From assembly GCA_964346295.1 (NCBI GenBank), contig CAYFUG010000002.1, positions 7,355-71,354 of the forward strand: a stretch of 64,000 nucleotides of DNA, written 5' to 3'. Under the pieces are notes generated by a model. The model saw only the letters and a program-made list of their open reading frames with translations, did no database searches and had not been told where the DNA came from. Position numbers and translations under genes: made by a program. This document shows positions 1 through 64,000 of the stretch, piece by piece. The stretch comes from an uncultured Bdellovibrionales bacterium (GTDB lineage: Bacteria; Patescibacteriota; Minisyncoccia; Moranbacterales; DUUL01). How positions within the stretch are numbered: the stretch's first letter is position 1; each line of letters starts with the position of its first letter.

Positions 1-357
1 AAAGCTAACGAACTCTCCGGCATGCTCCGCCACCTTCCAAAATTGCTCCAGAATCCCCTTCTCGTCCATTGCTCGGTAGGTGATGCCTTCTTCTTCAAAG
101 TCTTCCACCTTTTCCCCGGGAGCCTGAAAGTAGACCGCCCCCTTGTCGCTATCGGCCTCCAGTACTCCAATCGCCACGATCGAGCCAGTGTAAGGAGAAA
201 ATCCCAATCCCTGCTTAACATCTTCCAGGGCCGCTTGGTAGGCCTTTTCGGTCTGAGTAGCCCGCTTAATCCAGCGGGTCAAAACATGCTGGGTAGTCTC
301 ATCCAAATCGTCAAAATTTTCTCCAATGGTTTCAATGTCAAAAATAATCCGTTTCAT
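1..357 (-). CDS. N-terminal part of a PolB-like 3'-5' exonuclease (RNase H-like fold, COG3298-type); gene runs off the window start
   Basis: Minus-strand translation from ATG at 357-355 reads MKRIIFDIETIGENFDDLDETTQHVLTRWIKRA...SIVAIGVLEAD...; the DIET motif and hydrophobic pattern are typical of exonuclease domain I. The ORF track only shows the antisense ORF 22..378. Confidence 0.5.
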   Translation of the reverse strand, partial: MKRIIFDIETIGENFDDLDETTQHVLTRWIKRATQTEKAYQAALEDVKQGLGFSPYTGSIVAIGVLEADSDKGAVYFQAPGEKVEDFEEEGITYRAMDEKGILEQFWKVAEHAGEFVSF

Positions 358-477
358 AAGTTAAAATTAAGTTGTTAGGAGAAGTTTGTTGCTATAACTC
401 CAGGAGTTATTCATTTGGGGGTTTTATTACTAAAAATTGAAAAGCGTAATTACTGAATTGATGAAAATTAATGAAAA

Positions 478-2619
478 TCAATCGACATAAACTTCCATGC
501 TACTCAACTCCTTGTCAATAATAAAATCGACATACACCTCACCAATTTCATCAATTTCAAAAATCTTATAGTATCTATATTTCCCTGATATTTTTAGCCT
601 TTCTATAAACTCGAAGCTATTAATATCAACTTCTTGCAAAATTTGTATGATTTTCTCTTTTTGTTCTTCCGTGAAATCCGTAAAAAAGGAGGTTCTCTTT
701 TCTGAAATGCTTTTTTTAAACAAATCATTTGCCTTGTCTTTATTTCCTTCTGAGATTGGTGAATTTTTAAAATCAAAAACTTCGATATGTACACAATCAC
801 TATCTCTATCATATTTTATTCTCACAAAATAAACTCCAAGTTCCTTTTCACTGCTTCTCACTTTAGCAATCCATGAAAAGATAGCCTCGTCACTACCATC
901 CACTGAGGGATCTATTTTCTGTGAAGCATTCCTCTCTTTTTGAAAGTAATAAAATTCTTCCATTGAGTCCTCGATATCTTGAAGTTTGAGTCTGCTCACA
1001 AAAAAGTCCCTATCTCTGTGATTATCACTAAGTATAGTTACTCTACCATTCAAGATTGCTTTTTCAATATATTGCTTTAATTTTTGCTGAACAACTTCTT
1101 CTGCTTTTTTTTCATCCTCTTTCAAAGAAATATCTGGGTCGTCATTTTTAATTTTTTCTATTTTTTCCACTTTATGTATGATGCCATGATCATCTATCCA
1201 AACCTTAAAGATCCCATTCTTTTTCTTTACAAAAACAGCTTGTCTCATTTTTCTTCTTCTGTAAACCCTGTGTTTATTTTTAGAACTCAAGAGTACTACA
1301 CCTCCAGTTAAACAAGATTCGATGCTTTGCTTGGTAATTATCTCGCTATTATCAATTGCTTTAATCCCTACAATTATAGCCCCTTGGGGATAATCCAGCG
1401 TTAAACCTGGCAATGAAATAACATTATAAACACCTCTTGGCGTCAGCAACACACCAGATCCTCTAGTTATACCTTGAAAACCATGAGCAGAAGTAACTCT
1501 TTCCTTACTGCCAGAAAAATATTTCTCATCATCAAGTAATTCTTTTAACGCCCCTTCTCTCGAGTCTTTTTTGTTGTAAAGAGAAATCCCTATTGGTTGA
1601 AACTTACCAGCAATAATGCTCTTGCCCTTTAATAATTCTTTAGCATTTTTTATTCTGGACTCTCTTTTGTTTATACTATATCTGGATCTTTTTCCTTGTT
1701 CATCGACAAAATTTCTCCAATCAGCATCTTCTACATTTCTTGTTGTTATACGGGGATTATACCTCGAATATTCCTTTGCTAGTTGATGCACATCAGCATA
1801 TACCCAATCCCTTTCTTCGTCGGAATATTTATAATCTGATGGCTCTGAAGCAAAATAGAGAAGTGGCTTTGCCCTACCAATATCTTTGCCAAATTTTTTA
1901 AATAAATTAGCCAAAAGACCATATGGGATACAATCACGAACTCCTGGAACAGCATCAACACCGCACATTGGACAAGCATTCGAACATCCAAAAGTCAACT
2001 GTATGGAACATAAGTTGCTTACCAATGTTTCTAATTCTTCTCTATTAAATCTTTTCTCTAAACCCAGTGGGAGCGATTCTTCATCTTCTGGTTTTTGCTC
2101 CCCGTATAGAACCTTCTTTTCCCTGACTATATTGTCTAAAATTCTGCGCTGATCTTTTTTAAGCCACTTTTCATAATAGCTCATTTTAGCTAAAAATATA
2201 TCGTTCTCCATTGCCCTGTCCAAAAAAAATTCTAGCTTGCCTCTATCATCAAGATAGCACATTAAATCAGCCATTTCACGAGGATTCAATGAAATCAAAG
2301 AATCTACAACTTCATTGATGCTTTGATTTTTTATGATAATAATTTCGACTGCAATATCCCTTAATAATTTTGAGTACTTTTTAGACAAATCCTCCCCAGC
2401 AAGAAAGCTGGCGCCAAAAGTTATATTCTTTGGGTGTTTTTTTAAATTAGCCTTTACCGCACAAACAAAAAATTCCTTAACACTCGATTCATCCATTGTT
2501 GAAAGAAGGCTTTCTACTTCTTCTGGATTCCATCTTGAAAAATCATCGAAGTCATTAACTTCATAGTTTTTAAGTTCTTTCTTGTTAGATTCAATTTTGA
2601 AATTTCCTGTTTCTTTCAT
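478..2619 (-). CDS. Large hypothetical protein (713 aa) with a central CX3CX2C cysteine triad (C212/C216/C219) at radical-SAM-like spacing; AT-rich compositional outlier
   Basis: Long uninterrupted ORF. Motif LTFGCSNACPMCG is followed about 45 aa later by ASEPS (GGEP-like position) and about 80 aa later by ITTRN (TNG-like position). By eye the region is around 33% GC versus nearly 50% in neighbours. Flanks are AT-rich non-coding. Confidence 0.6.
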   Translation of the reverse strand: MKETGNFKIESNKKELKNYEVNDFDDFSRWNPEEVESLLSTMDESSVKEFFVCAVKANLKKHPKNITFGASFLAGEDLSKKYSKLLRDIAVEIIIIKNQSINEVVDSLISLNPREMADLMCYLDDRGKLEFFLDRAMENDIFLAKMSYYEKWLKKDQRRILDNIVREKKVLYGEQKPEDEESLPLGLEKRFNREELETLVSNLCSIQLTFGCSNACPMCGVDAVPGVRDCIPYGLLANLFKKFGKDIGRAKPLLYFASEPSDYKYSDEERDWVYADVHQLAKEYSRYNPRITTRNVEDADWRNFVDEQGKRSRYSINKRESRIKNAKELLKGKSIIAGKFQPIGISLYNKKDSREGALKELLDDEKYFSGSKERVTSAHGFQGITRGSGVLLTPRGVYNVISLPGLTLDYPQGAIIVGIKAIDNSEIITKQSIESCLTGGVVLLSSKNKHRVYRRRKMRQAVFVKKKNGIFKVWIDDHGIIHKVEKIEKIKNDDPDISLKEDEKKAEEVVQQKLKQYIEKAILNGRVTILSDNHRDRDFFVSRLKLQDIEDSMEEFYYFQKERNASQKIDPSVDGSDEAIFSWIAKVRSSEKELGVYFVRIKYDRDSDCVHIEVFDFKNSPISEGNKDKANDLFKKSISEKRTSFFTDFTEEQKEKIIQILQEVDINSFEFIERLKISGKYRYYKIFEIDEIGEVYVDFIIDKELSSMEVYVD

Positions 2620-2807
2620 CTTCTTTATGTTTTAAATAAATTTTTCTACTTTTAAGTTCTTTCAATTCTTTTATCAAAGATTTTCTTTTTTTTATAATCG
2701 ACTTTATACCATGCTTATTTTTCATAAAAATACATTAATATTAATGATTACGTTCTTTAATCCCTAGGTGATAGCTTGTAAGACTAGAGCCTTGAAAATT
2801 TACTCCC

Positions 2808-3365
2808 TCACATCTTTCTTAGCTCCCGAGAAACCCGCTTAGCATTGGGAATCGTCTCTCCCACCAACGCCCAAAACCGTGGGGAATGATTCATCTCCTT
2901 GAGATGACACAACTCGTGTACCACCAGATAGTCCCGTAAGTTGGCCGGCAACCACGCCAAGCGATAATTAAAATTGAGATTATTCTGACTGCTACAACTC
3001 CCCCAGCGACTCTTTTGATCCCGAATGGCAATCCGCTCCCATTGAAAACCATAGTGCCGATTGAAATGCTCCAGCCGCTCTCGAGCAATCTGACGAGCCT
3101 GCTCTTTGAGCTTCAAATAATCCTCTCGCGTGCCTCGCTGAAGCAAGCGCTGCTGACCCTGACTCTCTTTTAGCCTTTGGGCAATCCAATCTTTTTGAGT
3201 TTTAGCAAAATCTAACGCTCGCCGCAAACTTTCTCGCTCCGGCACTACCAAAATCACCTCTCCCCCGCTTATTTTAAGAGAAATCTTCCGCGCCTTCTTG
3301 CTTCGTCGAACTTGACAATTAACTTGGTTGTTTTTTCCAGCTTCTTCAACTTTTTCAACTTCCAT
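2808..3365 (-). CDS. YgjP-like M48-family metal-dependent hydrolase (DUF45)
   Basis: VVHELCHLKEMNHSPRFWALV contains the HExxH zinc motif and WLM/DUF45 context typical of the YgjP family. Confidence 0.85.
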   Translation of the reverse strand: MEVEKVEEAGKNNQVNCQVRRSKKARKISLKISGGEVILVVPERESLRRALDFAKTQKDWIAQRLKESQGQQRLLQRGTREDYLKLKEQARQIARERLEHFNRHYGFQWERIAIRDQKSRWGSCSSQNNLNFNYRLAWLPANLRDYLVVHELCHLKEMNHSPRFWALVGETIPNAKRVSRELRKM

Positions 3366-3509
3366 CTTGTTTTTGCTTTTAGCGTCCTTTTGAAACTACT
3401 GATTAAATTTTACCACCCACCCAACAAAAAACAACCCAGAAAACCCAGGTTGTTGATAGCGTTGATAGCAAGGTTGAACTTACTTGCTCTTCTTAATCTA
3501 AGATAACCC

Positions 3510-3849
3510 CTAATCTGACTCGCCCCGAAATTTTTTTATTGCATCATCTTTTTCTCGCAACGACTTAATAGCATCCGTAATCTGGTTCCAATGTCTTATT
3601 GCATCATAAATATTTTCTTGAACTGACTCTAGGAACTTATCATTGCCTATTCTTTCAGCTTCATCTAGCCATACTCCCATTTTAAGCAATTTCTCCCTAA
3701 AATAAGGAAGTGTCTTCTTTAAATGTTCGTTTTCCGGAGCATTGTTAATTGCCCCCCCCCAATTTCGTTAATAAATTCCTTAAATCCCCAACTCTATCAG
3801 CTCTTTCTTTTTTTCTGTCAATAGGACTATTTTGGCCTAGAGTTTCCAT
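3510..3849 (-). pseudogene. Hypothetical 113-aa gene interrupted by a frameshift inside a G9 (plus-strand C9) homopolymer; candidate phase-variable or sequencing-error site
   Basis: Minus-strand ATG at 3849 gives METLGQNSPIDRKKERADRVGDLRNLLTKLGGGN* with the stop immediately after the G9 tract (plus 3752-3760). Removing one G restores a continuous ORF ending ...AIKSLREKDDAIKKFRGESD* at 3510. Confidence 0.4.
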
Positions 3850-3896
3850 TGTTTTATTTTAACCAATAATTTATTTCAAAAAATAGGCAAAATTGC

Positions 3897-4349
3897 CTAT
3901 TTTTTCTCAGTCTCTTCTTTCTTCTCTTCTTTCTTGGAATCAGCCTCAGCAGGCTTTTCCTCTTTCTTTTCTTCTACCTTCTCTTCCTTTTTAGCAGCTT
4001 CTTCCTTTTGCTTAAATGCCCCTGATTCCTCTTGGGATTTTTCAGCTGCTTCCGTTTTTGAAGCTTCTTTCTCTGGAGTTTCTGGTTTTGGCATTCGGAC
4101 CGGCCGTTTCTTAGCCTCAATTACTCCCTTTTTAACTAGCAAGTTGAAAACCGTATCGGAACAACTAGCCCCCTTTTCTAGCCAGTGCTTAATCCGGTCT
4201 TCTTTTAAAATAGTCTCTTTAGTACTAGGGTCATAACTGCCCAAAGTTTCAATAAAACGTCCCTGGACTGGGAAAGATTTTTCGGCCAAAACAATCCGAT
4301 AAAAAGCTCGGTTTCTTCTGCCTTTGCGAGAAAAACGAATTACCAACAT
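3897..4349 (-). CDS. rpsP: 30S ribosomal protein S16 with a K/E-rich C-terminal extension
   Basis: MLVIRFSRKGRRNRAFYRIVLAEKSFPVQGRFIETLGSYDP matches the bS16 N-terminus; the tail is EEKKEEK low complexity. Confidence 0.9.
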   Translation of the reverse strand: MLVIRFSRKGRRNRAFYRIVLAEKSFPVQGRFIETLGSYDPSTKETILKEDRIKHWLEKGASCSDTVFNLLVKKGVIEAKKRPVRMPKPETPEKEASKTEAAEKSQEESGAFKQKEEAAKKEEKVEEKKEEKPAEADSKKEEKKEETEKK

Positions 4350-4635
4350 TGAAGATCAAAGATGAATGATTAATAAACTAAAAAGCTTCGCTTATGTAAA
4401 GCTCTGCTTAGTCTAGGGAAAATAACCCTACTTGTCAAATTTAGCCTCAACCCCGATCACTTCCTCTGGACTCATCTTAATCAATTATTAGATTAACCCT
4501 TTAATTATTGCGGTCAAGCGGTTGACAAATTCTGATACATTCCCAGGCTTTGCTTAACACAAGAGTGTTTAATCACTTTCCCTCTGCAATTAACCCAGAC
4601 ACGCCCTGGTGCCCCACCGGAGACTGCTGGCTAAC

Positions 4636-6162
4636 CTAGAAACTAGAAACCGTCTCTTTTCGACTCTTTATTTCTTTAACTTTCCGCTGAGCCTGAATAT
4701 CTCCCGGGGTAATTTTTAGGAGCAACTCATACGCCTCCTGGGCATCATTAAGGTTGCCTTTTTTTAGATAGAGCTCCCCTAAACGCCGATAACACTTTAC
4801 ATCCCGAGGATTCTTGGCAATTTGACCTAGAATCTTCTTTTCCAAAATATTAAGGTCGATTTCAATTCCTTCCAACTCTTCCTCACTCATTTCTTCTTCT
4901 CTTTCGGATTGTTCCTGAATTTTTTGTCTGTTCTTCTCCTCTCTTCTTCTCTGTTCTTGCTCCGAAATATTCCCGGTAGACTCTTCTTCTGCCTCTTCTA
5001 AGCCCTGATCAGAAAAATCCACCCGAGAAACCACTCTTTCCAACTCTTCTCGCTTACTAAGTTCCTTTTCTTCCTCTGTGGAGGTATTTCTACCAAAAAA
5101 CCCTAGAGTTTTCTCCAACCAACTCTTAGGAGGAATTGCCCGCTCTGCTCCGTCTCCTTCTTTACTTTCCTCCTTTTTAACTTCGTTTTCTGAGAAAGGA
5201 AAACTCCCTTCTTGAGGATAAGAAAACTCCTCTTCTACTTCCTGTAGCCCTCTAGCTTCTAGCCCCTCCTCTTGATCGCCTTCTTGGTTAGAATCAGAAC
5301 TTAAAGTCTGCTCTAAAGACTGTTCATCGGGAACTTGCTCTTGAGATTGATAAGTTTTCTTTCTCAGTTTTCTACCCAAAAAACTAGGGCGTGGTTTCCT
5401 TTTTTCAGTCTGATCGTAAGAACTGTAAAATACTTGAGTAACTGACTCTCTCGCCTCTTCTTTTTCCTCTAAGCCTCCTTGAAAGATCTCTAATTCTGGC
5501 TCCCTCAGCTCTTCTGCCCTTTCTTCTTCAGAAAAATCCTCCCTCAAAGATTTTTCTTGTTGAAAACTAAAAAAATCTTCCTCTTCTTGATTCTTTAATC
5601 GAGAAGAACCCCTTCCGTCTATCTCTGATTGAGAAACGGAAACAGAATTTCTCTTGAAATCGAAAGCTTCTTCTTCTAATTCAAAGGGCTGCTCTCTTTC
5701 CTCCTCTCTGTTGCGCACTTCTTCTCTCTGAGAAATACCTAGTTCAGAAAGAGAATAGCCCTCTCCAAAGATCTTTTTAATTTCTTGCTCCTCTTCTCTT
5801 AAAAAAGCTTGTCGGATTTCTTCTTCCTGTCGAAAACTCTCCTCTCCGTCGAGCGGAGTATTGAGTGGGGTATTTTTTTTAAGCTTAACACGAGCCCTTA
5901 TTAAGCTATAATGAGCCAAGGTTAGAAGTTTCTTGGCCCATTTAACAGCAATTTCTGCCAAAAAAACCAGGGCCCGAGCCATCACTCTTTTGATGCCTAA
6001 CCAAAAAGCAGCCAGCTTCCCCTGAGGGAGGTTAGCCCGAGCCTTCTCTAGGGCGACTGGATCAATTTCCTGGATTTTCCTAGCATTCCGAGCAAAAACA
6101 ATAATGATAATTGCCAAGCTCAAGAAAATTGACCCGATAATTGCCAATTCCTTGAAGTTCAT
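4636..6162 (-). CDS. Membrane-anchored acidic low-complexity protein with a C-terminal TPR repeat
   Basis: N-terminal TM helix, long E-rich region, C-terminal GELYLKKGNLNDAQEAYELLLKITPGD TPR-like motif. Confidence 0.6.
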   Translation of the reverse strand: MNFKELAIIGSIFLSLAIIIIVFARNARKIQEIDPVALEKARANLPQGKLAAFWLGIKRVMARALVFLAEIAVKWAKKLLTLAHYSLIRARVKLKKNTPLNTPLDGEESFRQEEEIRQAFLREEEQEIKKIFGEGYSLSELGISQREEVRNREEEREQPFELEEEAFDFKRNSVSVSQSEIDGRGSSRLKNQEEEDFFSFQQEKSLREDFSEEERAEELREPELEIFQGGLEEKEEARESVTQVFYSSYDQTEKRKPRPSFLGRKLRKKTYQSQEQVPDEQSLEQTLSSDSNQEGDQEEGLEARGLQEVEEEFSYPQEGSFPFSENEVKKEESKEGDGAERAIPPKSWLEKTLGFFGRNTSTEEEKELSKREELERVVSRVDFSDQGLEEAEEESTGNISEQEQRRREEKNRQKIQEQSEREEEMSEEELEGIEIDLNILEKKILGQIAKNPRDVKCYRRLGELYLKKGNLNDAQEAYELLLKITPGDIQAQRKVKEIKSRKETVSSF

Positions 6163-6218
6163 CTAAGGCATAAATTACTCGTTTTGATTTGAATTTTCAG
6201 TAAAACTCTTCTTTTGAT

Positions 6219-7112
6219 TTATCTGAATTTGGCCTTCTTTCTTAATTCTTCTGTGGTGACTGATAGAGAGGTCCGATCCTCAAAATCAATTCTAACCCTT
6301 CCCGAAAGCACTTGCAAATCTCCGATTATCCCCGGGCGGTCCTCCCAAATCAATCTCCTACCTCGCTCTGGAAATTCTTTTAACATTTCGGAATATTGCT
6401 CTGCCTCGTAGGCCAAGCAACACATCAGGCGACCGCAGATTCCTGATAGTCGATCCGAGCCGCGATGAGAAATTAGCTGGCAACGAGCTAGGTCAGTAGA
6501 AATACTAGGAAGACTACCAGAGAATTTTTTGCAGCAAATTTCCCGGCCGCAAATTCCGTAGCCTCCTCGGCGCCGAGCCTCGTCTCGAGAGCCAATTTGT
6601 TGAAAACGAATGGACTTGCCAAATTGAGCCGAGAGTTCTCTTACTAATTGCCGAAAGTCCACTCGGCCGTCCGCCACAAAAGAGATTACCGCGCAACTCC
6701 CCTCCAGGCTAATTCGAGCATCTACTATTTTCATCGGCACTTCCAGTTGCCGGGCTCGCTCTTTGACTACCTCGATAATTTCTAGTTCCTTTTCTTGGTA
6801 GCTTTGATTGTTCGCTAAGTCTTCCTCATTAGCTAAGCGCACCGCTCTACCAGCAACTTCGTTTTCATAGCTCTTGCTGTCATCGGTTTGATTGCCTTTC
6901 TTATCAGTACTATTTTCTTTCTCTTTGGAACAACTTCCAGCTCCGCAGCCCAATCCGCAACTGCTTCCAAATCTATCTTCGGGACTAAAAACCTGAGCCA
7001 AAAAAGTTCCCCATTCGTGCTCTACCACTACCGCATCCCCACGCTTAACAGTCTCCGAAAAATCCGGTTCTACTTTCCGCAGACGATCCCACTCAAAAAA
7101 ACGAACTATCAT
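6219..7112 (-). CDS. PSP1 C-terminal domain protein (RicT/YaaT-like)
   Basis: Cys-rich GICGREICCKKF ... GICGRLMCCLAYE motifs characteristic of the PSP1/RicT family. Confidence 0.8.
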   Translation of the reverse strand: MIVRFFEWDRLRKVEPDFSETVKRGDAVVVEHEWGTFLAQVFSPEDRFGSSCGLGCGAGSCSKEKENSTDKKGNQTDDSKSYENEVAGRAVRLANEEDLANNQSYQEKELEIIEVVKERARQLEVPMKIVDARISLEGSCAVISFVADGRVDFRQLVRELSAQFGKSIRFQQIGSRDEARRRGGYGICGREICCKKFSGSLPSISTDLARCQLISHRGSDRLSGICGRLMCCLAYEAEQYSEMLKEFPERGRRLIWEDRPGIIGDLQVLSGRVRIDFEDRTSLSVTTEELRKKAKFR

Positions 7113-7159
7113 ATTGAAAATTGCTAATGTTTAAGAATAACTAACTAAACAAAACCTGG

Positions 7160-7546
7160 CTACCTATTATATTTTGCAACCTCAATTAGATTACCTTCAG
7201 TGTCATAAAATTGAAAACATCGATAGTAGTAATCAGTAAAATCTAAGTTTTCCGGCTCATCTTTGATCTTAACATCTTCATACATCTTAACCTTTTCGTA
7301 GACCGCATCAACATCATCAGACCAAAAAGCAACAATGGAATTATTCCCAACTGTCCTTTTATTTGAAATGATATCAGGATTTATTAAACCAAAATAACAA
7401 CCTTCACCAAGATCAAAATCAGCCCAACGGTTCTCTTCATAGTTGGAAACTTTCCGGCCCAAAAGATCTTCATAAAATTTAATCGCTCTATCAAGATCTT
7501 TTGCTGACACATAAGAATGGTCAAATTTCATTGTTGCCTTTTTCAT
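7160..7546 (-). CDS. VOC/glyoxalase-bleomycin resistance family protein
   Basis: Size and ...RAIKFYEDLLG... pattern typical of glyoxalase-fold proteins; somewhat AT-rich. Confidence 0.7.
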   Translation of the reverse strand: MKKATMKFDHSYVSAKDLDRAIKFYEDLLGRKVSNYEENRWADFDLGEGCYFGLINPDIISNKRTVGNNSIVAFWSDDVDAVYEKVKMYEDVKIKDEPENLDFTDYYYRCFQFYDTEGNLIEVAKYNR

Positions 7547-7667
7547 GCACAGGAAAATTTAAGTTTTATTCTACTGAAGCTTCAAAAAAGAAAGTTCTGA
7601 ATGGCGTATAAAAGACTGTTTAATAGGCCGCAATTATCAGACTTTTCCCAAAACAGAAGCCTCGCCC

Positions 7668-8246
7668 CTACAACTCCATCCGAGTAAATTCACCCACCTT
7701 AATATTCTCCCCCACCTTAGCAATCTTTTCCTTAATGACCTCCTCCACCGTCGATTCCGGGTCTTTTACAAAAGCCTGCCCCAAAAGTGACATTTCATTG
7801 CGCAACTTTTGCTCTTTACCAGAAAGAATTTTCTCAGCAATCTCGGCCGGCTTACCCTCTTTTTCTGCCGCCTCTTTCCAGGCAGTTTTTTGATCTATAA
7901 TTAACTTCTCCGGGACCTCTTCCGGGCTTACTGCTACCGGATCCATAGCGGCCACTTGCATTGCCAAATCCTTAGCTAGTTGCTGAAACTCTTCGTTGTC
8001 AGCCACAAAGTCGGTTTCACAAAGCAGTTTTACCAAGGCCACCTTTTTGCCATCAGTATGAACATAAACGCCAATAGTGCCCTCGCCCGCCTCTCGATCG
8101 GCTTTTTTAGCGGCTTTTTCGATACCCTTTTTACGCAAAATCTTGAGAGCCTCCTCTTCGTTACCCTTAGCTTCTTCTAAGGCTTTTTTAATGTCCACCA
8201 TTCCGGCTCCCGTTTGATTGCGGATCTTTTTAATAAGTTCTAACAT
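7668..8246 (-). CDS. tsf: Elongation factor Ts (short form)
   Basis: MLELIKKIRNQTGAGMVDIKKALEEAKGNEEEALKILRKKG is the EF-Ts UBA-like N-terminus; ...LCETDFVA... is a conserved block. Confidence 0.9.
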   Translation of the reverse strand: MLELIKKIRNQTGAGMVDIKKALEEAKGNEEEALKILRKKGIEKAAKKADREAGEGTIGVYVHTDGKKVALVKLLCETDFVADNEEFQQLAKDLAMQVAAMDPVAVSPEEVPEKLIIDQKTAWKEAAEKEGKPAEIAEKILSGKEQKLRNEMSLLGQAFVKDPESTVEEVIKEKIAKVGENIKVGEFTRMEL

Positions 8247-8277
8247 GGTTTTGGAATTTGAATTATAATTTTAAATT

Positions 8278-8952
8278 TTAAAAAATTGCGCCTTCTTTTT
8301 CCAGGCCTATTAAAAACCTTTTGAGAAATTTTACTTTCGGTTCTGCCAATCTTCTGGCTGTCTCAGTGTTCATGCAATCTCCCCGACTAATTTGAAAATT
8401 GATCTGATCAACAATGTAAACACCTACTCCCTTTTTTTCAACATCTAAGCGATAGTTAAACTGCTCTCCCGTCAAACCCCAGGTTTCACCCTTAGGATTA
8501 CCCTCTGGAAAAAAGGGTTTGGTCGCCTTAGAGCTCAAGCACCGAACAAGACCGGCAGAACCAAGTTGATCCAGCATATCTGCATCCCTTAATACCAGCG
8601 CCACGATATCATCCACTGGTTGAACAGAGTTATGATTAGCAATCGCAAAACAAATTCTCTCAATTTCATCCGGGCTTAAATCTACTTCCTTGCTCAAAAG
8701 TTCCCGAGCTATTTCTGCCCCTACCTTTCCATGATTTCCTCCTGGCTTGCTCCTGCCAATATCGTGTAAAAGAGCCGCTAGTTCTAGTAGTTCAATTTCT
8801 TTCTTGCTTAAGTCTTCCGCCTGAGCAATTTGCAAGGCCCACTGCCTGACCCGCTCTACATGACTAAATCCATGGGCAGTAACTTTCTCCATCAACTCTG
8901 CAGCTCTCTTTTTGATTAAATAAAGAACTGAAAATCCTTCGCCAGTAGACAA
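8278..8952 (-). CDS. HD-domain phosphohydrolase
   Basis: HGFSHVERV ... LLHDIGR HD motif. Confidence 0.8.
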   Translation of the reverse strand: MSTGEGFSVLYLIKKRAAELMEKVTAHGFSHVERVRQWALQIAQAEDLSKKEIELLELAALLHDIGRSKPGGNHGKVGAEIARELLSKEVDLSPDEIERICFAIANHNSVQPVDDIVALVLRDADMLDQLGSAGLVRCLSSKATKPFFPEGNPKGETWGLTGEQFNYRLDVEKKGVGVYIVDQINFQISRGDCMNTETARRLAEPKVKFLKRFLIGLEKEGAIF

Positions 8953-9151
8953 TTGATTTATTTTTAATTTTTATGAGGAGCTAATCCAGATTCTTGGAGA
9001 AACTTATAGATCCTCTGGTAATCAACTTTTTCAAAATTGGTGGTATCTACTTCTAAGGTAGGCCTTCAATTGGTAAAGGGCCGTACTTGCCTGCCAGAAG
9101 AGTCCCTTGAAATTCATCATAATTTAAATGATCTCGATGACCCGGGTGCCG

Positions 9152-9364
9152 CTAACCTGACTCAGAACGCTGTTTGAATCTTTCCAAAAGCACCTCCCCT
9201 TTCGTCTTGCAAATGACTTGAACTAGCTCAAGTTTGTGCTTCTTCTTGAGTTCTGAGATAGTTTTCAGGTCAAATCTAGGATTGAAGTTACTCTCAAGCG
9301 CCAATAGATCGCCGGAGTTAAAATAATCATCGACTAAAGAAAATTTGAAGTTACTCTTGGTCAT
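9152..9364 (-). CDS. Small hypothetical ORF, possibly the remnant of a decayed gene between the HD hydrolase and rpsB
   Basis: 70-aa ORF. Downstream minus-strand frames (9000-9150) give further short readable peptides in other frames and no long ORF. Confidence 0.25.
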   Translation of the reverse strand: MTKSNFKFSLVDDYFNSGDLLALESNFNPRFDLKTISELKKKHKLELVQVICKTKGEVLLERFKQRSESG

Positions 9365-9398
9365 TTTTGCAAAACCACAGAACTATGCGGTTAAAGCC

Positions 9399-10160
9399 CT
9401 AAGCTTTCGCCTTAATCGCGGGAGCCTTCCGCTTAGTCTCTAAAATCTTTTTCAAAAATACTCCGCAAATATACCGCAAAGAAGACAAGGCGTCATCATT
9501 AGCTGGGATGGGAAACTCCACTAACTCTGGATTACTATTAGAGTCCACTAAGCCAATCACCGGAATTCCCATCTTCTGAGATTCTTTAACTGCCAGTTTA
9601 TCTTTATTGATGTCTAAAACAATTACCAATCCCGGGAGCTCCTTAAGATTAATCAGGCCGCCCATTTTTTCTTCGATTCGCTCCAACTCCTTGGATAACT
9701 TAGTTCGCTCTAGCTTAGTTAAACCAGAAAGACGCCCTTTTTTAAGGGTTTCTTGGCTATCCAAATAGTATTTAATCCTTTTCTTGATAACCGGAAAATT
9801 GGTTAAGGTTCCTCCTATCCAACGCTCATTGACATAAGTAATATCAGCTTTTTCCGCCACTGCTTGCACCAAATCCTTAGCTTGTCGCTTAGTTCCGACC
9901 AAAGTAATAGGCTGGCCTTTTTCTATTACTCTCGCTACTTCTCCTAAAGCCTTCTGAAAAAGCTTCAGGGATTTCTCTAGGTCAATGATATGCACACCAT
10001 TACGCATCCCAAAGATATAAGAATTCATCTTGGGATTCCAGCGAGATTTTTTATGGCCAAAATGCATTCCGGCTTTCAGCATCGCTTCTAGCGATAGATC
10101 GTACTTGTTTTCTTCAGCTTCTGCCGGAGAAGAAGCTGCAACTGCTTGTTTTTCAGTCAT
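9399..10160 (-). CDS. rpsB: 30S ribosomal protein S2
   Basis: MLKAGMHFGHKKSRWNPKMNSYIFGMRNGVHIIDLEKS is the canonical bS2 signature. Confidence 0.95.
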   Translation of the reverse strand: MTEKQAVAASSPAEAEENKYDLSLEAMLKAGMHFGHKKSRWNPKMNSYIFGMRNGVHIIDLEKSLKLFQKALGEVARVIEKGQPITLVGTKRQAKDLVQAVAEKADITYVNERWIGGTLTNFPVIKKRIKYYLDSQETLKKGRLSGLTKLERTKLSKELERIEEKMGGLINLKELPGLVIVLDINKDKLAVKESQKMGIPVIGLVDSNSNPELVEFPIPANDDALSSLRYICGVFLKKILETKRKAPAIKAKA

Positions 10161-10187
10161 AGTTTAGGTTTCCTTATAAATTATTAG

Positions 10188-10420
10188 GAAACTGCCTAAG
10201 GACTATTCTTCTTTGATGAAAGCTCTCTAATTTCGTGCCTCACTTTGGAAGGTAAGATCAGAAGGCAAGAAAGGACTTTTAGTTTAATCTACTGGTAGTA
10301 GTTAGTCTAAGTTACCGGCAAGAACTCTGAACGAGAAAACTCTGAAAAAGAATCCTTGAATTTTTCCTCTCCAGAGCGAAATGGGCACCCGAAATTTAAG
10401 GTTTTCAGGGGAAAATATAG
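10188..10420. repeat. Direct repeat copy 1 (about 233 bp) in the rpsB upstream region
   Basis: gaaactgcctaaggactattcttc...gaaatttaaggttttcagg recurs 498 bp downstream at about 97% identity; its ends loosely resemble the arm motifs of the intergenic repeat family. Confidence 0.85.
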
Positions 10421-10685
10421 CTTTTTAGACAGTTTCTCAGCCTCTATTCGGCTTTTAATCCAGCTCTAAACCAAAACCCAACTTGGCCCTGGCAAGGAAA
10501 GCTAGCCACCGAATATGTGATATAGGAAAATTCTAGCTAACTGATGGTTTTTGTCAATGCTAAAGTTCCATTCTTCGTCAACACCCTCTAAGTCTTCCAA
10601 CTACTCTTCTCGTGGATACTCAAAAAATCAGACTTATCAAGGATAATTCGTAAGGTCGACAGTGGGTCCCTAGCGATCCCCCCGA

Positions 10686-10918
10686 GAAACTGCCTAAGGA
10701 CTATTCTTCGTTGATGAAAGCTCTCTAATTTCGTGCCTCACTTTGGAAGGTAAGATCAGAAGGCAAGAAAGGACTTTTAGTTTAATCTACTGGTAGTAGT
10801 TAGTCTAAGTTACCGGCAAGAACTCTGAACGAGAAAACTCTGAAAAAGAATCCTTGAATTTTTCCTCTCCAGAGCGAAATGGGCAACCGAAATTTAAGGT
10901 TTTCAGCGGAAAATACAC
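10686..10918. repeat. Direct repeat copy 2 (about 233 bp), separated from copy 1 by about 265 bp of unique sequence
   Basis: Near-identical to 10188-10420 with four visible substitutions. Confidence 0.85.
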
Positions 10919-10922
10919 TCGA

Positions 10923-12362
10923 CTAAGGACTAATTACTATGTCCCCCCTGGATTTAATCTGATAGGTTTTGCTCTCTCCCTTTTCGCCAATAATTTCCAC
11001 TTCTCCCTCTAGCTGATCAATTCCCGACTGTTTTTGAATCTGAAGGAGATAATCTTCAAAATTAACTTTCCAGGGCAATTGGTAGTCAAAACTAATTTTC
11101 TGAGACTTTCCTAGAGGAACTGCCAACCGAGTAGCAAAATACTTTCTTCCTAATTCTTCTCCTATTTCAACTTGCTCTGGAGCACTAGAATCCAACAACT
11201 GAGAGCCAGGAGGTAAATAAATTTTTAAGTAAGTATGGTAGTCAGAAGTAAATTCATCTCGTAAGCGCCCATGATGCCAATAAAAAACTGACAACTGAGT
11301 CTGGGCAGGTTCCTGAGATAAGTCTATCTGGTACTGAAAAGAAATTTCTACTAATCGGTCGTTGTCAAATGGGTCTAAGTTGGTATTAGTCACCAGTAGA
11401 TAATCCTCCCTCTCTTCTAGTTGACTCAAGGGCGCTGCCCATCCGACTGTCTTGATTCGAGCCTGGAGATTAGAATCCACAAAGTACACTCTTAGGTCCT
11501 TAGTTTTAATTTCCTGAGTTAATTGCTCCAAAACTTGGGATTTCTTTTCCCATCCAGCCTGAGAAAACTTTCCCCAAATAGCCCTCCAAATAGCCTCTTC
11601 TAAATTGAAGTATTCTTTTTCGGGAATTCTACTCTCCCCTGGCTGAAGAAGTTGATACTTCACTTGATTATTACTGCGAATGCTCTGAAGAACATTCTGA
11701 TGGCTTATCTCTCCTCTCCAGCCAACTACTTCTACTGATCCTAAAATCTTCAAAAGAGGCTTCAAGGATTGCCTAGAAATAGCCACCAATGCCTCCGGAA
11801 GAGCCTCCCTCTTTTTCCTTTCGTTAAAAGAAGAGTTAAAAACCTCTAATCCCAACTGGGCGCTTTGGGGGAAATCGGGCCACCAGTTGCTATTAGCCAC
11901 TTGCCAACTTTCCTGATTGCGAGGGGATATTTGACTTAAAATGTCCGGAAAGTTTTCTTTCTTATTGGAGTTTGCGCTTAGATCGAAAAAGTGGGCATCA
12001 AAAAATTCCACTTGAGAAACTTTTTCGCCCTGAAAACTTACTAGGGCAATAGTTTCAATCTGACCTCCTCCCGGTCTCAAACGATCAGTGTTTTGAAAAA
12101 CAATCAGCAGACTTTTCTCTTCTCCTTTTTTTAAAAAATCAGCAGCTACCCCTAGAAACACTTTTAATTGACCTTTAGTTTCCTCTTCCAGAGAAGACCA
12201 GTTTACCAAGGGATGAAGATACCTCAAGAAACTAGTTGCTCCTTGTCTTTGAAATTTCCAGTACCCCCCCCAGCTCAATAAAAAAACTCCGGCTACCGCC
12301 CAGAACAGCACCCAGAACTTCCAACTTTTATAACTTTTTTTAGGAGAGAAAGATAGTCGCAT
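10923..12362 (-). CDS. Hypothetical N-terminally membrane-anchored protein
   Basis: Long ORF with a single N-terminal TM helix (WKFWVLFWAVAGVFLLSWGGYW); no recognisable catalytic motif. Confidence 0.6.
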   Translation of the reverse strand: MRLSFSPKKSYKSWKFWVLFWAVAGVFLLSWGGYWKFQRQGATSFLRYLHPLVNWSSLEEETKGQLKVFLGVAADFLKKGEEKSLLIVFQNTDRLRPGGGQIETIALVSFQGEKVSQVEFFDAHFFDLSANSNKKENFPDILSQISPRNQESWQVANSNWWPDFPQSAQLGLEVFNSSFNERKKREALPEALVAISRQSLKPLLKILGSVEVVGWRGEISHQNVLQSIRSNNQVKYQLLQPGESRIPEKEYFNLEEAIWRAIWGKFSQAGWEKKSQVLEQLTQEIKTKDLRVYFVDSNLQARIKTVGWAAPLSQLEEREDYLLVTNTNLDPFDNDRLVEISFQYQIDLSQEPAQTQLSVFYWHHGRLRDEFTSDYHTYLKIYLPPGSQLLDSSAPEQVEIGEELGRKYFATRLAVPLGKSQKISFDYQLPWKVNFEDYLLQIQKQSGIDQLEGEVEIIGEKGESKTYQIKSRGDIVISP

Positions 12363-12388
12363 TCAGCTTTGGTTTCTTTGGTTAGTAA

Positions 12389-12715
12389 TCAGGAAAAATC
12401 TGTATTTTTATTCTCATCCACCTGTTCCTGTTTTTTCCTAGAAAAATCTTTTTGACATTTAATAGCTAGCTTTATACATTCCTCGGGGTCATACCCCAAG
12501 TCATCACACCATCTGATTGTAGAAAAAATTATATTTCCCAATTCCTTCTTGAGCTCTTCTTCGGTCTCAGCAGCTTCGCCCTGCTCGGAATCTCTTGTCC
12601 CCTTACAAATATCTCCAAAAACTTTTCCCATGGCAGAAACTATCTGAGGAAGACTCATTTTAAAATCTTGGCCCCAAATTTCTCTAGCTTTTCTAAGTAA
12701 AAAATTAATCTCCAT
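12389..12715 (-). CDS. MazG-like nucleotide pyrophosphohydrolase (small all-alpha NTP-PPase)
   Basis: EIWGQDF...LPQIVSAMGKVFGDI...ELGNIIFSTIRWCDDLGYDPEECI fits the MazG-like two-motif pattern. Confidence 0.6.
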   Translation of the reverse strand: MEINFLLRKAREIWGQDFKMSLPQIVSAMGKVFGDICKGTRDSEQGEAAETEEELKKELGNIIFSTIRWCDDLGYDPEECIKLAIKCQKDFSRKKQEQVDENKNTDFS

Positions 12716-12826
12716 TTTGAAATCTTTACTTCGTGATTAAAGCTTCTTAGAAAGCAAAACCCTGCCTTTTTAGCTTCTGTTAATTTAAATTGAAAATCCT
12801 TTCTAAATACAAAAATCTCCAAGCTG

Positions 12827-14641
12827 CTAATAATAAAGTTTGACCTGATCTCTTCCGGTCACCATCTGACCAGCCTTAAGGTTTAAAACTGCTCCATAAA
12901 ATAACCAAAAGGCTAAAGCAGCTGGTCCAAACAAGAGCGCATTACTAGACAGTCCCAAAAGAGTGAACTCTGCAAATATCGCCAGGGCCATTACCAACCA
13001 AATTCTCTTTATTCCGTCCGATTTCCTATAGAGATCATAAATATCTTTAAAGTAACGAAATAGCATCAAAATCAAAATCACTAATCCAGAAATTCCTAGG
13101 GTATTCCAGATATAAAAATAGGAATTATAAATTTCCCCCGTAGAACTCTGCCGCTTCTCTTTTTCAATTAACCACCCATTTCCTAAAATAGGATCGTTTT
13201 TAATTTCCTGGAAACCCGAAAGCCACTGCTGACCGCTATTCTCCCAGAGAAAAGAGGACTTTACCCCAGGAAAAACGACCGCTACCGCAATGATGGTAAC
13301 AGCTGTAAGCACCACAATAAAATTATTTCGCAATAAAATACCCACCATAAACATTCCCACTCCTAAAGTCACCAAGGCATAATAAGAAAAAGTGAGGGTA
13401 AGAGCTGTCATTTGCAAAACTAACAGCAAGAAAAATAGAAGTTTCAAGAAAAATTTTCTAAGTATTTCCTCTGAGGTGGGCGCCTCTTCTTCACCTAGTA
13501 ATTGTTCCAACTCCCTTTCTGTCTCACTAGTAGAAGGAATGGTTTTCTTTTTTAAGTCACCCTTAATCTTTACTAGAGACTTCTGAAGCTCTTTGAATTT
13601 ATTAGTCCAATAAAAGCGAGATGAGTATTTTTTTTTGTTCTGAGCAGAGTCTAGTAACTTAGATTTCAAATCAATCTTAATCTTGGGCTCTTCTTGCCCA
13701 AAATTAGCGGTAGCCTCCTTCTCTTCATGGTCAGGAAGAATTTTAGGATAAGTCTCCAAGGCAAAATTCTTTCCGTGCAATTCAGTTAGTTGCCCCGGGG
13801 TCTTTTCTAGCTCTCCCGGCGCCAAACCTAAAACTTCTGCAGAGGTAGCTGCCAGCTCCAAGGTAGTTTTACGCCTTCGATGTTTAACATTCAACAAAAA
13901 CCCTAGCGTGACCGGAATGCTGATCAAGAGAAAAGGCGCTAAGGCGCTTTCTCCAATTTTAAACAGAGCTCCATCTCCAAAAAAACCGCTTACCTTATAC
14001 TGAAAACTCCCAAAAATTAAGTGCTGAGCCTTCCCGCTAGTCACTCCGACTCCAGAAGAACTTTGCCAGCCCACCAAAAAGGCTCCTAGCCCTACCAAAG
14101 AATGGAGAACTCCCGCCACCAACAAAACTAGAAAGAAGCCTTCTAGGCGACGAAGAGTTTGAAAAAAGTATTGGAATACTACTAATAACATCCAAAACAT
14201 CGCCAAGTAAAAAGCCAGTTGCCAAACCTGGGGACTAACCTCTCTCCCAGAAAAAGTTCCTAATCCTAAAACTCCTCCCGCACAAACTAAAAACAAAAAA
14301 AAGTATTTGGATAGATAATTTTTAGAAAGCTTAACGCTTTCTACGCTAATATTTACTAATCCTACTAGGGCCGTCACTATGAGAATAATCTCGTACATTA
14401 CCAAGTCTCCTTCTAGGCCAATTCGAAGAGAAGAAAATAATAAAATAGCAAAAAACAAGAAAAGCCATCCCCGATAAAAACTATTCTGAAAAATTGCCAC
14501 CGCTACAAAGAGCATTAAAATTATTCCAGCCGCGGAAAGATCGAGAGTAATAACCAAAACTAAAACAAAGGCTGCCACTCCCATCACCAAAGATACATAA
14601 GAGTTGCGAAGGGTTTGCTTGATAAATTGAGTTAAATTCAT
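12827..14641 (-). CDS. Polytopic membrane protein, possibly O-antigen ligase / Wzy-like
   Basis: TM clusters at both ends with a large hydrophilic central loop; no definitive motif. Confidence 0.5.
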   Translation of the reverse strand: MNLTQFIKQTLRNSYVSLVMGVAAFVLVLVITLDLSAAGIILMLFVAVAIFQNSFYRGWLFLFFAILLFSSLRIGLEGDLVMYEIILIVTALVGLVNISVESVKLSKNYLSKYFFLFLVCAGGVLGLGTFSGREVSPQVWQLAFYLAMFWMLLVVFQYFFQTLRRLEGFFLVLLVAGVLHSLVGLGAFLVGWQSSSGVGVTSGKAQHLIFGSFQYKVSGFFGDGALFKIGESALAPFLLISIPVTLGFLLNVKHRRRKTTLELAATSAEVLGLAPGELEKTPGQLTELHGKNFALETYPKILPDHEEKEATANFGQEEPKIKIDLKSKLLDSAQNKKKYSSRFYWTNKFKELQKSLVKIKGDLKKKTIPSTSETERELEQLLGEEEAPTSEEILRKFFLKLLFFLLLVLQMTALTLTFSYYALVTLGVGMFMVGILLRNNFIVVLTAVTIIAVAVVFPGVKSSFLWENSGQQWLSGFQEIKNDPILGNGWLIEKEKRQSSTGEIYNSYFYIWNTLGISGLVILILMLFRYFKDIYDLYRKSDGIKRIWLVMALAIFAEFTLLGLSSNALLFGPAALAFWLFYGAVLNLKAGQMVTGRDQVKLYY

Positions 14642-14806
14642 ATTTAAAAATAGGTATCACAAAAAGGTGCTTTTGAAAAGTCTTTTCAAGCCCCTTTAAG
14701 TATGCTTAGATAATACTAAATTAAAGCTGGATGCTTTTTGTATTTTATACTAATTCACAATAAAAGACAAAAATAGTTGGCTTTGCCCACAAAATAATCA
14801 CTGATT

Positions 14807-15220
14807 ATGAAAATTAGCAATGCTCTCCAGAAAGTTACTCTCTCTATCTTTCAATCTTTGCCTTTGATAGTAGGAATTTTAGCCTTAGTAAACTTGATCA
14901 GCCTGGCCTTAGAAGATATTTACCCCCGAATTTTCACTGGCAATTTTTTGCTGGATCCTCTAATTGGCGCCCTGGCCGGCAGCGTCTCTTTTGGCATTCC
15001 CATCACTAGTTACATTGTGGGAGGAGAATTGATTAGACAAGGAGTGAGCCTCCTGGCCGTCACCGCTTTCATCATGGCCTGGACGACAGTCGGGCTAGCC
15101 ATGTTACCCTTGGAAGCTACTTATTTGGGAAAAAAATTCGCCATCAAGAGAAACTTGCTCAATTTCGTCTTCTCCCTCTTAATAGCTATTTTGACTGTTT
15201 TGACCTTGCAGATATTCTAA
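14807..15220 (+). CDS. Putative permease half (DUF318/YraQ-like)
   Basis: Four TM helices; GALAGSVSFGIPITSYIVGGELIRQG pattern; paired with the adjacent ORF. Confidence 0.55.
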   Translation: MKISNALQKVTLSIFQSLPLIVGILALVNLISLALEDIYPRIFTGNFLLDPLIGALAGSVSFGIPITSYIVGGELIRQGVSLLAVTAFIMAWTTVGLAMLPLEATYLGKKFAIKRNLLNFVFSLLIAILTVLTLQIF

Positions 15221-15335
15221 TTTTCCCCGCAAAGCTACTAATGGCAAACTGTAAGGACAGAACATTCCCTCAAATTTTTTCTTTATAAAAAAGCTCGCTT
15301 CTGGTTTCCCTCTTTATGAAAGGGGGTCAGGGAGA

Positions 15336-15890
15336 TTGAAAAATCATAACCACACCATGAACAGCAAGACCAAAAAAGGGCCCTCGGAGAAAGGCCTCAA
15401 CCGCTATCATCTTTTAGCCGGAGTAGCTTTAATTTACGGCCTAGTGGCTCTGGCCAATCGAGAACTTGCTCAAGCTGCCATTGTTTCTACCGGCCAAATG
15501 CTAGTAAAAATCCTGCCAATTTTATTAGTGGTGATTGTTTTGATGACTGTTACTAATTGGATTTTCAGCTCAGACTTTGTCTCCCGGCATCTAGGACAAG
15601 AATCCGGCGCCAAAGGCTGGTTTTACGCTGCAATTGGAGGTATTATTGTGGCCGGGCCACCCTACATTCTCTACCCGCTCTTGGGAGATTTGAAGCAAAA
15701 AGGCATGAAGGATTCCCTTTTAGCAATTTTCCTGTATAATCGCAATGTTAAGATCCCCTTCTTCCCGGTTTTAGTTTACTATTTTGGCTGGCCCTTCGCC
15801 CTAGTGCTCTCAGCTTACATCATTCTCTTTTCCGTTTTGAGTGGATTTTTATTTGAAGAGAAATCTAATAAATTGATCAAAAAGCAATGA
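15336..15890 (+). CDS. Putative permease half (DUF318/YraQ-like)
   Basis: GWFYAAIGGIIVAGPPYILYPLLGDLKQKGM is the homologous repeat of the preceding half; overlaps the next ORF by 4 nt. Confidence 0.55.
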   Translation: MKNHNHTMNSKTKKGPSEKGLNRYHLLAGVALIYGLVALANRELAQAAIVSTGQMLVKILPILLVVIVLMTVTNWIFSSDFVSRHLGQESGAKGWFYAAIGGIIVAGPPYILYPLLGDLKQKGMKDSLLAIFLYNRNVKIPFFPVLVYYFGWPFALVLSAYIILFSVLSGFLFEEKSNKLIKKQ

Positions 15891-16282
15891 GAGAATACAT
15901 CCTCGAAAACAAATTGGGAACTCCCCAGTACTGGCCCTACATTCCAACTGCCACTCTAAAAGGCGTCGAAAATGAATCTGATTTTGGCCTTCAAGACAGC
16001 GAAGACAAAAGAGGTGAGGCCGTTCGATCCATGCACAATATAGCGGTACTGAGAGCTACCAGTAAGACTTCAGTTAAGTTTTATGTGGGATTTTTTAAAG
16101 AAGATTTTTCTCAATTCCTAAAACATGAGCTTACTACCGACCTAGACTTTGGAATGCGAGTTGGTTCCAAAAATGTCACTTTTTTCGTTTTACCTGTAGA
16201 CTGGGAAAGCGAAATCAAACTAGAACTGGTCGAAAAAACCACAGAAGATAGCCCGAAATATAAAGAATTAATTCTCTTGTAA
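15887..16282 (+). CDS. Hypothetical protein
   Basis: 131-aa ORF in an operon-like arrangement; no recognisable motif. Confidence 0.45.
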   Translation: MREYILENKLGTPQYWPYIPTATLKGVENESDFGLQDSEDKRGEAVRSMHNIAVLRATSKTSVKFYVGFFKEDFSQFLKHELTTDLDFGMRVGSKNVTFFVLPVDWESEIKLELVEKTTEDSPKYKELILL

Positions 16283-16311
16283 AAACACTCGACCAATTTC
16301 AGTCTCAGTCT

Positions 16312-16462
16312 AGGGCTTTCAAATTTGAGCAAAGCTCTAGGCGACGCCGAGACTTTGGCCGACCTGTCCCGTCTAGCTTTAGCGATGCGGGAGCCGTACT
16401 GATTGGTACGGTGAGGTCAAAACGCAGGCGGCAACAACGAGATTTGCCAAACTTGAAAATCC
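16312..16462 (+). repeat. Intergenic structured repeat, copy A (about 150 nt), ending 1 nt before the start codon of the downstream gene
   Basis: 5' arm agggctttcaaatttgagcaaagctctagg and 3' arm gtacggtgaggtcaaaacgcaggcggcaacaacgagatttgccaaacttgaaaatcc are shared with copies at 34969-35130, 26175-26289, 61190-61269, 17690-17772 and inverted at 42706-42822. The terminal arms are mutually complementary. Confidence 0.8.
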
Positions 16463-16463
16463 T

Positions 16464-17519
16464 ATGAAAACAACCTATTTTTCCACATTCATCTCCGGCG
16501 CCCAAGAAATAGTCCGACGCGCCCTTCAAAAAAGATCCCGGGTCAAAATCATTGACCTGCTGGACGGTTTAGTAGTGTACCAGACGGACTATAACGAGAA
16601 AGATTTGCGAGAAATTCGCTTTTTTAACAACACTTTTCGTCTCCTGGGCAGCTACCAAAATGTCCACGATTTTCTAGATCTAATCAAGGCCGTTACCAAG
16701 GACAAATCTCTCGGTGGAACTCTCAAAAATCTTTTTACAACCCCTACCACCTATCGGCTATTCACCTCAGAGGAAAACCGCTCTATTAATCCGGGCTTGC
16801 CGGCCTTAGAAACTCTAGAGCAAAAAATCTCTCAAAATCGCTACCTAAAAACCGATTTTAAAAAATACCAACAAGAATTTTGGCTCATTTGGCGAAGAGG
16901 AAACCAGGGCTTTCTAGGCGCTCGTATTACTGGTAAAAAGCCTCTCGCCAAGCACCTCAAAGCTGGACAACTCCGCCCAGAACTGGCTCACTTAATTTGC
17001 CTAGCTTCTCGCCCTGGCCCCCAGGAGGTAATTTTGGATCCCTTTGCCGGCCAAGGAGGATTGCTAACGGAGCGCTTACGAGCTTTTCCTTTTAAAAAAG
17101 CTCTCGCCTTAGAAGAAGACGAGAAACTAGCTAATGACCTCAAGGGTAAAATTTTCCGCGCCTATCCCAAAGAAAAAGTCCAAGTCCGCCGAGAGAGCGC
17201 CCTGGAAATGGGATTTTTAGAAAATAACTCCATTGATAAGATCATCACCGATCCGCCCTGGGGACATTTTAAAAAACTAGATCAACCAGAAGAATTTTAC
17301 ACCCAGATGCTCCAGGAATTTTACCGGGTGCTTAAGTCGAGAGGCCTGGCAGTAATTTTGATGGGCGAGAATTTTCAATTTGACCAGATACTCCAAAGCA
17401 TGACAACTAAAGACAAAAATAATCAGGCAGATCCACTTCCCTCACCTTGGAAGATATCAGCCCAACATCACCTGTTAGTTTCTGGCCGAAAAGCTAATTT
17501 GTGGATTTTAAAAAAATAA
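16464..17519 (+). CDS. THUMP-domain class I SAM-dependent RNA methyltransferase (COG0116-like, N2-guanine/N6-adenine type)
   Basis: DPFAGQGG SAM motif I and DPPWG motif IV; N-terminal THUMP-like region. Confidence 0.8.
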   Translation: MKTTYFSTFISGAQEIVRRALQKRSRVKIIDLLDGLVVYQTDYNEKDLREIRFFNNTFRLLGSYQNVHDFLDLIKAVTKDKSLGGTLKNLFTTPTTYRLFTSEENRSINPGLPALETLEQKISQNRYLKTDFKKYQQEFWLIWRRGNQGFLGARITGKKPLAKHLKAGQLRPELAHLICLASRPGPQEVILDPFAGQGGLLTERLRAFPFKKALALEEDEKLANDLKGKIFRAYPKEKVQVRRESALEMGFLENNSIDKIITDPPWGHFKKLDQPEEFYTQMLQEFYRVLKSRGLAVILMGENFQFDQILQSMTTKDKNNQADPLPSPWKISAQHHLLVSGRKANLWILKK

Positions 17520-17603
17520 ATTAACCCAAATAGAATCATAGCACTGCCACGAACCCGTTCTAGCAATCACAAAAAGTCCCCTTAAATTTGAATCACCAAA
17601 AAA

Positions 17604-17628
17604 ACGCCTCTCGGCGTCTTCTCTCAGA
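17604..17628 (+). terminator. Possible intrinsic terminator after the methyltransferase gene (weak U-tract)
   Basis: acgcc-tctc-ggcgt hairpin followed by cttctctc. Confidence 0.3.
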
Positions 17629-17689
17629 AAACTAGAAATGACTAACAGTCCAAGAACTTTCTCGTTTTAGGACATTTTTAGAGAAAAGT

Positions 17690-17772
17690 GAGGCTTTAGT
17701 TGAGAATTACTGAAGCGTACAGCGAGAGTAAAACGCAGCTTTTGACAACGAAATTTTCAAAGTGAGAAAGTC
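17690..17772 (+). repeat. Intergenic structured repeat, compact copy E
   Basis: gaggctttagttgagaattactgaagc + gtacagcgagagtaaaacgcagcttttgacaacgaaattttcaaagtgagaaagtc matches the family 5' and 3' blocks; lies just 3' of the tRNA-like gene. Confidence 0.65.
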
Positions 17773-17784
17773 TTAGCAATACAG

Positions 17785-17883
17785 TGCAGACGAGAGGATT
17801 CGAACCTCTAACCTCCTTACTTTCTCTCGTTGACACTGCAACGAGAGAAAGTAAAGCGCTCAGCCTTTTTGAGCTTCGTCTGC
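17785..17883 (-). tRNA. tRNA-like gene with a 25-nt insertion in the anticodon loop forming an 18-bp continuous hairpin; anticodon ambiguous (UUC/Glu if 37/38 intron; GAA/Phe alternative)
   Basis: Minus strand reads GCAGACG-AA-GCUC-AAAAAGGCU-GAGC-G-CUUUA-[32 nt]-UAAGG-AGGUU-AGAGG-UUCGAAU-CCUCU-CGUCUGC-A. It has a 7-bp acceptor stem, D arm with GG, and canonical T arm (G53, UUCGAAU, C61). A8 is atypical. No encoded CCA. Confidence 0.6.
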
Positions 17884-18043
17884 CGCAATTTGATAATTTG
17901 CTTGTCTCCAAGATTAGCAACTTTTCTGATTTTGTCAATATTTTTTTAGACACTTTTTAAACAACCTCGGGATTCAAAAAAACCATGGAGGTAGACCAAA
18001 TCAAGCAAAGTTGCTATTCTAAGATTGAATTAACCGGGACAAC

Positions 18044-18589
18044 ATGACTTTTGCCGAAGAACTAAAAACTTTACTTCGAAATTACCCCGACCCGACGATC
18101 CGGATAACTTTTGGAGAGCGAATTGAGCAAGGCGCCTTAACTCAAGATGAAAACAAAGAATCTCATTTTTGTATTTATTTTGCTGCCTTTGATCCAGTTG
18201 CCCAAGAATTCTTTTTAGGCCACCATAAAAAAGCAGATAAGTGGCTTTTCAACGGCTGTCACATTAACCGGAACGAAACTATTGAGGAAGCTCTTGATCG
18301 AGAAATCGATGAGGAATGGGGACTCGACCGAAATAAACTGCAGATTATAAACCCTCCCCTTTTCACCACCAAAAAAATCGCTCCCAAGCCGCCTAAGTTT
18401 TTCTGCAAGTTCCACTATGACATCTGGTGTTTTGTGGAGGTCAATAAAAATTCCTTTGAGCCTAATCAGGAAAATTTGGCGACTGAATTTTACGAAACTG
18501 GATGGTTAAACTATTCCCAAGCACTAGAAAAAGTCACCGAACCGGATATCCTCCAGGGAATAGAATTTATCAAAGCAAGTTATTTTTAA
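18044..18589 (+). CDS. NUDIX hydrolase
   Basis: GCHINRNETIEEALDREIDEEWGL fits the Nudix box GX5EX7REUXEEXGU. Confidence 0.8.
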   Translation: MTFAEELKTLLRNYPDPTIRITFGERIEQGALTQDENKESHFCIYFAAFDPVAQEFFLGHHKKADKWLFNGCHINRNETIEEALDREIDEEWGLDRNKLQIINPPLFTTKKIAPKPPKFFCKFHYDIWCFVEVNKNSFEPNQENLATEFYETGWLNYSQALEKVTEPDILQGIEFIKASYF

Positions 18590-18624
18590 AATTTTAATTT
18601 AACCAACTTCAAAGCATTCAATAA

Positions 18625-19146
18625 ATGAAGGATTTAATTTTACTAAAAGGGAAGCCTGGGGTAGGAAAAAGCACAATCGCCTCCCTATTAGCCAAAAAAA
18701 TAAACTGCCCTGTTTTACATAAAGACGACCTTAATGATTTAGTATTTAGTTTTTTCGGAGCTAACAGCAAAACATCGGGGCTTGTCTATGAAATAATAGG
18801 TTATTTTGTAAAAAATTTATCCACTATAGTGGAAAGAAGTATTGTTGTAGATTGCTCTCTCTCTACAAAGAAAAATTACTTGCTTTTTAAGAAGTTGTCC
18901 CACAAAATAAACTTCAAATTAACCGTAATAGAAGTGGTTATGCCAAATAAAAAAGAACTAGAAAAAAGACTAAATCAAAGAGTTGGCCTACCTAAGCATA
19001 GAATAAAATCAATAAAAGATATCGGGAAGCAAGGATTATTCTACGAAGAGTACCCCATTGAGAATCTTATAAAAGTTAAAAATAATAAGGAAATTGCAAG
19101 TACTGTGAATGAGTTACTAGAAAAGCTCTCTTACAAAATAAACTAA
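18625..19146 (+). CDS. P-loop NTPase / small AAA-type kinase; AT-rich compositional outlier
   Basis: LLKGKPGVGKSTIASLL Walker A; by eye around 33% GC versus around 50% in adjacent cysS. Confidence 0.65.
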   Translation: MKDLILLKGKPGVGKSTIASLLAKKINCPVLHKDDLNDLVFSFFGANSKTSGLVYEIIGYFVKNLSTIVERSIVVDCSLSTKKNYLLFKKLSHKINFKLTVIEVVMPNKKELEKRLNQRVGLPKHRIKSIKDIGKQGLFYEEYPIENLIKVKNNKEIASTVNELLEKLSYKIN

Positions 19147-19151
19147 AAACC

Positions 19152-20702
19152 ATGTACCTATACAACACCCTCACCAATAAGAAGGAGAAATTTCAGCCCC
19201 AAGAAAAAGGCAAGGTTAAAATGTACACTTGCGGGCCCACTGTCTACAACTACGCCCACATTGGCAACTTGGCCGCCTACATTTATGCTGACACTCTGAG
19301 GCGGTTTTTGGAGTTCTCTGGTTTCGAAGTGCGCCACATTGTCAACATTACTGATGTTGGCCACCTCAGCGCTGATGATATTAACCAGGCTGACAGTGGC
19401 GAAGACAAGATGCTCAAGGCCGCCCTCCGAGAAAAAAAAACTCCTTGGGAAATCGCTAAATTCTACACCGAGCGCTTTTTTGAAGATCGCGATCGACTCA
19501 ATATCAAAAAAGCCCAGCACTATCCTCGAGCCACCGCTCATGTCAAGCAGATGATTCAGATCACCGAGACACTCCTAGAAAAAAGCCTGGCTTATGAGAA
19601 AAACGGCAATGTCTTTTTTGATGTAGAAAAATTTGACGGCTACGGTAAGCTCTCCGGCAAGAAACTGGAGGAGTTAAAACACGGCGCCCGCCTGGAGGAT
19701 CACCCCGACAAACAGCACAGCTACGATTTTGCTCTCTGGCTCAAGGCTCCCAAGAATCACCTGATGCAGTGGGAAAGCCCCTGGAGCCAGGGTTATCCCG
19801 GTTGGCACATTGAGTGCAGCGCCATGAGCATGGAATACCTGGGTGAAACACTGGACATTCACACCGGCGGCGAAGATCATGTCTTTCCTCATCACGAAAA
19901 TGAGATTGCCCAGAGCGAAGGTTGCACCGGCGCGCCTTTTGCTAATTATTGGTTTCACAACCGCTTCCTGCTAGTAGAAGGCGCCAAAATGAGTAAGTCT
20001 AAGGGCAATTTCTATGTCCTAGCGGATGTTTTAGAACGAGGTTTTGACCCGATGACTTTTCGAATGCTAATCTTGAGCTCCCACTATCGCTCTAATGTTA
20101 ATTTCACTTGGCAAGGAATGGAACAAGCCGCTAGGAACCTCGATAAAATTACTCGTTGGTGGGAAAAAATCTCCCAACTAGCAGGAGAGGAATCTGAAAA
20201 AAGTGATCGACAAATCAGTGGACAAACCATCAAGAAAAATGCTAAAATAGCCACTGAAGCAATGCCCTCGTTGCCCTCACTAAGAGACAAGCAAGACAAA
20301 AAACTAGGAGGTAGAAAAAGCAAATCTGACAACAGCGCCTACCAGGCGGCCGAAGAAAAAATTACCGCCGCCCTGACGGACGACCTCAACACTCCCCTGG
20401 CCCTAAGCGAACTTTACGAGTTAATTAACCAAACCAACCGCCAAGCAGACCAGGGTGAATTGACCTCAGGGGAAGCCCAAAGCCTCCTAAATCTCTGGAA
20501 AAAACTTAATCAGGTTTTTGGCTTGCTCTTGACCGCCCCTGGAAAAGAAATTTCTCAGGAAATTGAAAATTTGGCCCAAAAACGCCAAGCGGCCCGGAAG
20601 CAAAAAGACTTTACTCTATCCGATCAGCTTCGGGACCAAATTGAAGCTCGGGGCTTTCAAGTAGAAGACACTCCGGAAGGGCAGAAAATAAGAAGTAAGT
20701 AG
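19152..20702 (+). CDS. cysS: Cysteinyl-tRNA synthetase
   Basis: MYTCGPTVYNYAHIGN (HIGH) and KMSKSKGN (KMSKS) class I motifs; zinc-binding Cys pattern of CysRS. Confidence 0.95.
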   Translation: MYLYNTLTNKKEKFQPQEKGKVKMYTCGPTVYNYAHIGNLAAYIYADTLRRFLEFSGFEVRHIVNITDVGHLSADDINQADSGEDKMLKAALREKKTPWEIAKFYTERFFEDRDRLNIKKAQHYPRATAHVKQMIQITETLLEKSLAYEKNGNVFFDVEKFDGYGKLSGKKLEELKHGARLEDHPDKQHSYDFALWLKAPKNHLMQWESPWSQGYPGWHIECSAMSMEYLGETLDIHTGGEDHVFPHHENEIAQSEGCTGAPFANYWFHNRFLLVEGAKMSKSKGNFYVLADVLERGFDPMTFRMLILSSHYRSNVNFTWQGMEQAARNLDKITRWWEKISQLAGEESEKSDRQISGQTIKKNAKIATEAMPSLPSLRDKQDKKLGGRKSKSDNSAYQAAEEKITAALTDDLNTPLALSELYELINQTNRQADQGELTSGEAQSLLNLWKKLNQVFGLLLTAPGKEISQEIENLAQKRQAARKQKDFTLSDQLRDQIEARGFQVEDTPEGQKIRSK

Positions 20703-20710
20703 ACAATCCC

Positions 20711-21175
20711 ATGAACGAAAAACTTAGAGATAAGACTATCCTCTCTTCCGGAGAAAGTCACGAAATAAGCCACGAAAGAGCCAGAGGGATGATCTTAGGA
20801 AATATTCTGAGGCCTGACAAAAGAGACAAGGACTCTCTGATCCTTTGGGCATTTAAAGACCCTGTCAAAGAAAGTCTTAACGAAACGGAAAACAAAAAAA
20901 GGGACTTTGTGGAAGCCTTGGATTTAATAAAAAGCAGAAAACACCGAGAGGCTTTAGTGGTGTATCCCGATTTAATTCTGGAACTAATAAGAAGAAGGTT
21001 AGCTACTCTCGAAGAAAGAAAAGAGTCTTCCTTTAAATGCACGGACAAAGAACTTCCCACAGCCCCAACAGGAAAACCTCAGAAATACTCCATTAGAATA
21101 AAGCTTTTAGAAGGAGCCTTTGACTTTCTGGAGAAGCTCCCAAGAAAACAACATACTGCAGACCAAAAACGATAA
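20711..21175 (+). CDS. Hypothetical protein
   Basis: 154-aa ORF starting 9 nt after cysS. Confidence 0.45.
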   Translation: MNEKLRDKTILSSGESHEISHERARGMILGNILRPDKRDKDSLILWAFKDPVKESLNETENKKRDFVEALDLIKSRKHREALVVYPDLILELIRRRLATLEERKESSFKCTDKELPTAPTGKPQKYSIRIKLLEGAFDFLEKLPRKQHTADQKR

Positions 21176-21202
21176 GAATAAGAAATAGAAATTACTTATT
21201 TT

Positions 21203-21526
21203 TCACTTCTTAAGCACCTTCCTAATAATCGCGAGATCCACCATAGAATAAAACGCGCTCAATAAAGAAATAAGGACTGTCAAAAGAAAACCCTCCCTAG
21301 AGAAAGCTTCTTGCCCGGAAATAATCTTCCATCCATCAACCATCATCATAAACAGCAGAAACCCTCCCGGTGCCACCAAAAGAAGCAACACCACTAAGAT
21401 CTTAATGGTCCTTAGAAGCAAGCTTTCTTTAGAATCAGCCTCGCCTAAGCCTCGAAAAAAATCACCCGTTAATTCAATCTGTCGCATCGGATCAAATTGG
21501 TTACCTTGCTGTGCCTGCCCACCCAA
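21203..21526 (-). CDS. Small two-TM membrane protein
   Basis: Two hydrophobic helices (ILVVLLLLVAPGGFLLFMMMV and LLTVLISLLSAFYSMV). Confidence 0.45.
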   Translation of the reverse strand: MGGQAQQGNQFDPMRQIELTGDFFRGLGEADSKESLLLRTIKILVVLLLLVAPGGFLLFMMMVDGWKIISGQEAFSREGFLLTVLISLLSAFYSMVDLAIIRKVLKK

Positions 21527-21666
21527 AATCTTTTCCAGCTTAAGTTGATCCTGGTCTTTTGATGGTGGTTAATTGTCTTTTTTCATAAAATATACTGAGT
21601 GTTTTTTCTAACTAAGTACGGTTATAGTCCTCTAGAAAATTATTTTCAACCCGTAATCATTCTTCC

Positions 21667-22452
21667 TTGAGACTTTTTGTTAAAAAAATTATTTTCTTCT
21701 TAGCGGTCCTTGTTACTAGTTATTTAATGCTCGGGGTGGCTTTATTTTTCTATCAGCGCCAGTTTCTTTACTACCCTACCAATAACAATTTTGAGGAGTG
21801 CCCTCATTTTTCCTCTAGTGAAAAAATCACCTACCAAGACACCAATTTTTACTATCGCGAAAGATCGTCCGAGAGAGTGGCGGTCTTTTACCACGGAAAC
21901 GCTAGCAGCGCTTGCGATATGCACTTCTTGCACCAGTTATTTAGTCCGTCCGGCTATTCTTACCTACTGGTAGAATTTCCCGGTTATGCCCAAACTCCTG
22001 GTAATCCTACCCAAGAAAATCTTTCTCGAACGGTTAAGCAAGTGAATGATTTTATAGAAGAAAAAAATTACTCAGAGGTAGTTTTATTAGGCCAAAGCAT
22101 CGGAACCGGCCTAGCCAGCGAACACTCTCGGATTCGCCCTAGAAGCCGTTTAGCCTTAGTTTCTCCTTTTGAAAAATTTTCATCTTTAATTCAAGAAAAA
22201 ATTAAGATTTATCCTGGCAACTGGCTTCTTCGAGATAAATTCAACAACCTCCCTGGTGCCCAAGCCGCTCAATCAGTGTTAATTATTCATGGCAAAGAAG
22301 ATCAACTGATTCCCCCTCATCACGCTCAAAAGCTTTTTGAGAAAATCAAGAAAGCCCATAAAGAAATCCTTCTGGTAGAAAATTTTCATCATAATGATAT
22401 TTTTCAATCTCCTCAAACCCACTCTAAGTTGCGAGAATTTTTGAGAAAATAA
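21667..22452 (+). CDS. Alpha/beta-fold hydrolase with N-terminal TM anchor
   Basis: LLGQSIGTGLA GxSxG nucleophile elbow; HGKEDQLIP and conserved His near the C-terminus. Confidence 0.7.
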   Translation: MRLFVKKIIFFLAVLVTSYLMLGVALFFYQRQFLYYPTNNNFEECPHFSSSEKITYQDTNFYYRERSSERVAVFYHGNASSACDMHFLHQLFSPSGYSYLLVEFPGYAQTPGNPTQENLSRTVKQVNDFIEEKNYSEVVLLGQSIGTGLASEHSRIRPRSRLALVSPFEKFSSLIQEKIKIYPGNWLLRDKFNNLPGAQAAQSVLIIHGKEDQLIPPHHAQKLFEKIKKAHKEILLVENFHHNDIFQSPQTHSKLREFLRK

Positions 22453-22492
22453 TCCTGCAATGAAAATTCAAAAACCTAAAGAGAGAAAATCT

Positions 22493-23377
22493 TTATTCGG
22501 CACAATCAATCTCCTGTCCATCCTGATTCCAGCAGTGCCTAAGATAAGGCTCGCTGTCGCCTGGCAAACGAACTATTTCCTCTGCCAAATTTCCGTTCTC
22601 ATGCCACTTCCAGAAGGTAGCCTTTACCATCTCATTGTGACTACTAATGAATCTCATCTTTAAATTACCATCCTCACCCCAGTTAAGTAGCTCCCCGTGT
22701 GACTCGCTATTGACCCACTGATCTTCTCCCATTAGGCCTTGATAACCCTTTTCAGGGGAATCATAAAAAGTTAACATCTTACCGTCAATCTTTCCGTTTT
22801 TATAAGGAGTCACAATCTTAGAAATTCCTACCTCCTCCCTGGGTTCATTGTAGTAAATCGTCAAATCTCCGGTCATGCTAGAACGATCAGTTTCACTAAA
22901 TTCCACATCGGCAACCAGATATCCTTCCGGGAATTTAATTGCCATTTTCCCATCTTTCTTGGTAGAAAGGTAGCACATTCCCTCTTCACAGGAGCCTGAT
23001 GAAGGAACAGAAAGATCACTTTCTTCTTGACTTAAAAGTTGGCTGAGAGTCGCCAGCTTATTTTTAAGGGCTAACTCTACTCCCTCTACAAGACGAAATT
23101 TTTCTCCCTCAATCATCAAATCACCGGAAGAAACTTCTTCTACAAAAACAAACTTCCCGTCTTCTACTTTAACACTAGAGTTATCCACCCTGACTCCCGG
23201 CTCAGCTTCAGCCGGATCAAATGAATCTTCTAACTCTAAAGGATCCTTACTAAAAGCTGCCTCCTGAATTCCAACTTCCGACAAAATTGAATCTGTCTCT
23301 TTGCTAGAATTATTCCAACAAGCACTAAAAGTAAGTACTGTCGCCAAAATTAATCCCGTTGAAATTTTTGTTTTCAT
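22493..23377 (-). CDS. Putative lipoprotein
   Basis: Signal peptide with lipobox LTFSAC. Confidence 0.55.
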   Translation of the reverse strand: MKTKISTGLILATVLTFSACWNNSSKETDSILSEVGIQEAAFSKDPLELEDSFDPAEAEPGVRVDNSSVKVEDGKFVFVEEVSSGDLMIEGEKFRLVEGVELALKNKLATLSQLLSQEESDLSVPSSGSCEEGMCYLSTKKDGKMAIKFPEGYLVADVEFSETDRSSMTGDLTIYYNEPREEVGISKIVTPYKNGKIDGKMLTFYDSPEKGYQGLMGEDQWVNSESHGELLNWGEDGNLKMRFISSHNEMVKATFWKWHENGNLAEEIVRLPGDSEPYLRHCWNQDGQEIDCAE

Positions 23378-23428
23378 TTATTATTTTTTAATCGAGTTAT
23401 TTCCTTAGCAACCCTGCAAACATTCTCG

Positions 23429-23456
23429 GTTTTTCAAATTTTGAAAATTTGAAAGG
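23429..23456. repeat. Short palindromic motif (ttcaaattttgaaaatttgaaagg) immediately 3' of a stop codon; compact relative of the repeat family arms
   Basis: Same ttttcaaaatttgaaa palindrome as at 46935-46962, 47796-47830 and 26270-26289. Confidence 0.5.
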
Positions 23457-23463
23457 CTCCTCC

Positions 23464-24606
23464 CTAGCGGGGTCCGAATCCGCATTTCACCTTTAAAATC
23501 TCCCGATTATCCTGGTCAATGATGCACATTACACCTCTATATTTTTCCAGAGAAGTAGAGGCATAGCCCACTTCTCGACTACCAGCTGGAGCCACAAAAT
23601 CCAAGCCTAACGACCCCTTCTGATTCCAGTTTAGCTCCTCTTCGAAAAATTCCTCAGTTTTCTTGATTGTTTCTCGAGAAACATCCTTGGTGGTCACGCT
23701 CATTCCCTTATTGAGCAATAAATTAGCTTGTTCACTGGTCCAAAGTAAATCATTTTCTACCCCTACTTTTCCCACCTCAAATCCGGCTCGAGAATAATTC
23801 TCTAGCTCAATAAATAAATTGATGATTTGATGTCCCCCTCCTTGGGGTTCAGAGTCTTTTACTGTCTGAGGATTCTCTTCTGGAACCTTCTCCTCGCTTG
23901 TCATTATTCCCTTTCCCTCCTCGATTCTCCCCTGATCAGCACTTTTCTCTTCCTGAGGACTAGATATCGCCAATAAATAAAAAGATAAAAAAGTTATCAA
24001 ACCGCCAATAATTACTGCTCTTGCCAACTCAAAAATACCTAGCTGAATCTTTCTACGCAATAGAAAAAGATAAGTTCCCCATAACAATACCACTAACAAG
24101 AACCAATTTACCGAACGAGAAAGCAAAAAAACTCCCATCATCATTACTCCCGCAATAACAGCTACCCGAAAAAAACGTCGGGCCTGATCATCAAGTCTTT
24201 CTTCTGGACTTTCTTCCAAGAGAGATTGGCCAACACCACTTAAATCATCTCCCTCGGATGCTCCCCAAAAATTACTCCCCTGGGCAACGGAATCTTTTTT
24301 CTCAAATTTTTCTTCTTCTTTTTTTAGGTCTTCCTTGGATTTCTCAAGAGCCCCTTCTAAGGTCTCCTTCTCCTTTAAATTCTCTTTGGAAGAACCTTTT
24401 AAACTCTCCTTCGAGACCTCTATTTTTGCCATTTCTTGATTTTCCTTCTCAGAAGAAGATTTTTGTCCTGATTGAAGATCTGATTCCCTTTCAAGGTCAA
24501 GTTCTTCTTCTTTATTAAAAGCATCTTCAGTGCCCCTCTGCTTCCATTTATCCCTCAAAGAGGACTTGACCTTAGTCAATTTACTAAGCCAACCCTTTAA
24601 TTTCAT
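23464..24606 (-). CDS. Hypothetical membrane protein with K/E-rich N-terminal region
   Basis: 380-aa ORF; two central TM helices. Confidence 0.5.
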   Translation of the reverse strand: MKLKGWLSKLTKVKSSLRDKWKQRGTEDAFNKEEELDLERESDLQSGQKSSSEKENQEMAKIEVSKESLKGSSKENLKEKETLEGALEKSKEDLKKEEEKFEKKDSVAQGSNFWGASEGDDLSGVGQSLLEESPEERLDDQARRFFRVAVIAGVMMMGVFLLSRSVNWFLLVVLLWGTYLFLLRRKIQLGIFELARAVIIGGLITFLSFYLLAISSPQEEKSADQGRIEEGKGIMTSEEKVPEENPQTVKDSEPQGGGHQIINLFIELENYSRAGFEVGKVGVENDLLWTSEQANLLLNKGMSVTTKDVSRETIKKTEEFFEEELNWNQKGSLGLDFVAPAGSREVGYASTSLEKYRGVMCIIDQDNREILKVKCGFGPR

Positions 24607-24700
24607 TTTGCTTTTAGTTAAAAATTAGTTAAAGTCATTATACTACAATAAGCAATTTTCCCCAAAATCATGAATCGACTAAACTAGAAAACACCTAACA

Positions 24701-25936
24701 ATGAGTTCACTCCAAGACCGAAAAGATCTGGAACCAAGAACCCAGAAACCTAACCAGCCCATTTTGGCTCTTGCCCCCATGGCCGGCTTCACTGACCTCC
24801 CTTTTCGCCTCCTTTGCAAACAACATGGAGCTGATTTGCTGTTCTCTGAGATGATTAGCGCCACTGGACTTTTTCACGAAAAACGAGATAAATCCCTCCA
24901 ACTAGCCCAATCCTGCCCAGAAGACTCTCCGATGTTTTTGCAGCTTTTCGGTTCCGACCCTCAGCATTTCGCCTTCGCCACCCGATTAATCAATCAACTC
25001 CCAGTCAGAGCCAATCCATCTTATTCCAGAAATGATCCTAACAAGAAATCTGAGGAGTTTGTTTTTAAAAAATTTCTAGGAGAATTCGAGCATCGAAGCG
25101 AGATGTACTTAAGGTACGACGAACGAGACGCGGAGAATTCAACAACCAAATTTGAGGAAAACAAACTTCTCAGGCCAGAAGGAATTGACCTAAACCTTGG
25201 CTGCCCCGTCAAAAAAGTCCTTCGCCAAGAGGCCGGCTGTGCTCTAATGGAGAAGCCGCACCTGGTGCGAGAAATTCTCAAGAATATTTTAGGCAACACT
25301 ACTCTCCCGGTTTCTATCAAAATCCGGTCCCGAGGCAAGAGCCTAGACGCCCTCAAGTTTCTAAATGCTCTAGCTGATTTGGACTGGCAATTAGTTACCG
25401 TCCACGCTCGTTCTTTGAATCAAGGTTTTTCCGGCGATCCAGATTGGGCTTTAGTGAAAGAAATCAAGAGAAACTTTCCCCACAAAACCGTTCTGGCCAA
25501 CGGCGGAATTACTGATCTTGCTACCGCCCAAAAAGCCCTAGAAGAAAGTCGAGCTGATGGCTTGGCGCTAGCCCGAGGCGTCCTCGGTAACCCTTGGTTA
25601 TTCAATAAGATCAAGACCAATAGTCGCCCCCTTTCGAAAGGGGAACCAGAAGATTGGCAGTTATCTGAAGCAGAAATATTGGCTACTCCCAGAAAAAAAA
25701 ATGAGGCGCTCGAAAAGCAAATCCCCCTTAGCCGAGTTAGAGCCACCGCCCTCCAGCACGCCAGATTATTTCAACAAATTTTTCCAACAAACGACTTAAA
25801 GCCCCTCCGATCTCATCTTATTTGGTACTTCAAAAATTTTTCTGGAAGCAAAAAAACTCGCTCCCAACTCACTGGAGTGAAAACCTTAGAAGAACTAGAA
25901 AAGATTTTGCAACAAACAATCAGTTCCTCCCTCTAG
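24701..25936 (+). CDS. tRNA-dihydrouridine synthase (Dus family) with internal insertion
   Basis: LALAPMAGFTDLPFRLLCKQHGADLLFSEMISA is the Dus N-terminal signature. Confidence 0.85.
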   Translation: MSSLQDRKDLEPRTQKPNQPILALAPMAGFTDLPFRLLCKQHGADLLFSEMISATGLFHEKRDKSLQLAQSCPEDSPMFLQLFGSDPQHFAFATRLINQLPVRANPSYSRNDPNKKSEEFVFKKFLGEFEHRSEMYLRYDERDAENSTTKFEENKLLRPEGIDLNLGCPVKKVLRQEAGCALMEKPHLVREILKNILGNTTLPVSIKIRSRGKSLDALKFLNALADLDWQLVTVHARSLNQGFSGDPDWALVKEIKRNFPHKTVLANGGITDLATAQKALEESRADGLALARGVLGNPWLFNKIKTNSRPLSKGEPEDWQLSEAEILATPRKKNEALEKQIPLSRVRATALQHARLFQQIFPTNDLKPLRSHLIWYFKNFSGSKKTRSQLTGVKTLEELEKILQQTISSSL

Positions 25937-26044
25937 GAAAAATTTCTACAATATGCTAAAATCTCAGAAAATTAAGCTGCGGAAAATGAAGTCTGAATAA
26001 TAACTTAGGACTTACAATTTTGGATACGATTCTACCGTGTCCCG

Positions 26045-26145
26045 CCTAGGCTTTAGACAGATGGAGGTGCGGCTGAAAATCGAAGCAATCCGCGCTGAAG
26101 AGTGCGACCGAGCGAAAAGCGAGGATTTTTATCAAAATTTGGAAT
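26045..26145 (+). repeat. Intergenic structured repeat, copy B0 (tandem partner of copy B)
   Basis: cctaggctttagacag ... gcgaggatttttatcaaaatttggaat resemble the family 5' and 3' arms. Confidence 0.45.
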
Positions 26146-26174
26146 ATAAACAATATCTAATCAACAACACAAAA

Positions 26175-26289
26175 CTTTTAAGTTTTAGGAAAGCTCTAGA
26201 CGAAGTCGAGGTTTTGAATAAGGCGCACTGAAATGTACGGCGATCTCAAAACGCAGGCAACAATAACGAGATTTTCAAAATTTGAAAGC
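26175..26289 (+). repeat. Intergenic structured repeat, copy B (about 115 nt)
   Basis: cttttaagttttaggaaagctctagacgaagtcgag ... gtacggcgatctcaaaacgcaggcaacaataacgagattttcaaaatttgaaagc. The ORF track translates it as MYGDLKTQATITRFSKFESF. Confidence 0.8.
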
Positions 26290-26301
26290 TTTGACTCTAC
26301 C

Positions 26302-27426
26302 ATGAAACATCATTTCAATAACACCTTCCTCTTCCTTCTTCTCACCCTGGCTGGGATAGGGGCCTACTTTGTCCTCCAACCTTACCTGGTAGCTTTTTTG
26401 GTAGCCTTTGTGGTTTCTCAACTTTTTGACAACTGGTATCAAAAAACTCTCAAGATGATGGGTAAAAAGAAAAAGTCTCTGGCCTCCCTGACAATCTCTC
26501 TTTTGATTTTTCTTTTGATTTTTCTACCAGTTACCCTAATCACTGTTATGGGAGTAAACGAGGCTCGCAATGTGAGCCACTTGGTTCAAGAAAATAATAT
26601 CCTAGAAAAAACCACTCTTTCCATTCAAGAATTATTAAGCGATTTTGGAATCGATATATCTCAAGACAGACTCCAATCCACCCTGGGAGTTGAAAAGATT
26701 TCCCAGGGCTTGCAAAATTTTGGCTCCTTTTTTGTTTCCGTGGCTTCCAAAACCACTCAGGGAATCTTTAGTTTTTTGATGTTTACTTTCGCAGCTTTTT
26801 TCTCTCTTTACTATTTTTTTAAAGATGGCAAAAAATTTACCAATTATGTGATGCGGCTCAGTCCCTTGCGTGACAAGCAAGAAAAGATGCTATTAGATAA
26901 ATTCATTGGCATTTCTCGTGCTACCTTGAAGGGCTCCCTGGTTATCGCCGTCGTTCAAGCAACCCTTACCGGAATCGTCTTTCTGATCACTGGAACCCCC
27001 TCGGTTATTCTCTTGAGTTTGTTAACTCTTTTATTTTCTCTGATTCCTCTTCTGGGAAGTTTCGTAGTGTGGGCTCCCGTGGGTATTATTACCTTAGCTT
27101 ATGGAAATATCTGGCAAGGAATTTTGATCTTAGCCTTTGGTGCGATTGTAGTGGGAACGGTTGATAACCTACTTCGCCCCATTTTAGTAGGCAACGACGC
27201 CCAACTGCATCCCTTATTGGTCTTATTTTCTACTTTAGGAGGAATCGCTTTTTTCGGCATGGCGGGGTTTCTTTTGGGTCCCGTCTTGATCGTTTTGCTT
27301 CTTACTCTTCTAGACATCTATCACATTGAGTTCAAAGATGATCTAGATGAAATGAACTACTCTCAAAAAATTAAATTGGAAACCCGAAGAAGTATCAAAA
27401 AGGCCCAATCTTGGATAAAAAGCTAG
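26302..27426 (+). CDS. AI-2E family transporter (PerM/UPF0118); start moved to MKHHFNN
   Basis: Eight TM helices and a conserved GIAFFGMAGFLLGPVLIVLL C-terminal block. The 5' 69 nt of the track ORF are the repeat element. Confidence 0.8.
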   Translation: MKHHFNNTFLFLLLTLAGIGAYFVLQPYLVAFLVAFVVSQLFDNWYQKTLKMMGKKKKSLASLTISLLIFLLIFLPVTLITVMGVNEARNVSHLVQENNILEKTTLSIQELLSDFGIDISQDRLQSTLGVEKISQGLQNFGSFFVSVASKTTQGIFSFLMFTFAAFFSLYYFFKDGKKFTNYVMRLSPLRDKQEKMLLDKFIGISRATLKGSLVIAVVQATLTGIVFLITGTPSVILLSLLTLLFSLIPLLGSFVVWAPVGIITLAYGNIWQGILILAFGAIVVGTVDNLLRPILVGNDAQLHPLLVLFSTLGGIAFFGMAGFLLGPVLIVLLLTLLDIYHIEFKDDLDEMNYSQKIKLETRRSIKKAQSWIKS

Positions 27427-27463
27427 CTTTTAAAACTTAAACTAACCTTCTTGATTAGATTAA

Positions 27464-28060
27464 ATGGATAACCAGACTTTAATTGAACTCATCTCTACCT
27501 GGGGATACCCCATTTTACTAATCTTGGTAATCCTAGAGGGTCCTCTCTCCACTTTAAGTGGAGCTTTTTTAGCTTCCATAGGGGTTCTCTCCTGGCCTCT
27601 AGTCTTAACGACAAGCATTCTGGGAGATATTATTGGTGACACCATTCTTTATTCCATCGGAAGAGCTGGTGGGCCAAAGATGGTAACTCGCACTTCTCAA
27701 CTACTTCGAGTTAAAAAAAAGGATCTTAATAAGCTTCAAGAAAGATTCCGCGATAATGGAGCCAGGATCATTCTTTTTGTCAAAAGTACCACTGGGTTAG
27801 GTTGGATCACATTCATTTTGGCCGGAGCCTCCCGGGTTAAGTTTCGTCTTTTTATTCTTTACGCCTTTCTGGGGGGTATTGTTTGGACTAGCCTCTTAGT
27901 TTTTTTGGGCTATTTTTTTGGAGAACTGGCAGAACAGATCAATCAGTACCTTCGCTATGCTGGGTGGGTAGTTTTCTTTTTAGCTATCTTACTAGTTTTT
28001 ACTGTCAGTTGGATCAGAGGTCGAAAAAATAAAATTGATAATTTTCCAGATAAAAAATAA
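27464..28060 (+). CDS. DedA/VTT-domain membrane protein
   Basis: GYPILLILVILEGPL...G N-terminal DedA signature. Confidence 0.8.
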   Translation: MDNQTLIELISTWGYPILLILVILEGPLSTLSGAFLASIGVLSWPLVLTTSILGDIIGDTILYSIGRAGGPKMVTRTSQLLRVKKKDLNKLQERFRDNGARIILFVKSTTGLGWITFILAGASRVKFRLFILYAFLGGIVWTSLLVFLGYFFGELAEQINQYLRYAGWVVFFLAILLVFTVSWIRGRKNKIDNFPDKK

Positions 28061-28200
28061 CCCCTTCCCAACGATGATAGCCAATACTGCTAACCCCAAT
28101 AAAACCCAGTTCCAGAACATAAGCTTTACTCCTTTTTAGTTTTATCAACTTTGAGTAGTTAAGTATAAATCTATCTCCAGCCTTCCCTATTAAGATAAAT

Positions 28201-28884
28201 ATGTCAACCCTCCCCCAAGTCTTCTATCAAAAACCTACTGAGCAAGTCGCCCGAGAGCTCCTGGGTAAAGTTTTAGTCCGACGCTTTAAGAGAAATGTAT
28301 CATCCCGCTCAGAACAAAGCGGAATCGAAGGGACTAAAGAAGCTTACAACTCTAATCAAACTGGAGTTAAGCAAGTTGATCTACCTGGAACAGTTACCGA
28401 AATTCGCCTCTTAATTACAGAAACGGAGGCCTACCTGGGCCCCCACGATCAAGCTTGTCATACTCGCCGCGGTCCCACTCCTAGAACTCAGGTAATGTTT
28501 GGGTCAGCCGGTTTTTGGTATATCTACTTAATCTATGGCATGTATCATTGTCTCAATGTGGTAACGGAGAAAGTCGGCTCCGGTAGTGCAGTATTAATCC
28601 GGGGCGGCCAACTGCTAACGCCCCTGGACCCGGAAGAAAATAATCGAGAAATAAAAACTGACGGCCCTGGTAAACTTTGCCGAGCCCTCGAGATTGATAG
28701 AAGTTTTAACAAAACTAGTGCCTTTAACCCCACCAGCCAGCTCTTTATCGAGGATGCCCTTCTCAATAATCCGTTCCTAAAAAACTTTGAGGTTGAAAAG
28801 TTACCTCGAGTTGGTGTACAATATGCAGGAGAAAAGTGGGACAAAGCCCTTTTAAGGTTCAGGCTAATAACTGACCATGCCTAA
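28201..28884 (+). CDS. DNA-3-methyladenine glycosylase (Mpg/AAG family)
   Basis: VARELLGKVLVRR, ETEAYLGPHDQACHTRRG, GFWYIYLIYGMYHCLNVV are Mpg family blocks; about 30-aa insertion near the N-terminus. Confidence 0.8.
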   Translation: MSTLPQVFYQKPTEQVARELLGKVLVRRFKRNVSSRSEQSGIEGTKEAYNSNQTGVKQVDLPGTVTEIRLLITETEAYLGPHDQACHTRRGPTPRTQVMFGSAGFWYIYLIYGMYHCLNVVTEKVGSGSAVLIRGGQLLTPLDPEENNREIKTDGPGKLCRALEIDRSFNKTSAFNPTSQLFIEDALLNNPFLKNFEVEKLPRVGVQYAGEKWDKALLRFRLITDHA

Positions 28885-29272
28885 ATTAAAACTAGAAAAA
28901 CAATTCGCAGTTAAAGCCCTAGTTGAAAATAAAAATCACTTTTTATTTTTAAAAAAGAAGGATTTCCTGGGAGGAGACTATGACTTACCGGGAGGAAGGA
29001 AGAAACAGGGAGGGAAAGATCTTCTTGCTCTCAAAAGAGAAGTCAAAGAAGAGACTGGGCTTGAGATCACCACTATTCAATTTCTAAATAACTGGCAAGT
29101 GGATGTATCCTCTAAAGGAATCAATCTTAACGGGAAGACCTACCTCCGCCCCGTAAATTCAAATGAGGTCATCCTGAGCGAAGAGCACTTTGATTATAAA
29201 TGGCTACCAAAAGAGCAAGTCCTAAGAGAAAATATCCCTTATTGGGCGAGAGAAGCTTTAGAGAAAATCTAG
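28877..29272 (+). CDS. NUDIX-like hydrolase
   Basis: ALKREVKEETGLEI matches the REUXEEXGU core of the Nudix box. Confidence 0.65.
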   Translation: MPKLKLEKQFAVKALVENKNHFLFLKKKDFLGGDYDLPGGRKKQGGKDLLALKREVKEETGLEITTIQFLNNWQVDVSSKGINLNGKTYLRPVNSNEVILSEEHFDYKWLPKEQVLRENIPYWAREALEKI

Positions 29273-29332
29273 TCATCGCTACTGCAAAATTACCTTTAAA
29301 AACTTAGTACTAAAAATTGAAAACTCACTTTC

Positions 29333-29992
29333 ATGATTATAACTTGGCACGGCCACTCTTGTTTTAAAATTCAAACCCGCCCTCAACGAGGGGGGGATGA
29401 GATAGTAATCGCCACCGATCCTTTTGACAAAAGCATTGGCCTCACACCTCCTCAGTTTAAAACGGATATAGTAACCGTATCCCATTCTCACTTCGACCAT
29501 GCTAACACTCAATCCCTGAAAGGAGATCCTTTTGTGATTGATGCCCCCGGAGAATACTCCCTGGGTGGCATTACCGTTGAAGGAGTGGAAGCTTTTCACG
29601 ACTCCCAAAAAGGTCAAGAGCGAGGCCGCGACACTATCTATGTAATTGAAAGTGAGGATTTAAGAGTTTGTCACCTAGGAGACCTGGGTCATATCCTAGA
29701 AGAAAAACAAGTAGAGCAAATTGGGCAAGTAGATATTTTGATGATTCCAGTGGGAGGAACTTACACTTTAGACCCCAAAAAAGCAGAGGAGGTAATTGGC
29801 CAATTAGAACCTGGCCTGATCATTCCCATGCATTTCAAAGTGCCCGGGTTGAAACTTGACATCACCGATGAAGATCCCTTTCTAAAGGAATTTGGAGCTA
29901 AGGTAGAAGAGAAGTTAGACAAGTTAACCATCAAGAAAAAAGATTTGGAAGAAACTGAAAATAAGGTAGCAGTGCTAAAAGTAGCTTCCTAG
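29333..29992 (+). CDS. MBL-fold metal-dependent hydrolase (UPF0173-like)
   Basis: WHGHSCF...IATDPF...HSHFDH beta-lactamase-fold metal ligand pattern. Confidence 0.75.
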   Translation: MIITWHGHSCFKIQTRPQRGGDEIVIATDPFDKSIGLTPPQFKTDIVTVSHSHFDHANTQSLKGDPFVIDAPGEYSLGGITVEGVEAFHDSQKGQERGRDTIYVIESEDLRVCHLGDLGHILEEKQVEQIGQVDILMIPVGGTYTLDPKKAEEVIGQLEPGLIIPMHFKVPGLKLDITDEDPFLKEFGAKVEEKLDKLTIKKKDLEETENKVAVLKVAS

Positions 29993-30149
29993 AATTCTTA
30001 GCCTCTTAACTTTGGAGTAGGATTAATTTTCTCTCTTTTTTTAAAAATCAGGCGTTTGGCTTGCTTGTAAAAAATCATGAAAAGCTCAATAAAAAAATTG
30101 CATCAAATCAGTCTTTTCGCTTACTTAAATTCAAACAAAATGAAACTTC

Positions 30150-30524
30150 ATGCTTAGTAATCTTTTAGAGAAATCAGAGAAAGAACGCCAGAGAGCGGCT
30201 CTTATTATAACCGGAGTAATCGGGGTGATAATTTTCTCCGCCTGGCTTACGATTGCTGGCTTTGACATTAAACAAGCCGTGATTACTCCTGGCCAGGAAG
30301 ATCGCCTTAAAAAAAACTACCTAGCCTTTCAAGGAGAACTTCCTTCTGTTAGACAGACGGAGTCTGTTACTACCGAATTAGCTAAGCGCCAACAACTAGC
30401 TGGAAAAGTCAGTGGATTAAGTAACTCCGAAAAATCCGAACAAGAAAACGCTGATTTAGAGTCTGGTCAAGACCAGAAAAAAAAGCCTTTCCTGGAAAAG
30501 CTTTTTGAAAGATTGGGATTGTAA
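30150..30524 (+). CDS. Hypothetical single-TM protein
   Basis: 124-aa ORF with N-terminal TM. Confidence 0.45.
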   Translation: MLSNLLEKSEKERQRAALIITGVIGVIIFSAWLTIAGFDIKQAVITPGQEDRLKKNYLAFQGELPSVRQTESVTTELAKRQQLAGKVSGLSNSEKSEQENADLESGQDQKKKPFLEKLFERLGL

Positions 30525-30553
30525 AAAATACATTAACTGATAAACTGTTTCTC

Positions 30554-30580
30554 GCTACCCTTTACCCAGGGTAGCTTCTT
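30554..30580. terminator. Bidirectional intrinsic terminator between convergent genes
   Basis: gctaccct-ttaccc-agggtagc 8-bp stem followed by ttcttagtttt. Confidence 0.55.
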
Positions 30581-30649
30581 AGTTTTCGCAGAAAAATCCC
30601 TGCCCTTAAGATCACAAAGAAATTAACTTCAAGGATAAAAGAAGCGAAT

Positions 30650-31081
30650 CTAGCGAGAAAGAAAATATAACTCTAAGAGTAATACCAGCCCCACTGCCAA
30701 CAATGCATCCCACCAAATCAATACTCGAAAGCCTTGCATTAGAAGTAAGGCTACCACCAAAACTGCCAATAAAAATCCTTGGCGAGCTGAAATCCCCACC
30801 AAAGCAAAGCTAGCAACTCCTTCGTAAGAATGCTTTCTAAACCAAAACATTAACTGAGAAAATAGCCCGCCTAAAAATACTAATACTCCCAGAGCGAAAA
30901 TTCCTATATCTAAAAAATCCTTTTCTTGGTAACGAAGGTTTTCATTAGGATTATAAGGATTTTGATAAGGAGAACCCCAGAAAAGGATTAAGCCCATTAA
31001 AATAAATAATCCTAATAACAAAATCCCCCGGGCACTCCAGTGGAATATTTTAACCGAGGTATCGTCTTTTCTAATCGCCAT
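30650..31081 (-). CDS. Small membrane protein (DUF2304-like), partner of the adjacent GT2
   Basis: Four TM helices; adjacency to a GtrB-like glycosyltransferase. Confidence 0.45.
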   Translation of the reverse strand: MAIRKDDTSVKIFHWSARGILLLGLFILMGLILFWGSPYQNPYNPNENLRYQEKDFLDIGIFALGVLVFLGGLFSQLMFWFRKHSYEGVASFALVGISARQGFLLAVLVVALLLMQGFRVLIWWDALLAVGLVLLLELYFLSR

Positions 31082-31234
31082 TTTGGTTAGTGTTTTTGTT
31101 AAAAATACTCACTAGCAAGTATCCCTACTAATTTCAATCGGAGACTAGGGTCAGTCTAAAGCTCCTCCTCATTAATTAAGCTTATCCCTGGGGATAGCCA
31201 ATTAAGCCAGTTGCTGCACTACCCCGAAGCTCAG

Positions 31235-32173
31235 TTACTCTCTTTCAAATTCTTCTTTAATGCTATAAACCTGCTCCTTACGAGTCTGATAATATGTTTT
31301 AATTCCAATGTCTGCCAAAAGACCCGAGACAAAAAATTGGATTCCTAAAATTACTGAGAAAAACCCTACCATGGGCCAAATTCGACTACCAATTGCTGAA
31401 CCAAAAAATATTTTTTCTACTGCCATCCAACCTAAAATTAACATTCCAAAAGCGCTAATCAGCACCCCCATGGTCCCAAAAAGATGCAAAGGGCGCGAAG
31501 AAAACTTGCGCCAAAACCAAATCGAAAGTAAATCCAAAATCCCCTTTACCAAACGCTTCCAGTTGTATTTGGTTTTCCCCGCTATTCGCGGTCGATGATT
31601 CACCACTGCCTCTCCGACTTTGAAACCCTTGATCTTGAGAATTCCGGGAATAAAACGGTGCATCTCGCCATAAAGATCCAGATTCTCAAAACATTCCCTG
31701 CGATAAGCCTTTAAAGAGCAACCACTATCATTGATTTGGTCGTTGATCAAAAACTTGCGCAACTTATCCGCCCCCCTGGAAAGAATCTTTTTCAAAAAAG
31801 GATCCTTCCGATTTTTGCGCCAACCACTCACTACATCGTAACCTTTTTCGATTTTAGCCAAAAGCTTAGGAATATCAGCCGGATCATTTTGCCGATCGCC
31901 GTCCATAGTAACCACTACCTCCCCTCGAGCGGCCTTAACACCAGCATCCATAGCCGCTGTTTGGCCAAAATTACGCCGAAAGAAAATTGCTCGCACTGGC
32001 CGCAACTGGCGAATCTTCTCTCGCGTGCCATCACTACTACCATCATCTACCAAGATAATTTCCGCTTTTAGGCCCTCCTTCTCGATAACATCAACAATTT
32101 CCTGGTGCAAATCTTCCACATTCCCCTCCTCATTGTAGACCGGCACTACAATAGAAATAAGTTTATTTTCCAT
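31235..32173 (-). CDS. Family 2 glycosyltransferase (polyprenol-phosphate glycosyltransferase-like)
   Basis: ISIVVPVYNEEGNV ... VDDGSSDGT ... DGDRQNDP GT-A/DxD motifs with C-terminal TM helices. Confidence 0.85.
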   Translation of the reverse strand: MENKLISIVVPVYNEEGNVEDLHQEIVDVIEKEGLKAEIILVDDGSSDGTREKIRQLRPVRAIFFRRNFGQTAAMDAGVKAARGEVVVTMDGDRQNDPADIPKLLAKIEKGYDVVSGWRKNRKDPFLKKILSRGADKLRKFLINDQINDSGCSLKAYRRECFENLDLYGEMHRFIPGILKIKGFKVGEAVVNHRPRIAGKTKYNWKRLVKGILDLLSIWFWRKFSSRPLHLFGTMGVLISAFGMLILGWMAVEKIFFGSAIGSRIWPMVGFFSVILGIQFFVSGLLADIGIKTYYQTRKEQVYSIKEEFERE

Positions 32174-32197
32174 AATATTTAATAAAATTTATCCTCA

Positions 32198-33271
32198 TTA
32201 ATGACCAGAATAATAACTAAGAAGTTTTGTATAGCTTAATTCTTCAACTGGAAAAAATTCAGGCTCTATTGCGCTAGAAAATTTTTCTAAAACCTTGACT
32301 TTATCTCCATCTAGAATAAATTCTACTTTTTTAACTACTTCTCTATCCGTTAAAATGAAAGCTTCTTCGTCTTCTGGAGCATCTGGAAAAATAAAACCTA
32401 AATCACCTACTTTAAAGAATATTGTTGCCCCACCAAAGACAACTTTTTCGTCTTTCTCTATTTTTATATCACTTGGATTGAAATTAGCGCCTTGTAAAAA
32501 TCCTTTCTTATAAAAATTTATAAAAGTGCTAATTCTATCAAGATAATAACTCCCAACCCCTTCCTTGTCTTCTGCGTATGCTTGAATCGCTTGTTCGCTA
32601 AAAAAATCTGAATCAAAAATTATCTCGCTCTCCTCTAAAAATCTCTTGATTTCTTTGGCATACCGCCTTCTCTCTGGATCTTCTATGGTATCTCCTGTTC
32701 CTTCCTCCGTCACAGGAGGCGCAAATCTCTCAGCCTCATCTCCTTCCATCATAAGCTCTTTATCTCCATCTAAAAAATAACTATCTAAAATAAAGTAAGG
32801 ATTATTATCTTCATCATAACCAATAATCTCCACTTTGAGGATTCCCGAATTAAACAACTCGGAATTAATTGCCCATTCCCAGTCTTCCCTTTCCGGATGA
32901 TCTTTCAAGTGTAATCTGAGTTGATTTTGCAAGGAACTAACTACGCCTTCACTTAGTTGATATTTCCTAGCCTCAGCCCCAAAAACATCCACAGTATCTT
33001 CAGCGCCTCCCCCCTCGGAGTAAGTAATCGTCGCAGAAGATCCCGCCTCCACTTCCCTTGGAATTAATATTCCCAGGCTCATCATAACAGAGGTAAGCGC
33101 CAAAGATGCCACCATTATTCCTTCCTTAAGATTAAGCCGCTCTTTTTGAGAAATCTTTCTCTTCTCGTACTTGCTAGGTTGATTAAATCCTTTTAATTTA
33201 TCCATTTTTGTTTTATTTTCAAATTTAATCCCTAATCTCCACCAATTTTGTCCGACTAGTTTTTCCGGCAA
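32198..33271 (-). CDS. Hypothetical secreted/membrane-anchored protein
   Basis: Signal-anchor LALTSVMMSLGILIP; no motif. Confidence 0.5.
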   Translation of the reverse strand: MPEKLVGQNWWRLGIKFENKTKMDKLKGFNQPSKYEKRKISQKERLNLKEGIMVASLALTSVMMSLGILIPREVEAGSSATITYSEGGGAEDTVDVFGAEARKYQLSEGVVSSLQNQLRLHLKDHPEREDWEWAINSELFNSGILKVEIIGYDEDNNPYFILDSYFLDGDKELMMEGDEAERFAPPVTEEGTGDTIEDPERRRYAKEIKRFLEESEIIFDSDFFSEQAIQAYAEDKEGVGSYYLDRISTFINFYKKGFLQGANFNPSDIKIEKDEKVVFGGATIFFKVGDLGFIFPDAPEDEEAFILTDREVVKKVEFILDGDKVKVLEKFSSAIEPEFFPVEELSYTKLLSYYSGH

Positions 33272-33446
33272 TTACCTCCACCTGATTTTTAGCCACTTGC
33301 CACTCTTGCGCCACTAACTCCACCAAAGCCTGATTGGCCCGGCCTTTCTCTGGCACCGCCCTCACCCAAGCTTTATAGCTCCCATCCGCCTGCTTCTCCA
33401 ACTTATTCTGGCTACTCTTAGGAATTACCTTGATGTAAACTCTCAT
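33225..33446 (-). CDS. DUF167 (YggU-like) protein
   Basis: IKVIPKSSQNKL...AVPEKGRANQALVELVAQEW...VEVIAGKTSRTK matches the DUF167 pattern. Confidence 0.7.
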   Translation of the reverse strand: MRVYIKVIPKSSQNKLEKQADGSYKAWVRAVPEKGRANQALVELVAQEWQVAKNQVEVIAGKTSRTKLVEIRD

Positions 33447-33460
33447 GGGCCTACTGGTTA

Positions 33461-34177
33461 CTATCTAACAGTCACCTCCTCAAAATACTTTTTTTGCAAA
33501 AAATCTCTGGCCCAAATCAAATCAATTGACTCTTTTTTCATCTCCTCTCGGCGCTTTTCATCTAGAATCTTACCCTGATCCTGATAGCGTTGCAATACAA
33601 AGCGCTTAGCGCCTCGCAGCCACCGCCCAATGTCTTTGAGATCCTCCTCCGTGTGGATTCCGCCCACCGCCGTGGTCCGAAATTCATAGTCAATCTGGCG
33701 ATTATTGCGAATCAGCTCAGTAGAAAGCTGGATTCGTCCCGGATCAATCTTAACCCCGCAAGCTTGAGGGTACTTTTCGATGGAGGTCTTGATGTCCATC
33801 GCCACAAAGTCTAAGAGTTGCTTATCAAAGAGGTGTTTAAGCGCATCCGGTCGCGTCCCGTTAGTGTCTAGCTTTACCAAAAAACCCAGGTCTTTGATTT
33901 TAGCAATAAATTCCGGCAAATCCTGATGCAAAGTGGGCTCCCCTCCGGTAATACATACTCCGTCTAACTTGCCTTGGCGTTTTTTAAGAAACTTAAACAA
34001 CCGCTCTTCTTTAGATTTGAACTCCCCGCCGCCTGCCTCCAAGCCAGAAGCTGGTAAAACCAATTCTGGATTGTGACAAAACGGACAGCGAAAATTACAA
34101 CCTACCGTAAAAACCGTAGCCGCCACTTTACCCGGATAATCTAGTAGTGTCACAGGCGCAAAACCTCCAATCTTCAT
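33461..34177 (-). CDS. Radical-SAM activating enzyme of the anaerobic ribonucleotide reductase activase (NrdG) family
   Basis: GCNFRCPFCHNPEL CX3CX2C, GGEPTL, DTNG. No NrdD in the window. Confidence 0.75.
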   Translation of the reverse strand: MKIGGFAPVTLLDYPGKVAATVFTVGCNFRCPFCHNPELVLPASGLEAGGGEFKSKEERLFKFLKKRQGKLDGVCITGGEPTLHQDLPEFIAKIKDLGFLVKLDTNGTRPDALKHLFDKQLLDFVAMDIKTSIEKYPQACGVKIDPGRIQLSTELIRNNRQIDYEFRTTAVGGIHTEEDLKDIGRWLRGAKRFVLQRYQDQGKILDEKRREEMKKESIDLIWARDFLQKKYFEEVTVR

Positions 34178-34299
34178 GCATTCAATTTACTCCCCCAGTT
34201 TTTTATTTTGATTTTTCACTCAATTTATTTCAAACTATTTCTCAATATTCATGCCATCAAATCCGTTGACCACCTCTCTGAAATCATACTCGAATCAAT

Positions 34300-34914
34300 T
34301 TATGCCAGCTGTAACAGGCTTTCAAAGCTTTTAGTGCTAGGATCAAAAAAGATGTAAACAATGCCACTGTCATGAAAATAGTCTGATTTCTCAACCTTAA
34401 TACTCCCCACAAAAACAAGTGGCTCATTATTTCTAATTGGCCATTGATTTGCACTTTGTATCCAATTTGGCGGTTTTTTGAAATATCTAAATTTAGTTCG
34501 AATTTTTTCCTTCAAATATTTCTTGAGTTCATCCTCTTTCATGTTGTGCTTAATGGGCATTATGTAATTCATGAAATATTCTCCATCTATGTCAACCCAA
34601 TCGGGCTGACAATCAAGCAACAAATTATGACAATCGGAATACTTTCTTGTAGGATTGCAATCTATGTTTTTCTTTTTCAAGAAAAGCTCCGGCGCATCCT
34701 GAATATTCAAAGCACCAAGTAAACTTTCTGCGTTCTGGGTAAGGATAAAATCATAAGGATTAGTTTCGATATATGTATCCCCCCAGCCCAAACTAGGGTC
34801 CGAGAGTAAACTCTTCAATCCTTCTTCATTGTAAAAAACCTCCTCAAATTCAGCACCAGAAATTTTTCCTTCGACGAAATCGATCACTACTTGAAGTTGC
34901 TTTTCTTTTGACAT
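34300..34914 (-). CDS. Hypothetical protein; AT-rich compositional outlier
   Basis: 204-aa ORF, by eye around 36% GC. The C-terminal GIVYIFFD block loosely resembles immunity-protein families, but this is not confirmed. Confidence 0.45.
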   Translation of the reverse strand: MSKEKQLQVVIDFVEGKISGAEFEEVFYNEEGLKSLLSDPSLGWGDTYIETNPYDFILTQNAESLLGALNIQDAPELFLKKKNIDCNPTRKYSDCHNLLLDCQPDWVDIDGEYFMNYIMPIKHNMKEDELKKYLKEKIRTKFRYFKKPPNWIQSANQWPIRNNEPLVFVGSIKVEKSDYFHDSGIVYIFFDPSTKSFESLLQLA

Positions 34915-34968
34915 AATTCCCTTTTAAACATTAGATAACTCCAAAAAAACCAACCGCCTTCACAGCCC

Positions 34969-35130
34969 AGGGCTTTCAAGTTTGAGTGAAGCTCTACCTG
35001 AGTCTCGTCAACAGGCGAGATCAGCGCCGAGGTTTCGCTCGTAGAGAAGACATGCCATGGCATGTCTCTACCCATACTGTAAAAACAAAACGCAGGCGAC
35101 AACAACGAGATTCACCAAACTTAAAAGTCC
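34969..35130 (+). repeat. Intergenic structured repeat, copy C (about 162 nt), abutting the ftsH stop codon
   Basis: agggctttcaagtttgagtgaagctctacc ... aaaacgcaggcgacaacaacgagattcaccaaacttaaaagtcc. Internal perfect palindrome agacatgccatggcatgtct; inner helix gaagctctac/gtagagaag. Confidence 0.8.
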
Positions 35131-36984
35131 CTAGTCTTTTACCAACGCATCAAACTCATCCTTCTCCAAAGTCTCTTTCCTAATCAACTCCTTAGCTACC
35201 TTCTCTAAAGTCTCTGCTTTTTCGTCTAGAATCTCTCGAGCCTTTTGATGAGCCTCCTCAATAAAGCGACGCACTTCCTCGTCAATGCTTTCCGCCACTC
35301 TCTCGGAGTAGTTTTTGCGCTCTTGAATATCCCGCCCCAAAAATACCAAATCATCATTTTCGCCATAAGTAACCGGCCCCAACTTACTCATTCCAAAGCG
35401 AGTCACCAACTTACGAGCCATCTCCGTCGCCCGCTCTAGATCATTAGAAGCTCCCGTGGTCATCTCATCAAAAATTCGCTCCTCGGCGGCATAACCACCC
35501 AACAGCACCGCCAACTGATCCAAAAAGTAAGAGCGGAACTTCAAAGAACGATCCTTGTCGGGCACATTGAGAGTATAGCCAGCCGCGTGCCCCCGAGAAA
35601 CAATGGAGACTTTATGAACCGGATCAGCATTGGGCAAAGAAGCAGAAATCAAAGCATGCCCTCCTTCGTGATAAGCAGTAACCTTTTTTTCCTCTGGAGA
35701 AAAAACCTTGCTGCGCCGCTCCGGCCCCAAAATTACCTTTTCGATTGCCTCCCTCAGCTCGTCCATGCCAGTGGTTTTCTTGTCCCGCCGAGCCGCCAAA
35801 ATAGCTCCTTCATTAACCAAGTTTGCCAAATCCGCTCCAGAAAAACCCGGTGTTCGCTCAGCAATTTGACGCAATTTAACATCTTTTTCCATTTTTTTAT
35901 CAGTCACATGCAATTTTAAAATTGCCTCTCTTTCTTCAATATCGGGATTATCAATAGTCACTCGCCGATCAAAGCGTCCTGGGCGCAAAAGAGCGGGATC
36001 CAATACATCTGGTCGGTTAGTAGCCGCAATCACAATTACATTCACATTAGTGTCAAATCCGTCCATTTCTACCAAGATTTGATTAAGGGTCTGTTCTCGC
36101 TCGTCGTTACCACCGCCCACGCCGGCTCCTCGATGCCGACCTACTGCGTCAACTTCGTCAATAAAAACAATAGCCGGTGCATTTTTTTTAGCCTGCTTGA
36201 AGAGATCTCGCACTCGGCTAGCTCCCACTCCCACAAACATTTCTACAAATTCGCTTCCAGAGATTGAGAAAAAAGGCACATTAGCCTCTCCAGCCACTGC
36301 CTTGGCCAAAAGAGTTTTTCCAGTACCAGGAGGGCCCAACAGCAAAAATCCTCGCGGGATTCGCGCGCCCAAATCCCAAAATTTCTTAGGATTACGCAAA
36401 AATTCCACTACTTCGTAAAGCTCCTCTTTGGCCTCCTTGGCCCCCGCTACATCTTTGAAGGTAATTCGCCCTTCTTTGTCACGAGCCGGAAGCAAAACTC
36501 GAGCTCGAGAGCGACCAAAGGTCATGGCTTGATTATTGCCTCGCTGGGCTTGCCGCAATAAAAACCAAATAAAAAAAGCAATAAAGAAGAAAGGGAGTAT
36601 AAAAGGAATAAAAACACCCACCCAAAAATCTCGCCCCGAAGTGTCCTCCAGGTTTAACTGAATATCCCTTAGTTTATCCTTCTCCACTCCTACATTAGCC
36701 AAAGATTCCGTCAGGGAACTCTCCGGCTCCTTACGAGAAACTTCCTTGGTGCCATCTTTCAGCTCAATTTCCAGCTCATTGCCCTGGACTTTAATCTCAG
36801 TTACCTCTTCCTCGTTGATTTGACTGGCCAATTCGCTCAGGGAAACCTCCTTTTTCTCTTCTAAAGGAACAGAATAGAGCAAAACTAGACCAGAAATTAC
36901 CACAAAGATACCCAAAAAAATAAATAAATTTCGGGTCAATTTTTTAATAGGACCGCGATTATTAGGATTAACACTTTTTGCCAC
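35131..36984 (-). CDS. ftsH: ATP-dependent zinc metalloprotease FtsH
   Basis: GPPGTGKT Walker A, IDEVD Walker B, second region of homology, HEGGHA zinc motif. Confidence 0.95.
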
Positions 36985-37140
36985 AAAATTATTTTAATGC
37001 TTATTGATTCAATTTAAAGTTTTTCCAAAGTTAACAATGCGTATTAACCTAGGAAAAATTTTAACCAAAATACTAAAATAATTAAACTCTGTCTTCGAGA
37101 GATCAAATTAATAAGGAAGTAAGGCTAAAAAAGAATCCTA

Positions 37141-38217
37141 TTAAATATCCTTCTTAAACAAAAGCAACCCTTCCCCTTCGCGCTTAACTTGAATTCCTGA
37201 AAAATTTAGCTGCTGATTTTTACCCTTAGCGCTAAAAATAATCTTTTCCAACTCCGCTAAATGTTGCTTGGAAAGGTTGCGCAAATTTCCTTTAAGCTGC
37301 AATATCACTTTTCGCAAAATTAGAGCCCTGGTTGACTTTGATATTTTTTTTAAGCACTTTAAGTTAACCTCGAAAAAATCACTCTTTTCGAGTACTATCT
37401 TAGTATACTGGGTTTGAATATTTTCTTCAATATATTCTTCTGCCTCCTTAGCGATTTGGGATAAACTCACTAAACGATCTTTGATTTGAGATTGATAAGA
37501 TTCTTCTAAAAAGGGAATTAACTCTCCTCGCACTTGATTACGCAAGAAGCTAAAATCTTGGTTGCTCTGGTCTTCTCGCCATCTCTGATCTAACTCCCCA
37601 AGAAAATCTCTGATTTCAAGCTTGGTGAAAGTCAACAAGGGCCGAATCACTCTATCAGTTCGAAGTTTCATCCCTCCTAGACCTCGCAAGCCAGCCCCTC
37701 TTAATAAATTAATTAGAACTGTTTCTGCTTGGTCATCCTTAGTGTGCGCCACTGCGATCCAATCCAGGCCCTCCTGTTTACGCACCTGTTCAAATTTTTG
37801 ATAGCGAAAATTACGAAAAACCTCCTCCTGATTGCTATTGCCGCTAAAAGTACTCCAGTGAGAATCTTTGCGATACCCCCTTTTGTAAAGGGGGCTAGGG
37901 GGATTGAGTAAATCGAGCTGATTCCTGAGTGAATCTTCCTCAAACTTGAAAACTGAAAGTGACAGCTGAAATTCTTGTGCTAAATCTCGCACTAGCTGCT
38001 CATCCTGCTCGGAAGCTTGGCCTCTGACTTGATAGTTAACATGAACCAAGTGAAGTCTAAGCTTGTAACGAGGCCCTAAGCTCAAAAGCAATCTTACTAG
38101 CCCGACCGAATCCGAACCGCCCGAAACTCCCACTACTAATCCAGTTTCTTGATCCTTTCTTAGCCAACCTTGGCGAAAAATTTGCTCCTTAAAACACTTT
38201 ATAAATTTACTGTTCAT
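37141..38217 (-). CDS. tilS: tRNA(Ile)-lysidine synthetase
   Basis: VGVSGGSDSVGL PP-loop SGGxDS motif. Confidence 0.85.
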   Translation of the reverse strand: MNSKFIKCFKEQIFRQGWLRKDQETGLVVGVSGGSDSVGLVRLLLSLGPRYKLRLHLVHVNYQVRGQASEQDEQLVRDLAQEFQLSLSVFKFEEDSLRNQLDLLNPPSPLYKRGYRKDSHWSTFSGNSNQEEVFRNFRYQKFEQVRKQEGLDWIAVAHTKDDQAETVLINLLRGAGLRGLGGMKLRTDRVIRPLLTFTKLEIRDFLGELDQRWREDQSNQDFSFLRNQVRGELIPFLEESYQSQIKDRLVSLSQIAKEAEEYIEENIQTQYTKIVLEKSDFFEVNLKCLKKISKSTRALILRKVILQLKGNLRNLSKQHLAELEKIIFSAKGKNQQLNFSGIQVKREGEGLLLFKKDI

Positions 38218-38223
38218 AAAAAT

Positions 38224-38796
38224 CTAGGTGGTCGGGTTCCTGGATTTTTCGATAAAATCCCTTATTTTTTCAAACACTTCGTCCTTAGAAAGACTTGTGG
38301 TATCCACTACTAAATCATAATTACTCTCGTCCCAGATATAGACCCCGTAATATTCTTTATATCTTTTGTTGTCAGTTTTTTTGCGCCTCCGGTTAGCCTC
38401 GATGATTTCCTCAATAGAGCCCATAGAGGCATTCTCGTTCTTTCGATTTTCAGATTTTTCCTCTAATTCAATCAAAATTCTCCTAGCTGCTACCTCTTCC
38501 GAGGCTTTTAAGAAGACCTTCAAAGAGTTGGGAATAAGACACCAAGCAAGTCTACTATCAAAAACAACTTCCTCTCCGCTTCTTCCAATTTCTATAGTTC
38601 TTTGATCAATCTCTTGGTCAATAGATTTATCTTTTTCTCCCAATTCTAAGAGCTCTACTAAAGTCATATTCCTCTCTTGGGCCATACTTCTGAAAATTTC
38701 CCCCGTACAAACATACTTCATGCCTAGTTCCTGGGCAATTCTTTTTCCTACAGTGCTTTTTCCAGAGCCATGCTCACCATTAAGTGTAATAATCAT
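38224..38796 (-). CDS. cmk: Cytidylate kinase
   Basis: MIITLNGEHGSGKSTVGKRIAQELGMKYVCTGEIFR P-loop and NMP-binding pattern. Confidence 0.7.
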   Translation of the reverse strand: MIITLNGEHGSGKSTVGKRIAQELGMKYVCTGEIFRSMAQERNMTLVELLELGEKDKSIDQEIDQRTIEIGRSGEEVVFDSRLAWCLIPNSLKVFLKASEEVAARRILIELEEKSENRKNENASMGSIEEIIEANRRRKKTDNKRYKEYYGVYIWDESNYDLVVDTTSLSKDEVFEKIRDFIEKSRNPTT

Positions 38797-38810
38797 TTGA
38801 ATTTTTATTC

Positions 38811-39560
38811 TTAATCAAATTTAGAAAAATCCTCAAAAACTCTCTCTTCTAGATCTTTACGCCACAGTTTTTTTTGAGTTTCGTAGGCTAAGAAAATTAA
38901 GATTCCCCAGCAACCCACCGCTACTACCGGAACTGACCACTTAAAGTGACTAGTTCCCGTATAGATAACTAGTAATATCACTAAAATAAATACCATTCTT
39001 AACTCGGTAAAGCCAACTCCTAAAAAATTAGGCCGGTAATTCTTCTTCTCAAAAGACTTTACCACTAAAGAATGAAGTGAAAATCCTCCTATCGAAACCA
39101 CCAACAACAAAAACCATAATTCCAACTTACCGGGCGCAATTAAATAACCCGCTAACAATAAAACATTAATAAAAAGGTAATCCAAGAGATAACCTGTGTA
39201 AAAAAACCATCTAACTAGACTAAAGTCCTGCCAATAAGCCTTCTCTCTCCCCCACAAATCAGAGAAGTACTGAAAAATAATCACTACTACTATCCCCCCC
39301 AACCAAAGCAAACTGCTTTGAGCTAAAAAACCAAAAAATCCTGCCAATAGGCTCCAGACCACAGTCATTCCTAATAAATACTGAGGTTCTAGTTTGGCAG
39401 GAATCTTGGTTGCTCCCCACTGAGAAATCTTTTTTTCATAGCGACTCAAAGTAGGACCCCGGGAATCATCTACTTCCCGATCCTGAGAAAATCTTTTTTG
39501 AAAAGCCTCAAATTCCGTCATATAGTTGAAAACTAAGAAGTTGAGATTAGAGTCGATCAA
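38811..39560 (-). CDS. Hypothetical polytopic membrane protein
   Basis: Six predicted TM helices. Confidence 0.5.
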   Translation of the reverse strand: MIDSNLNFLVFNYMTEFEAFQKRFSQDREVDDSRGPTLSRYEKKISQWGATKIPAKLEPQYLLGMTVVWSLLAGFFGFLAQSSLLWLGGIVVVIIFQYFSDLWGREKAYWQDFSLVRWFFYTGYLLDYLFINVLLLAGYLIAPGKLELWFLLLVVSIGGFSLHSLVVKSFEKKNYRPNFLGVGFTELRMVFILVILLVIYTGTSHFKWSVPVVAVGCWGILIFLAYETQKKLWRKDLEERVFEDFSKFD

Positions 39561-39639
39561 AGTCAGTCTTCATTAAAAAATGCTCTTGAGTCAAGAAGTT
39601 AGACTAAATCTTAAAGCAAAGAAACAGCCTGGAAAGTAA

Positions 39640-41043
39640 TTATTCTTCGGTAGCCTCCTTCTCTCCCTCTGGCTTTTCAGAAGCACGCTCCTCTTTAGCA
39701 CCTTCTTTGGCATCTTCTGCTTTCTCCTTCTCTTCTTTTTTAGAGGCGACCTCTTTATTTTCTCCAATAAACTTCAGTCCCATCCGATGTTCACTAGGTT
39801 CCATAGACATAATTTGCCAGAGATACTCTTCGTCGGCTTTGATGATTTCGTCCAAAGCTCGCTGAGGATATTGCGGAAATCCACTAACGTGAGCTAATCC
39901 ATGAATATCTTTGTCTAAGTAAACAAACGCTCCAAAATGATTGATTTTGTGAACCATTCCCACTACTTTTTCTCCTACATTATACTTCTTAGCAGCAGTC
40001 ATCCAAGGATCGTCTTTAAGCACCCTGGTGGAAAGTGAAATTCTAGTGCCATCAATAGAAATAATTTTAGCCTGAACTTTCTCTCCCACCTTAACCACTT
40101 TACGAGGATCTTCAATTAACTGCCAATCTAGTTGGGAAATATGCACCAGACCCTCCAGTTTATCATCTTCTTGAGCCACATCCTGCTTGGAAGGAGGAGC
40201 GAATTTAACAAAAGCTCCAAAGTCAACAATGCCACTAACCTGACCTGTTACGACATCACCTACCTTAAGCTCCGCAATAGCCTCTTTTTCCTTGCCTAAA
40301 TTAGCGGCCTTCTCTGACACAATTAACTTCTCCTCTTCGTCATCCAGATCAAGTATGCAAACGCTCATCTCCGTTCCTATATAACCCCGAAGGATCTCTA
40401 GAATTCGCTGCTTATCACCGTCTTCTACTCGAGGGTAATGTTCTGAAGTTAACTGACTAACCGGCATAAATCCAGTAATTCCGTTGATTTCTACCATCAA
40501 GCCACCCTTATTAGCATCCAATATTTTAGTAATGACAACAGCTTTTTCTTTCATTTTCTGGCGCAAATCCTTCCAAGCCTCTTCTCTGATTGCCTCACTA
40601 ATGGAGAGCTCTACATAACCATCTTCGTTTTCTAAGTCCAAGATAACCGCAATTAGCTTATCTCCAATTTCCAATTTTTTCCGATCTGGACCAAAGCCAT
40701 CTTTAATATCTTTTCCGTAAACAACTCCCGCGCCTAATTTTTCCAAATCCACATAGACTGCCATAGATTCTACTCCCACTACCCGACCTTCTACTTTTTC
40801 TCCTTCTTGAGTTAACTTAACCGGGTATTCTCGCAATAAACGAGCCATTTCTGACTGCTCTTCCCCCTCTTCTTTTTCCTCTTTGTTATTTTTAGCACTG
40901 TCATCCAAGGAATATTCCCCTTCTTCTTGCTCTGTCTCCAAAGAAAAATCCTCGGGGTCTCCCGGAGTAACACCATCCAATAATTGGTCGATTTCCTCTT
41001 CTATGGCTACTTTCTTTGTAGCCGTTTTGGTTTGATCTGACAT
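39640..41043 (-). CDS. rpsA: S1-domain ribosomal protein (S1/RpsA-like, four S1 repeats) with acidic termini
   Basis: Repeated G..V.G.V..I..FGAFV S1 motifs; E/K-rich N- and C-termini. Confidence 0.75.
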   Translation of the reverse strand: MSDQTKTATKKVAIEEEIDQLLDGVTPGDPEDFSLETEQEEGEYSLDDSAKNNKEEKEEGEEQSEMARLLREYPVKLTQEGEKVEGRVVGVESMAVYVDLEKLGAGVVYGKDIKDGFGPDRKKLEIGDKLIAVILDLENEDGYVELSISEAIREEAWKDLRQKMKEKAVVITKILDANKGGLMVEINGITGFMPVSQLTSEHYPRVEDGDKQRILEILRGYIGTEMSVCILDLDDEEEKLIVSEKAANLGKEKEAIAELKVGDVVTGQVSGIVDFGAFVKFAPPSKQDVAQEDDKLEGLVHISQLDWQLIEDPRKVVKVGEKVQAKIISIDGTRISLSTRVLKDDPWMTAAKKYNVGEKVVGMVHKINHFGAFVYLDKDIHGLAHVSGFPQYPQRALDEIIKADEEYLWQIMSMEPSEHRMGLKFIGENKEVASKKEEKEKAEDAKEGAKEERASEKPEGEKEATEE

Positions 41044-41145
41044 AATTAGAAACGAGACAATAAAGAACTCCGTCCTCCTGGATTCTTTTTCGCCTTATTA
41101 AAACTTTTAACTTAGTTTAAATTTCACAAGCAAGTCTTAATTTAT

Positions 41146-41170
41146 AAAACAAAAAAGCCTCCCGGAGAGG
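41146..41170 (-). terminator. Intrinsic terminator downstream of the aminotransferase gene
   Basis: Minus strand CCUCUCCGGGAGG hairpin followed by CUUUUUUGUUUU. Confidence 0.55.
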
Positions 41171-41349
41171 TTTCCTAGTTCCGTCTATCTCGTTAGGTTA
41201 ATGATTAAATTAGAAATTAGAGAGACTAAAATAAATCCTCTAGGTAGAGATTAATTTATCACCCTTACAATAAAAAGTCAATTCCAAGTAAAGTTGCTGC
41301 TAATCCCAAAAACTATCTAGAGATTCCTCAAAAAAGCAAGCTCGGGTCA

Positions 41350-42474
41350 CTAATTTTTCGCTAAATCTTGCAAAATTACAATCCCTTTCTTTAAATCCTC
41401 CTTTCGAGAAGCCAAAGAAATCCTAAAGTAGCCGGCCTTTTTAGAGAAAACCTCCCCCGGGACAATCAAAACCTTGCGATCCAGTAATTGCTGCACTAAA
41501 TCTGGCTGATTCTCCGGAATTTTAATCCAGACATAAAAAGCCCCTTCTGGATAAGCTAGCTGATAGTGATCCTGGAGGCCCTGATAAATCGAATCTCGCC
41601 GCCGCCGATATTCCGCCACTTCCTTCTCAATTCCTACCTGATCCCAAGCTTCCACCAAAGCCTTTTGAGCCATGCTAGGCGCACACACAAAAGAGTATTG
41701 TTGCAGCTTAGCCATTTGTTCAATCACTGTTTCTGGGGCGTGCGCAAAGCCCACTCGCCAACCAGGAATCGCCAAGCTCTTAGAAAAACCTCCTAAAGTG
41801 ATGGTCTCAGGGTAAATGCTCCCAATAGAAAAAAACTTTTGGTCGTAATCAAACTTTTCGTAAATCTCATCGGAGAGAATCATTAATTGATGTTGCTGGG
41901 CCACTGCCGCCACCGCCCCTAGCTCCCCTTGAGAATACACCGCTCCCGTGGGGTTATTAGGGGAATTCAGCAACAGCAACTTGGTTTTAGAGGTGATTAA
42001 CTTTTCTAAATCTTGAGCCTCTAAATGAAAATTACTGCCGTAAGTATCCCACAGCACCACTTTGACGCCTAAAAAATCCAAGAGTTGTTTATAGAGGACA
42101 AAATAAGGATCTGGCACAATCACTTCGTCTCCCGGATTCAGCAACATCCCAAAGGCCAGCAATAGACCTCCCGAAGTCCCCGAGGTTACTATAATTTCTT
42201 CTGGTTGAGCTTTGATTCCGTTTTCTACTTGAAGCTTTTTTGCGATTTTAGCCCGCAATTCTGGCAATCCCGCAGTGGGGGCATAGCCGTTAAAATCGTC
42301 CTGGATCGCCGCTTGAGCCGCCTTCTTTAGCGCTGGAGAAGCAGCAAAATCCGGCTGACCAATGGAGAGATTGACCCACTCCCCCGGCTTAGAACCAGCC
42401 GCCAAAGCAAACATCTTCCGGATCCCAGAAGGCTCCATTCGGCCAATGGATTGAGAAAAATTAAAATCCTCCAT
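41350..42474 (-). CDS. PLP-dependent class I/II aminotransferase
   Basis: Aminotransferase fold pattern with conserved SFSKSLAIPGWRVG PLP-lysine block. Confidence 0.85.
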   Translation of the reverse strand: MEDFNFSQSIGRMEPSGIRKMFALAAGSKPGEWVNLSIGQPDFAASPALKKAAQAAIQDDFNGYAPTAGLPELRAKIAKKLQVENGIKAQPEEIIVTSGTSGGLLLAFGMLLNPGDEVIVPDPYFVLYKQLLDFLGVKVVLWDTYGSNFHLEAQDLEKLITSKTKLLLLNSPNNPTGAVYSQGELGAVAAVAQQHQLMILSDEIYEKFDYDQKFFSIGSIYPETITLGGFSKSLAIPGWRVGFAHAPETVIEQMAKLQQYSFVCAPSMAQKALVEAWDQVGIEKEVAEYRRRRDSIYQGLQDHYQLAYPEGAFYVWIKIPENQPDLVQQLLDRKVLIVPGEVFSKKAGYFRISLASRKEDLKKGIVILQDLAKN

Positions 42475-42582
42475 ATTTTTAATTTAATAGAATTACCAAA
42501 ATAAAAACCGCCTGTCATTCCAAACTTCTTGCCAGATCTTCTGAAAGAAAACTCTAAGATTCTGAATCGGTCCCTAAAAAAT

Positions 42583-42610
42583 TTGACATTTAGTCTCTTT
42601 GTTCTATAAT
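42583..42610 (+). promoter_or_regulatory. Consensus sigma70-type promoter (TTGACA-16 nt-TATAAT)
   Basis: ttgaca at 42583-42588 and tataat at 42605-42610; predicted TSS near 42617. No plus-strand CDS follows. Confidence 0.5.
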
Positions 42611-42705
42611 TCAAGTACAAATCGCTTCCCCCAGTTTACTCCGACTGGAAGCTCCGAGACCTCCGTTCCTCCGGGAATGGGGGTCGTTTATTAGTGGAGG
42701 AATTA

Positions 42706-42822
42706 CGCATTTGGAAAATTTCGTTGTTACAAGCTGCGTTTAGCGCTCACCGTACCCTTCAGTACGCCTCCCGCTAAGCCTCGCTTGCGCCTAGTAATTT
42801 CCTCAAATCCGTAATCCCTAGG
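42706..42822 (-). repeat. Intergenic structured repeat, copy K, inverted orientation
   Basis: Minus strand reads ctagggattacggatttgaggaaattactaggcgcaagcgagg ... gtacggtgagcgctaaacgcagcttgtaacaacgaaattttccaaatgcg, matching the family 5' and 3' arms. Confidence 0.75.
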
Positions 42823-42866
42823 CTATACATCAGCGAGCGACCATTGAAGGCTATAATTATTAAGTA

Positions 42867-42886
42867 CCCCGCCTTGACGGGGTTTT
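42867..42886. terminator. Intrinsic terminator (likely bidirectional) between the candidate transcript and the convergent mazF-like gene
   Basis: ccccg-ccttga-cgggg followed by tttt on the plus strand. Confidence 0.6.
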
Positions 42887-42979
42887 GCTTCCTATAAACA
42901 ACACTCATCCATAGACTCTATCCTACCCGACCTCTAGCTACTCCTAATTTGCCTTTTGAGTTTTATCTTTTGAGCTTTC

Positions 42980-43375
42980 CTAGAATCCCAGCAACCTAGC
43001 CAACCCAGCTTTCACTTCATTAAATTCCCCCCGGTTAATCTTAGAAATCTTTCGTAGCAGTCGCTTGCTACTCAAAGCCCGCAATTGCGACAAAATCACT
43101 TGGTAACCTTCTTTTTCGTAAGTGATCGGTTGGTAATACCGCCCTTGTTTTTGCTGGCTAGTCACCGGCAACCCCCAAAAGAGATTATGATTAAATTTTT
43201 TCAATATCAAAACCGGCCGCTCAAATTTATCGTGCTTGCCATCTTGCTCATGGCCAATATTAACGCCTAGGCTACTCCACCAAATTTCTCGCTCCTTAAA
43301 ATAAAGCTTTTCCTTGCGCTTAACCCCATGCAACTGCTTTTTTTGCTTATTCCAAGTATCAAAATCTTTTTTCAT
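42980..43375 (-). CDS. PemK/MazF-family endoribonuclease toxin with 20-aa N-terminal extension; no adjacent antitoxin gene
   Basis: REIWWSSLGVNIGHEQDGKHDKFERPVLIL...GLPVTSQ...VILSQLRALSSKRLLRKISKINRGEFNEVKAGLARLL aligns to the MazF/Kid G-E-Q-G/RP-LVL/PITS/DQIRTIDKSRL pattern. Confidence 0.7.
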   Translation of the reverse strand: MKKDFDTWNKQKKQLHGVKRKEKLYFKEREIWWSSLGVNIGHEQDGKHDKFERPVLILKKFNHNLFWGLPVTSQQKQGRYYQPITYEKEGYQVILSQLRALSSKRLLRKISKINRGEFNEVKAGLARLLGF

Positions 43376-43437
43376 TTTATTAAAGTCTTATTTTAAAACA
43401 GTTTCCAATACAGACTCGCTGTCGTAAACTTACTGTC

Positions 43438-43469
43438 ATTCCGGAATTTCCACGGGAAATATCCGGAAT
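43438..43469. promoter_or_regulatory. Near-perfect 14-bp inverted repeat upstream of the mazF-like gene (candidate operator)
   Basis: attccggaatttcc-acgg-gaaatatccggaat. Confidence 0.4.
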
Positions 43470-43493
43470 CTTAGTTAAATAAATAACAAATAT

Positions 43494-43730
43494 TTAACTC
43501 AAAACAGTTCCAATTTCTTCCTGAAATATCCCTGCCAATAAAACCAACCAAATAACTAAACTGATCAAAAACAACCCTACAGCAAAAAGAACTTTCCTCC
43601 AAGAACTTAAGCCCCTGATTTTCTTCTTGAAAGTAAATAATAAAACAACAAAAAGTACCAATGTTGGAGACAAAAGAAGCCCGATTCCAAAAAGTATAGG
43701 CCCTCCAGAATGCCCAAAATCTGCTATCAT
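43494..43730 (-). CDS. Small two-TM membrane protein, paralogue of 44391..44642
   Basis: MIADFGHSGGPILFGIGLLLSPTLVLFVVLLFTFKKKIRGLSSWRKVLFAVGLFLISLVIWLVLLAG aligns along its length with the paralogue. Confidence 0.5.
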   Translation of the reverse strand: MIADFGHSGGPILFGIGLLLSPTLVLFVVLLFTFKKKIRGLSSWRKVLFAVGLFLISLVIWLVLLAGIFQEEIGTVLS

Positions 43731-43771
43731 AATCTTGTCTTATTTATTTAAAATTGTTTTGAAATTCAAAA

Positions 43772-44401
43772 CTAGAAATTACCAAGAAAGTCTCTTGCCT
43801 TCCTTAGCGCCCTTCCTCGGTGGCTAACTTGATCCTTTTCCTGGAGAGTAATCTCCGCCTCCGTTTTATCTAGAGAGGGAAGATAGAACACCGGATCATA
43901 ACCGAATCCACCTGTCCCCCGCGGCTCTGTTGCAATTTGACCTTCGTTCACCCCTCGCCAAGTTCGGGCTTGTTCTTTCTGAGGATCATACACCGCTACC
44001 ACCGCCACAAAACGCGCCGTGCGTTCTTTTTCTGGCACATCCTTCAACTCCTTTAGGAGTTTTCGATAACGATCCTCGTCACTCCCCGCACAATACCGCG
44101 CTGAATAAACTCCCGGTCGCCCGCCCAAAGCATCCACCTCCAAACCAGAGTCATCTGCCAGAGTCAGCATCCCAAATCGATTGCCTAAAATAATCGCCTT
44201 GATCAAAGCATTGCCTTCGAAAGTCTCCGCCGTCTCTTCTACTTCCAGCTCCTCCGGGGCAACTCTTCTCCCCAAAAACTCGCCCAGATCCGCCAGGCTC
44301 ACCAATTCCAAATCCAAGCCCTTCAAAGCCTCTCTGATTTCTATCACCTTACCCTTGTTTTGAGTCGCGATTAGTAACTTTCTCATAGTCCTAAACACCA
44401 C
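43772..44401 (-). CDS. rdgB: Non-canonical purine NTP pyrophosphatase (RdgB/Ham1)
   Basis: LLIATQNKGKVIEIREAL ... TFEGNALIKA ... GFGYDPVF are Ham1 family blocks. Confidence 0.9.
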   Translation of the reverse strand: MVFRTMRKLLIATQNKGKVIEIREALKGLDLELVSLADLGEFLGRRVAPEELEVEETAETFEGNALIKAIILGNRFGMLTLADDSGLEVDALGGRPGVYSARYCAGSDEDRYRKLLKELKDVPEKERTARFVAVVAVYDPQKEQARTWRGVNEGQIATEPRGTGGFGYDPVFYLPSLDKTEAEITLQEKDQVSHRGRALRKARDFLGNF

Positions 44402-44642
44402 AAAGCATAAGCCCTACTGCTAAAAATATCCAACTAATAAAACTAAGGACATAGAACCCCGCTCCCAATAATAACTTCTTCCAGAAAACTAGAGCTTTAA
44501 GCTTCTCCTTGAAAATAATCAATAAAATAGCAAAAATAACCAAGGGAGGTAAAAACAAAAGTGCCAACAAAAAAAATACATAAGACTGGGGCCCAGCCAA
44601 GGCTGAACAACCTCCAATAATTTTTGAACAATCTCCAATCAT
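44391..44642 (-). CDS. Small two-TM membrane protein, paralogue of 43494..43730; overlaps rdgB by 11 nt
   Basis: MIGDCSKIIGGCSALAGPQSYVFFLLALLFLPPLVIFAILLIIFKEKLKALVFWKKLLLGAGFYVLSFISW. A duplicated 5' fragment (ccaaaatctgctatcat) lies upstream. Confidence 0.5.
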   Translation of the reverse strand: MIGDCSKIIGGCSALAGPQSYVFFLLALLFLPPLVIFAILLIIFKEKLKALVFWKKLLLGAGFYVLSFISWIFLAVGLMLCGV

Positions 44643-44780
44643 TTTTCTTTGAATTAAAAATCGAATTAGTTACTAAAGAACGCTCTAAAACCAATTCAGA
44701 GCTACCAAGCATGGGGGCAACCAAAATCTGCTATCATCTTACCCTTGCTTTAATTAATTTAAAATTTAAAATTTAAAAAT

Positions 44781-45803
44781 CTATTTCTGCCGTCTTTTCG
44801 CCTCCTCAAAAACAATCCGATAAAACTCCTTGAGAAACTCCTCCGGTAGCTTAGTTTGCTTTTTCCGATTCTCAATAATCGCCTGCTCCCTTCTAGGATC
44901 AAACACCGAAATCCCCTCCTTCTTTTTAATTTTCCCTATTTTTTCTGCCACTTTAAAACGCTCTTCTAGTAGACTTAAGATTTGGCCGTCTAGATAGTCA
45001 ATTAAGGCTCGCTCCCGAGCAAACTGGCCTCGAGTCAACCTTTTTTTAAGCAACATTCGATTAACTTGATGAACCTTCTTGAGAAAATTCTTCCTCGTTT
45101 TTTCGCCGTAAGGATTACGATTCTGCAAATCACAAAACAACTCGTCACTATTGTTGACCACAAAAGGCAACAAACCCTGCAAATGCCGATAGCCCAAAGT
45201 GGTGACATCTACCTCTTTGAGAGGCATTTTTTGCAAAATCTTACCCACAAACTGAGCCAAAACTTGACTATGAGCCGCCTGCTGATCATGCTTTTGGGGC
45301 GTCTGAATCAGCACTTTAAGCCCCGCCCTTTTTAGGCCTTGGCTAATTTGATCTAAAAGTTTTTTTTGAATCCGCACCGGGCAAAGCACCACCTTGAGAC
45401 CTTTTAGTCCTTCGTTGATTTGGTAACTATCCCGCCCCCAGGTAGGGTGGGTGGCCAGTAGCTCCACTTCGGGGCCAAAATGAGCTTGCATCGCGCGAGC
45501 CGGTTCCACTTTTACCGAGCAAACATCTACCACCAAAGTACCAGAGTTTACCAAGGGCGCTATTTTCTTCACTACTCCCTCAAATTTGCCAATCGGCACC
45601 GCCAAAATCACCCCCTCACAAGCCGCTACTTCTTTGAGGCTAGCAGGAATCAAACTGGACTTAGTCAAACGCTTCTGATCAAGATGAGAGTCGAACACTA
45701 AAATCTCCTCAAAATAATCCGCTAAAATCTCTCCCACCAGAGAGCCAAAAGTACCAAACCCTACGATTCCAATTTTAGTTTGAGGGGTAATTTTATTTAG
45801 CAA
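44781..45803 (-). CDS. tyrA: Prephenate/arogenate dehydrogenase with a C-terminal AroQ chorismate mutase domain
   Basis: KIGIVGFGTFGSLVG Rossmann motif, HPTWG; C-terminal RERALIDYLDGQILSLLEERFKVAEKIGKIKK...VFDPRREQAI chorismate mutase pattern. Confidence 0.75.
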   Translation of the reverse strand: MLNKITPQTKIGIVGFGTFGSLVGEILADYFEEILVFDSHLDQKRLTKSSLIPASLKEVAACEGVILAVPIGKFEGVVKKIAPLVNSGTLVVDVCSVKVEPARAMQAHFGPEVELLATHPTWGRDSYQINEGLKGLKVVLCPVRIQKKLLDQISQGLKRAGLKVLIQTPQKHDQQAAHSQVLAQFVGKILQKMPLKEVDVTTLGYRHLQGLLPFVVNNSDELFCDLQNRNPYGEKTRKNFLKKVHQVNRMLLKKRLTRGQFARERALIDYLDGQILSLLEERFKVAEKIGKIKKKEGISVFDPRREQAIIENRKKQTKLPEEFLKEFYRIVFEEAKRRQK

Positions 45804-45819
45804 AACTTGAAATTAACTC

Positions 45820-46236
45820 TTAAACATTGAATTCCCTCTCTATCTCGCTTTCTATCCTCTCAATTCTTTGCATTATTTCCTGCTGCCCCTCTCCTCCTTC
45901 AGTTGCCTCCCTTGCTTCCTCCTTCGCCTTCTTCATTGTCCTGAGGAGTTCCTCTAGTTTAGCAATGACACTTTCGATTTTCTTTTTTTCGGCCCTGACT
46001 CTTGCAATTTCTCTTTCCAAGCTGTCTCTGTCTGTTAGGTTTCCCGCATGCCCTAAAGCAAATTCAATCCCTCCGATTTCCTCATTAATATCAACCAGTG
46101 GTCTCAGCCTGCTTTGAGCAAGGGAAATTTTTTCCTTGATTCTATCTACCGTAAGACTGATTCCCGCATAACCAACCTTGAACATTATTTCACCTTCCCT
46201 TGGCCTCCTCCTCTTTTCAACAGGAATTTTTTCCAT
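45820..46236 (-). CDS. Hypothetical coiled-coil protein
   Basis: 138-aa ORF; E/R/K-rich C-terminal heptads. Confidence 0.4.
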   Translation of the reverse strand: MEKIPVEKRRRPREGEIMFKVGYAGISLTVDRIKEKISLAQSRLRPLVDINEEIGGIEFALGHAGNLTDRDSLEREIARVRAEKKKIESVIAKLEELLRTMKKAKEEAREATEGGEGQQEIMQRIERIESEIEREFNV

Positions 46237-46242
46237 AAAAAA

Positions 46243-46830
46243 TTATTTTCTAGCTACTATAAAAGTAGTAAAGTTAAACTTCAAGTCCTGAATGCGCTCT
46301 TCTAGTAACTCCAAGCTGTAAAGCTCGGAGCAAATCCGAGGCGCGATCACCGCGCAGGTAGGCGCCAAATCACCCTCTTTCAAGGCCTTGGCAGCACTGG
46401 CAGTATCAGAATATTCCTCTAGCTCCACTTCTGGCCACTTCCGTCGCAAATACATCCGGCACTGCTTCAGTGCCTGCGGATGAGAAACAATCTTTTCAAT
46501 CGCACTACTCCGAGTAGCCGGCAAAACATGCAAGTTCATCTGAATATCAATCTCGAAAATTTTCTCGATCTCAAAAGTATGCCGACTCATAGAATAGACC
46601 GCCTCGTAAACAATTCCTCCGTTAGAATTTTCAATCGGAAAAACCGCCTGATCCACCTCACCCTTGTCCAGCGCCGTCAGAGCATTTTCTGAATTAAGCC
46701 AGTAACTCAATTCAAACTCATTCTGCGCAACTCCCTCCTTTTCACAATAATAATTAGCCGCCTCTTCGGAAAAGCTTCCTCGATTCCCCGAAACCCCAAT
46801 TTTAAGCTTATTTTTTTTAGTCATAACCAA
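46243..46830 (-). CDS. pheA: Prephenate dehydratase (PDT domain only, no ACT domain)
   Basis: KIGVSGNRGSFSEEAANYY PDT N-terminal signature. Confidence 0.75.
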   Translation of the reverse strand: MVMTKKNKLKIGVSGNRGSFSEEAANYYCEKEGVAQNEFELSYWLNSENALTALDKGEVDQAVFPIENSNGGIVYEAVYSMSRHTFEIEKIFEIDIQMNLHVLPATRSSAIEKIVSHPQALKQCRMYLRRKWPEVELEEYSDTASAAKALKEGDLAPTCAVIAPRICSELYSLELLEERIQDLKFNFTTFIVARK

Positions 46831-46934
46831 TATTAAGAAATTTTACTTAAATAGAGCTATCACAGGAGCAAGGCCCTGCTTCAATTTTGACAACCCTAAG
46901 ACTTTCTGAGTTTTATTTTGTTTAAATTTAGATC

Positions 46935-46962
46935 TTTCAAAATTTTCAAAATTTGAAATCCC
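46935..46962. repeat. Short palindromic motif (tttcaaaattttcaaaatttgaaatcc) directly 3' of the clpP stop codon
   Basis: Same palindrome as at 47796-47830 and 23429-23456. Confidence 0.5.
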
Positions 46963-46964
46963 TC

Positions 46965-47546
46965 TTACTTCTTTTTCTCAACTATTTTGTCTATAAGCCC
47001 ATACTTTTTGGCCTCTTCTGCGCTCATATAATAATCTCGGTCGGAGTCCTTCTCCACCCTCTCCACTTTTTGACCGGAATGTTTGGCCAAAATCTCATTG
47101 AGGCGCTGTTTGGTTTTAAGGATATGCTTAGCGTGAATATCGATATCAGTTGCTTGCCCCTCGGTACCGCCCATCACTTGATGAATCATCACTTCACTAT
47201 TGGGCAATCCTAAACGCTTCCCTTTCTTGCCTGCCGCCAAAAGTAGTGCTGCTGCCGATGCTGCCGTCCCCACACAGATAGTGGAAATATCCGGCTTAAC
47301 AAATTGCATGGTATCGTAAATCGCTAAAGCCGCTGAAACATGGCCACCCGGTGAATTAATATAGAGCTTAATGTCCTCCTTGGGATCCTGGGATTGCAAA
47401 AACAGCAACTGAGCAATCACCGCATTAGCCACTTGATCGTTAATGCCGGTGCCCAAAAAAATGATCCGGTCTTTTAATAAACGAGAATAAATGTCGTAAG
47501 CCCGCTCCCCAAATTGGGATTTTTCAATAACAGTAGGGATTAACAT
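46965..47546 (-). CDS. clpP: ATP-dependent Clp protease proteolytic subunit
   Basis: [24 protein letters not shown]...INSPGG...[13 protein letters not shown] ClpP blocks with catalytic Ser context. Confidence 0.95.
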
Positions 47547-47769
47547 AGAAACAAAAGATTAACAAATTTTATTACTAACCACAGATACCAACCCTTCTCG
47601 CTAAAAAGCCAAGATTAGCCTTGATGTTATTAAGCCAATCTTAGCACTAATGACAAAAAAATCAAAAGAGTCTCCCGGCAGGAAGACTCTTTTGAGAAAA
47701 TAAAGACTTAAGGTTTTCAATTTTTAGAAAATTTTAGGAAAAATCGAGTACTGAGCGAGATATACCGAA

Positions 47770-47830
47770 GTGTATAACAAACGAGTAACAGAGATTTTGA
47801 CATCAAAATTTTCAAAATTTGGAAGCCCCT
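47770..47830. repeat. Diverged repeat-family copy with palindromic core, directly 3' of tuf
   Basis: aacaaacgagtaacagagattttgacatcaaaattttcaaaatttggaagcccc resembles the family 3' block plus the palindrome. Confidence 0.45.
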
Positions 47831-47839
47831 CTTTTGTTT

Positions 47840-49030
47840 CTATTTAGTAATACTAGTAACAGCACCAGCACCTACTGTACGACCACCTTCGCGGATCGCA
47901 AAGCGCATTCCTTCTTCCATTGCCACTGGACTTACCAATTTGACATTCAAAGTAATAGTATCACCAGGCATTACCATTTCGGTTCCTTCTGGCAAGAACA
48001 CCTCGCCGGTCACGTCAGTGGTTCGAATGTAGAATTGGGGCTTGTATCCCTTAAAAAAAGGAGTGTGGCGTCCACCTTCATCTTTAGTTAAAATGTAAAT
48101 CTTAGCCTCGAATTCGGTGTGAGGGGTAATGGTTCCAGGCTTAGCCAAAACCTGTCCTCGCTCTACATCTTCTTTTTTAAGTCCCCGCAAGAGAATTCCA
48201 GCGTTATCACCTGCTTCTCCTCGATCCAAGGACTTATTGAACATTTCCACGCCAGTAACAGTAGTCTTTTGAGTATCGCGCAAACCTACAATTTCAATCT
48301 CTTCACTCAGATTAACTACTCCTCGCTCAATTCTTCCGGTTACTACGGTTCCTCGACCTTCAATTGAGAAAATATCCTCAATTGGCATCAAGAAAGGTTT
48401 TTCCACATCTCGTTCCGGCTGAGGAATCTTCTCGTCTAAAGCGTCCAAGAGATCAAAGACAGGCTTTACTTCATCACTCTCTGGGTCCTTAGACTCTAAA
48501 GCCTTCAAAGCAGAACCTCGCACAATGGTGGCATTTTCTCCATCAAATTCGTACTTGGTTAAAAGATCTCGCACTTCTTCTTCGACTAAGTCAACTAGAT
48601 CAGGATCGTCTACCATGTCTACCTTATTAATAAACACTACAATCTGAGGAACGCCTACCTGACGAGCCAATAAAATATGCTCTCGGGTTTGAGGCATCGG
48701 ACCATCGGTAGCGCTAACCACCAAGATGGATCCGTCCATTTGAGCAGCTCCGGTAATCATATTCTTGATGTAATCAGCGTGACCAGGACAATCCACATGA
48801 GCATAGTGGCGATTGTCGGTTTCGTACTCTACATGAGCGGTAGCAATAGTAATTCCCCGCTCGCGCTCTTCCGGGGCCTTATCAATTTGATCCACTGGAA
48901 TCTCTTTGTCTAGCTTTCCAGCAATCGCCAAAGAATGCAGAATAGCAGCAGTCAAAGTAGTTTTTCCGTGGTCAACATGGCCAATGGTTCCCACATTAAC
49001 ATGGGCCTTGGAACGATTAAAATCTGCCAT
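47840..49030 (-). CDS. tuf: Elongation factor Tu
   Basis: [23 protein letters not shown]-domain motifs; full-length EF-Tu. Confidence 0.97.
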
Positions 49031-49277
49031 AATTGTTGAGAAGTAAATCAGCAGCTAAATATTTTTCTTATATTTTTTCAGCTACTAACTCCTTTTTAGA
49101 CTGATTTAATTAAATATTATATTAATTTCCAAAAATTCTTATTAGGATTAGACCTCTTGTAATTAAAGCACATCCACTCAAAACCAGCAAGGCTAGGGCG
49201 GTGCTTGATACTTCGTAGTGTGTTAGAATCCAATCAACTAATCTCGATCTGACAATCAAATCTCTGCACTTCTCGCA

Positions 49278-49898
49278 TTAAACTTCTTCGTATCTAATTT
49301 CTGATTGCTCTGATTGCTCCGCCTCCAAGCTACTTTCTAACTCTTCCTCTACTTTTCTCTGTCGTAGTTGAGCAATATCAGCGTTTATTCTATCCAACAG
49401 CTGAGCGTTTGTCAAATTAGCGGCTAAATCCCTTTTTTCCTTTAATTCGCCAGCTTCTTCTTGTTTGAAATTTCTCTTGGGAAGTTTATCTAAGCGCTCC
49501 TCAGGATCCCCAAAAGATGGCAAAGAAGCTATGGTCTCGAGATAATTCTCCCCTTCTTTCTCTCCAGGTAAAAAACACTCTCCTGCTGAATCTTTCTCTT
49601 CCCAAGCAAGAGGCGCTTCCAAAGAATCTTCTTCACCAGAAAAGTAATATTCGTCTTCTAACTCCCACTCATCAAAATCATAACGCTCCCAAAACTCTTC
49701 GGGATCCAGCTCTCCCATTCTCCGAATTTCCCTTAAATACTCCTTCAGGCCCATTACCACAAAAGCCTTGTTAGATTTTTCGTCGTTAATAATTACCTTC
49801 CCCCCTGACAACTTCAGTAGCTGCTTAAGTTTCCTGGGCAGCATAATCTTTGAATTACTTGTTAATCCCCTATTTTGTTTTTCGAAGCTGAACGCCAA
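49278..49898 (-). CDS. Hypothetical acidic protein
   Basis: 206-aa ORF, D/E-rich. Confidence 0.45.
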   Translation of the reverse strand: MAFSFEKQNRGLTSNSKIMLPRKLKQLLKLSGGKVIINDEKSNKAFVVMGLKEYLREIRRMGELDPEEFWERYDFDEWELEDEYYFSGEEDSLEAPLAWEEKDSAGECFLPGEKEGENYLETIASLPSFGDPEERLDKLPKRNFKQEEAGELKEKRDLAANLTNAQLLDRINADIAQLRQRKVEEELESSLEAEQSEQSEIRYEEV

Positions 49899-50257
49899 AA
49901 AATCTTTCTGATGTTAATTAAAATTAATATTATCACTACTAACAGCACTGGAAATGCTAACTTATTTAACTCCCAAGTCTCCTGAAAATTCCCTTTTAAT
50001 AAATTAGCCAAAGCATGGGTAATGTCGCAAGCTGGGCACTGACAACCTTCTAGCCACCCTGCCGAAGGACACTCTCCTCCCAGAATCCAAGGAATCAACC
50101 ACTCTCTAAAAAGACATTTCACAGGCAATCTCTCTAGATACTCAACAGGGACCACAGCTAAAAAAACTAAACCCGCCGAAAAAACAGTTACCACTGCCCT
50201 CGGAGAAGCCAATCCGATAAACTCTCCCGCCAACAGTCTCCATTTTTTCTTCTTCAT
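49862..50257 (-). CDS. DUF2752-like membrane protein with CxxC pairs
   Basis: CPSAGWLEGCQCPACDITHALANLL pattern and TM flanks; typical neighbour of TM2-domain genes. Confidence 0.6.
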   Translation of the reverse strand: MKKKKWRLLAGEFIGLASPRAVVTVFSAGLVFLAVVPVEYLERLPVKCLFREWLIPWILGGECPSAGWLEGCQCPACDITHALANLLKGNFQETWELNKLAFPVLLVVIILILINIRKIFWRSASKNKIGD

Positions 50258-50264
50258 AGAGCAA

Positions 50265-50540
50265 TTACAACTGCTCTACCCATTCAATATCCTCGAAGGG
50301 ATGTTTAATGGCAATTAGAACAATGTCAATGATGTACCAAATTCCGCAACCGCCAGCCGTTAACAGTTTTAGAATTCCTAACCCCACATGACCCATAATA
50401 AAACGGTCCACTCCCAATCCTCCAAATAACACTGACATTATTAGAGTAAGAACCCAATTAACTCTTCGTTTTCCAGAGGAGGGATTGATTTGACCAGTAG
50501 GTCCGGGCTGAGGCTGACTCGACTGAGATGTTTGTTCCAT
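50265..50540 (-). CDS. TM2-domain protein
   Basis: VLFGGLGVDRFIMGHVGLGILKLLTAGGCGIWYIIDIVLI matches the TM2 domain pattern. Confidence 0.7.
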   Translation of the reverse strand: MEQTSQSSQPQPGPTGQINPSSGKRRVNWVLTLIMSVLFGGLGVDRFIMGHVGLGILKLLTAGGCGIWYIIDIVLIAIKHPFEDIEWVEQL

Positions 50541-50600
50541 AATTAAACTGTAGTATATTTAAAAGATTAATCGAAGTACCTAAAAATCTAACTGGGCTCT

Positions 50601-52688
50601 CTACCTTCCTTGCTGCTTGATTTCCTCCGCTACATTAGCAGGAACCTGAGCATAATGATCAAATTCCATGGCATAATTGGCTCGGCCTTGAGTCATAGAT
50701 CGAAGCTGCGTGGCATAACCAAACAAGGAAGCCAGAGGAACTTGAGCCTTAATTACTTTAACGGCAGCATTTCCTTCTCCTCGATCTTGCATTTCTTCAA
50801 TCTGACCTCGCTTAGCGTTCAAATCGCCCACTACATCTCCCATAAAATTTTCGGGAGTAATTACCTCCACCTTCATAACAGGCTCCAAGATAGCAGGTTT
50901 CGCTTGATGACAAGCTTCTTTGAAGGCCATCGAACCGGCAATTTTAAAGGCTGCCTCTGAAGAGTCCACATCATGATAAGATCCATCATAAAGGGTAACT
51001 TTAACATCTACCATCTGATAGCCTGCCAATATTCCATTTTCCATGGCCTCTTTCACGCCTTTTTCTGCCGCCGGAATAAACTCCACAGGAATTACTCCTC
51101 CTTTGATTTCATTAATAAACTCAAAGCCTTTGCCCTCACCTAGAGGTTCTACCTTGACATGACAATCACCATATTGACCTCGCCCCCCACTCTGACGAAT
51201 GTATTTACCTTGGGCCTTAGCTTCTTGTAGGATAGTCTCTCGATAAGCCACTTGGGGTTGTCCCACATTAGCCTCTACCTTAAATTCTCTTTTGAGACGA
51301 TCCACGATAATATCTAAATGCAACTCTCCCATGCCACTGATAAGGGTTTGACTAGTCTCCTCGTCAGTACGCACTCGGAAGGTAGGGTCTTCTTCTGCCA
51401 ACTTCCTAAGTGCCACCGCCATTTTTTCTTGGTCCGCTTTAGTCTTCGGCTCAATAGCAATCGAAATTACCGGCTCTGGGAATTCAATATTCTCCAGTAA
51501 CAAAGGATAGTCTTCATCGCAAAGAGTATCTCCAGTGGTGGTATACTTGGTTCCCACTAAGGCGCCAATTCCTCCTGAGTAAATTTCGTCCATCTCCTCT
51601 CGATGATTAGAGTGCATTCGCAAGATTCTTCCAATTCGCTCCTTTTTGCCCTTAGAAGAATTGAGGACATAGGAACCCGCTTTTAAAGCTCCCGAATAAA
51701 CTCGGAAAAAGGTTAATTGACCCACATAAGGATCCGAAGCTACCTTAAAAGCCAAAGCCGCAAAAGGCTGGTCATCTCCCGCTTTTCGACTAAGTTCTTT
51801 TTCAGGATCCGCAATATCCAATCCTTTTACCGGAGGTACTTCTGTAGGGGAAGGCAGGTAATCCACTACAGCATCTAGCACTCGCTGCACTCCTTTATTT
51901 TTAAGAGCAGTTCCAGTTAAAACGGGAATCAAAGTACCAGCGATAGTTCCCTTTCGCAAGGCCTTCTTGAGCTCTTCTTCGCTAATTTCTTGACCTTCTA
52001 AAAATTTTTCGGTAAGGACGTCATCAGTCTCGGCCACTTTTTCTATCATTTTATCATGCCATTCTTGAGCTACTTGCTTAAGATCTTCCGGAATCTCCTT
52101 TTCATTTACTTCCATTCCATGATTACCCTCAAAGTAGACGGCCTTCATCTTCAAGAGATCCACTACTCCCAGATGCTCCCCACTCTGACCAATCGGATAC
52201 TGAATGGCTACTGCATTAGGAGAAAGCCGATCCCAAATAGAACTCAAGGCTCTCTCAAAATCAGCGCCTTCTTTATCGATCTTGTTAATAAAGCACACTC
52301 GTGGCACATGGTATTTATCGGCTTGGCGCCAAACGGTTTCACTTTGAGGCTCTACTCCCTCTTTACCGTCAAAGACCACCACACCTCCGTCCAGTACTCG
52401 TAAAGAGCGCTCTACCTCCACCGTAAAGTCAACGTGACCAGGGGTGTCAATGATGTTAATTTGATGATCTTTCCAACTAGAAGTGGTAGCCGCCGAAGTG
52501 ATAGTAATTCCGCGTTCTCGCTCCTGTTCCATCCAGTCCATCACTGCCTCTCCTTCGTGAACTTCTCCAATTTTGTGAGAAAGCCCGGTGTAAAATAAAA
52601 CTCGCTCGGTAGTAGTGGTTTTACCGGCGTCAATGTGAGCAATAATTCCAATATTGCGCAATTTTTCAATAGGGGTTTGTCGTGCCAT
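50601..52688 (-). CDS. fusA: Elongation factor G
   Basis: [24 protein letters not shown]; domain IV/V blocks. Confidence 0.97.
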
Positions 52689-53094
52689 GTTTTTGTAAAA
52701 AATTAAAATTTCAATTAAGTTGCTTAATCATAAAGCCAATAAAACAAAGGCTTGTTAGAATCATATCCAAAAATATTCACATAAATAATCAACAAAAAAA
52801 TAGCAGCAGAAACAGTACTAAAGGAGACAAAACAGCGAAAACACTTGCCGACCACCTTTTTATCTTAAAACCCTTCCAGGAAACAAAAAATATAACTATC
52901 GGTAAAATTAAAAAATAGGAAACTGAAAAAACGAAGGTCTTCATAGATAACTCTTAATTGTCAATGTCTTTGATCTCCCTCCCAACACCTTCCTGAGTCA
53001 ATCTTACCTGCTTCCGATAAAAAAATCAAAAGGATCCGGAAATAAAAATCCAGATCCCACCAATTCTAAAGGCAATCTAAGTTTTAGTCAAATT

Positions 53095-53417
53095 TCAAAT
53101 ATCTTCGCTCTTTATTCTTGTTTCCAATTCATTCATAGTGGACAAAAAAGATTCCTCCATGTTAACCTCGTATTCTTTGGCTAAAACTAACAAGCAAAAG
53201 AGGCAGTCCGATAACTCATGCTTAATCTTAAATCCATATTATCAATGGTCCTAATTCCATTTTTAGCCTGAACCAGCTTCATCAAATCTCCCACATCTCC
53301 TACCAGCCCCAAAGCAAACTCTTCGTTTGTCCAACTTCTTCCGTGCTTCTTTTTTTCGAATTCCTTATAAAGCTCCCTAATCTCCAAGGCTCGTTTTTGA
53401 ATTTCCACTAATTCCAT
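53095..53417 (-). pseudogene. MazG-like nucleotide pyrophosphohydrolase disrupted by a frameshift
   Basis: Frame 1 reads MELVEIQKRALEIRELYKEFEKKKHGRSWTNEEFALGLVGDVGDLMKLV...MDLRLSMSYRTASFAC* ending at 53187. The expected C-terminus ELSDCLFCLLVLAKEYEVNMEESFLSTMNELETRIKSEDI* is in another frame (shift near 53195-53215) ending at 53095. Confidence 0.5.
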
Positions 53418-53439
53418 AAAGATATAATAAGAAATTAAT

Positions 53440-53907
53440 TTATTTGTAAAAACTTTCAATCGGCTCCATCCCTTCAGGAAATATCGGGGAGTATTTCCCT
53501 CTGTCAAGATACTTAGCTAGATTATCAACTCTTCTTCTTAGCTCCTCTTCTCTTCTTAGCACAATAACACTATCGCCCGAAGCAATCCCGGCATCCGAGC
53601 AAACCTCTAAATTCCTAAAAGTATTGCACTCAATTAGAGGCCCCGAATCACTCCAATTTTCCATATCATGAATCCAAACATCCGTCATGCGTTCACCGCC
53701 AAGACTCCACACAAAAACAATATGATAAGCGCCCTTACTCAAGCCTTCCAAATGTTTTTTGTAGAGATTATCCAAATGTTCCTGTATGGAATAATTATCC
53801 TTCCGATCAAATACTTCATATAAAGGATTCTCATCTCTCACAGGATAAACAATCAACTGCAGCTTTCCAATGTTATGATTAAAGGGCTTGAATTGCCTTG
53901 CAGCCAT
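53440..53907 (-). CDS. Hypothetical protein
   Basis: 155-aa ORF immediately upstream of the MazG-like pseudogene. Confidence 0.45.
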   Translation of the reverse strand: MAARQFKPFNHNIGKLQLIVYPVRDENPLYEVFDRKDNYSIQEHLDNLYKKHLEGLSKGAYHIVFVWSLGGERMTDVWIHDMENWSDSGPLIECNTFRNLEVCSDAGIASGDSVIVLRREEELRRRVDNLAKYLDRGKYSPIFPEGMEPIESFYK

Positions 53908-54013
53908 AACAATAATTTTACTATTTAACTGAGAAGAATTCTTGGTCTGACCTTTTTCAATACCAAAGAAATTACGCTTAATTCTCCTTGCGACTTAACA
54001 TCTTCCCCAAAGA

Positions 54014-55528
54014 CTACCTCAATTCATCCTTCAAAATCGTCATTGCCAACTGTGGATTGGCTTTCCCCTTGGTTTCTTTCATCACCTGACCCATCAAAAA
54101 TTTAACCGCATTCTCCTTGCCGGCCTGGTAAGCTTCCACGGAAGCAGGATTTTGAAAAATCACCCGCTTAACCACTTCTCGCAAAGTATCCTGGTCAGAA
54201 GTTTGAGCTAAATCGTTATCGCGAATAATGTCCGAGGGATCACCGCCTTTTTTGACCAGCTCCAGCATCACCAACTGAGCGGAAGAAGAGTTGATTTCTC
54301 CTTGGAAAATAATTTTGGTCAGCTCGGCAAAGTTCTCTGGAGTTACCTTCAGTTCACTTACCTCCTGGCCTTCCTGAATCAATAATCTCTGCAGCTCGGT
54401 GGTAATATAGTTAGCCGCCAAGCGACAAACCTCGTTTTTATCATCTTCTTTAAATTTATGACCTTCAGCTTTGAGCCAATTTTCCAGCTCGCTGGTAACC
54501 TGCTCAAAGAAATTCGCCAATTCTCGACTCCTCGCCAAAAATTCAGCACTTTCCTCTCGCAGGCCATATTGCTTCAACAAGCGATCTTTTTTGGCAGCCG
54601 GCAGTTCTGGCAACTTTCTCTTGAGTAGTTCAATTTCTGCTTCTTCAAAGATAATTCGGCGCAAATCCGGCTCGGGAAAGTAGCGATAATCATGGGCATC
54701 TTCCTTGGTGCGCTGAGAAAAAGTCTCGCTGCGAGTCTCGTCCCAGCCCCGAGTTTCTTGAATTACCTGACCACCTTCTTCTAAAACTTCACTTTGGCGA
54801 ATAACTTCATATTCAATCCCTTTTTCTACTGATCGAAAAGAATTGATATTTTTTAGCTCCACCTTAGTGCCGCTAAGCGGGTCCTCGTGCGGCCGATGCA
54901 AGGAAACATTGGCCTCGCAACGCATTTGCCCCTTCTCCATATCGGCCGGCGATACATTAATCGCTCGCAACAAGAGTTGGAGATTTTCACAAAAAGCTCG
55001 AGCCTCGGCTGCTGACTGGATGTCCGGATCCGTTACCAGCTCCATCAGGGGTACTCCGGAGCGGTTATAGTCCACCAGAGTCTCGCCCTTGTCGCCGTGC
55101 AGCAATTTTCCGGTGTCCTCTTCCATGTGAATCCGATTGATTCCCACTCGCTTAAGATAGGACTCCTCGCCATTTTTACCGCTCACCATAAATTCCAAAA
55201 AACCACTTTGACACAACGGTGGCTCGTATTGAGAGATTTGGTAGCCCTTGGGAAGATCGGGATAGAAATAATTTTTCCGATGAAAGCGGCTCTTGCGATT
55301 GACATGGCAATTAAGCGCCAGTCCCGTCTGAATTAAAAACTCCAAAGCTTTCCGATTGGGCGTTGGCAAGGCTCCTGGCTGTCCTGTGCACACTGGGCAA
55401 ATATTTTTATTCGGCACCGGCTCTTGACCCATGCCGTTTTTGCAAGAACAAAACATTTTGCTCTCGGTAGCCAGCTCCACATGCACTTCCATTCCAATAG
55501 TCGGTTGATATTTTTCAATTTTATACAT
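54014..55528 (-). CDS. gatB: Asp-tRNA(Asn)/Glu-tRNA(Gln) amidotransferase subunit B
   Basis: MYKIEKYQPTIGMEVHVELATESKMFCSC GatB N-terminus; C-terminal YqeY-like tail. Confidence 0.93.
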   Translation of the reverse strand: MYKIEKYQPTIGMEVHVELATESKMFCSCKNGMGQEPVPNKNICPVCTGQPGALPTPNRKALEFLIQTGLALNCHVNRKSRFHRKNYFYPDLPKGYQISQYEPPLCQSGFLEFMVSGKNGEESYLKRVGINRIHMEEDTGKLLHGDKGETLVDYNRSGVPLMELVTDPDIQSAAEARAFCENLQLLLRAINVSPADMEKGQMRCEANVSLHRPHEDPLSGTKVELKNINSFRSVEKGIEYEVIRQSEVLEEGGQVIQETRGWDETRSETFSQRTKEDAHDYRYFPEPDLRRIIFEEAEIELLKRKLPELPAAKKDRLLKQYGLREESAEFLARSRELANFFEQVTSELENWLKAEGHKFKEDDKNEVCRLAANYITTELQRLLIQEGQEVSELKVTPENFAELTKIIFQGEINSSSAQLVMLELVKKGGDPSDIIRDNDLAQTSDQDTLREVVKRVIFQNPASVEAYQAGKENAVKFLMGQVMKETKGKANPQLAMTILKDELR

Positions 55529-55555
55529 TGTTATTATTGAGAAAATTTTACTAGG

Positions 55556-56128
55556 CTAAGACAAAGCCTCTTCTAATAAAGCAGGAAATCTTTCGCTCTT
55601 TAAGTCCTTAAGGCAAAAATGGCCATGATCCTTGAATTCTCTATACTTCAAATCTTTTATTACTTGTCTAATCTCCTCTACGCTCTTATGTATTCCCTCA
55701 TCGTCGTCAGAAGAATTAAAGACAACTAGCTGCCTCACTCTTTCATTCAACTGAGGATCAATTTCAAAATCGAAAAATTGACGGCCTTCTCCAGATTCTT
55801 TATCGCCTAACCAAGGAGCAACCAATATCACCTTGCCCGCCTCAATCCTTTTTTCTTCGCTCAAATATCTAACCAAAAAACCAGCTCCGCAACTATGGCC
55901 AACTAACAAAGTAGATTCATCAACAACAAATTGCTCAAATACTTTTTTCCAACTTTCGTAATCAGGCTCATAAGGCCTGGGCATCTCTGGAGTTTGAGTT
56001 AAAACATCCTTTAAAAGCAATTGGTGCTGCAACCAAGGAATCCAATGATTATTAGAATCAGAGCTTCTATTCAAGCTATAATATTCTTTTTCAGAGGGCT
56101 TGCCATGGATAATTAGGGCTTTCTCCAT
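55556..56128 (-). CDS. RBBP9/YdeN-like serine hydrolase (alpha/beta fold)
   Basis: LVGHSCGAGF nucleophile motif and size of about 190 aa; AT-rich. Confidence 0.65.
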   Translation of the reverse strand: MEKALIIHGKPSEKEYYSLNRSSDSNNHWIPWLQHQLLLKDVLTQTPEMPRPYEPDYESWKKVFEQFVVDESTLLVGHSCGAGFLVRYLSEEKRIEAGKVILVAPWLGDKESGEGRQFFDFEIDPQLNERVRQLVVFNSSDDDEGIHKSVEEIRQVIKDLKYREFKDHGHFCLKDLKSERFPALLEEALS

Positions 56129-56210
56129 AAGTTTTACATCAGAAGTTAGTCCTTACAATAAAGCTCTAGTCTAATTCTAAACCAAAAATCTTTCCTTGTC
56201 CAAAAGTTTC

Positions 56211-56492
56211 TCATTCAAAGCCAATGGGATTCTCCTTTTTTTCTGCCTCGGTCACTTTACCAAATTTCTCTTCGTATTTTTTTAGATTCTCCTCCATGGC
56301 CTTAATCATCCGCTTAAAGTGGCCAGGAGAAAGCACTACTCGACTATTAAGCGTGCCAGTGGGCGGAAAAACACTTAAAAAATCCAAGACAAACTCTTCT
56401 TTGGTGTGAATAATTTGCATCATGTTGGCATATTTGCCTTTCAAATCTTCGTCAGAAGCTTTGATTTGAATTTGTTGTTTTTGATTGGTCAT
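56211..56492 (-). CDS. DUF3467 protein
   Basis: YANMMQIIHTKEEFVLDF is the DUF3467 core. Confidence 0.65.
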   Translation of the reverse strand: MTNQKQQIQIKASDEDLKGKYANMMQIIHTKEEFVLDFLSVFPPTGTLNSRVVLSPGHFKRMIKAMEENLKKYEEKFGKVTEAEKKENPIGFE

Positions 56493-56529
56493 GTAGTTGG
56501 AATTAACAATTTAAAAAACCTGAAACAAT

Positions 56530-56726
56530 TAATCCTTATCCCAGTTAAGGGGATTATACTCTATGTATTCTCGCAGTTTTTCTAGAGATTTCTCATTGCG
56601 GATGATGTGATCGTAATAACTGCGTTGCCAAGAGAAGCCTGCAGTTTGGATGTTTTTTCTAGCCTCAACTAAACCGCTAAATCCCTCGTCCACAAAGCCC
56701 CATAGCGAGCCAAAAGAGGAAGCAGG
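56530..56726 (-). pseudogene. 3' fragment of a RAYT / IS200-like (Y1) transposase, overlapping the 3' end of the oxidoreductase gene in another frame
   Basis: Reads ...EARKNIQTAGFSWQRSYYDHIIRNEKSLEKLREYIEYNPLNWDKD*. The WQR.YYDHIIR...YI.YNP..W block is the characteristic C-terminus of REP-associated tyrosine transposases (COG1943). No N-terminal HuH or catalytic Tyr region is present. Confidence 0.55.
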
Positions 56727-57910
56727 TGCGGCTTAAGGACAATTCCCTCTAAACCTTGGCCAAAGTTCTTGGCATCGGCAAATTGACGCAAAAAAGTCTC
56801 TTTGTCCCTAGCAATCAAGGTAAACATCGCCTCAAAAGTGCTGTCCCGTTTCATTTGATTCCAAATCCAACGGTACAATTGCTGCTTGCGAAAATAATGC
56901 ATCAACCGCTGATGCTGATTGATTCGCCGGTGATACTGCCGAAATACTCGCTGATCCTGATTTTCAAAATACTCCTCCAATAACCCGGCTGCCACCCGGG
57001 CCGAAACCAAGGCCCCCTTGATGCGATCCGCTACAAAAGCTCCACATAATCCAGCCGCGTCGCCCAAAAGCAATACTCGATCTCCATAGTAATGCCGAAG
57101 CGGACCGCCGATCGGAATTTTTCCGGCATAAGCATAAATCTCTCTTCCTTTCACTTGCAAATGGCCTTTATCTTGAATTTTCTCAAAAAAACGCTGAGTT
57201 AACTGTTTGATCTCATTACCATTCTGAGCTAATTTGGCCAACCCTAATCGCAAAGCTGGCTCACCTGCTACCTGAGTAGGCGACATCCAACCTCCGTAAC
57301 CCAAGCTAAACTCACCAAACCAATAGTGATAGACCGAGAATTTCGGCCTCTCCCCTAACAGAATTTTACCCGGGTAAAGCCGCTCATAACCTAAGAGAAA
57401 TTTGCGATTGATTCCCAATCCCGCCGCCTGGGCTACCCGAGAGCTTCCGCCATCCGCTCCAATCACAAACCGCCCTTTGACTTTAAGCGTATCCCCATTG
57501 TTTTTAGCCAGTACTTCCAAGTGGTCAGCTCTCCTATTCAAAGAAGAGAATTCCCAGCCCAACTCAATTTTAACATTAGAATTCGAACTATCTCCCAAGG
57601 CCTTTATCAAAGCTGGAGTGTCAGTAGAAAAAACCCAAGGCTTGGCAGACGAAGAAAAGAAGTTGGTCTCAAAATCAGTCGAAATAACTCCGATGGTGTC
57701 GATATCGTTGGTGAGAAATTTTTTCAAACCAGGAAGCTCCTCTTCTAACAGCTCCTTGGTGCGATTAGTCACCAGGCCGGTTGATTCATAGGCCGCATTT
57801 AGTTTGGCCTTTCTCTCCAAAATCAAAACCCGCTTATCCGAACCCAAATGACGAGCCAATGTCAGGCCCGCAAATCCTCCCCCTACAATAATAACATCGT
57901 AAATTGGCAT
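56669..57910 (-). CDS. FAD-dependent oxidoreductase (geranylgeranyl reductase family)
   Basis: MPIYDVIIVGGGFAGLTLARHL dinucleotide-binding motif; GDAAGL motif. Confidence 0.85.
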   Translation of the reverse strand: MPIYDVIIVGGGFAGLTLARHLGSDKRVLILERKAKLNAAYESTGLVTNRTKELLEEELPGLKKFLTNDIDTIGVISTDFETNFFSSSAKPWVFSTDTPALIKALGDSSNSNVKIELGWEFSSLNRRADHLEVLAKNNGDTLKVKGRFVIGADGGSSRVAQAAGLGINRKFLLGYERLYPGKILLGERPKFSVYHYWFGEFSLGYGGWMSPTQVAGEPALRLGLAKLAQNGNEIKQLTQRFFEKIQDKGHLQVKGREIYAYAGKIPIGGPLRHYYGDRVLLLGDAAGLCGAFVADRIKGALVSARVAAGLLEEYFENQDQRVFRQYHRRINQHQRLMHYFRKQQLYRWIWNQMKRDSTFEAMFTLIARDKETFLRQFADAKNFGQGLEGIVLKPHLLPLLARYGALWTRDLAV

Positions 57911-57925
57911 GGGTTAAATTGAATT

Positions 57926-58555
57926 TCAAGAATTATACTTACGATGCTCCGAAAAATGAGACCAGAGATCAGCGATAGTTTTAAGCGCTATTAATAATAC
58001 AGCCGGAAAAGCCACGAATCCTATAATAATCGCCAAATGCATGGGGATAACTCTTTTGTAAGGCTCCGTGAAAAGCTTAGTTAGCTCAGCTTGCTCATAT
58101 TCCTTTGCCTTGAGATAATTCAACCAATAAGAAATCCCGTGGCTCAAAAAGAGTAAGGTTGAAAAAATTACTACTCGCCTAACAATCAAAGAGGGGTCAC
58201 TTAAATTGCCATCCTTAATAAAAACCAGTACCAAAAGAAAAATAAAGTGAACTGTCATAAAACCCCCAAAGTGAGACAGAAAGAAAAGTATCGTTCCCCA
58301 TCGCCCCATTTTATTAGCATCTAAAGCCTTTTTATTGAATTTTAGTCCCTTAGGCGGCTTCCCAAATTTCTTAGCCTTAGCCATCTTAAGTACGGTGAAA
58401 AATCCAATAATTGCCGTTTCCACCCAAAAAGAAAGCAAAATGACCCCCGAACTCCAGCCCCAAAAAAGCACGCCCAAAACTGCCGCTGAATTAGAAGCAA
58501 TTAAAAAGAAGGCACTAATTAAGATTTGCTTTTTTTGAGTATTAAAGAATGGCAT
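57926..58555 (-). CDS. Hypothetical polytopic membrane protein
   Basis: Six TM helices. Confidence 0.5.
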   Translation of the reverse strand: MPFFNTQKKQILISAFFLIASNSAAVLGVLFWGWSSGVILLSFWVETAIIGFFTVLKMAKAKKFGKPPKGLKFNKKALDANKMGRWGTILFFLSHFGGFMTVHFIFLLVLVFIKDGNLSDPSLIVRRVVIFSTLLFLSHGISYWLNYLKAKEYEQAELTKLFTEPYKRVIPMHLAIIIGFVAFPAVLLIALKTIADLWSHFSEHRKYNS

Positions 58556-58598
58556 TACTCAATTTTCATAAAGATAAAGATAGGTTCTCATCAAGCTA

Positions 58599-58808
58599 CT
58601 AACTATCCAGGTCGCCAGTCTTCTCCTCCACTTCCAGCTTCATTTTCTCTAATTTATTTCGAGTTTTTTTAATTTTCTGGCTAGTCTCCTGGTAAAGCTC
58701 CAGGCTTTCATCAATAGAAAGTTCGCCTTGATCCAGCTCCTCCACGGCTCGCTGGATTTCTTGCAAATCTTGCTCTAAGTTGGTTTTTTTAGTTTTTTTC
58801 TGGGACAT
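58599..58808 (-). CDS. xseB: Exodeoxyribonuclease VII small subunit
   Basis: LEQDLQEIQRAVEELDQGELSIDESLELYQETSQKIKK matches the XseB helical hairpin signature. xseA is not adjacent. Confidence 0.75.
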   Translation of the reverse strand: MSQKKTKKTNLEQDLQEIQRAVEELDQGELSIDESLELYQETSQKIKKTRNKLEKMKLEVEEKTGDLDS

Positions 58809-58965
58809 AAATTTAAAAATAATTTATTTATAAGTGGCGCTGATCAGCTTATCTTCATAAGTGATCTTGAAGAAATCACCCAATCTGGGGATCAGTTTAG
58901 TGACGAAGATGATATCCAGAAGCTTAGAATGGCTCTTTTTAGACAGCCTAACTAATACCTCTAAT

Positions 58966-59496
58966 CTATTTGGAATTAGATGCTTTTTCGCACTTAGCTT
59001 TAGCTTTTTTCTTCTTCAGCCACCATAATCCTTGGAATAACAAAGCAAAAATCACTGCAAAAATCATGAAGTTACCGAGTGATAACGCCAAAGCCTCCCA
59101 AGAGCTATGGTAATCACCACAAGGAGCTCCACTTTGAACAATTGAAATAGGAAACCCGAATTTGGAAACCTTAAACCACTCACCTTTGCACATTTCCAGA
59201 GAAAAGCTATCTTCCCACACTATACAAAACATTTGCCCTATCACAACCAATAAGGCTAAATTAAGAGAAGAAAGATTAAAATAGACTTCTTTAACCCTCT
59301 TCATCTCTTTCTTGGTGACCTCCTTTTTTCTTTTCAATAACAGCACCAGCCCTACCAGCCCTACCAAAGTCAGGCTATAAATTACTGCGGCAATCAGTCC
59401 ACTCCAAGGAGTACTTAAAACATCCACTCCAAAAATCAAAAGTAAAAATCCTCCAATTAAATTTCCGTAAAAAAGTTTCTTGCTAATTTTCTCCAT
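58966..59496 (-). CDS. Hypothetical membrane protein
   Basis: Four TM helices; KK-rich juxtamembrane segments. Confidence 0.5.
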   Translation of the reverse strand: MEKISKKLFYGNLIGGFLLLIFGVDVLSTPWSGLIAAVIYSLTLVGLVGLVLLLKRKKEVTKKEMKRVKEVYFNLSSLNLALLVVIGQMFCIVWEDSFSLEMCKGEWFKVSKFGFPISIVQSGAPCGDYHSSWEALALSLGNFMIFAVIFALLFQGLWWLKKKKAKAKCEKASNSK

Positions 59497-59540
59497 TTTC
59501 TATTTATTTTTAAAATTTTAAGTTAACTATCGCGACACTA

Positions 59541-60482
59541 TTAATCATAGAATTTTCTCAGATCTCCTTTTTTAAAAGTCCACTCCGGAGTAATTAAGCT
59601 ATCTTCAAAGTCAACGCTAAACCAAGGACTTAAGCTTTTGTTTTGAGGTTTTTGCAAAACATGAATATCCTGGGCTGGCATATAACTTTGCGCTAAGAGA
59701 AAAATCTTTCACCCGTTACAGAATCCGCCGCTACATCCACCACCAACACGGCATGCCCTGGACTTCCACCTTGAATTATCACTTGCCCTGCCGTCAAATC
59801 CTGCCAAGAAGCCAAGTCTAGTTCTTGTTCTAAAGAAAAAGTGCCGGCATAAGTAAAAACCAAATCCAGATAGCGTCGAAAACTCTCGCGAGAATAATCC
59901 TCCGGAGCTATTTTATTCCAATCTGCCCTCCCGGAAGAGAAATCGGGCCGATAGCCTTGCGCGTATTTTTCAAAAGAAGCCTCTCGGCCATTAGTAAAGT
60001 TAAAGTGAGTCTCTGAATAATCACCTTTCCTGGCCTATTTAATTTTCTCAAAAAGATACTCTGCTCGCAAGCAAATCACTGCATCGGCGCATTGCTGCAA
60101 ATCCCGTTTTCCTCGATCAATTTCCAACACAGCAAATTGGGCTGTTTGGTTTCTTTTAGGCTTTCCGTTATAGAAATAAACCTTTTTGGAATCTGTTTTC
60201 AACGGAAAATTTGCAAATAAGAATTGAGAGAGACTTCGACAAGAGACACCCGCTCAAAGCCCTTCGGAAGAGGAATCTCTCCCACTCGAGAAAATCTCCC
60301 GGCCTCCCAGATTATTTCCGAGCTGTTCGATTTTTCTAGCCATAAGTCACTTGAACTCGAGCTGGCAACTTCCTCCCGATTTGAATCTCCGTTCTCGTAA
60401 CCACTGTTCCCTTTACCACAACCGGACACCGCCAACAAAGTGCTCGTCACAAAAAAACAAAAACAGGCCTGCTACCAGCCAT
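59541..60482 (-). pseudogene. Decayed lipoprotein gene: frameshift in the signal peptide at an A7CA5 tract, two in-frame TAG stops and at least two further frameshifts
   Basis: Minus strand reads MAGSRPVFVFL* then FFVTSTLLAVSGCGKGNSG... (lipobox) ...LQIFR*, then frame-shifted ...[54 protein letters not shown] (TAG near 60035), ...GSPGHAVLVVDVAADSVTGERFFS* (TAG near 59693), then ...AQSYMPAQDIHVLQKPQNKSLSPWFSVDFEDSLITPEWTFKKGDLRKFYD*. TAG is a genuine stop in neighbouring genes. Confidence 0.5.
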
Positions 60483-60683
60483 TTTATTTTTTTCTTATCT
60501 TTAATTTTGATCATCTTCCTAAATTACCAAATTTTACAAACTTCATTAGGAAAATTTGAGATTTGTTTTAATGACCTGTCGTGAAACCCCCATAAGGCTT
60601 AGGTTTGAAAATTTAGTACGCAGTTAAACATCTAACTTCTACTGCCTACCTTATTCTGACGGTGGCAATTTTGAAATTTAAAA

Positions 60684-61154
60684 CTACTTGAGTTTACCGC
60701 AGAATTCCTCGATTTCTTTTTTCACCTCTTTAGCTTCAGCTTTCACTTGCTTATCCTTAATTCCTAATTTCGCCACGGGAGCTTGAAGTAACTCTTCCAA
60801 GTCCCTGAAGGTGTTGCTAACTTCTCCCCCAAAAGTACAGAAGAGGGCTATCTTGGTATTTTTGAGGGATTCTTGATGCTCCAAGGCATAAGTTCGAATG
60901 GCGGGAGTCGCCGTTCCCACCCACACCGGAGTGCCTAAAATCACTAGATCGTAGTCCGCTGGATCTTGAGTAAACTTAATTTTGGTAGCCTTTTTCTTGA
61001 GGGCATCGTGGCCTCCCACTAAAAACCCTTTGATGCCCTTACGACTCTTTTCGTCTTTAATTTCATCTAAGTCCGCCTCTAAAATCTTGGCGATTTGCTC
61101 CGCTACTTGTTTAGTATGCTCCGTTCTAGAGTAATAAGCAATGAGAATTTTCAT
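60684..61154 (-). CDS. Flavodoxin-like fold protein (flavodoxin / NAD(P)H-dependent FMN reductase family); start moved to MKILIAYYS
   Basis: MKILIAYYSRTEHTKQVAEQIA flavodoxin N-terminal phosphate-binding pattern. The track ORF's extra 25 codons run into the repeat element. Confidence 0.7.
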   Translation of the reverse strand: MKILIAYYSRTEHTKQVAEQIAKILEADLDEIKDEKSRKGIKGFLVGGHDALKKKATKIKFTQDPADYDLVILGTPVWVGTATPAIRTYALEHQESLKNTKIALFCTFGGEVSNTFRDLEELLQAPVAKLGIKDKQVKAEAKEVKKEIEEFCGKLK

Positions 61155-61189
61155 TTTAGTTTTAATGCAAAAATGAGAGCGATAAGATT

Positions 61190-61269
61190 TAAGGAGTTTC
61201 CTCCTTAAATCTTTGTACGGTGAAATCAAAATGCAAGCGACAACAACGAGATTTTCAAAAAAGAAAGTC
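61190..61269 (+). repeat. Intergenic structured repeat, copy D, abutting the pnp stop codon
   Basis: taaggag-tttc-ctcctta hairpin + gtacggtgaaatcaaaatgcaagcgacaacaacgagattttcaaaaaagaaagtcc. The ORF track translates it as MYGEIKMQATTTRFSKK. Confidence 0.75.
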
Positions 61270-63417
61270 CTACTTCAACCGTTTCACTTCATTCTCCATT
61301 CCCTTCATAGTCAAATTAATCCGGCCCATTTGATCAATCTCCGCTACTTTAACTTTAACCTTCTGACCTACCTTGAGATAGTTTTCCACTTTATCAATTC
61401 GCTCGTCAGCAATCTTGGAAATATGCACCAAGCCATCTTTTCCGCCCGGCCAGAGCTCCACAAAGGCTCCAAAGTCCATCAATTTGACCACTCGAGCATC
61501 CGGATAAATCTCGCCTGCTTCCACTTCACGAACAATATCCTGGATCATCTTTTGGGCTTTTTGACCACCCTCTCCGTTTTCGGCAGTGATGAAGATAGTC
61601 CCATCGTCTTCAATGTCAATATTAGCCCCAGTTTCATCAATAATCTCGTTGATAATTTTTCCGCCTGGCCCAATCACCTCCCGAATCTTTTCTTCGGCAA
61701 TTTTCATGGTAATAATACTCGGGGCGTAAGATGAAAGTTCTGCTCGAGGCTCTGGGATAGCTGCTAACATCACCTCCATAATCTCCATTCGAGCCTTATG
61801 AGCCTGCTCCAGCACCTCAATCACTACCTCGGGAGAAATTCCGTCAATTTTCACATCCATCTGCATAGCAGTGATTCCGTCTTTAGTTCCTGCCACCTTA
61901 AAGTCCATATCACCCCAATGGTCTTCCGGTCCTTGAATGTCGGAAAGAATCTTGTACTCGCCATTTTCTCCAGTGATAATTCCCATCGCGATCCCACTCA
62001 CCGGGCTTTTGATTGGAACTCCCGCGTCCATTAAGGAGAGAGTGGATCCGCAAGTAGAGGCCATCGAAGAAGATCCATTAGAACCCAACACTTCACTTAC
62101 CAACAGCATAGTATACGGAAAGTCTTCCTTAGAAGGCAGTACCGGAAGCAAGGCTTTTTCCGCTAAGGCTCCGTGACCAATTTCTCGTCTCCCAGGGCCA
62201 CGCATTGGTCGTACTTCTCCCACACTGAAGGGAGGGAAGTTATAGTGGTGGATATAGCGCTTCTTCTCATCAACCTCCATTGTATCAATAATTTGCTGAT
62301 CACCAGGAGCTCCTAAGGTAGTCACATTAAGAACTTGTGTTTCTCCTCGTTGAAAAAGAGCGCTTCCGTGAATCCGCGGCAATACTCCTACCTTAGAAAT
62401 AATCTTCCGAACCTCATCGGTTCGCCTTCCATCGGGACGAGCCTCTTCCTGAAGAACTTTTTCGTGCAAAATTTCATTGAGACGATTCTCGAATACCAAA
62501 TCGGCTTCTGACCAGCGTTGTTCTTGCAATTTTTTTTCTTCGGCAGTTTGAGCCGGGAACTGCTTCTTTAAAAGCCCCTTGAGGCCGTCTTTAATTTTGT
62601 CCATCTTACCCTTTTGATCGTCTTTAGCTTTAGTATAAAAGGCGTCAGTAAGATCTTCTTGCTCCAAGTAATCTCGCACTTGCTTCTCCCAAGCTTCTTC
62701 TGGCTCAGTAAGAGGCACTGTAGTTTTTTCCTTACCTAACTCGTCGATAATTGACTGCTCAAAACGAGCAACCTTTTGGACTTCTTCGTAAGCCTGCCCA
62801 ATTGCCTCCGCCATCTCTTGATTAGAAATTTCTTCTCCATCCGCCTCAATCATATTGATTTTGTCAGCAGTTCCGGCCACCAACAAATCCAAGTCGCTCT
62901 CTTCCAAATGATCCGCTGCCGGATTGATTACTCGTTCGTTTTCTACCCGACCAATTCGAGCGGCTGCCACTGGTCCCCGCCAAGGAATATTAGAAACTCC
63001 CAATGCCAAAGAAGCGGCAATTATCCCAACAATCGAAGGATCATTTTCTTTGTCGATGGAAAGCACCGTGATAATTACCTGCACTTCGTTGCGCATCCGC
63101 TCATCAAAAAGCGGCCGGATAGTCCGGTCAATGATACGCCCATTGAGAATAGCCTTATCAGAAGGGCGACCTTCTCGCTTAATAAAACGCGAACCTTTAA
63201 TTTTATTGGCCGCGTAATAACGCTCTTCGTAATCCACAAACAGCGGGAAGAAGTTCATGCCTTCTCGTCGTTCTTTGCTCATGGTAGCAGTAGCCAACAC
63301 TACTGTGTCACCACATTGCACCTTAACTGAGCCGTTGGCTTGTTGCGCCAATTCGCCCAATTCTGCTTTCAGTTGCTGGCCGCCAAAATCGACCGCAAAT
63401 TCTTTTTTGTTCATCAA
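61270..63417 (-). CDS. pnp: Polyribonucleotide nucleotidyltransferase (PNPase)
   Basis: Two RNase PH domains, KH and C-terminal S1 (GQKVKVKVAEIDQMGRINLT); 715 aa. Confidence 0.95.
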   Translation of the reverse strand: MMNKKEFAVDFGGQQLKAELGELAQQANGSVKVQCGDTVVLATATMSKERREGMNFFPLFVDYEERYYAANKIKGSRFIKREGRPSDKAILNGRIIDRTIRPLFDERMRNEVQVIITVLSIDKENDPSIVGIIAASLALGVSNIPWRGPVAAARIGRVENERVINPAADHLEESDLDLLVAGTADKINMIEADGEEISNQEMAEAIGQAYEEVQKVARFEQSIIDELGKEKTTVPLTEPEEAWEKQVRDYLEQEDLTDAFYTKAKDDQKGKMDKIKDGLKGLLKKQFPAQTAEEKKLQEQRWSEADLVFENRLNEILHEKVLQEEARPDGRRTDEVRKIISKVGVLPRIHGSALFQRGETQVLNVTTLGAPGDQQIIDTMEVDEKKRYIHHYNFPPFSVGEVRPMRGPGRREIGHGALAEKALLPVLPSKEDFPYTMLLVSEVLGSNGSSSMASTCGSTLSLMDAGVPIKSPVSGIAMGIITGENGEYKILSDIQGPEDHWGDMDFKVAGTKDGITAMQMDVKIDGISPEVVIEVLEQAHKARMEIMEVMLAAIPEPRAELSSYAPSIITMKIAEEKIREVIGPGGKIINEIIDETGANIDIEDDGTIFITAENGEGGQKAQKMIQDIVREVEAGEIYPDARVVKLMDFGAFVELWPGGKDGLVHISKIADERIDKVENYLKVGQKVKVKVAEIDQMGRINLTMKGMENEVKRLK

Positions 63418-63599
63418 ACTTGGTTTTCTCTATCTTGCAAAATTTTTGCCGGAGTAGAGTAAAAGAAGAAAAAAGACCTTTTCGAGAAACTTTTTCATTG
63501 GCCTCCTTTCGCCTTTTACCCGTAGCAAAAGATCCCTGCCAAACAGAGAAAATTAAAATATTAGCTTATGACTAATTTTAAGGGACTCTTGTCTAGTTG

Positions 63600-63986
63600 T
63601 CAATCCAGAAAATCACCTATCTTTTTCATTTTGTAACATATAATTCCTAAATCCAAATATTGCCCCGTTAGAAGCGGATAAAAATCCTCTCCACTCAAAC
63701 TAACCAGGTTAAAATCCTTTAAATTCGAAATTTCTCCACGGTAAGAGGTTTTTTTTAGTTTCCCATAGACCTGCCAAAAAATTTTCTTGGTAATTTTTCT
63801 CTGGCCGACTTCTTGCGTTAAATTAAACAAGAAAGTCTCAGTAATCTCGACTGCCTTTTTTATCATCCTACTTCGATTTACGCCTTTTGATCCAAATTCT
63901 AATTCAATAGAATTATTCAATACATCTCCCATCGGACCCTTTGGATCTGGCCAAAATAAAACATTCTTCAAAGGAACCAACTCCAA
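63600..63986 (-). CDS. Hypothetical protein, possibly extending beyond the window end
   Basis: ORF on the minus strand with its first Met only 14 nt from the window edge. Confidence 0.35.
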   Translation of the reverse strand: MELVPLKNVLFWPDPKGPMGDVLNNSIELEFGSKGVNRSRMIKKAVEITETFLFNLTQEVGQRKITKKIFWQVYGKLKKTSYRGEISNLKDFNLVSLSGEDFYPLLTGQYLDLGIICYKMKKIGDFLD

Positions 63987-64000
63987 GGGGAAACTTCCCA

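Follow-up and report, generated by a model that had tools for sequence, protein, structure and literature searches.

A probable MITE-like palindromic element in two copies at rpsB of a Patescibacteria genome, and the structured leader that one copy interrupts

The two near-identical non-coding repeats that lie upstream of rpsB in the stretch of DNA analysed here (the window, 64,000 nucleotides in its entirety) are rather likely to be two recent copies of one imperfectly palindromic element of ~251 nt with the character of a MITE, that is, a miniature transposable element that has no transposase of its own. The repeat pair itself is most likely of a fairly ordinary sort, namely a small insertion element with a palindromic build; the leader that it interrupts, a conserved structured RNA upstream of rpsB, is the more interesting object at the locus. 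On this reading, a streamlined genome of the candidate phyla radiation (CPR) would carry non-coding insertion sequences that have recently been active, or have recently been duplicated. Their sites would be the region that controls an essential ribosomal operon and the end of an adjacent gene, whose C-terminus has apparently been rewritten.

The repeat pair and the empty sites in related genomes

The rpsB gene, which encodes ribosomal protein S2 (253 aa; ORF list and Pfam PF00318), is located on the minus strand at positions 9399-10160; downstream of it come a small ORF, a gene with an HD domain and tsf. Upstream of rpsB, also on the minus strand, lies a DUF4012 gene of 479 aa (10923-12362; Pfam PF13196). 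The repeats are found between these two genes. Copy 1 is the complete palindromic element (~251-253 nt; 10188-10440), as delimited by empty-site comparison, folding and arm similarity, and copy 2 (10686-10918) is without ~20 nt of one terminal arm, as seen by alignment of copies and flanks, pattern search and reading of the sequence. Along the coding strand, the order is DUF4012 stop codon, 5 nt, copy 2, 265 nt of unique sequence, copy 1, 27 nt that include the Shine-Dalgarno AAGGAAA (inside 10161-10187), and rpsB.

A repeat search of the 64-kb window returned the pair as a direct repeat of 230 nt with 99% identity (10188-10417 versus 10686-10915) and a start-to-start distance of 498 nt. Aligned with MAFFT, the copies are alike from 10188 and 10686 to ~10419 and 10917, respectively, with four substitutions in 232 columns (98.3% identity). 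These fall at copy 1 positions 10212, 10388, 10409 and 10418, and the differences between the copies are T/G, C/A, G/C and T/C. Both copies have the same orientation and are 1.7% diverged. The initial annotation of this DNA had described an identity of ~97% with four substitutions and a unique spacer of ~265 bp, both of which are essentially right. It had also placed copy 1 27 nt from the rpsB ATG and seen no ORF in the repeats; these observations hold, with 27 nt between 10160 and 10188 and a longest stop-free stretch of 44 codons in any frame of the repeat unit. All stop-free translations of the unit, joined in a chimeric query, gave 0 matches in a protein collection of 5.8 billion clusters.

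The orthologous region was compared in five related Patescibacteria genomes (one relative represented by L086 and L088, and L107, L108, L109 and L111). The nearest relative has S2 and DUF4012 proteins that are 86% and 57% identical to those of the window, respectively, and the same gene order. Sampling of this lineage is sparse: among named S2 proteins, those of Candidatus Moranbacteria come closest, with ~63% identity, and a search of a genome contig collection with the S2 protein gave best matches of ~45% identity (Bacteroidota, Veillonella), with no close relative among them.

In the nearest relative, the intergenic region between DUF4012 and rpsB is 199 nt long and matches only the unique spacer of the window. 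Approximately 125 nt of it align to that spacer at ~88-90% identity, covering the promoter TTGACA-16-TAGAAT and the leader down to its end at ...CCGAGTAGAGGCT, and in this relative the leader directly adjoins AATAATTATAAGGAAA-ATG. In L086, the sequence across the empty site is ...TAGAGGCT|AATAATTATAAGG. These flanks recur in the window as ...CCGAATAGAGGCT (which ends at 10441) and AATAATTTATAAGGAAA (from 10187), parted by 253 nt (10188-10440). This insert consists of copy 1 plus 20 further bases that are absent from copy 2. In the four distant relatives, whose S2 proteins are 61-65% identical, only 8-12 nt separate the leader from the Shine-Dalgarno. No counterpart of either repeat is present at rpsB in the five related genomes. 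Presence/absence at orthologous sites, a hallmark of MITEs, is therefore seen here, the site being empty in L086/L088, L107, L108, L109 and L111, and since both the nearest and the four distant relatives have the empty site, the insertion of copy 1 arose in the lineage of the window.

Termini and fold of the element, and the junction of copy 2

The ends of copy 1 are formed by two 12-nt inverted repeats that are complementary at 11 of 12 positions. The rpsB-proximal one, GAAACTGCCTAA (10188-10199, plus strand), was located by pattern search for GAAACTGYCTAA; the leader-proximal one, TTAGACAGTTTC (10425-10436; GAAACTGTCTAA on the minus strand), by pattern search and folds. The latter falls beyond the 232-nt stretch common to both copies, and it pairs with 10188-10199 in DNA as well as RNA folds. 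Three sites in the 64 kb match the pattern GAAACTGYCTAA, all of them at repeat ends (both ends of copy 1 and the start of copy 2), and the motif of the element termini can be written as GAGAAACTGYCTAA. The inverted-repeat termini coincide with the boundaries that had been set independently by the empty-site comparison, as is characteristic of a MITE; so is the small size of the inserted element (251-253 nt, under ~500 bp), which has no coding capacity. The target duplication at copy 1 is at most 2 bp and ambiguous (AG at 10186-10187 and 10439-10440), and the final 2-4 nt of the insert, TCAG (10437-10440), may include it.

Between the termini, the two arms are similar to each other as imperfect inverted repeats over ~75 nt, with a local score of 21 versus 9.5 ± 1.6 in shuffled sequences (reached in 0 of 500 shuffles). 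Folding of each copy, named as a check in the initial annotation, had an outcome that depends on the segment that is folded. The full insert with both termini forms a single closed imperfect hairpin of -69 kcal/mol (z = -2.5; 2 of 200 shuffles as good), whereas folds of the shared 233 nt alone do not exceed those of shuffled sequences in stability, whichever strand is taken (z = -0.2 and -0.45).

The intact end of copy 2 begins at 10686, with GAAACTGCCTAA, beside unrelated flank. On this side, the sequence shared by the copies sets in precisely at an inverted-repeat terminus, with unrelated flanks, as is expected of transposition and not of segmental duplication. The other end of copy 2 diverges ~20 nt before the terminus, does not have that inverted repeat and lies 5 nt from the DUF4012 stop codon. 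At this junction, the last two codons and the stop codon of DUF4012 read AGT CCT TAG (Ser-Pro-stop). A BLASTP alignment of the DUF4012 protein with its orthologue P0002 stops at residue 477 of 479 (...RGDIVI), and the orthologue goes on for 8 residues (EVVKEGKD) beyond the end of the homology. The coincidence of the copy 2 junction with the end of the DUF4012 homology points to a rewriting of the gene end, either by the insertion or by a subsequent small deletion that would also have taken away the terminus of copy 2.

Two short motifs recur around the same junction. A 10-nt motif, CTAAGGACTA, is found close to where each copy begins and once more just past copy 2, at the DUF4012 end. The G-run GGGGGGA, which occurs on both sides of copy 2, is present in the final part of the DUF4012 gene and just beyond copy 2. 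Both lie 5-13 nt away from the homology breakpoints and do not coincide with them. In addition, the new DUF4012 tail with its stop codon, AGTCCTTAG, repeats a motif near the other end of the element (10923-10960 and 10676-10700). The tail motif and GGGGGGA could be a footprint of the arrival of copy 2.

These observations can be combined in the following history. Both copies would have been acquired recently in the Patescibacteria lineage of the window. The element would have moved by transposition in trans, probably in a local hop. Copy 1 would have entered the rpsB 5' untranslated region exactly between the ancestral structured leader and the Shine-Dalgarno, and copy 2 the extreme 3' end of DUF4012, where it is short of the final ~20 nt of one arm, either through loss or from the outset; the gene would since have ended in a new two-codon tail and stop at the copy 2 junction. 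The 265-nt spacer would be the original intergenic region, with the promoter and leader of rpsB. Copy 1 would be transcribed from the conserved promoter within the rpsB mRNA and tolerated there as a self-contained hairpin. In a fold of this predicted 365-nt untranslated region, leader and insert form separate domains. The closing stem of the insert would bring the leader and the ribosome-binding site together again, which may be why the insertion is tolerated. A recent tandem insertion of a mobile repeat had been proposed in the initial annotation. The insertion is borne out by the clean 253-nt insert, the inverted repeats and the palindromic arms; the tandem arrangement is not, because the copies flank 265 nt of other sequence.

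Mobility of the element is something that we infer, since the analysis brought to light neither a further copy nor a transposase nor an unambiguous target duplication. Other copies had been named as a further check on the repeats, and none turned up beyond the two in the 64-kb window, in the contigs of the relative or among the phages, plasmids and viral contigs searched. More precisely, blastn in distant mode gave no matches among phages and plasmids, and viral contigs were scanned with the two termini separated by a gap and with a 21-mer of the unit, to no effect. The JGI metagenome collection, scanned once for an exact 21-mer, gave nothing either, which is a weak negative because that collection does not contain the source contig. 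The copy number itself (two, 498 nt apart, within 64 kb) counts against the MITE reading. So does the Pfam annotation of the window, which includes no transposase or other mobility gene, and so does the finding that no called protein resembles the translation of the unit. The terminal motif is absent elsewhere in the 64-kb window, so that there is no autonomous partner with the same termini there. Copy 2 lacks one terminus, and its mode of arrival is therefore unreadable from copy 2, a further point against. Finally, two independent random insertions 0.5 kb apart are improbable if the element neither hopped locally nor reached a high copy number.

Promoter and leader of rpsB

The unique spacer contains a predicted sigma-70-type promoter for rpsB (TTGACA, 16 nt, TAGAAT; 11/12), detected by promoter scan at 10530-10557 on the minus strand. 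Both of its hexamers are identical in L086 and L088, and by this sequence comparison the predicted promoter is ancestral and not part of the element.

Downstream of the promoter, at 10441-10516 on the minus strand, the spacer holds a conserved structured leader of rpsB, a candidate S2 autoregulatory RNA identified with an alignment of six Patescibacteria sequences (the insert being removed from that of the window) and a covariance model. The leader is ~88-90% identical to that of L086, whereas the adjoining intergenic DNA is unalignable, and the insertion of copy 1 parts it from its Shine-Dalgarno. The six sequences share the motif CACATAYTYRR-YGG...CTT.CC-hairpin-AAAAG..GG...AAA...YRRRTAGMGG.T. 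The alignment supports two helices of 8 and 7 pairs, in which all of the sequence-by-pair cells (90/90) are standard pairs, compared with 30-51% of cells in control registers slid by 1-3 columns, and compensatory double changes affect 7 of the 15 pairs. The covariance model matches the window at 10437-10521 with 85 bits. It recovers the motif at the six Patescibacteria loci and at none of 80 rpsB loci of other phyla. In the relatives, the leader is located at 7338-7421 in L086, 2909-2983 in L107, 1723-1802 in L108, 1396-1483 in L109 and 1412-1484 in L111.

The leader segment 10441-10516 has no match in Rfam, and the published r-leader candidates of Eckert & Weinberg 2020 (PMC7247131) include no Patescibacteria S2 leader. 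A search of the metagenome collection with a 20-nt leader pattern returned 10 chance matches in high-GC coding DNA. Among ribosomal-protein autoregulatory leaders, one that responds to S2 is the rpsB-tsf leader of gammaproteobacteria. By analogy with known ribosomal-protein leaders and from its position, the spacer leader is plausibly an S2 autoregulatory leader.

What the locus exposes is the real leader, with two helices that carry compensatory changes across six Patescibacteria genomes and that Rfam does not cover, and it offers a testable candidate for S2 autoregulation in Patescibacteria. The natural insertion would be a ready-made experiment on whether the distance from leader to ribosome-binding site matters. 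For annotators, the locus is a warning that the repeat is not to be taken for the rpsB leader.

Alternative origins and known systems

In the main rival to a MITE-like element that inserted twice, the element entered only one time, and the other copy was produced locally, inside this 1-kb region, by a non-transpositional duplication through template switching, illegitimate recombination or gene conversion. We consider this unlikely. It gains weight from the low number of known copies (two), which moreover lie next to each other in one orientation with 98.3% identity, and from the missing terminus of copy 2, and either CTAAGGACTA or GGGGGGA could be the microhomology of a rearrangement. The microhomologies are, however, displaced by 5-13 nt from the actual breakpoints. 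A tandem event would also have doubled the spacer, yet promoter and leader are single, and one boundary shared by the copies falls exactly at the inverted-repeat terminus.

A second possibility, which we regard as improbable, is that the repeat is a functional RNA module, a cis-regulatory leader or a small RNA gene, that was duplicated around the rpsB promoter. By location, copy 1 does belong to the predicted 5' untranslated region of rpsB, and copy 2 to the 3' region of the upstream gene, and the better-than-shuffled fold of the element with both termini would suit an RNA. Against this, the repeat is absent at the orthologous position in all five relatives, which keep the spacer leader, and the 233 nt that the copies share fold at chance level on both strands. 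A promoter and terminator scan found no promoter-like or terminator-like site within the unit. At gathering thresholds, Rfam detected one tRNA only in the whole window and nothing at the repeat region, and at E <= 10 the locus gave noise only (best score 19 bits versus a cut-off of 88). The proposal in the initial annotation that the repeats are a duplicated regulatory RNA or leader for rpsB-tsf is not supported by these comparisons: no repeat accompanies rpsB in the five relatives, and the leader that covaries is the unique spacer.

Even less probable, in our estimate, is that the palindromic insert is a working part of rpsB control and not merely tolerated. Were this so, the insert would sit at the single point that parts the S2 leader from the ribosome-binding site, and its stem would restore their proximity. 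A hairpin of 250 nt could then add control through RNase III processing, mRNA stability or a temperature- or helicase-sensitive switch. Recombination between the direct copies, which flank promoter and leader, might in addition delete this control region reversibly.

The initial annotation had further suggested that the repeats are larger relatives of an intergenic repeat family of the window. This family has 8 copies in 64 kb, 7 of them on the plus strand, with lengths of 135-180 nt and scores of 68-134 bits (HMM and covariance model). The members lie at 16300-16466(+), 17640-17777(+), 25040-25174(+), 26159-26295(+), 34957-35134(+), 42695-42831(-), 47697-47832(+) and 61140-61275(+). Each has a ~25-nt terminal stem/inverted repeat, in which the copies differ by compensatory changes, and an internal hairpin that varies and precedes a conserved box, GTACGGTGAG..CAAAACGCAGGC..CAACAACGAGATTTTC. 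Two members that were tested gave no Rfam match, and the box is absent from the viral contigs scanned. The family could consist of MITEs or of small RNAs. Like its members, the repeats at rpsB are intergenic, non-coding sequences of the same genome that are closed by a long terminal stem/inverted repeat. The sequence and the termini differ, and the family is much more abundant. The resemblance that had been noticed is real at the level of short strings (TTTGATGAAAGCTCTC versus TTTGAGCAAAGCTCTA, 13/16; GGTAAGATCAGAAGGCAAG versus GGTGAGATCAAAACGCAGG), but a 16-mer with 3 mismatches is found 5 times where 1.75 are expected, a count attained in 4 of 100 shuffles, so that the echo is within chance. 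Moreover, nhmmer with the family profile gave no match on the repeats at E <= 10, the covariance model of the family (R1) scores them at the noise level of 8.7 bits (E = 8.5), compared with 68-134 bits for members, and the terminal inverted repeats are different in sequence. Enlarged membership of this family is thus very improbable.

Two other features of the window involve members of the intergenic family. One member immediately adjoins a tRNA-like gene of 99 nt (17785-17883, minus strand), which Rfam scores at 47 bits and ARAGORN missed. It has ~28-32 extra nt at the site of the anticodon loop, with a perfect 13-bp hairpin (CTTTCTCTCGTTG-CAGTGT-CAACGAGAGAAAG), and could represent a short intron, an extended anticodon arm or a pseudo-tRNA. 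Another member, 25040-25174, is located near the 5' end of a 411-aa ORF for Dus (tRNA-dihydrouridine synthase; 24701-25936, plus strand). Either the true start of Dus is downstream of 25040-25174, or translation passes through the element, which then forms an N-terminal extension.

A diversity-generating retroelement was also considered and rejected: the substitutions are not adenine-specific, both copies are non-coding and the gene tables list no reverse transcriptase.

An artefact of assembly, for which repeats of this size are a classic source and which might be feared because only one assembled contig spans the whole locus, is already largely refuted and the least probable reading of all, as copy-specific SNPs are tied to the proper flanks in two assemblies of another project and the relative shows the same succession of DUF4012, promoter/leader and rpsB. 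The window is contained in JGI contig Ga0153774_1000093 (76 kb), and the independent metagenome assemblies are ENA ERZ922774 and ERZ922771 (PRJEB25599, microbial mat, megahit k127). In these, a contig with an identical rpsB begins within copy 1 and a contig with an identical DUF4012 gene terminates within copy 2. The contigs break 123-127 nt from the nearest copy-specific SNP (k = 127), and each of them retains the SNPs of its own copy. A break about one k-mer away from a SNP, with the SNPs kept, is the behaviour of a true two-copy repeat in a de Bruijn assembly, and it places both copies in independent data. The initial annotation had raised the artefact as something to exclude; the duplication is genuine.

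With respect to known systems, the repeats share with the S2-responsive rpsB-tsf leader of gammaproteobacteria and the candidates of Eckert & Weinberg 2020 a position immediately upstream of rpsB-tsf, in the untranslated region. Unlike ribosomal-protein leaders, they are not conserved at rpsB in the relatives, and it is the spacer segment 10441-10516 that behaves like an r-leader.

The closer likeness, one of general design and not of sequence, is to Correia/NEMIS of Neisseria, ERIC/IRU of enterobacteria and RUP of Streptococcus pneumoniae. Like the element at rpsB, all of these are short, non-coding, imperfect palindromes with terminal inverted repeats. They occupy intergenic transcribed DNA near the starts or ends of genes, differ in presence/absence between related genomes and, as predicted here for copy 1, are transcribed together with their neighbours in the form of a long hairpin. 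The literature was searched for MITEs of Patescibacteria (CPR), with no relevant result. The MITE-like element favoured here differs from the known ones in several respects. No known element was found to resemble it in sequence. At ~251 nt it is longer than Correia (~100-155 nt), ERIC (~127 nt) and RUP (~107 nt). Its near-perfect terminal repeat comprises only 12 nt and its target duplication at most 2 bp, two copies of it are known and no partner transposase was found, and its host belongs to the Patescibacteria (CPR).

What the first reader, a model, noticed from the sequence alone, without database searches (positions are those of the whole stretch)
16312..16462. Family of structured intergenic repeats (REP/MITE-like) inserted directly against start and stop codons; at least 8-10 copies in 64 kb
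Clear full-length copies are at 16312-16462 (A), 26175-26289 (B, with a tandem partner B0 at 26045-26145), 34969-35130 (C) and 61190-61269 (D). A compact copy is at 17690-17772 (E) and an inverted copy at 42706-42822 (K). All share a 5' arm agggctttcaaRtttgagYRaagctctaSS and a 3' arm gtacggYga..tcaaaacgcaggcRRcaacaacgagattY.ccaaacttRaaaRtcc. The terminal about 12-15 nt of the two arms are reverse complements (ctttcaaRtttg / caaacttgaaaa). The element therefore has terminal inverted repeats, which in RNA would form a closing helix. The interior is variable but keeps structure by compensation: GGC-GAC-GCC in A against GAC-GAA-GUC in B. There is an inner helix aagctcta/ctagctt in A and gaagctctac/gtagagaag in C. 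Copy-specific perfect hairpins exist, such as ccgtac-tgattg-gtacgg in A and agacatgccatggcatgtct in C. Copies C and D end exactly at the stop codons of ftsH and pnp, and copy A ends 1 nt before an ATG. This implies a strong insertion-site preference or a UTR function. The density suggests a genome-wide mobile or regulatory repeat that standard annotation ignores.
Basis: seen in the sequence. Interest (0 to 1): 0.8.

Follow-up and report, generated by a model that had tools for sequence, protein, structure and literature searches.

The report
Palindromic mobile repeat family in CPR bacterium
A small-genome Patescibacteria (CPR) bacterium carries a lineage-specific family of about 125-nt hairpin-forming repeats, most likely non-autonomous mobile DNA like the Rickettsia palindromic elements, that sit against start and stop codons and, in one case, in frame inside a conserved enzyme gene.

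Summary
The repeat family is real. I find seven full-length copies: A 16310-16467, E 17651-17778, J 25050-25175, B 26169-26296, C 34967-35135, K 42694-42821(-) and F 47708-47833. There is also one internally deleted copy (D), one decayed copy (B0) and two arm-only hairpins.

All full copies fold into one long irregular hairpin. It has a 24-bp closing helix made from the two ends and three inner helices. 27 of 41 pairs show compensatory changes (0/500 shuffles), and the unpaired bases are conserved. No Rfam family matches.

It lies in frame (42 codons) inside the tRNA-dihydrouridine synthase gene. It is kept in a related species with 5 compensatory pair changes, and homologues from other Patescibacteria lack it.

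Copy E is absent from the syntenic site of that relative. Relatives with 72-74% identical FtsH have no copy within 10 kb of ftsH.

The ends read C-TA-GGGCTTTC...GAAAGCCC-TA-G. The flanking TA explains why copies abut TAG stop codons and an ATG.

Copies lie in both orientations relative to transcription (5 sense, 4 antisense), but 9 of 10 are on one DNA strand.

Best reading: a new MITE/RPE-like selfish palindromic element. The transposase and the mechanism of movement are unknown.

The parts
16310..16467 (+). Copy A. Full length, with a 32-nt extra hairpin inserted between P3 and P4. The left end is C-TA-GGGC. The right end is TCC-TA-TG, where ATG is the start of the Trm11/RlmL-like methyltransferase gene.
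   Evidence: (105 bits). Pfam assignment of the downstream gene.
17651..17778 (+). Copy E. Full length. It lies between a minus-strand intrinsic terminator (about 17625-17598) and the minus-strand tRNA 17785-17883, so it is read antisense in the tRNA trailer. It is absent from the syntenic site of the relative.
   Evidence: 121 bits. Absence in L062.
25050..25175 (+). Copy J. Full length, in frame (42 codons, no stop) inside the tRNA-dihydrouridine synthase ORF 24701..25936. The conserved P4 loop ACUGAAG is ACUUAAG here, which removes the in-frame TGA.
   Evidence: (52 bits, E 4.5e-10). Orthologue L058 1274-1399. Compensation test. pLDDT below 50 over aa 105-155.
26046..26150 (+). Copy B0. A decayed member that resembles F in P4 and the 3' arm. 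Its closing helix is broken.
   Evidence: Not scored by models R1/R2. Assigned by eye from shared segments, so this is the weakest part.
26169..26296 (+). Copy B. Full length. It ends 8 nt before the likely ATG (26302) of an AI-2E transporter gene. Gene callers extend the ORF into the element (ATG 26233).
   Evidence: (130 bits).
34967..35135 (+). Copy C. Ends and the 3' core are intact. P4 is replaced by a copy-specific perfect hairpin, and there is an extra hairpin in J1/2. The right end is CCC-TA-G, where CTA is the TAG stop of ftsH (minus strand). An orthologous copy is present in the relative.
   Evidence: 48 bits; 65 bits. Relative L059.
42694..42821 (-). Copy K. Full length and the only minus-strand copy. 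It lies between a PemK/MazF-like toxin gene and an aminotransferase gene (both minus). Its outer closing helix has a different sequence but still pairs.
   Evidence: (137 bits).
47708..47833 (+). Copy F. Full length, a divergent subtype. It lies between the tuf stop codon (47840) and a 15-bp minus-strand intrinsic terminator (47695-47662), that is, antisense in the tuf 3' UTR.
   Evidence: (66 bits, E 1.6e-13).
61190..61275 (+). Copy D. Internally deleted. It keeps the 5' end (TA-AGGAGTTTC), P4's 3' half, the 3' core and the 3' end (GAAAGTCC-TA). CTA at 61270-61272 is the TAG stop of pnp (minus strand).
   Evidence: (23 bits, E 0.003).
23425..23463 (.). Arm-only hairpin (TTTTTCAAATTTTGAAAATTTGAAAGG). 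It consists of the closing-helix arms without an interior, and lies next to the CTA (= TAG) stop of the minus-strand gene 23464..24606.
   Evidence: D5, I10; 15 bits, weak.
46926..46965 (.). Arm-only hairpin (GATCTTTCAAAATTTTCAAAATTTGAAATCCC). It lies 3 nt from the TAA stop of clpP (minus strand).
   Evidence: D5, I10; 12 bits, weak.

Best explanation
This is a lineage-specific family of short (about 125 nt, up to 170 nt with secondary insertions), non-coding, non-autonomous palindromic mobile elements in a Patescibacteria (CPR) genome. They are of the same kind as bacterial MITEs and especially the Rickettsia palindromic elements.

**Structure (shown).** Each copy is one long irregular hairpin.
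- The two ends (consensus GGGCTTTCAAATTTGAGnAAAGCTC / GAGATTTnCCAAAYTTGAAAGCCC) form a 24-bp closing helix, P1.
- Three shorter helices follow: P2 of 4-6 bp, P3 of 6-7 bp and P4 of 5-6 bp.
- The helices are separated by conserved unpaired bases (UAG, GAG, CUGAAG loop, AAACGCAG, AACAAC).

**Insertion site (inferred).** Copies were inserted at TA dinucleotides, often in a CTAG context. The junctions read C-TA-[element]-TA-G. In a gene-dense genome the tolerated TA sites are those in or next to stop codons (TA plus the element's first G recreates TAG) or just before an ATG. This explains the boundary positions.

**Copy fates (shown).**
- Most copies end up in UTRs, in either transcriptional orientation.
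- One landed in a surface loop of Dus and is translated. It lost its in-frame TGA and a base in the P4 loop.
- Copies decay, suffer internal deletions down to arm-only hairpins, and receive secondary insertions.

**Hairpin maintenance (shown and inferred).** It is shown that pairing is kept after divergence, even between orthologous copies in two species. It is inferred that the fold of a single strand, not only the end sequence, is what the mobility machinery or a repair bias acts on.

**Transposase.** None was seen. Two options remain open and neither was tested: a TA-specific IS630/Tc1-type enzyme supplied in trans, or a structure-specific single-strand mechanism. The latter is suggested by 9 of 10 copies lying on one DNA strand.
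For: **Family and structure.**
- The core motif occurs 4 times against 0 expected.
- A model trained on 4 copies finds 4 more.
- The same fold comes from independent MFE folds and RNAalifold.
- Across 8 copies 87.9% of cells are paired, against 71.7% when shuffled and 32-52% when the partner is slid. 27 of 41 pairs change on both sides; 0/500 shuffles reach this.

**Not a known RNA.** Rfam gives nothing at gathering thresholds or at E up to 10.

**Mobile-element traits.**
- Termini are inverted and TA-flanked. TA sits at 8 of 18 aligned junction positions, against a window-wide TA frequency of 0.06.
- IS630-family elements duplicate TA and prefer CTAG (PMC2170065).
- An internally deleted copy D, a decayed copy B0 and arm-only hairpins exist.
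- Nested insertions occur in A, C and the relative's ftsH copy.
- Copy E is missing from a fully syntenic interval (methyltransferase, terminator, tRNA, NUDIX) in a relative whose methyltransferase is 77% identical.
- No copy lies within 10 kb of ftsH in two relatives with 72-74% identical FtsH.
- 55 loci from pattern scans of species-representative genomes, viral contigs and metagenomes contain no member.

**Coding copy.**
- PDB Dus alignments show about 58 extra residues at aa 97-161.
- About 120 Patescibacteria Dus homologues are 302-364 aa long, and the five that were aligned lack the insertion. Only the 62-71% identical relative shares it.
- The insert is modelled with pLDDT below 50 while the TIM barrel around it is confident.

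**Orientation.** 5 copies are sense and 4 antisense to local transcription. F lies upstream of the tuf terminator and E upstream of the tRNA terminator.

**Context.** No transposase is present in the window; it holds housekeeping genes only.
Against: - No autonomous element or transposase with matching ends was found. Only 64 kb plus about 8.5 kb of the relative could be examined.
- No clean empty site was recovered. The TA could therefore be part of the inverted repeat rather than a target duplication. The flanks of the E indel are too diverged to read.
- Copy A's absence in the relative coincides with a synteny break, so it is not a clean polymorphism.
- Dead selfish copies are not expected to keep pairing. 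The 6 doubly changed pairs between the orthologous Dus copies (5 still paired, P about 0.01 for that many double hits) point to a continuing constraint or to hairpin-templated mutation. Conserved unpaired bases combined with variable helices is the usual signature of a functional structured nucleic acid.
- The arm sequences differ by about 40-50% between copies. That is awkward for a sequence-specific DDE transposase unless several subfamilies exist.
- The strand bias (9 of 10, two-sided P 0.02) is not predicted by a symmetrical cut-and-paste model.
Confidence: 0.7

Rival explanations
1. A family of functional structured RNAs. These would be cis-acting UTR elements such as mRNA stabilisers, processing (RNase III/E) sites, a protein-binding platform, or an unrecognised ribozyme, each kept at its locus for that function.
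For: - Covariation is strong in four helices, and unpaired nucleotides are conserved.
- Compensatory changes occur between orthologous copies in two species.
- Many copies lie within transcription units, directly next to coding sequences.
- G-U pairs slightly outnumber A-C mismatches on the sense strand, 22 to 15.
Against: - 4 of 9 oriented copies would be transcribed as the reverse complement (C, D and F downstream of minus-strand genes; E in the tRNA trailer). The conserved asymmetric loops would then not be presented in RNA.
- One copy is translated inside Dus.
- E is absent at a syntenic site in a close relative.
- Truncated and arm-only derivatives exist.
- Nothing was found in 72-74% FtsH relatives or in wide pattern scans.
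- There is no Rfam match.
- The G-U excess is not significant.
Confidence: 0.15
2. A host DNA-level signal read on one strand, for example a binding site for a nucleoid or replication/segregation protein, or a folded single-strand recombination site. Its polarity would follow the replication direction.
For: - 9 of 10 oriented copies are on the window's + strand whatever the gene orientation (two-sided P 0.02).
- GC skew is negative across the whole window, as for a single replichore.
- The structure is conserved more than the sequence, as in integron attC sites (the attC comparison rests on my own knowledge).
Against: - Copies are irregularly spaced and vary in completeness.
- One is inside a coding sequence.
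- One is absent in a close relative.
- No integrase, HUH or tyrosine recombinase gene is in the window.
- n = 10 is small.
Confidence: 0.08
3. Chance similarity of A/T-rich low-complexity intergenic DNA.
For: The outer arms are A/T-rich (TTTCAAATTTG), and short arm-like motifs recur (family D5).
Against: - The G+C-containing core has 0 matches in shuffles.
- Model hits have E-values from 1e-10 to 1e-30.
- Covariation exceeds all controls.
Confidence: 0.01

Closest known systems
Rickettsia palindromic elements (RPE)
   Same: - Palindromic repeats of about 100-150 bp in a reduced genome.
- Found in intergenic regions and also in frame inside conserved protein genes, where they are translated as an extra surface peptide (PMC10969869).
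- No transposase of their own.
- Lineage restricted.
- Hairpin kept by paired changes.
   Different: - A different phylum, and no sequence relation was shown.
- Only one gene here (Dus) carries a recognisable copy. Its peptide is found in no other protein among 1.84 billion representatives, so in-frame spread is not shown to be a general habit.
- Most copies have stop codons in the frame used in Dus.
Correia elements (CREE) of Neisseria and other TA-duplicating MITEs linked to the IS630/Tc1-mariner family
   Same: - Size of 100-155 bp.
- Inverted ends of about 25 bp, flanked by TA.
- Placed immediately next to genes.
- Co-transcribed, so that the ends form a long RNA duplex (a known RNase III substrate in Neisseria; PMC10969869).
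- IS630-family elements insert at TA, preferentially in CTAG (PMC2170065).
   Different: - No sequence similarity.
- No sigma-70-like promoter was found in the copies scanned.
- The interior here is a conserved multi-helix fold with covariation, not only two ends.
- The copies show a strand bias.
- Target duplication is not proven.
ERIC/IRU repeats of enterobacteria
   Same: Imperfect palindromes of about 127 bp in transcribed intergenic regions, in either orientation, that can alter mRNA stability (PMC10969869).
   Different: Unrelated sequence and host. ERIC copies are rarely intragenic.
REP/BIME elements with RAYT transposases, and IS200/IS605-derived palindrome-associated elements
   Same: Recognition of a folded hairpin rather than of inverted ends, and orientation linked to replication (from my own knowledge). 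This would fit the structure conservation and the strand bias.
   Different: REPs are hairpins of 20-40 nt. IS200/IS605 derivatives have separate subterminal hairpins, no terminal inverted repeats and no TA flanks. No HUH transposase gene was seen in the window.

Membership tests
Prokaryotic MITE (as defined in PMC10969869) | Small (under 500 bp) with no transposase gene | tested here: met
   Copies are 83-169 nt. No ORF other than read-through of host ORFs.
Prokaryotic MITE (as defined in PMC10969869) | Terminal inverted repeats | tested here: met
   A 24-bp closing helix made of the two ends, 91% paired over 8 copies.
Prokaryotic MITE (as defined in PMC10969869) | Flanking direct repeat (target-site duplication) | tested here: inconclusive
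   TA is present on both sides in A and D and on one side in C, E, F and K. TA is self-complementary and no empty site was recovered, so duplication cannot be separated from the end of the repeat.
Prokaryotic MITE (as defined in PMC10969869) | Multiple dispersed copies, with presence/absence differences between relatives | tested here: met
   9 copies plus 2 arm-only hairpins in 64 kb. E is absent from the syntenic site in L062. C and J are conserved in the relative.
Prokaryotic MITE (as defined in PMC10969869) | A related autonomous insertion sequence with the same ends (type I MITE) | not testable with these tools
   No transposase domain in any ORF of at least 80 aa in the window. The rest of the genome could not be fetched.
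Rickettsia palindromic elements | Sequence membership in one of the described RPE families of Rickettsia | not tested
   No RPE consensus was available. Host phylum and sequences differ, so this is treated as an analogue and not a member.
Rickettsia palindromic elements | In-frame insertion into conserved protein genes, at sites compatible with the fold | tested here: met
   Copy J is 42 codons in Dus, between a helix (aa 87-98) and a strand (aa 161-166) of the TIM barrel. Homologues lack it. Only this one gene was found.
Any Rfam RNA family (riboswitch, ribozyme, sRNA, leader) | Score at or above the family's gathering threshold | tested here: not met
   Whole window at gathering thresholds: only a tRNA. 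Permissive scans over A, E and K: nothing overlapping a copy other than two chance-level hits that only clip the 3' end of copy E (YrlA 18.8 bits, gathering 69; MIR535 15.8 bits, gathering 64; both extend into the adjacent tRNA).
REP elements | Imperfect palindrome of 20-40 nt, usually in clusters, with a RAYT gene in the genome | tested here: not met
   The unit is about 125 nt with four helices. No clusters other than B0+B. No HUH/Y1 transposase in the window.
Integron attC sites | Arrays of promoterless cassettes next to an integron integrase, with an attC after each cassette | tested here: not met
   Neighbours are housekeeping genes in both orientations (ftsH, pnp, tuf, clpP, dus). No integrase.

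The most novel reading that the evidence does not exclude
The elements would be a structure-defined mobile element. In this reading a folded single strand (multi-helix hairpin with conserved unpaired bases) is the substrate, not the end sequence, and movement is coupled to replication. That would account for the 9-of-10 strand bias and for pairing being kept even between orthologous copies inside a coding sequence.

A related oddity would then belong to the same story. A perfect 13-bp hairpin with the same CTTTC...GAAAG ends sits in the anticodon loop of an otherwise strongly conserved tRNA (readable as Glu-UUC) in both species. If that tRNA is functional, the hairpin must be removed from the RNA. 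It would be a short bacterial tRNA intervening sequence that is not a group I intron.
Probability: 0.1. Interest if true: 0.8.

Novelty: new member of a known kind. Interest (0 to 1): 0.45.

Why it matters
**Load on a small genome.** CPR/Patescibacteria genomes are small and gene-dense, and I found no report of MITEs in them. Here a single repeat family fills about 2% of a 64-kb stretch and about 12% of its intergenic DNA.

**Effects on genes.**
- It rewrites the sequence immediately next to the start or stop codons of core genes (ftsH, pnp, tuf, clpP).
- It adds about 42 residues to a conserved tRNA-modification enzyme.
- It misleads gene callers, for example the extended AI-2E transporter ORF.

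**Practical uses.**
- A covariance model of the family would improve annotation of this clade.
- It would give markers for strain-level comparison (filled versus empty sites).

**Open question.** The system lets one ask why palindromic selfish DNA keeps its base pairing after insertion. The same question was raised for Rickettsia and never settled.

Tried and rejected
- **Pattern scans.** I scanned 185,579 species-representative genomes, IMG/VR and JGI metagenomes with the core AAACGCAGNNNNNNAYAACGARATT. This gave 19, 1 and 36 single hits, about the chance number. None is a member when rescored with the model.
- **Known RNA families.** Rfam was searched at gathering and permissive thresholds. 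Nothing was found.
- **Hammerhead idea.** I considered a hammerhead-like reading of CUGA...GAAA. The core does not fit, and the Rfam hammerhead models are silent.
- **tmRNA idea.** I considered a tmRNA-tag-like reading of GCAGGCGGCAACAACGAG. I rejected it because there are multiple copies, no tRNA-like ends and ARAGORN finds nothing.
- **Peptide search.** I searched a profile of the Dus-encoded peptide against 1.84 billion representative proteins to look for other in-frame copies. Only Dus itself matched.
- **Outward promoter or terminator role.** The sigma-70 and terminator scans show no promoter in C or F and none that fits A. The terminators lie outside the elements. Nearly all genes here lack a Shine-Dalgarno sequence (5 of 59), so its absence after A and B means nothing.
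- **Strand of folding.** G-U against A-C counts are 22 to 15, which is not decisive.
- **General hairpin flood.** Only 7 perfect or near-perfect hairpins of at least 11 bp occur in the window, against about 2 in shuffles. The arm-only derivatives are therefore few.
- **Transposase in the window.** None was found.
- **Clean empty site for A.** The upstream gene differs in the relative (a synteny break), so A's absence there is not a clean test.

Full report

Yes. The conserved 3' core AAACGCAG-N5-AAYAACGAGATT occurs four times with at most two mismatches, and never in 100 shuffles. The repeat finder groups A, B, C, D and E in one direct-repeat family and finds K as their inverted partner.

I built a covariance model from only four copies (A with its private insertion trimmed, B, E, K). 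I searched the window with all filters off.
- It recovered C and D.
F is at 47708-47833 (66 bits, E 1.6e-13). J is at 25050-25175 (52 bits, E 4.5e-10).
- A second model built from eight copies found nothing more.

Census for the 64 kb:
- Seven full-length copies: A, B, C, E, F, J, K.
- One internally deleted copy with both ends: D.
- One decayed copy: B0, assigned by eye.
- Two hairpins made only of the arms: 23425-23463 and 46926-46965.

Together these are about 1.2 kb. That is about 2% of the window and about 12% of its 10.3 kb of intergenic DNA.

**2. Anatomy**

Independent minimum-energy folds of A, B, C, K, E and F give the same architecture, and RNAalifold agrees.
- The two ends form a 24-bp closing helix, P1, with a conserved bulged A and a 1x1 loop.
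- An internal loop follows (5' UAGRNRA / 3' NAACAAC).
- Then P2 (4-6 bp).
- Then a second internal loop (5' GAG / 3' AAACGCAG).
- Then P3 (6-7 bp).
- Last comes the hairpin P4 (CGUAC-UGAAGG-GUACG), flanked by GAG and GYGAG.

On the eight-copy alignment, 87.9% of cells are standard pairs. This compares with 71.7% after shuffling partners and 32-52% when partners are slid by 1-3 columns. 27 of 41 pairs show changes on both sides, and none of 500 shuffles reaches any of the five measures. The alignment was fitted to the model, which favours the structure, but the margin is large.

The bases it paired locally (GGC-GAC-GCC and aagctcta/ctagctt) belong to the long-range helices P2 and inner P1. Its 'copy-specific' hairpin ccgtac...gtacgg is the conserved P4. 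Copy C has lost P4 to a private perfect hairpin and has an extra hairpin in the first internal loop. Copy A has a 32-nt private hairpin between P3 and P4.

**3. Not a known RNA**

Rfam at gathering thresholds finds only a tRNA in the window. Permissive scans over A, E and K give nothing that overlaps a copy beyond two chance-level hits (YrlA, MIR535) that clip the 3' end of copy E. ARAGORN finds no tmRNA.

**4. Host and distribution**

Names attached to homologues of Dus, FtsH and the methyltransferase place the organism in Patescibacteria/CPR. The same genome is present in a Logan assembly of run ERR1878606.

Pattern scans of species-representative genomes, viral contigs and metagenomes gave only chance-level single hits. 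None is a member when rescored.

One close relative exists in JGI sample 3300037274, with FtsH 93%, methyltransferase 77% and Dus 62-71% identical. Two relatives with 72-74% identical FtsH have no copy within 10 kb of ftsH. The family is narrow, as expected of selfish repeats and not of a widely used RNA.

**5. The coding copy**

Copy J lies inside the 411-aa tRNA-dihydrouridine synthase ORF (24701..25936). It is 126 nt, or 42 codons, in frame and without a stop.
- Solved DusB and Thermotoga Dus align on both sides and show about 58 extra residues at aa 97-161.
- About 120 Patescibacteria homologues are 302-364 aa long. The five that were aligned lack the segment.
- In an AlphaFold model the TIM barrel is confident and residues 105-155 are below pLDDT 50. 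The segment lies between a helix (aa 87-98) and a strand (aa 161-166).

In the frame used, every other copy has a TGA in the P4 loop (GUACUGA). J and its orthologue read GUACUUAAG, which removes the stop and one base. This argues that J is translated.

The relative carries the same insertion (L058 1274-1399, 56 bits). It also has a partial extra 3' arm just upstream. Between the two orthologues, 21 of 80 paired positions differ. Six pairs changed on both sides and five of them still pair, and so many double hits are expected by chance with P about 0.01. For example, CUGAGGAGUUUG/CAAACUUCUCAG became CUGAAAGGCUUA/UAAGCCUUUCAG.

A profile of the encoded peptide finds no other protein among 1.84 billion representatives. 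Recurrent in-frame spread, as in Rickettsia, is therefore not shown.

**6. Gain and loss**

Downstream of ftsH the relative has a copy at the same place and in the same orientation, again with the stop codon made of TA plus the element's terminal base. It keeps the P4 that our copy C has lost, and it carries its own GC-rich hairpin insertions.

The interval methyltransferase, minus-strand terminator, tRNA, NUDIX gene is collinear in both genomes. Ours holds copy E between the terminator and the tRNA (162 nt), while the relative has 50 unrelated nucleotides there. Copy A is also missing upstream of the relative's methyltransferase, but the upstream gene differs there, so that comparison is not clean.

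**7. Ends and gene boundaries**

Aligned junctions read C-TA-GGGCTTTC ... GAAAGCCC-TA-G. TA is at the junction on both sides in A and D, and on one side in C, E, F and K. The window-wide TA frequency is 0.06.

IS630/Tc1-type transposases insert at TA, duplicate it, and IS630 prefers CTAG (PMC2170065). With such a target the boundary positions follow.
- For ftsH and pnp here, and for ftsH in the relative, the stop codon is TA plus the first G of the element.
- For A, the ATG is the A of TA plus TG.

Because TA pairs with itself and no empty allele was recovered, a true duplication is not proven.

**8. Orientation**

Relative to local transcription, five copies are sense (A, B0, B, J, K) and four antisense.
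- C, D and F lie downstream of minus-strand genes. F sits between the tuf stop and a 15-bp terminator.
- E lies between the tRNA and its terminator.

A function that needs the sense RNA is therefore unlikely.

In absolute terms 9 of 10 oriented copies lie on the + strand (two-sided P 0.02), in a window with uniformly negative GC skew. G-U pairs only slightly outnumber A-C mismatches, 22 to 15.

**9. Interpretation**

The features listed below fit a non-autonomous mobile palindromic element. The closest analogues are the Rickettsia palindromic elements and TA-flanked MITEs such as Correia (PMC10969869).
- Inverted TA-flanked ends.
- Dispersed copies and degenerate derivatives.
- Nested insertions.
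- A lineage-restricted distribution.
- One gain or loss between close relatives.
- Both transcriptional orientations.
- A translated in-frame copy.

What does not fit a simple dead-transposon picture is the persistence of pairing in all four helices together with conserved unpaired bases, even between orthologues. There are three possible causes.
- Selection on a folded single strand that the mobility machinery needs.
- Selection on RNA, for example avoiding or permitting RNase cuts.
- Hairpin-templated mutation in quasi-palindromes, a known mutational bias (my own knowledge, not tested here).

The transposase is unknown. None is encoded in the window.

**10. Verdict**

The element is a new family of a known kind, in a phylum where I found no report of such repeats. 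Interest is moderate. The structure-dependent and strand-biased aspects, and the hairpin in the neighbouring tRNA, are the parts that could make it more than that.

Noticed in passing
window 17785-17883 (-), hairpin 17815-17856; relative L062 2462-2558: A tRNA gene (Rfam 47 bits; ARAGORN misses it) has 32 nt where the 7-nt anticodon loop should be. These form a perfect 13-bp hairpin, CUUUCUCUCGUUG-CAGUGU-CAACGAGAGAAAG, which extends the anticodon stem to 18 bp. The relative has the same arrangement. Its tRNA body differs at 2 of 67 positions, the insert at 6 of 32, and the flanks are unalignable. The only reading that gives the same anticodon in both species is Glu(UUC) with a 25-nt insert after C36. 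The hairpin ends (TA-CTTTC...GAAAG-TA) resemble the ends of the repeat family, and the model scores it weakly (18 bits). A pseudogene, an RNA-level excision or an unusual tRNA-like RNA all remain possible. The paper on tRNA introns in Patescibacteria (PMC13011429) describes only group I introns.
   Followed up: partly
window 10188-10417 and 10686-10915: Two 230-nt direct copies, 99% identical and 498 nt apart, lie in the 762-nt gap between rpsB and a DUF4012 gene. There is no ORF over 52 aa and no Rfam match. They could be a duplicated non-coding RNA or a promoter region.
   Followed up: no
window about 25628-25715 (Dus aa 310-338); L058 1840-1950: A second lineage-specific insertion in Dus (pLDDT below 50), absent from the other aligned homologues. 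Ours contains the perfect palindrome CCCCTTTCGAAAGGGG (about 25628-25643). The relative's version contains three GC-rich hairpins. Coding sequences in this lineage seem to accept small palindromes repeatedly.
   Followed up: partly
L058 1150-1176; L059 about 2690-2715 and 2560-2600: The relative has a separate family of short GC-rich hairpins (CCTGCCTG-YCGG-CAGGCAGG and similar). They are inserted in frame in Dus and inside its ftsH-downstream copy of the main element. They were not seen in the window.
   Followed up: no
whole window: 9 of 10 oriented copies of the repeat lie on the + strand regardless of gene direction. GC skew is negative throughout. This may be a replication-linked polarity.
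   Followed up: partly
whole window, gene starts: Only 5 of 59 gene starts have a Shine-Dalgarno-like motif within 20 nt upstream. This genome appears to initiate translation largely without one.
   Followed up: yes
window 26233-26301; L020 15363-16556: Public gene calls start the AI-2E transporter at ATG 26233 inside copy B. This adds 23 residues encoded by the repeat. The Pfam match begins just after the ATG at 26302, which is the more likely start.
   Followed up: partly
window 3897-4349 (-): Ribosomal protein S16 is 150 aa, with the Pfam domain in residues 8-64 only. The C-terminal extension is encoded by low-complexity CTTCTT-rich DNA (repeat family D3).
   Followed up: no
L059 1-650 and L062 1-1030 versus window 37141-38217 and 15336-16282: Gene order differs between the window and its close relative immediately upstream of ftsH and upstream of the methyltransferase. 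The second breakpoint is at copy A, and ftsH carries copy C at its other (3') end.
   Followed up: no

Follow-up and report, generated by a model that had tools for sequence, protein, structure and literature searches.

The minus strand of the window, the 64-kb stretch of DNA that was analysed, carries at positions 17785–17883 a 99-nt tRNA-like element in which a long closed hairpin takes the place of the anticodon stem-loop. The reading that is somewhat favoured from its sequence is that of a conserved, rare, non-decoding tRNA mimic, which would be matured like a tRNA and would be kept out of the decoding site by its rod-like arm. The element is probably not a decoding tRNA with an intron, judging from the registers that its arm allows. 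Mimics of tRNA are known; the combination seen here, namely a full cloverleaf core, a closed rod whose length is conserved, no anticodon, a promoter of its own and conservation across classes, matches no Rfam family but tRNA. A search of the full-text literature for tRNA-like RNAs in Saccharibacteria or Patescibacteria, or for extended anticodon stems, found nothing matching the element.

Fold, transcription signals and neighbouring genes

Read from its 5′ end, the element runs GCAGACG-AA-GCUC-AAAAAGGCU-GAGC-G, followed by the long arm CUUUACUUUCUCUCGUUG-CAGUGU-CAACGAGAGAAAGUAAGG and then by AGGUU-AGAGG-UUCGAAU-CCUCU-CGUCUGC-A. The Rfam tRNA model (RF00005) matched exactly 17785–17883 on the minus strand at 47.4 bits, where the gathering score is 29 (E = 5e-7 over the whole window), counting 28 nt as an insertion in the anticodon loop, and this was the sole Rfam match in the 64 kb. 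No second Rfam family was obtained for the element at permissive thresholds (E up to 10): the bacterial Y RNA YrlA (RF02553) reached 18.8 bits against a gathering score of 69, and the matches to miRNA families were hairpin noise. The minimum free energy fold is a cloverleaf with a long third arm at −50.2 kcal/mol, compared with −26.2 ± 3.0 kcal/mol for dinucleotide shuffles, none of 200 of which folded as well. The resulting z of −8.1 refers to the whole element, of which the third arm is an uninterrupted 18-bp helix closed by the 6-nt loop CAGUGU.

The 5′ strand of the acceptor stem, GCAGACG (17877–17883, as all following parts on the minus strand), pairs at seven of seven positions with 17786–17792, and the 3′ strand CGUCUGC with the discriminator A73 occupies 17785–17792. 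CCA is not encoded, the next bases being CUG. Positions A8 and A9, the D arm GCUC-AAAAAGGCU-GAGC with its 4-bp stem and G26 lie at 17857–17876, as given by both the Rfam match and the fold. The long arm replacing the anticodon stem-loop spans 17815–17856 (inverted repeat I1), with 17839–17856 paired to 17815–17832 around the hexaloop at 17833–17838, and contains no reading frame. It is followed by the variable loop AGGUU (17810–17814), which is AGGAA, AGGCA or AGGUU in homologues, and by the T arm AGAGG-UUCGAAU-CCUCU (17793–17809), whose 3′ strand CCUCU is the same in all four family members described below. When read against standard tRNA numbering, the positions of the tertiary core are canonical except for A8 in place of U8, and the contacts that could form include A14, G18 and G19 with the T loop, A9-A23-U12, C13-G22-G46, G26-A44 and A15-U48. 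An A8 was also seen in two otherwise normal tRNAs, a Met-CAU (L072) and a Gly-GCC (L074).

The first-pass annotation had described a tRNA-like gene with this acceptor stem, a discriminator A, a D arm with GG in its loop, a T arm, a 5-nt variable loop and an A at position 8, all of which are present in the sequence, and the Rfam score and the predicted cloverleaf support the call itself. Its count of 32 nt between CUUUA and UAAGG also holds, these extending the stem to the 18 perfect pairs capped by CAGUGU. With regard to tRNA predictors the outcome was divided: the Rfam tRNA model accepts the cloverleaf, but ARAGORN in its default mode reported no tRNA in the window and missed every family member at all loci. 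No other tRNA gene was found in the 64-kb window by ARAGORN or Rfam.

Upstream of the element, a −35 hexamer TTGACA (17933–17938, minus strand) was read from the sequence, together with an extended −10 region TGcTAATCT (TGn + TANNNT; 17911–17918, minus strand) at a spacing of 16 nt. The hexamer is identical at L005, the orthologous locus of a related species, as is the A/T-rich stretch upstream of it (GTTGTTTAAAAAGTGTCTAAAAAAATA); the bases of the spacer differ and the −10 region of L005 reads TGcTAGTCT. The consensus promoter scanner did not list this promoter because its −10 matches at only three of six positions. From these motifs transcription is expected to start near 17903–17905, which would give a leader of approximately 20 nt. 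An intrinsic terminator, GAGAAGACGCC-GAGA-GGCGUUUUUUU, was predicted at 17596–17623 on the minus strand; that of L005, GGCGCC-GGGA-GGCGUUUUUUU, lies nearer to its element than does the terminator in the window. The element thus probably forms a unit of its own, with its own sigma-70-type promoter and terminator.

The 3′ trailer of about 160 nt (17624–17784, minus strand) is not conserved in L005 and holds a copy of an intergenic repeat of about 90 nt at 17692–17782, in agreement with the repeat copy noted earlier as lying immediately 3′ of the gene. A second copy lies at 42688–42780 on the opposite strand. The trailer also contains a long-range helix between 17656–17668 and 17759–17771 (inverted repeat I10), which has its core, ACUUUCUC/GAGAAAGU, in common with the arm. 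The repeat 3′ of the element differs in sequence from the hairpin insert, and a search for the 13-mer of the arm at up to two mismatches gave three matches, all at the element locus, against 2.9 expected, so the insert is not a member of a repeat family. As the inserted sequence does not recur, insertion of a miniature palindromic repeat (MITE or REP) into a tRNA gene was discarded. Of the proposed tRNA-derived regulatory or mobile element, the regulatory option is the one that survives among the first explanations; the mobile one is unsupported, since the insert is not repeated.

The element is flanked by a convergent UPF0020-type methyltransferase gene and by a divergent block of NUDIX, P-loop kinase and CysRS genes. 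No integrase or phage gene was found beside it in the window, smpB was not found adjacent to it, and the gene neighbourhood linked no partner protein to it. An ORF overlapping the element (17696–17953, minus strand) was rejected as non-coding, a 29-nt insertion in the leader of L005 breaking its frame. The CysRS of the host is closest to proteins labelled 'Patescibacteria group bacterium' and 'Candidatus Moranbacteria' (58–62% identity). The host belongs to the Patescibacteria (candidate phyla radiation), was obtained from a microbial-mat metagenome and is close to Moranbacteria.

Ortholog, Saccharibacteria homologues and phage look-alikes

A comparison of orthologous loci had been suggested with the first description of the gene, and at L005 the element is found in the same arrangement. 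This related species is syntenic with the window (NUDIX proteins 71% and CysRS proteins 79% identical) and carries a 99-nt element at the same place. The tRNA bodies are identical at 56 of 57 positions and the long arms at 35 of 42, whereas identity at third codon positions of the NUDIX gene is 49.5%; the 3′ flanks could not be aligned. The −35 hexamer, the TGn and TANNNT motifs and the A/T-rich upstream stretch are conserved. Since body, arm and promoter are conserved against that background, the element is not decaying, and the strong purifying selection on these three parts contradicts the notion of a decaying tRNA that had been offered among the first explanations.

The arm changes between the two species follow a pattern. 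Among six stem changes three lead to G-U pairs and the other three to a 2×2 internal loop in L005, so that 16 of the 18 pairs survive and two adjacent ones are lost without compensation. Six of the seven arm changes fall within the stretch that an intron inserted at position 37/38 would occupy, while the CUUUCU on the 5′ side of the arm is invariant.

For deeper homologues, the 22-nt T-arm plus acceptor 3′ strand GGTTCGAATCCTCTCGTCTGCA was searched for in 185,579 species genomes, one genome per species. Exactly one stretch matched, in a 'Candidatus Saccharibacteria' MAG (L012), and it proved to be another long-armed element; a copy from a lake metagenome (L073) is identical. The L012 element reads GCGGACG-AA-GCUC-AAUGGU-GAGC-G-(40-nt arm)-AGGAA-GGGGG-UUCGAAU-CCUCU-CGUCUGC-A. 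It obtains 39.5 bits with the tRNA model, and ARAGORN does not detect it. A second Saccharibacteria species (L075, with a trigger factor 84% identical) has a 91-nt element with a 37-nt arm. These copies share A8A9, the D stem, G26 and A73 with the element of the window, to which their bodies are identical at 48 of 54 aligned positions, and their arms are unrelated to that of the window in sequence. The acceptor stem begins GCGGACG and contains G3:U70 in the Saccharibacteria copies, compared with A3-U70 in the window and L005.

The L012 arm consists of 8 bp, an internal loop AAA/AAAAG, a distal stem GGCCA/UGGUC and a loop GUAAUA, and L075 follows the same plan with an internal loop AAA/AAAG, a distal stem GGCUA/UAGUC and a GAAA loop. 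Two pairs have changed on both sides between the two species (A-U to G-C and C-G to U-A) and the A-rich internal loop is kept; these compensatory changes and the retained loop argue for a structural arm. The family can be described by the pattern GC[A/G]GACG-AA-GCUC..GAGC-G ... AGGNN-NGNGG-UUCGARU-CCUCU-CGUCUGC-A with a closed arm of 37–42 nt, and its members are those of the window, L005, L012 (= L073) and L075, only four distinct sequences from two lineages. Across these the arm is conserved in length and helical character and the body in sequence. As the host of the window lies close to Moranbacteria, the family spans two deep lineages. A covariance model (R1) built from the window and L005 was abandoned as a family definition, ordinary tRNAs scoring as high with it as the Saccharibacteria homologues; the alignment derived from it included an antisense row, and a MAFFT alignment of the four sequences misplaced the D arm.

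The distribution of the element is patchy. It is absent from the equivalent loci of slightly more distant relatives, being found neither in the trigger-factor relatives L076, L082 and L083 nor in the next CysRS relative (L085, 65% identical), and three NUDIX homologues (P0003, P0005 and P0008, 44–49% identical) lie in a different gene neighbourhood without the element. Its absence from relatives at equivalent loci shows the element to be rare and dispensable. In the Saccharibacteria a conserved structured RNA of about 150–190 nt with covarying helices immediately precedes the element, and a terminator immediately follows it; at another locus (L078), what comes after this upstream RNA is a different, likewise odd tRNA. 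A tmRNA reading of this upstream region was rejected: in the consensus fold the apparent frame GCC AAC UUU UAA forms a hairpin (AAAAAG/CUUUU), and no tmRNA was called.

A viral scan with the family-specific pattern gave 0 matches. A metagenome pattern scan identified phage contigs with tRNA-like genes in which a single long hairpin stands for the anticodon arm. The same 90-nt element is present near a portal-protein gene on two of these contigs (L025 and L043) and on the IMG/VR contig L086; its arm consists of 7 bp, an AAGA/C loop, 6 bp and a GAAA loop, and L025 also has A8A9, G26, AGGUA and A73. On a further phage contig (L027), which encodes an integrase, RusA and the small subunit of a terminase, three long tRNA-like genes follow one another. 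The phage elements were left out of the family because their acceptor stems differ; they show that the long-arm design recurs, and they recall the 'enigmatic introns' in the tRNAs of Lak megaphages (PMC6784885). A link between such elements and P-loop kinases, considered from the AAA_18/AAA_33 gene of the window and a kinase of phage L027, was dropped, the two having only the P-loop in common.

Anticodon, intron and other readings of the long arm

The first explanation to be weighed against a mimic is that of a decoding tRNA, most consistently Glu-UUC, with a short hairpin intron which a novel bacterial route, for example RNase III or another nuclease specific for double strands, followed by an RNA ligase, would remove. 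It is considered unlikely. The pattern of arm changes between the window and L005 would suit it, with an identical CUUUCU on the 5′ side and six of the seven substitutions in the putative 25-nt intron, and ARAGORN accepts the gene of the window once introns are allowed. Precedents can also be named: short unexplained tRNA introns, with which this one would be comparable, have been reported from phages (PMC6784885), and Patescibacteria are rich in tRNA introns (PMC13011429). The 22 tRNA introns reported from 95 complete Patescibacteria genomes are, however, all of group I, and the tRNA genes named there as missed by predictors are those for tRNA-Asn and tRNA-Asp (PMC13011429).

The geometry of the arm argues against excision. 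Any single excision would leave a 7-nt loop of x bases from one strand and 7−x from the other, which are still complementary; because the helix is perfect, such a loop would pair C32 with G38 and usually U33 with A37. The registers that avoid this pairing (x = 6 or 7) place a U at position 37, where nearly all tRNAs have a purine. On the sequence as it stands, there is no single excision that would give a canonical anticodon loop. The anticodon also depends on the register chosen, Glu-UUC, Phe-GAA, Leu-UAA and Sup-UUA all being obtainable from the window. Together, a 5-bp stem with a 7-nt loop, U33, an anticodon and a purine at position 37 would mark a decoding tRNA, and the element does not present this set either with or without excision.

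The two anticodons proposed by the first-pass annotation, Glu-UUC with U37 and Phe-GAA, were correctly derived for the sequence of the window, but the intron-bearing tRNA built on them does not hold up elsewhere. The Phe register yields GGA (Ser) in L005, and the Glu reading needs U37 or else leaves C32-G38 as a Watson-Crick pair. ARAGORN with introns did call the gene of the window, though in a shifted register, as a tRNA-Leu(CAG) whose intron measures 21 nt, and thus as neither Glu nor Phe; Leu(CAG) in an odd register was returned for L005 as well, and nothing was called for L012, L075 or the phage element L025. The Saccharibacteria homologues, with the same body, have UC at positions 32–33, no UUC and no register that yields U33, and the family has no common anticodon in any register. 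The conserved arm length of 37–42 nt and the compensatory changes are as expected of a structural element. The same description had held that the insert was neither a group I intron nor flanked by a bulge-helix-bulge motif, and rightly so. It is 25 nt long, where a group I intron needs about 200 nt or more, and no Intron_gpI match was obtained at E values as high as 10. Bulges of the kind that a splicing endonuclease of the archaeal type would use are absent from the helix, and the internal loops of L005 and the Saccharibacteria copies are not 3-nt bulges spaced by 4 bp.

It is also doubtful that the element is a tRNA-shaped processing signal, kept only so that RNase P and the 3′ trimming enzymes cut the neighbouring RNA, in the way of mascRNA for MALAT1 or of tRNAs within polycistronic transcripts of stable RNAs, with the tRNA-like RNA as a by-product. 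The acceptor/T-arm stack and the elbow, which suffice for RNase P, are exactly the parts conserved in the element. The position of the Saccharibacteria element between a conserved structured RNA and a terminator would fit such a role, as would the different odd tRNA that follows the same RNA at L078. In the window and L005 there is, however, no conserved co-transcribed RNA, the leaders being about 20–50 nt and the trailers unalignable. Recognition by RNase P would moreover demand neither a near-identical acceptor sequence across classes (48 of 54 body positions) nor 83% identity in the arm against a neutral background of about 50%.

A functionless pseudo-tRNA, which would be either a tRNA gene disabled by local insertion or duplication of a palindrome or a remnant of a phage or integrative element, is very unlikely. 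Local duplication is hinted at by the recurrence of the arm core ACUUUCUC/GAGAAAGU in the trailer helix beside the intergenic repeat, and the patchy distribution with absence from close relatives, the similar long-armed genes on phage contigs and the loss of the near-universal U8 point in the same direction. Against this stand the conservation of body (56/57), arm (35/42) and promoter elements where neutral sites retain about 50%, and the conservation of the body sequence between two Patescibacteria classes. The arm does not belong to a repeat family, no integrase or phage gene adjoins the element in the window, and A8 occurs in the otherwise normal tRNAs of L072 and L074.

The least probable reading, to which hardly any weight is given, is that of a reduced tmRNA-like rescue RNA, with a tRNA-like domain and a helix-2-like rod without a tag frame as in the tmRNA of jakobid mitochondria, charged with alanine and acting with SmpB: the long helix in place of the anticodon arm, the G3:U70 and A73 of the Saccharibacteria copies and their acceptor GCGGACG/CGUCUGC, which probably resembles that of the Bacillus tmRNA, would agree with it. 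The window and L005, however, have A3-U70, so that the family does not share the alanine determinant; the D stem is complete, unlike in tmRNA, neither a tag frame nor an adjacent smpB was found, the ARAGORN tmRNA search (-m) was empty and Rfam reports tRNA and no tmRNA family.

The element as a putative non-decoding tRNA mimic

In the reading that is preferred here, that of a non-decoding mimic, a small RNA under the control of a sigma-70-type promoter of its own would fold into the normal L-shape of a tRNA, with acceptor stem, D arm, T arm, elbow and core triples. The element keeps all the features by which RNase P, the 3′ trimming enzymes, the CCA-adding enzyme and proteins that read the acceptor and T arm recognise a tRNA. 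Maturation like that of a tRNA is thus to be expected, with trimming of the 5′ end by RNase P, trimming of the 3′ end and addition of CCA. A closed rod of about 16–18 pairs would replace the anticodon stem-loop and offer no anticodon. As the D stem and the 18-bp arm together are about 13 pairs longer than the normal anticodon limb, the RNA could presumably not span the decoding and peptidyl-transferase centres of the 70S ribosome. The variable arm would then serve as a spacer or excluder that bars the RNA from translation, and the conserved top half (acceptor sequence, A73 and T arm) would be the working surface, engaging a partner that binds tRNAs, for instance an aminoacyl-tRNA synthetase or some other reader of the acceptor and T arm.

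The acceptor stem is conserved in sequence across two classes and not only in its pairing, which argues for a sequence-specific partner at the top half. The pair 3:70 differs between the lineages (A-U against G:U), and this argues against one shared synthetase identity, the Saccharibacteria copies carrying the alanine determinants G3:U70 and A73. In every copy, 49-65 and 51-63 of the T stem are A-U or G-U pairs; in view of studies of EF-Tu affinity, pairs of this kind would presumably predict weak binding of this factor. Some of the evidence is less favourable to a mimic. The family rests on four distinct sequences from two lineages, the pattern of arm changes between the window and L005, with two pairs broken and six of seven changes in the would-be intron, fits an intron as well, and the absence of the element from close relatives at the same loci makes it dispensable. 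A bolder version, which is speculative and regarded as improbable, is that Patescibacteria possess a hitherto undescribed class of natural 'anticodon-less' tRNA mimics, made up of these elements, that has phage analogues. These would be charged through acceptor determinants alone (with alanine in the G3:U70 copies of Saccharibacteria), be barred from the ribosome by the rod and act as aminoacyl donors or decoys in a non-ribosomal process, such as aminoacylation of the cell envelope, tagging or titration of a tRNA-targeting toxin or enzyme.

Set beside known systems, the element shares with canonical bacterial elongator tRNAs (RF00005) the 7-bp acceptor stem, the G18 G19 D arm, the 5-nt variable loop, UUCGAAU, A73 and the core triples, but differs in lacking a 7-nt anticodon loop, in its 18-bp closed helix, in A8 and in having no anticodon that is conserved in homologues. 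Its architecture is identical to that of the engineered 'tRNA scaffold' of Ponchon and Dardel, in which the anticodon stem of an intact tRNA body is prolonged by a cargo hairpin and which is reportedly processed and stabilised like tRNAs in E. coli. The scaffold is artificial; the element, read as its natural counterpart, is conserved, has a promoter of its own and carries a 'cargo' in which no function can be recognised. With the tRNA-like domain of tmRNA, including the tag-less mitochondrial form, it shares the mimicry of a tRNA in the absence of an anticodon, a long helix extending from the core and, in Saccharibacteria, G3:U70 and A73, yet it has a full D stem and no mRNA-like part, its copy in the window has A3-U70 and the ARAGORN tmRNA search was negative. 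YrlA, which is bound by Rsr/Ro, is likewise a non-coding mimic of T arm, D arm and acceptor stem that is handled by tRNA enzymes; it is permuted, however, has its RNA ends in the long Ro-binding helix and has a closed acceptor-like stem, where the ends of the element lie in its acceptor stem. mascRNA, a processing signal for MALAT1 with a shortened anticodon arm, and the tRNA-Other of Bacillus cereus, which keeps its anticodon loop, are also tRNA-shaped, processed by tRNA enzymes and not used for ordinary decoding, but neither has the long rod. The tRNAs of Lak megaphages, with their short 'enigmatic introns' (Devoto et al., 2019; PMC6784885), and the phage genes of L025/L043/L086 and L027 resemble the element in short anticodon-arm insertions which do not belong to the group I introns and for whose removal no route is known. 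They are phage-borne with other acceptor stems, in contrast to the chromosomal element of the window, which is syntenic in two species, and the Lak tRNAs keep recognisable anticodons according to the authors (PMC6784885), where the element has no conserved one.

For annotation, it should be noted that covariance models call the element a tRNA, ARAGORN misses it and intron-aware tools give it arbitrary anticodons, so that such loci can corrupt tRNA inventories and inferences of the genetic code for organisms known from metagenomes only. If the element were after all a tRNA with an intron, it would imply an unknown route of bacterial tRNA splicing, which would be at least as interesting. Non-decoding RNAs with the shape of a tRNA (tmRNA, Y RNAs and mascRNA) have each revealed distinct biology. 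In the present family a complete tRNA core has stayed nearly the same, base for base, in two deep lineages of Patescibacteria, the anticodon arm being swapped for a rod of conserved length, which marks the half of the molecule that is under selection and offers a clear handle on its partner.

Surroundings of the tRNA-like gene

The element, a tRNA-like gene on the minus strand (window 17785-17883) in which a long closed hairpin arm replaces the anticodon loop, lies in a 64-kb window (1-64000) within which no canonical tRNA and no other Rfam-recognised RNA gene was detected. Convergent to it on the plus strand is a gene for a UPF0020 (RlmKL/Trm14-like) RNA methyltransferase (16464-17519), which ends 266 nt from the element. 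A functional link between the two is doubtful, because this adjacency is not conserved in L005, the locus of a related species carrying the syntenic copy. It should also be noted that GC skew is strongly negative across the entire window (1-64000).

Directly 3' of the tRNA-like gene lies an intergenic repeat of ~90 nt (17692-17782), probably the repeat termed family E in the first-pass annotation, with a core of TACTGAAG.GTAC.G.GAG...AAACGCAGCTT.T.ACAACGAAATTTTC. A second copy is found on the opposite strand at 42688-42780, within a 500-nt gap separating two minus-strand genes, and partial matches occur near 47795 and 61243. The 3' trailer of the element also contains a long-range helix, in which 17656-17668 pairs with 17759-17771. 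The core of this helix, ACUUUCUC/GAGAAAGU, is the identical 8-mer pair to that in the mid-part of the element's arm, which suggests a local duplication. The helix is absent from L005.

Structured RNA and odd tRNA genes near tig in Saccharibacteria

Between tRNA-Leu(UAG) and tig in Saccharibacteria, the tRNA-like element is directly preceded on its 5' side by a structured RNA that is conserved and ~150-190 nt long (L075 ~2099-2245, L012 ~3570-3720 and L078 ~1945-2058). Its structure combines the helix CACCAUCUGCCC/GGGCAGGUGG with a long-range helix of 14 bp, and two hairpins lie within; 16 predicted pairs are maintained by two-sided changes. This RNA had no match in Rfam. Odd tRNA genes also lie upstream of tig in Saccharibacteria contigs (L078 2059-2129 and 2342-2417, L080 2172-2249). 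In two of them the anticodon loop is 8 nt long (ACGACAAU and CUCACACG), and ARAGORN labelled these tRNA-???; one has the anticodon AUC with a 3-nt 7/10 connector (CAA).

Phage genes and other sequences

In the phage tRNA-like genes, 30-55 nt replace or interrupt the anticodon arm. These lie on phage contigs, on the minus strand at 9385-9474 of L025 (also in L043) and at 2079-2168 of L086, with three consecutive genes in L027 (6851-6961, 7129-7263 and 7399-7528) behind genes for a small terminase subunit and a P-loop kinase. ARAGORN run with introns gave implausible identities (Stop-UUA, Asp-AUC and Pro-CGG).

The metagenome pattern scan caught a near-invariant sequence of ~87 nt (CGCTGGGAAGCTCAAGCCAGAGCACTCCTATTCGGGATAAACAGTTGCACTTATACATTATGGATGGTTCAAATCCGCTTGTCAAGG) in human-gut contigs (L014, L015, L018, L019, L021, L022, L026 and ~18 more), which was ruled out as tRNA-like with 3/7 acceptor pairs. 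A tRNA with anticodon UAU lies inside a dense tRNA array (L049 1298-1392 and L068 43-135); it combines A8 with a variable arm that is long and class II-like, which is unusual with an Ile-type anticodon.
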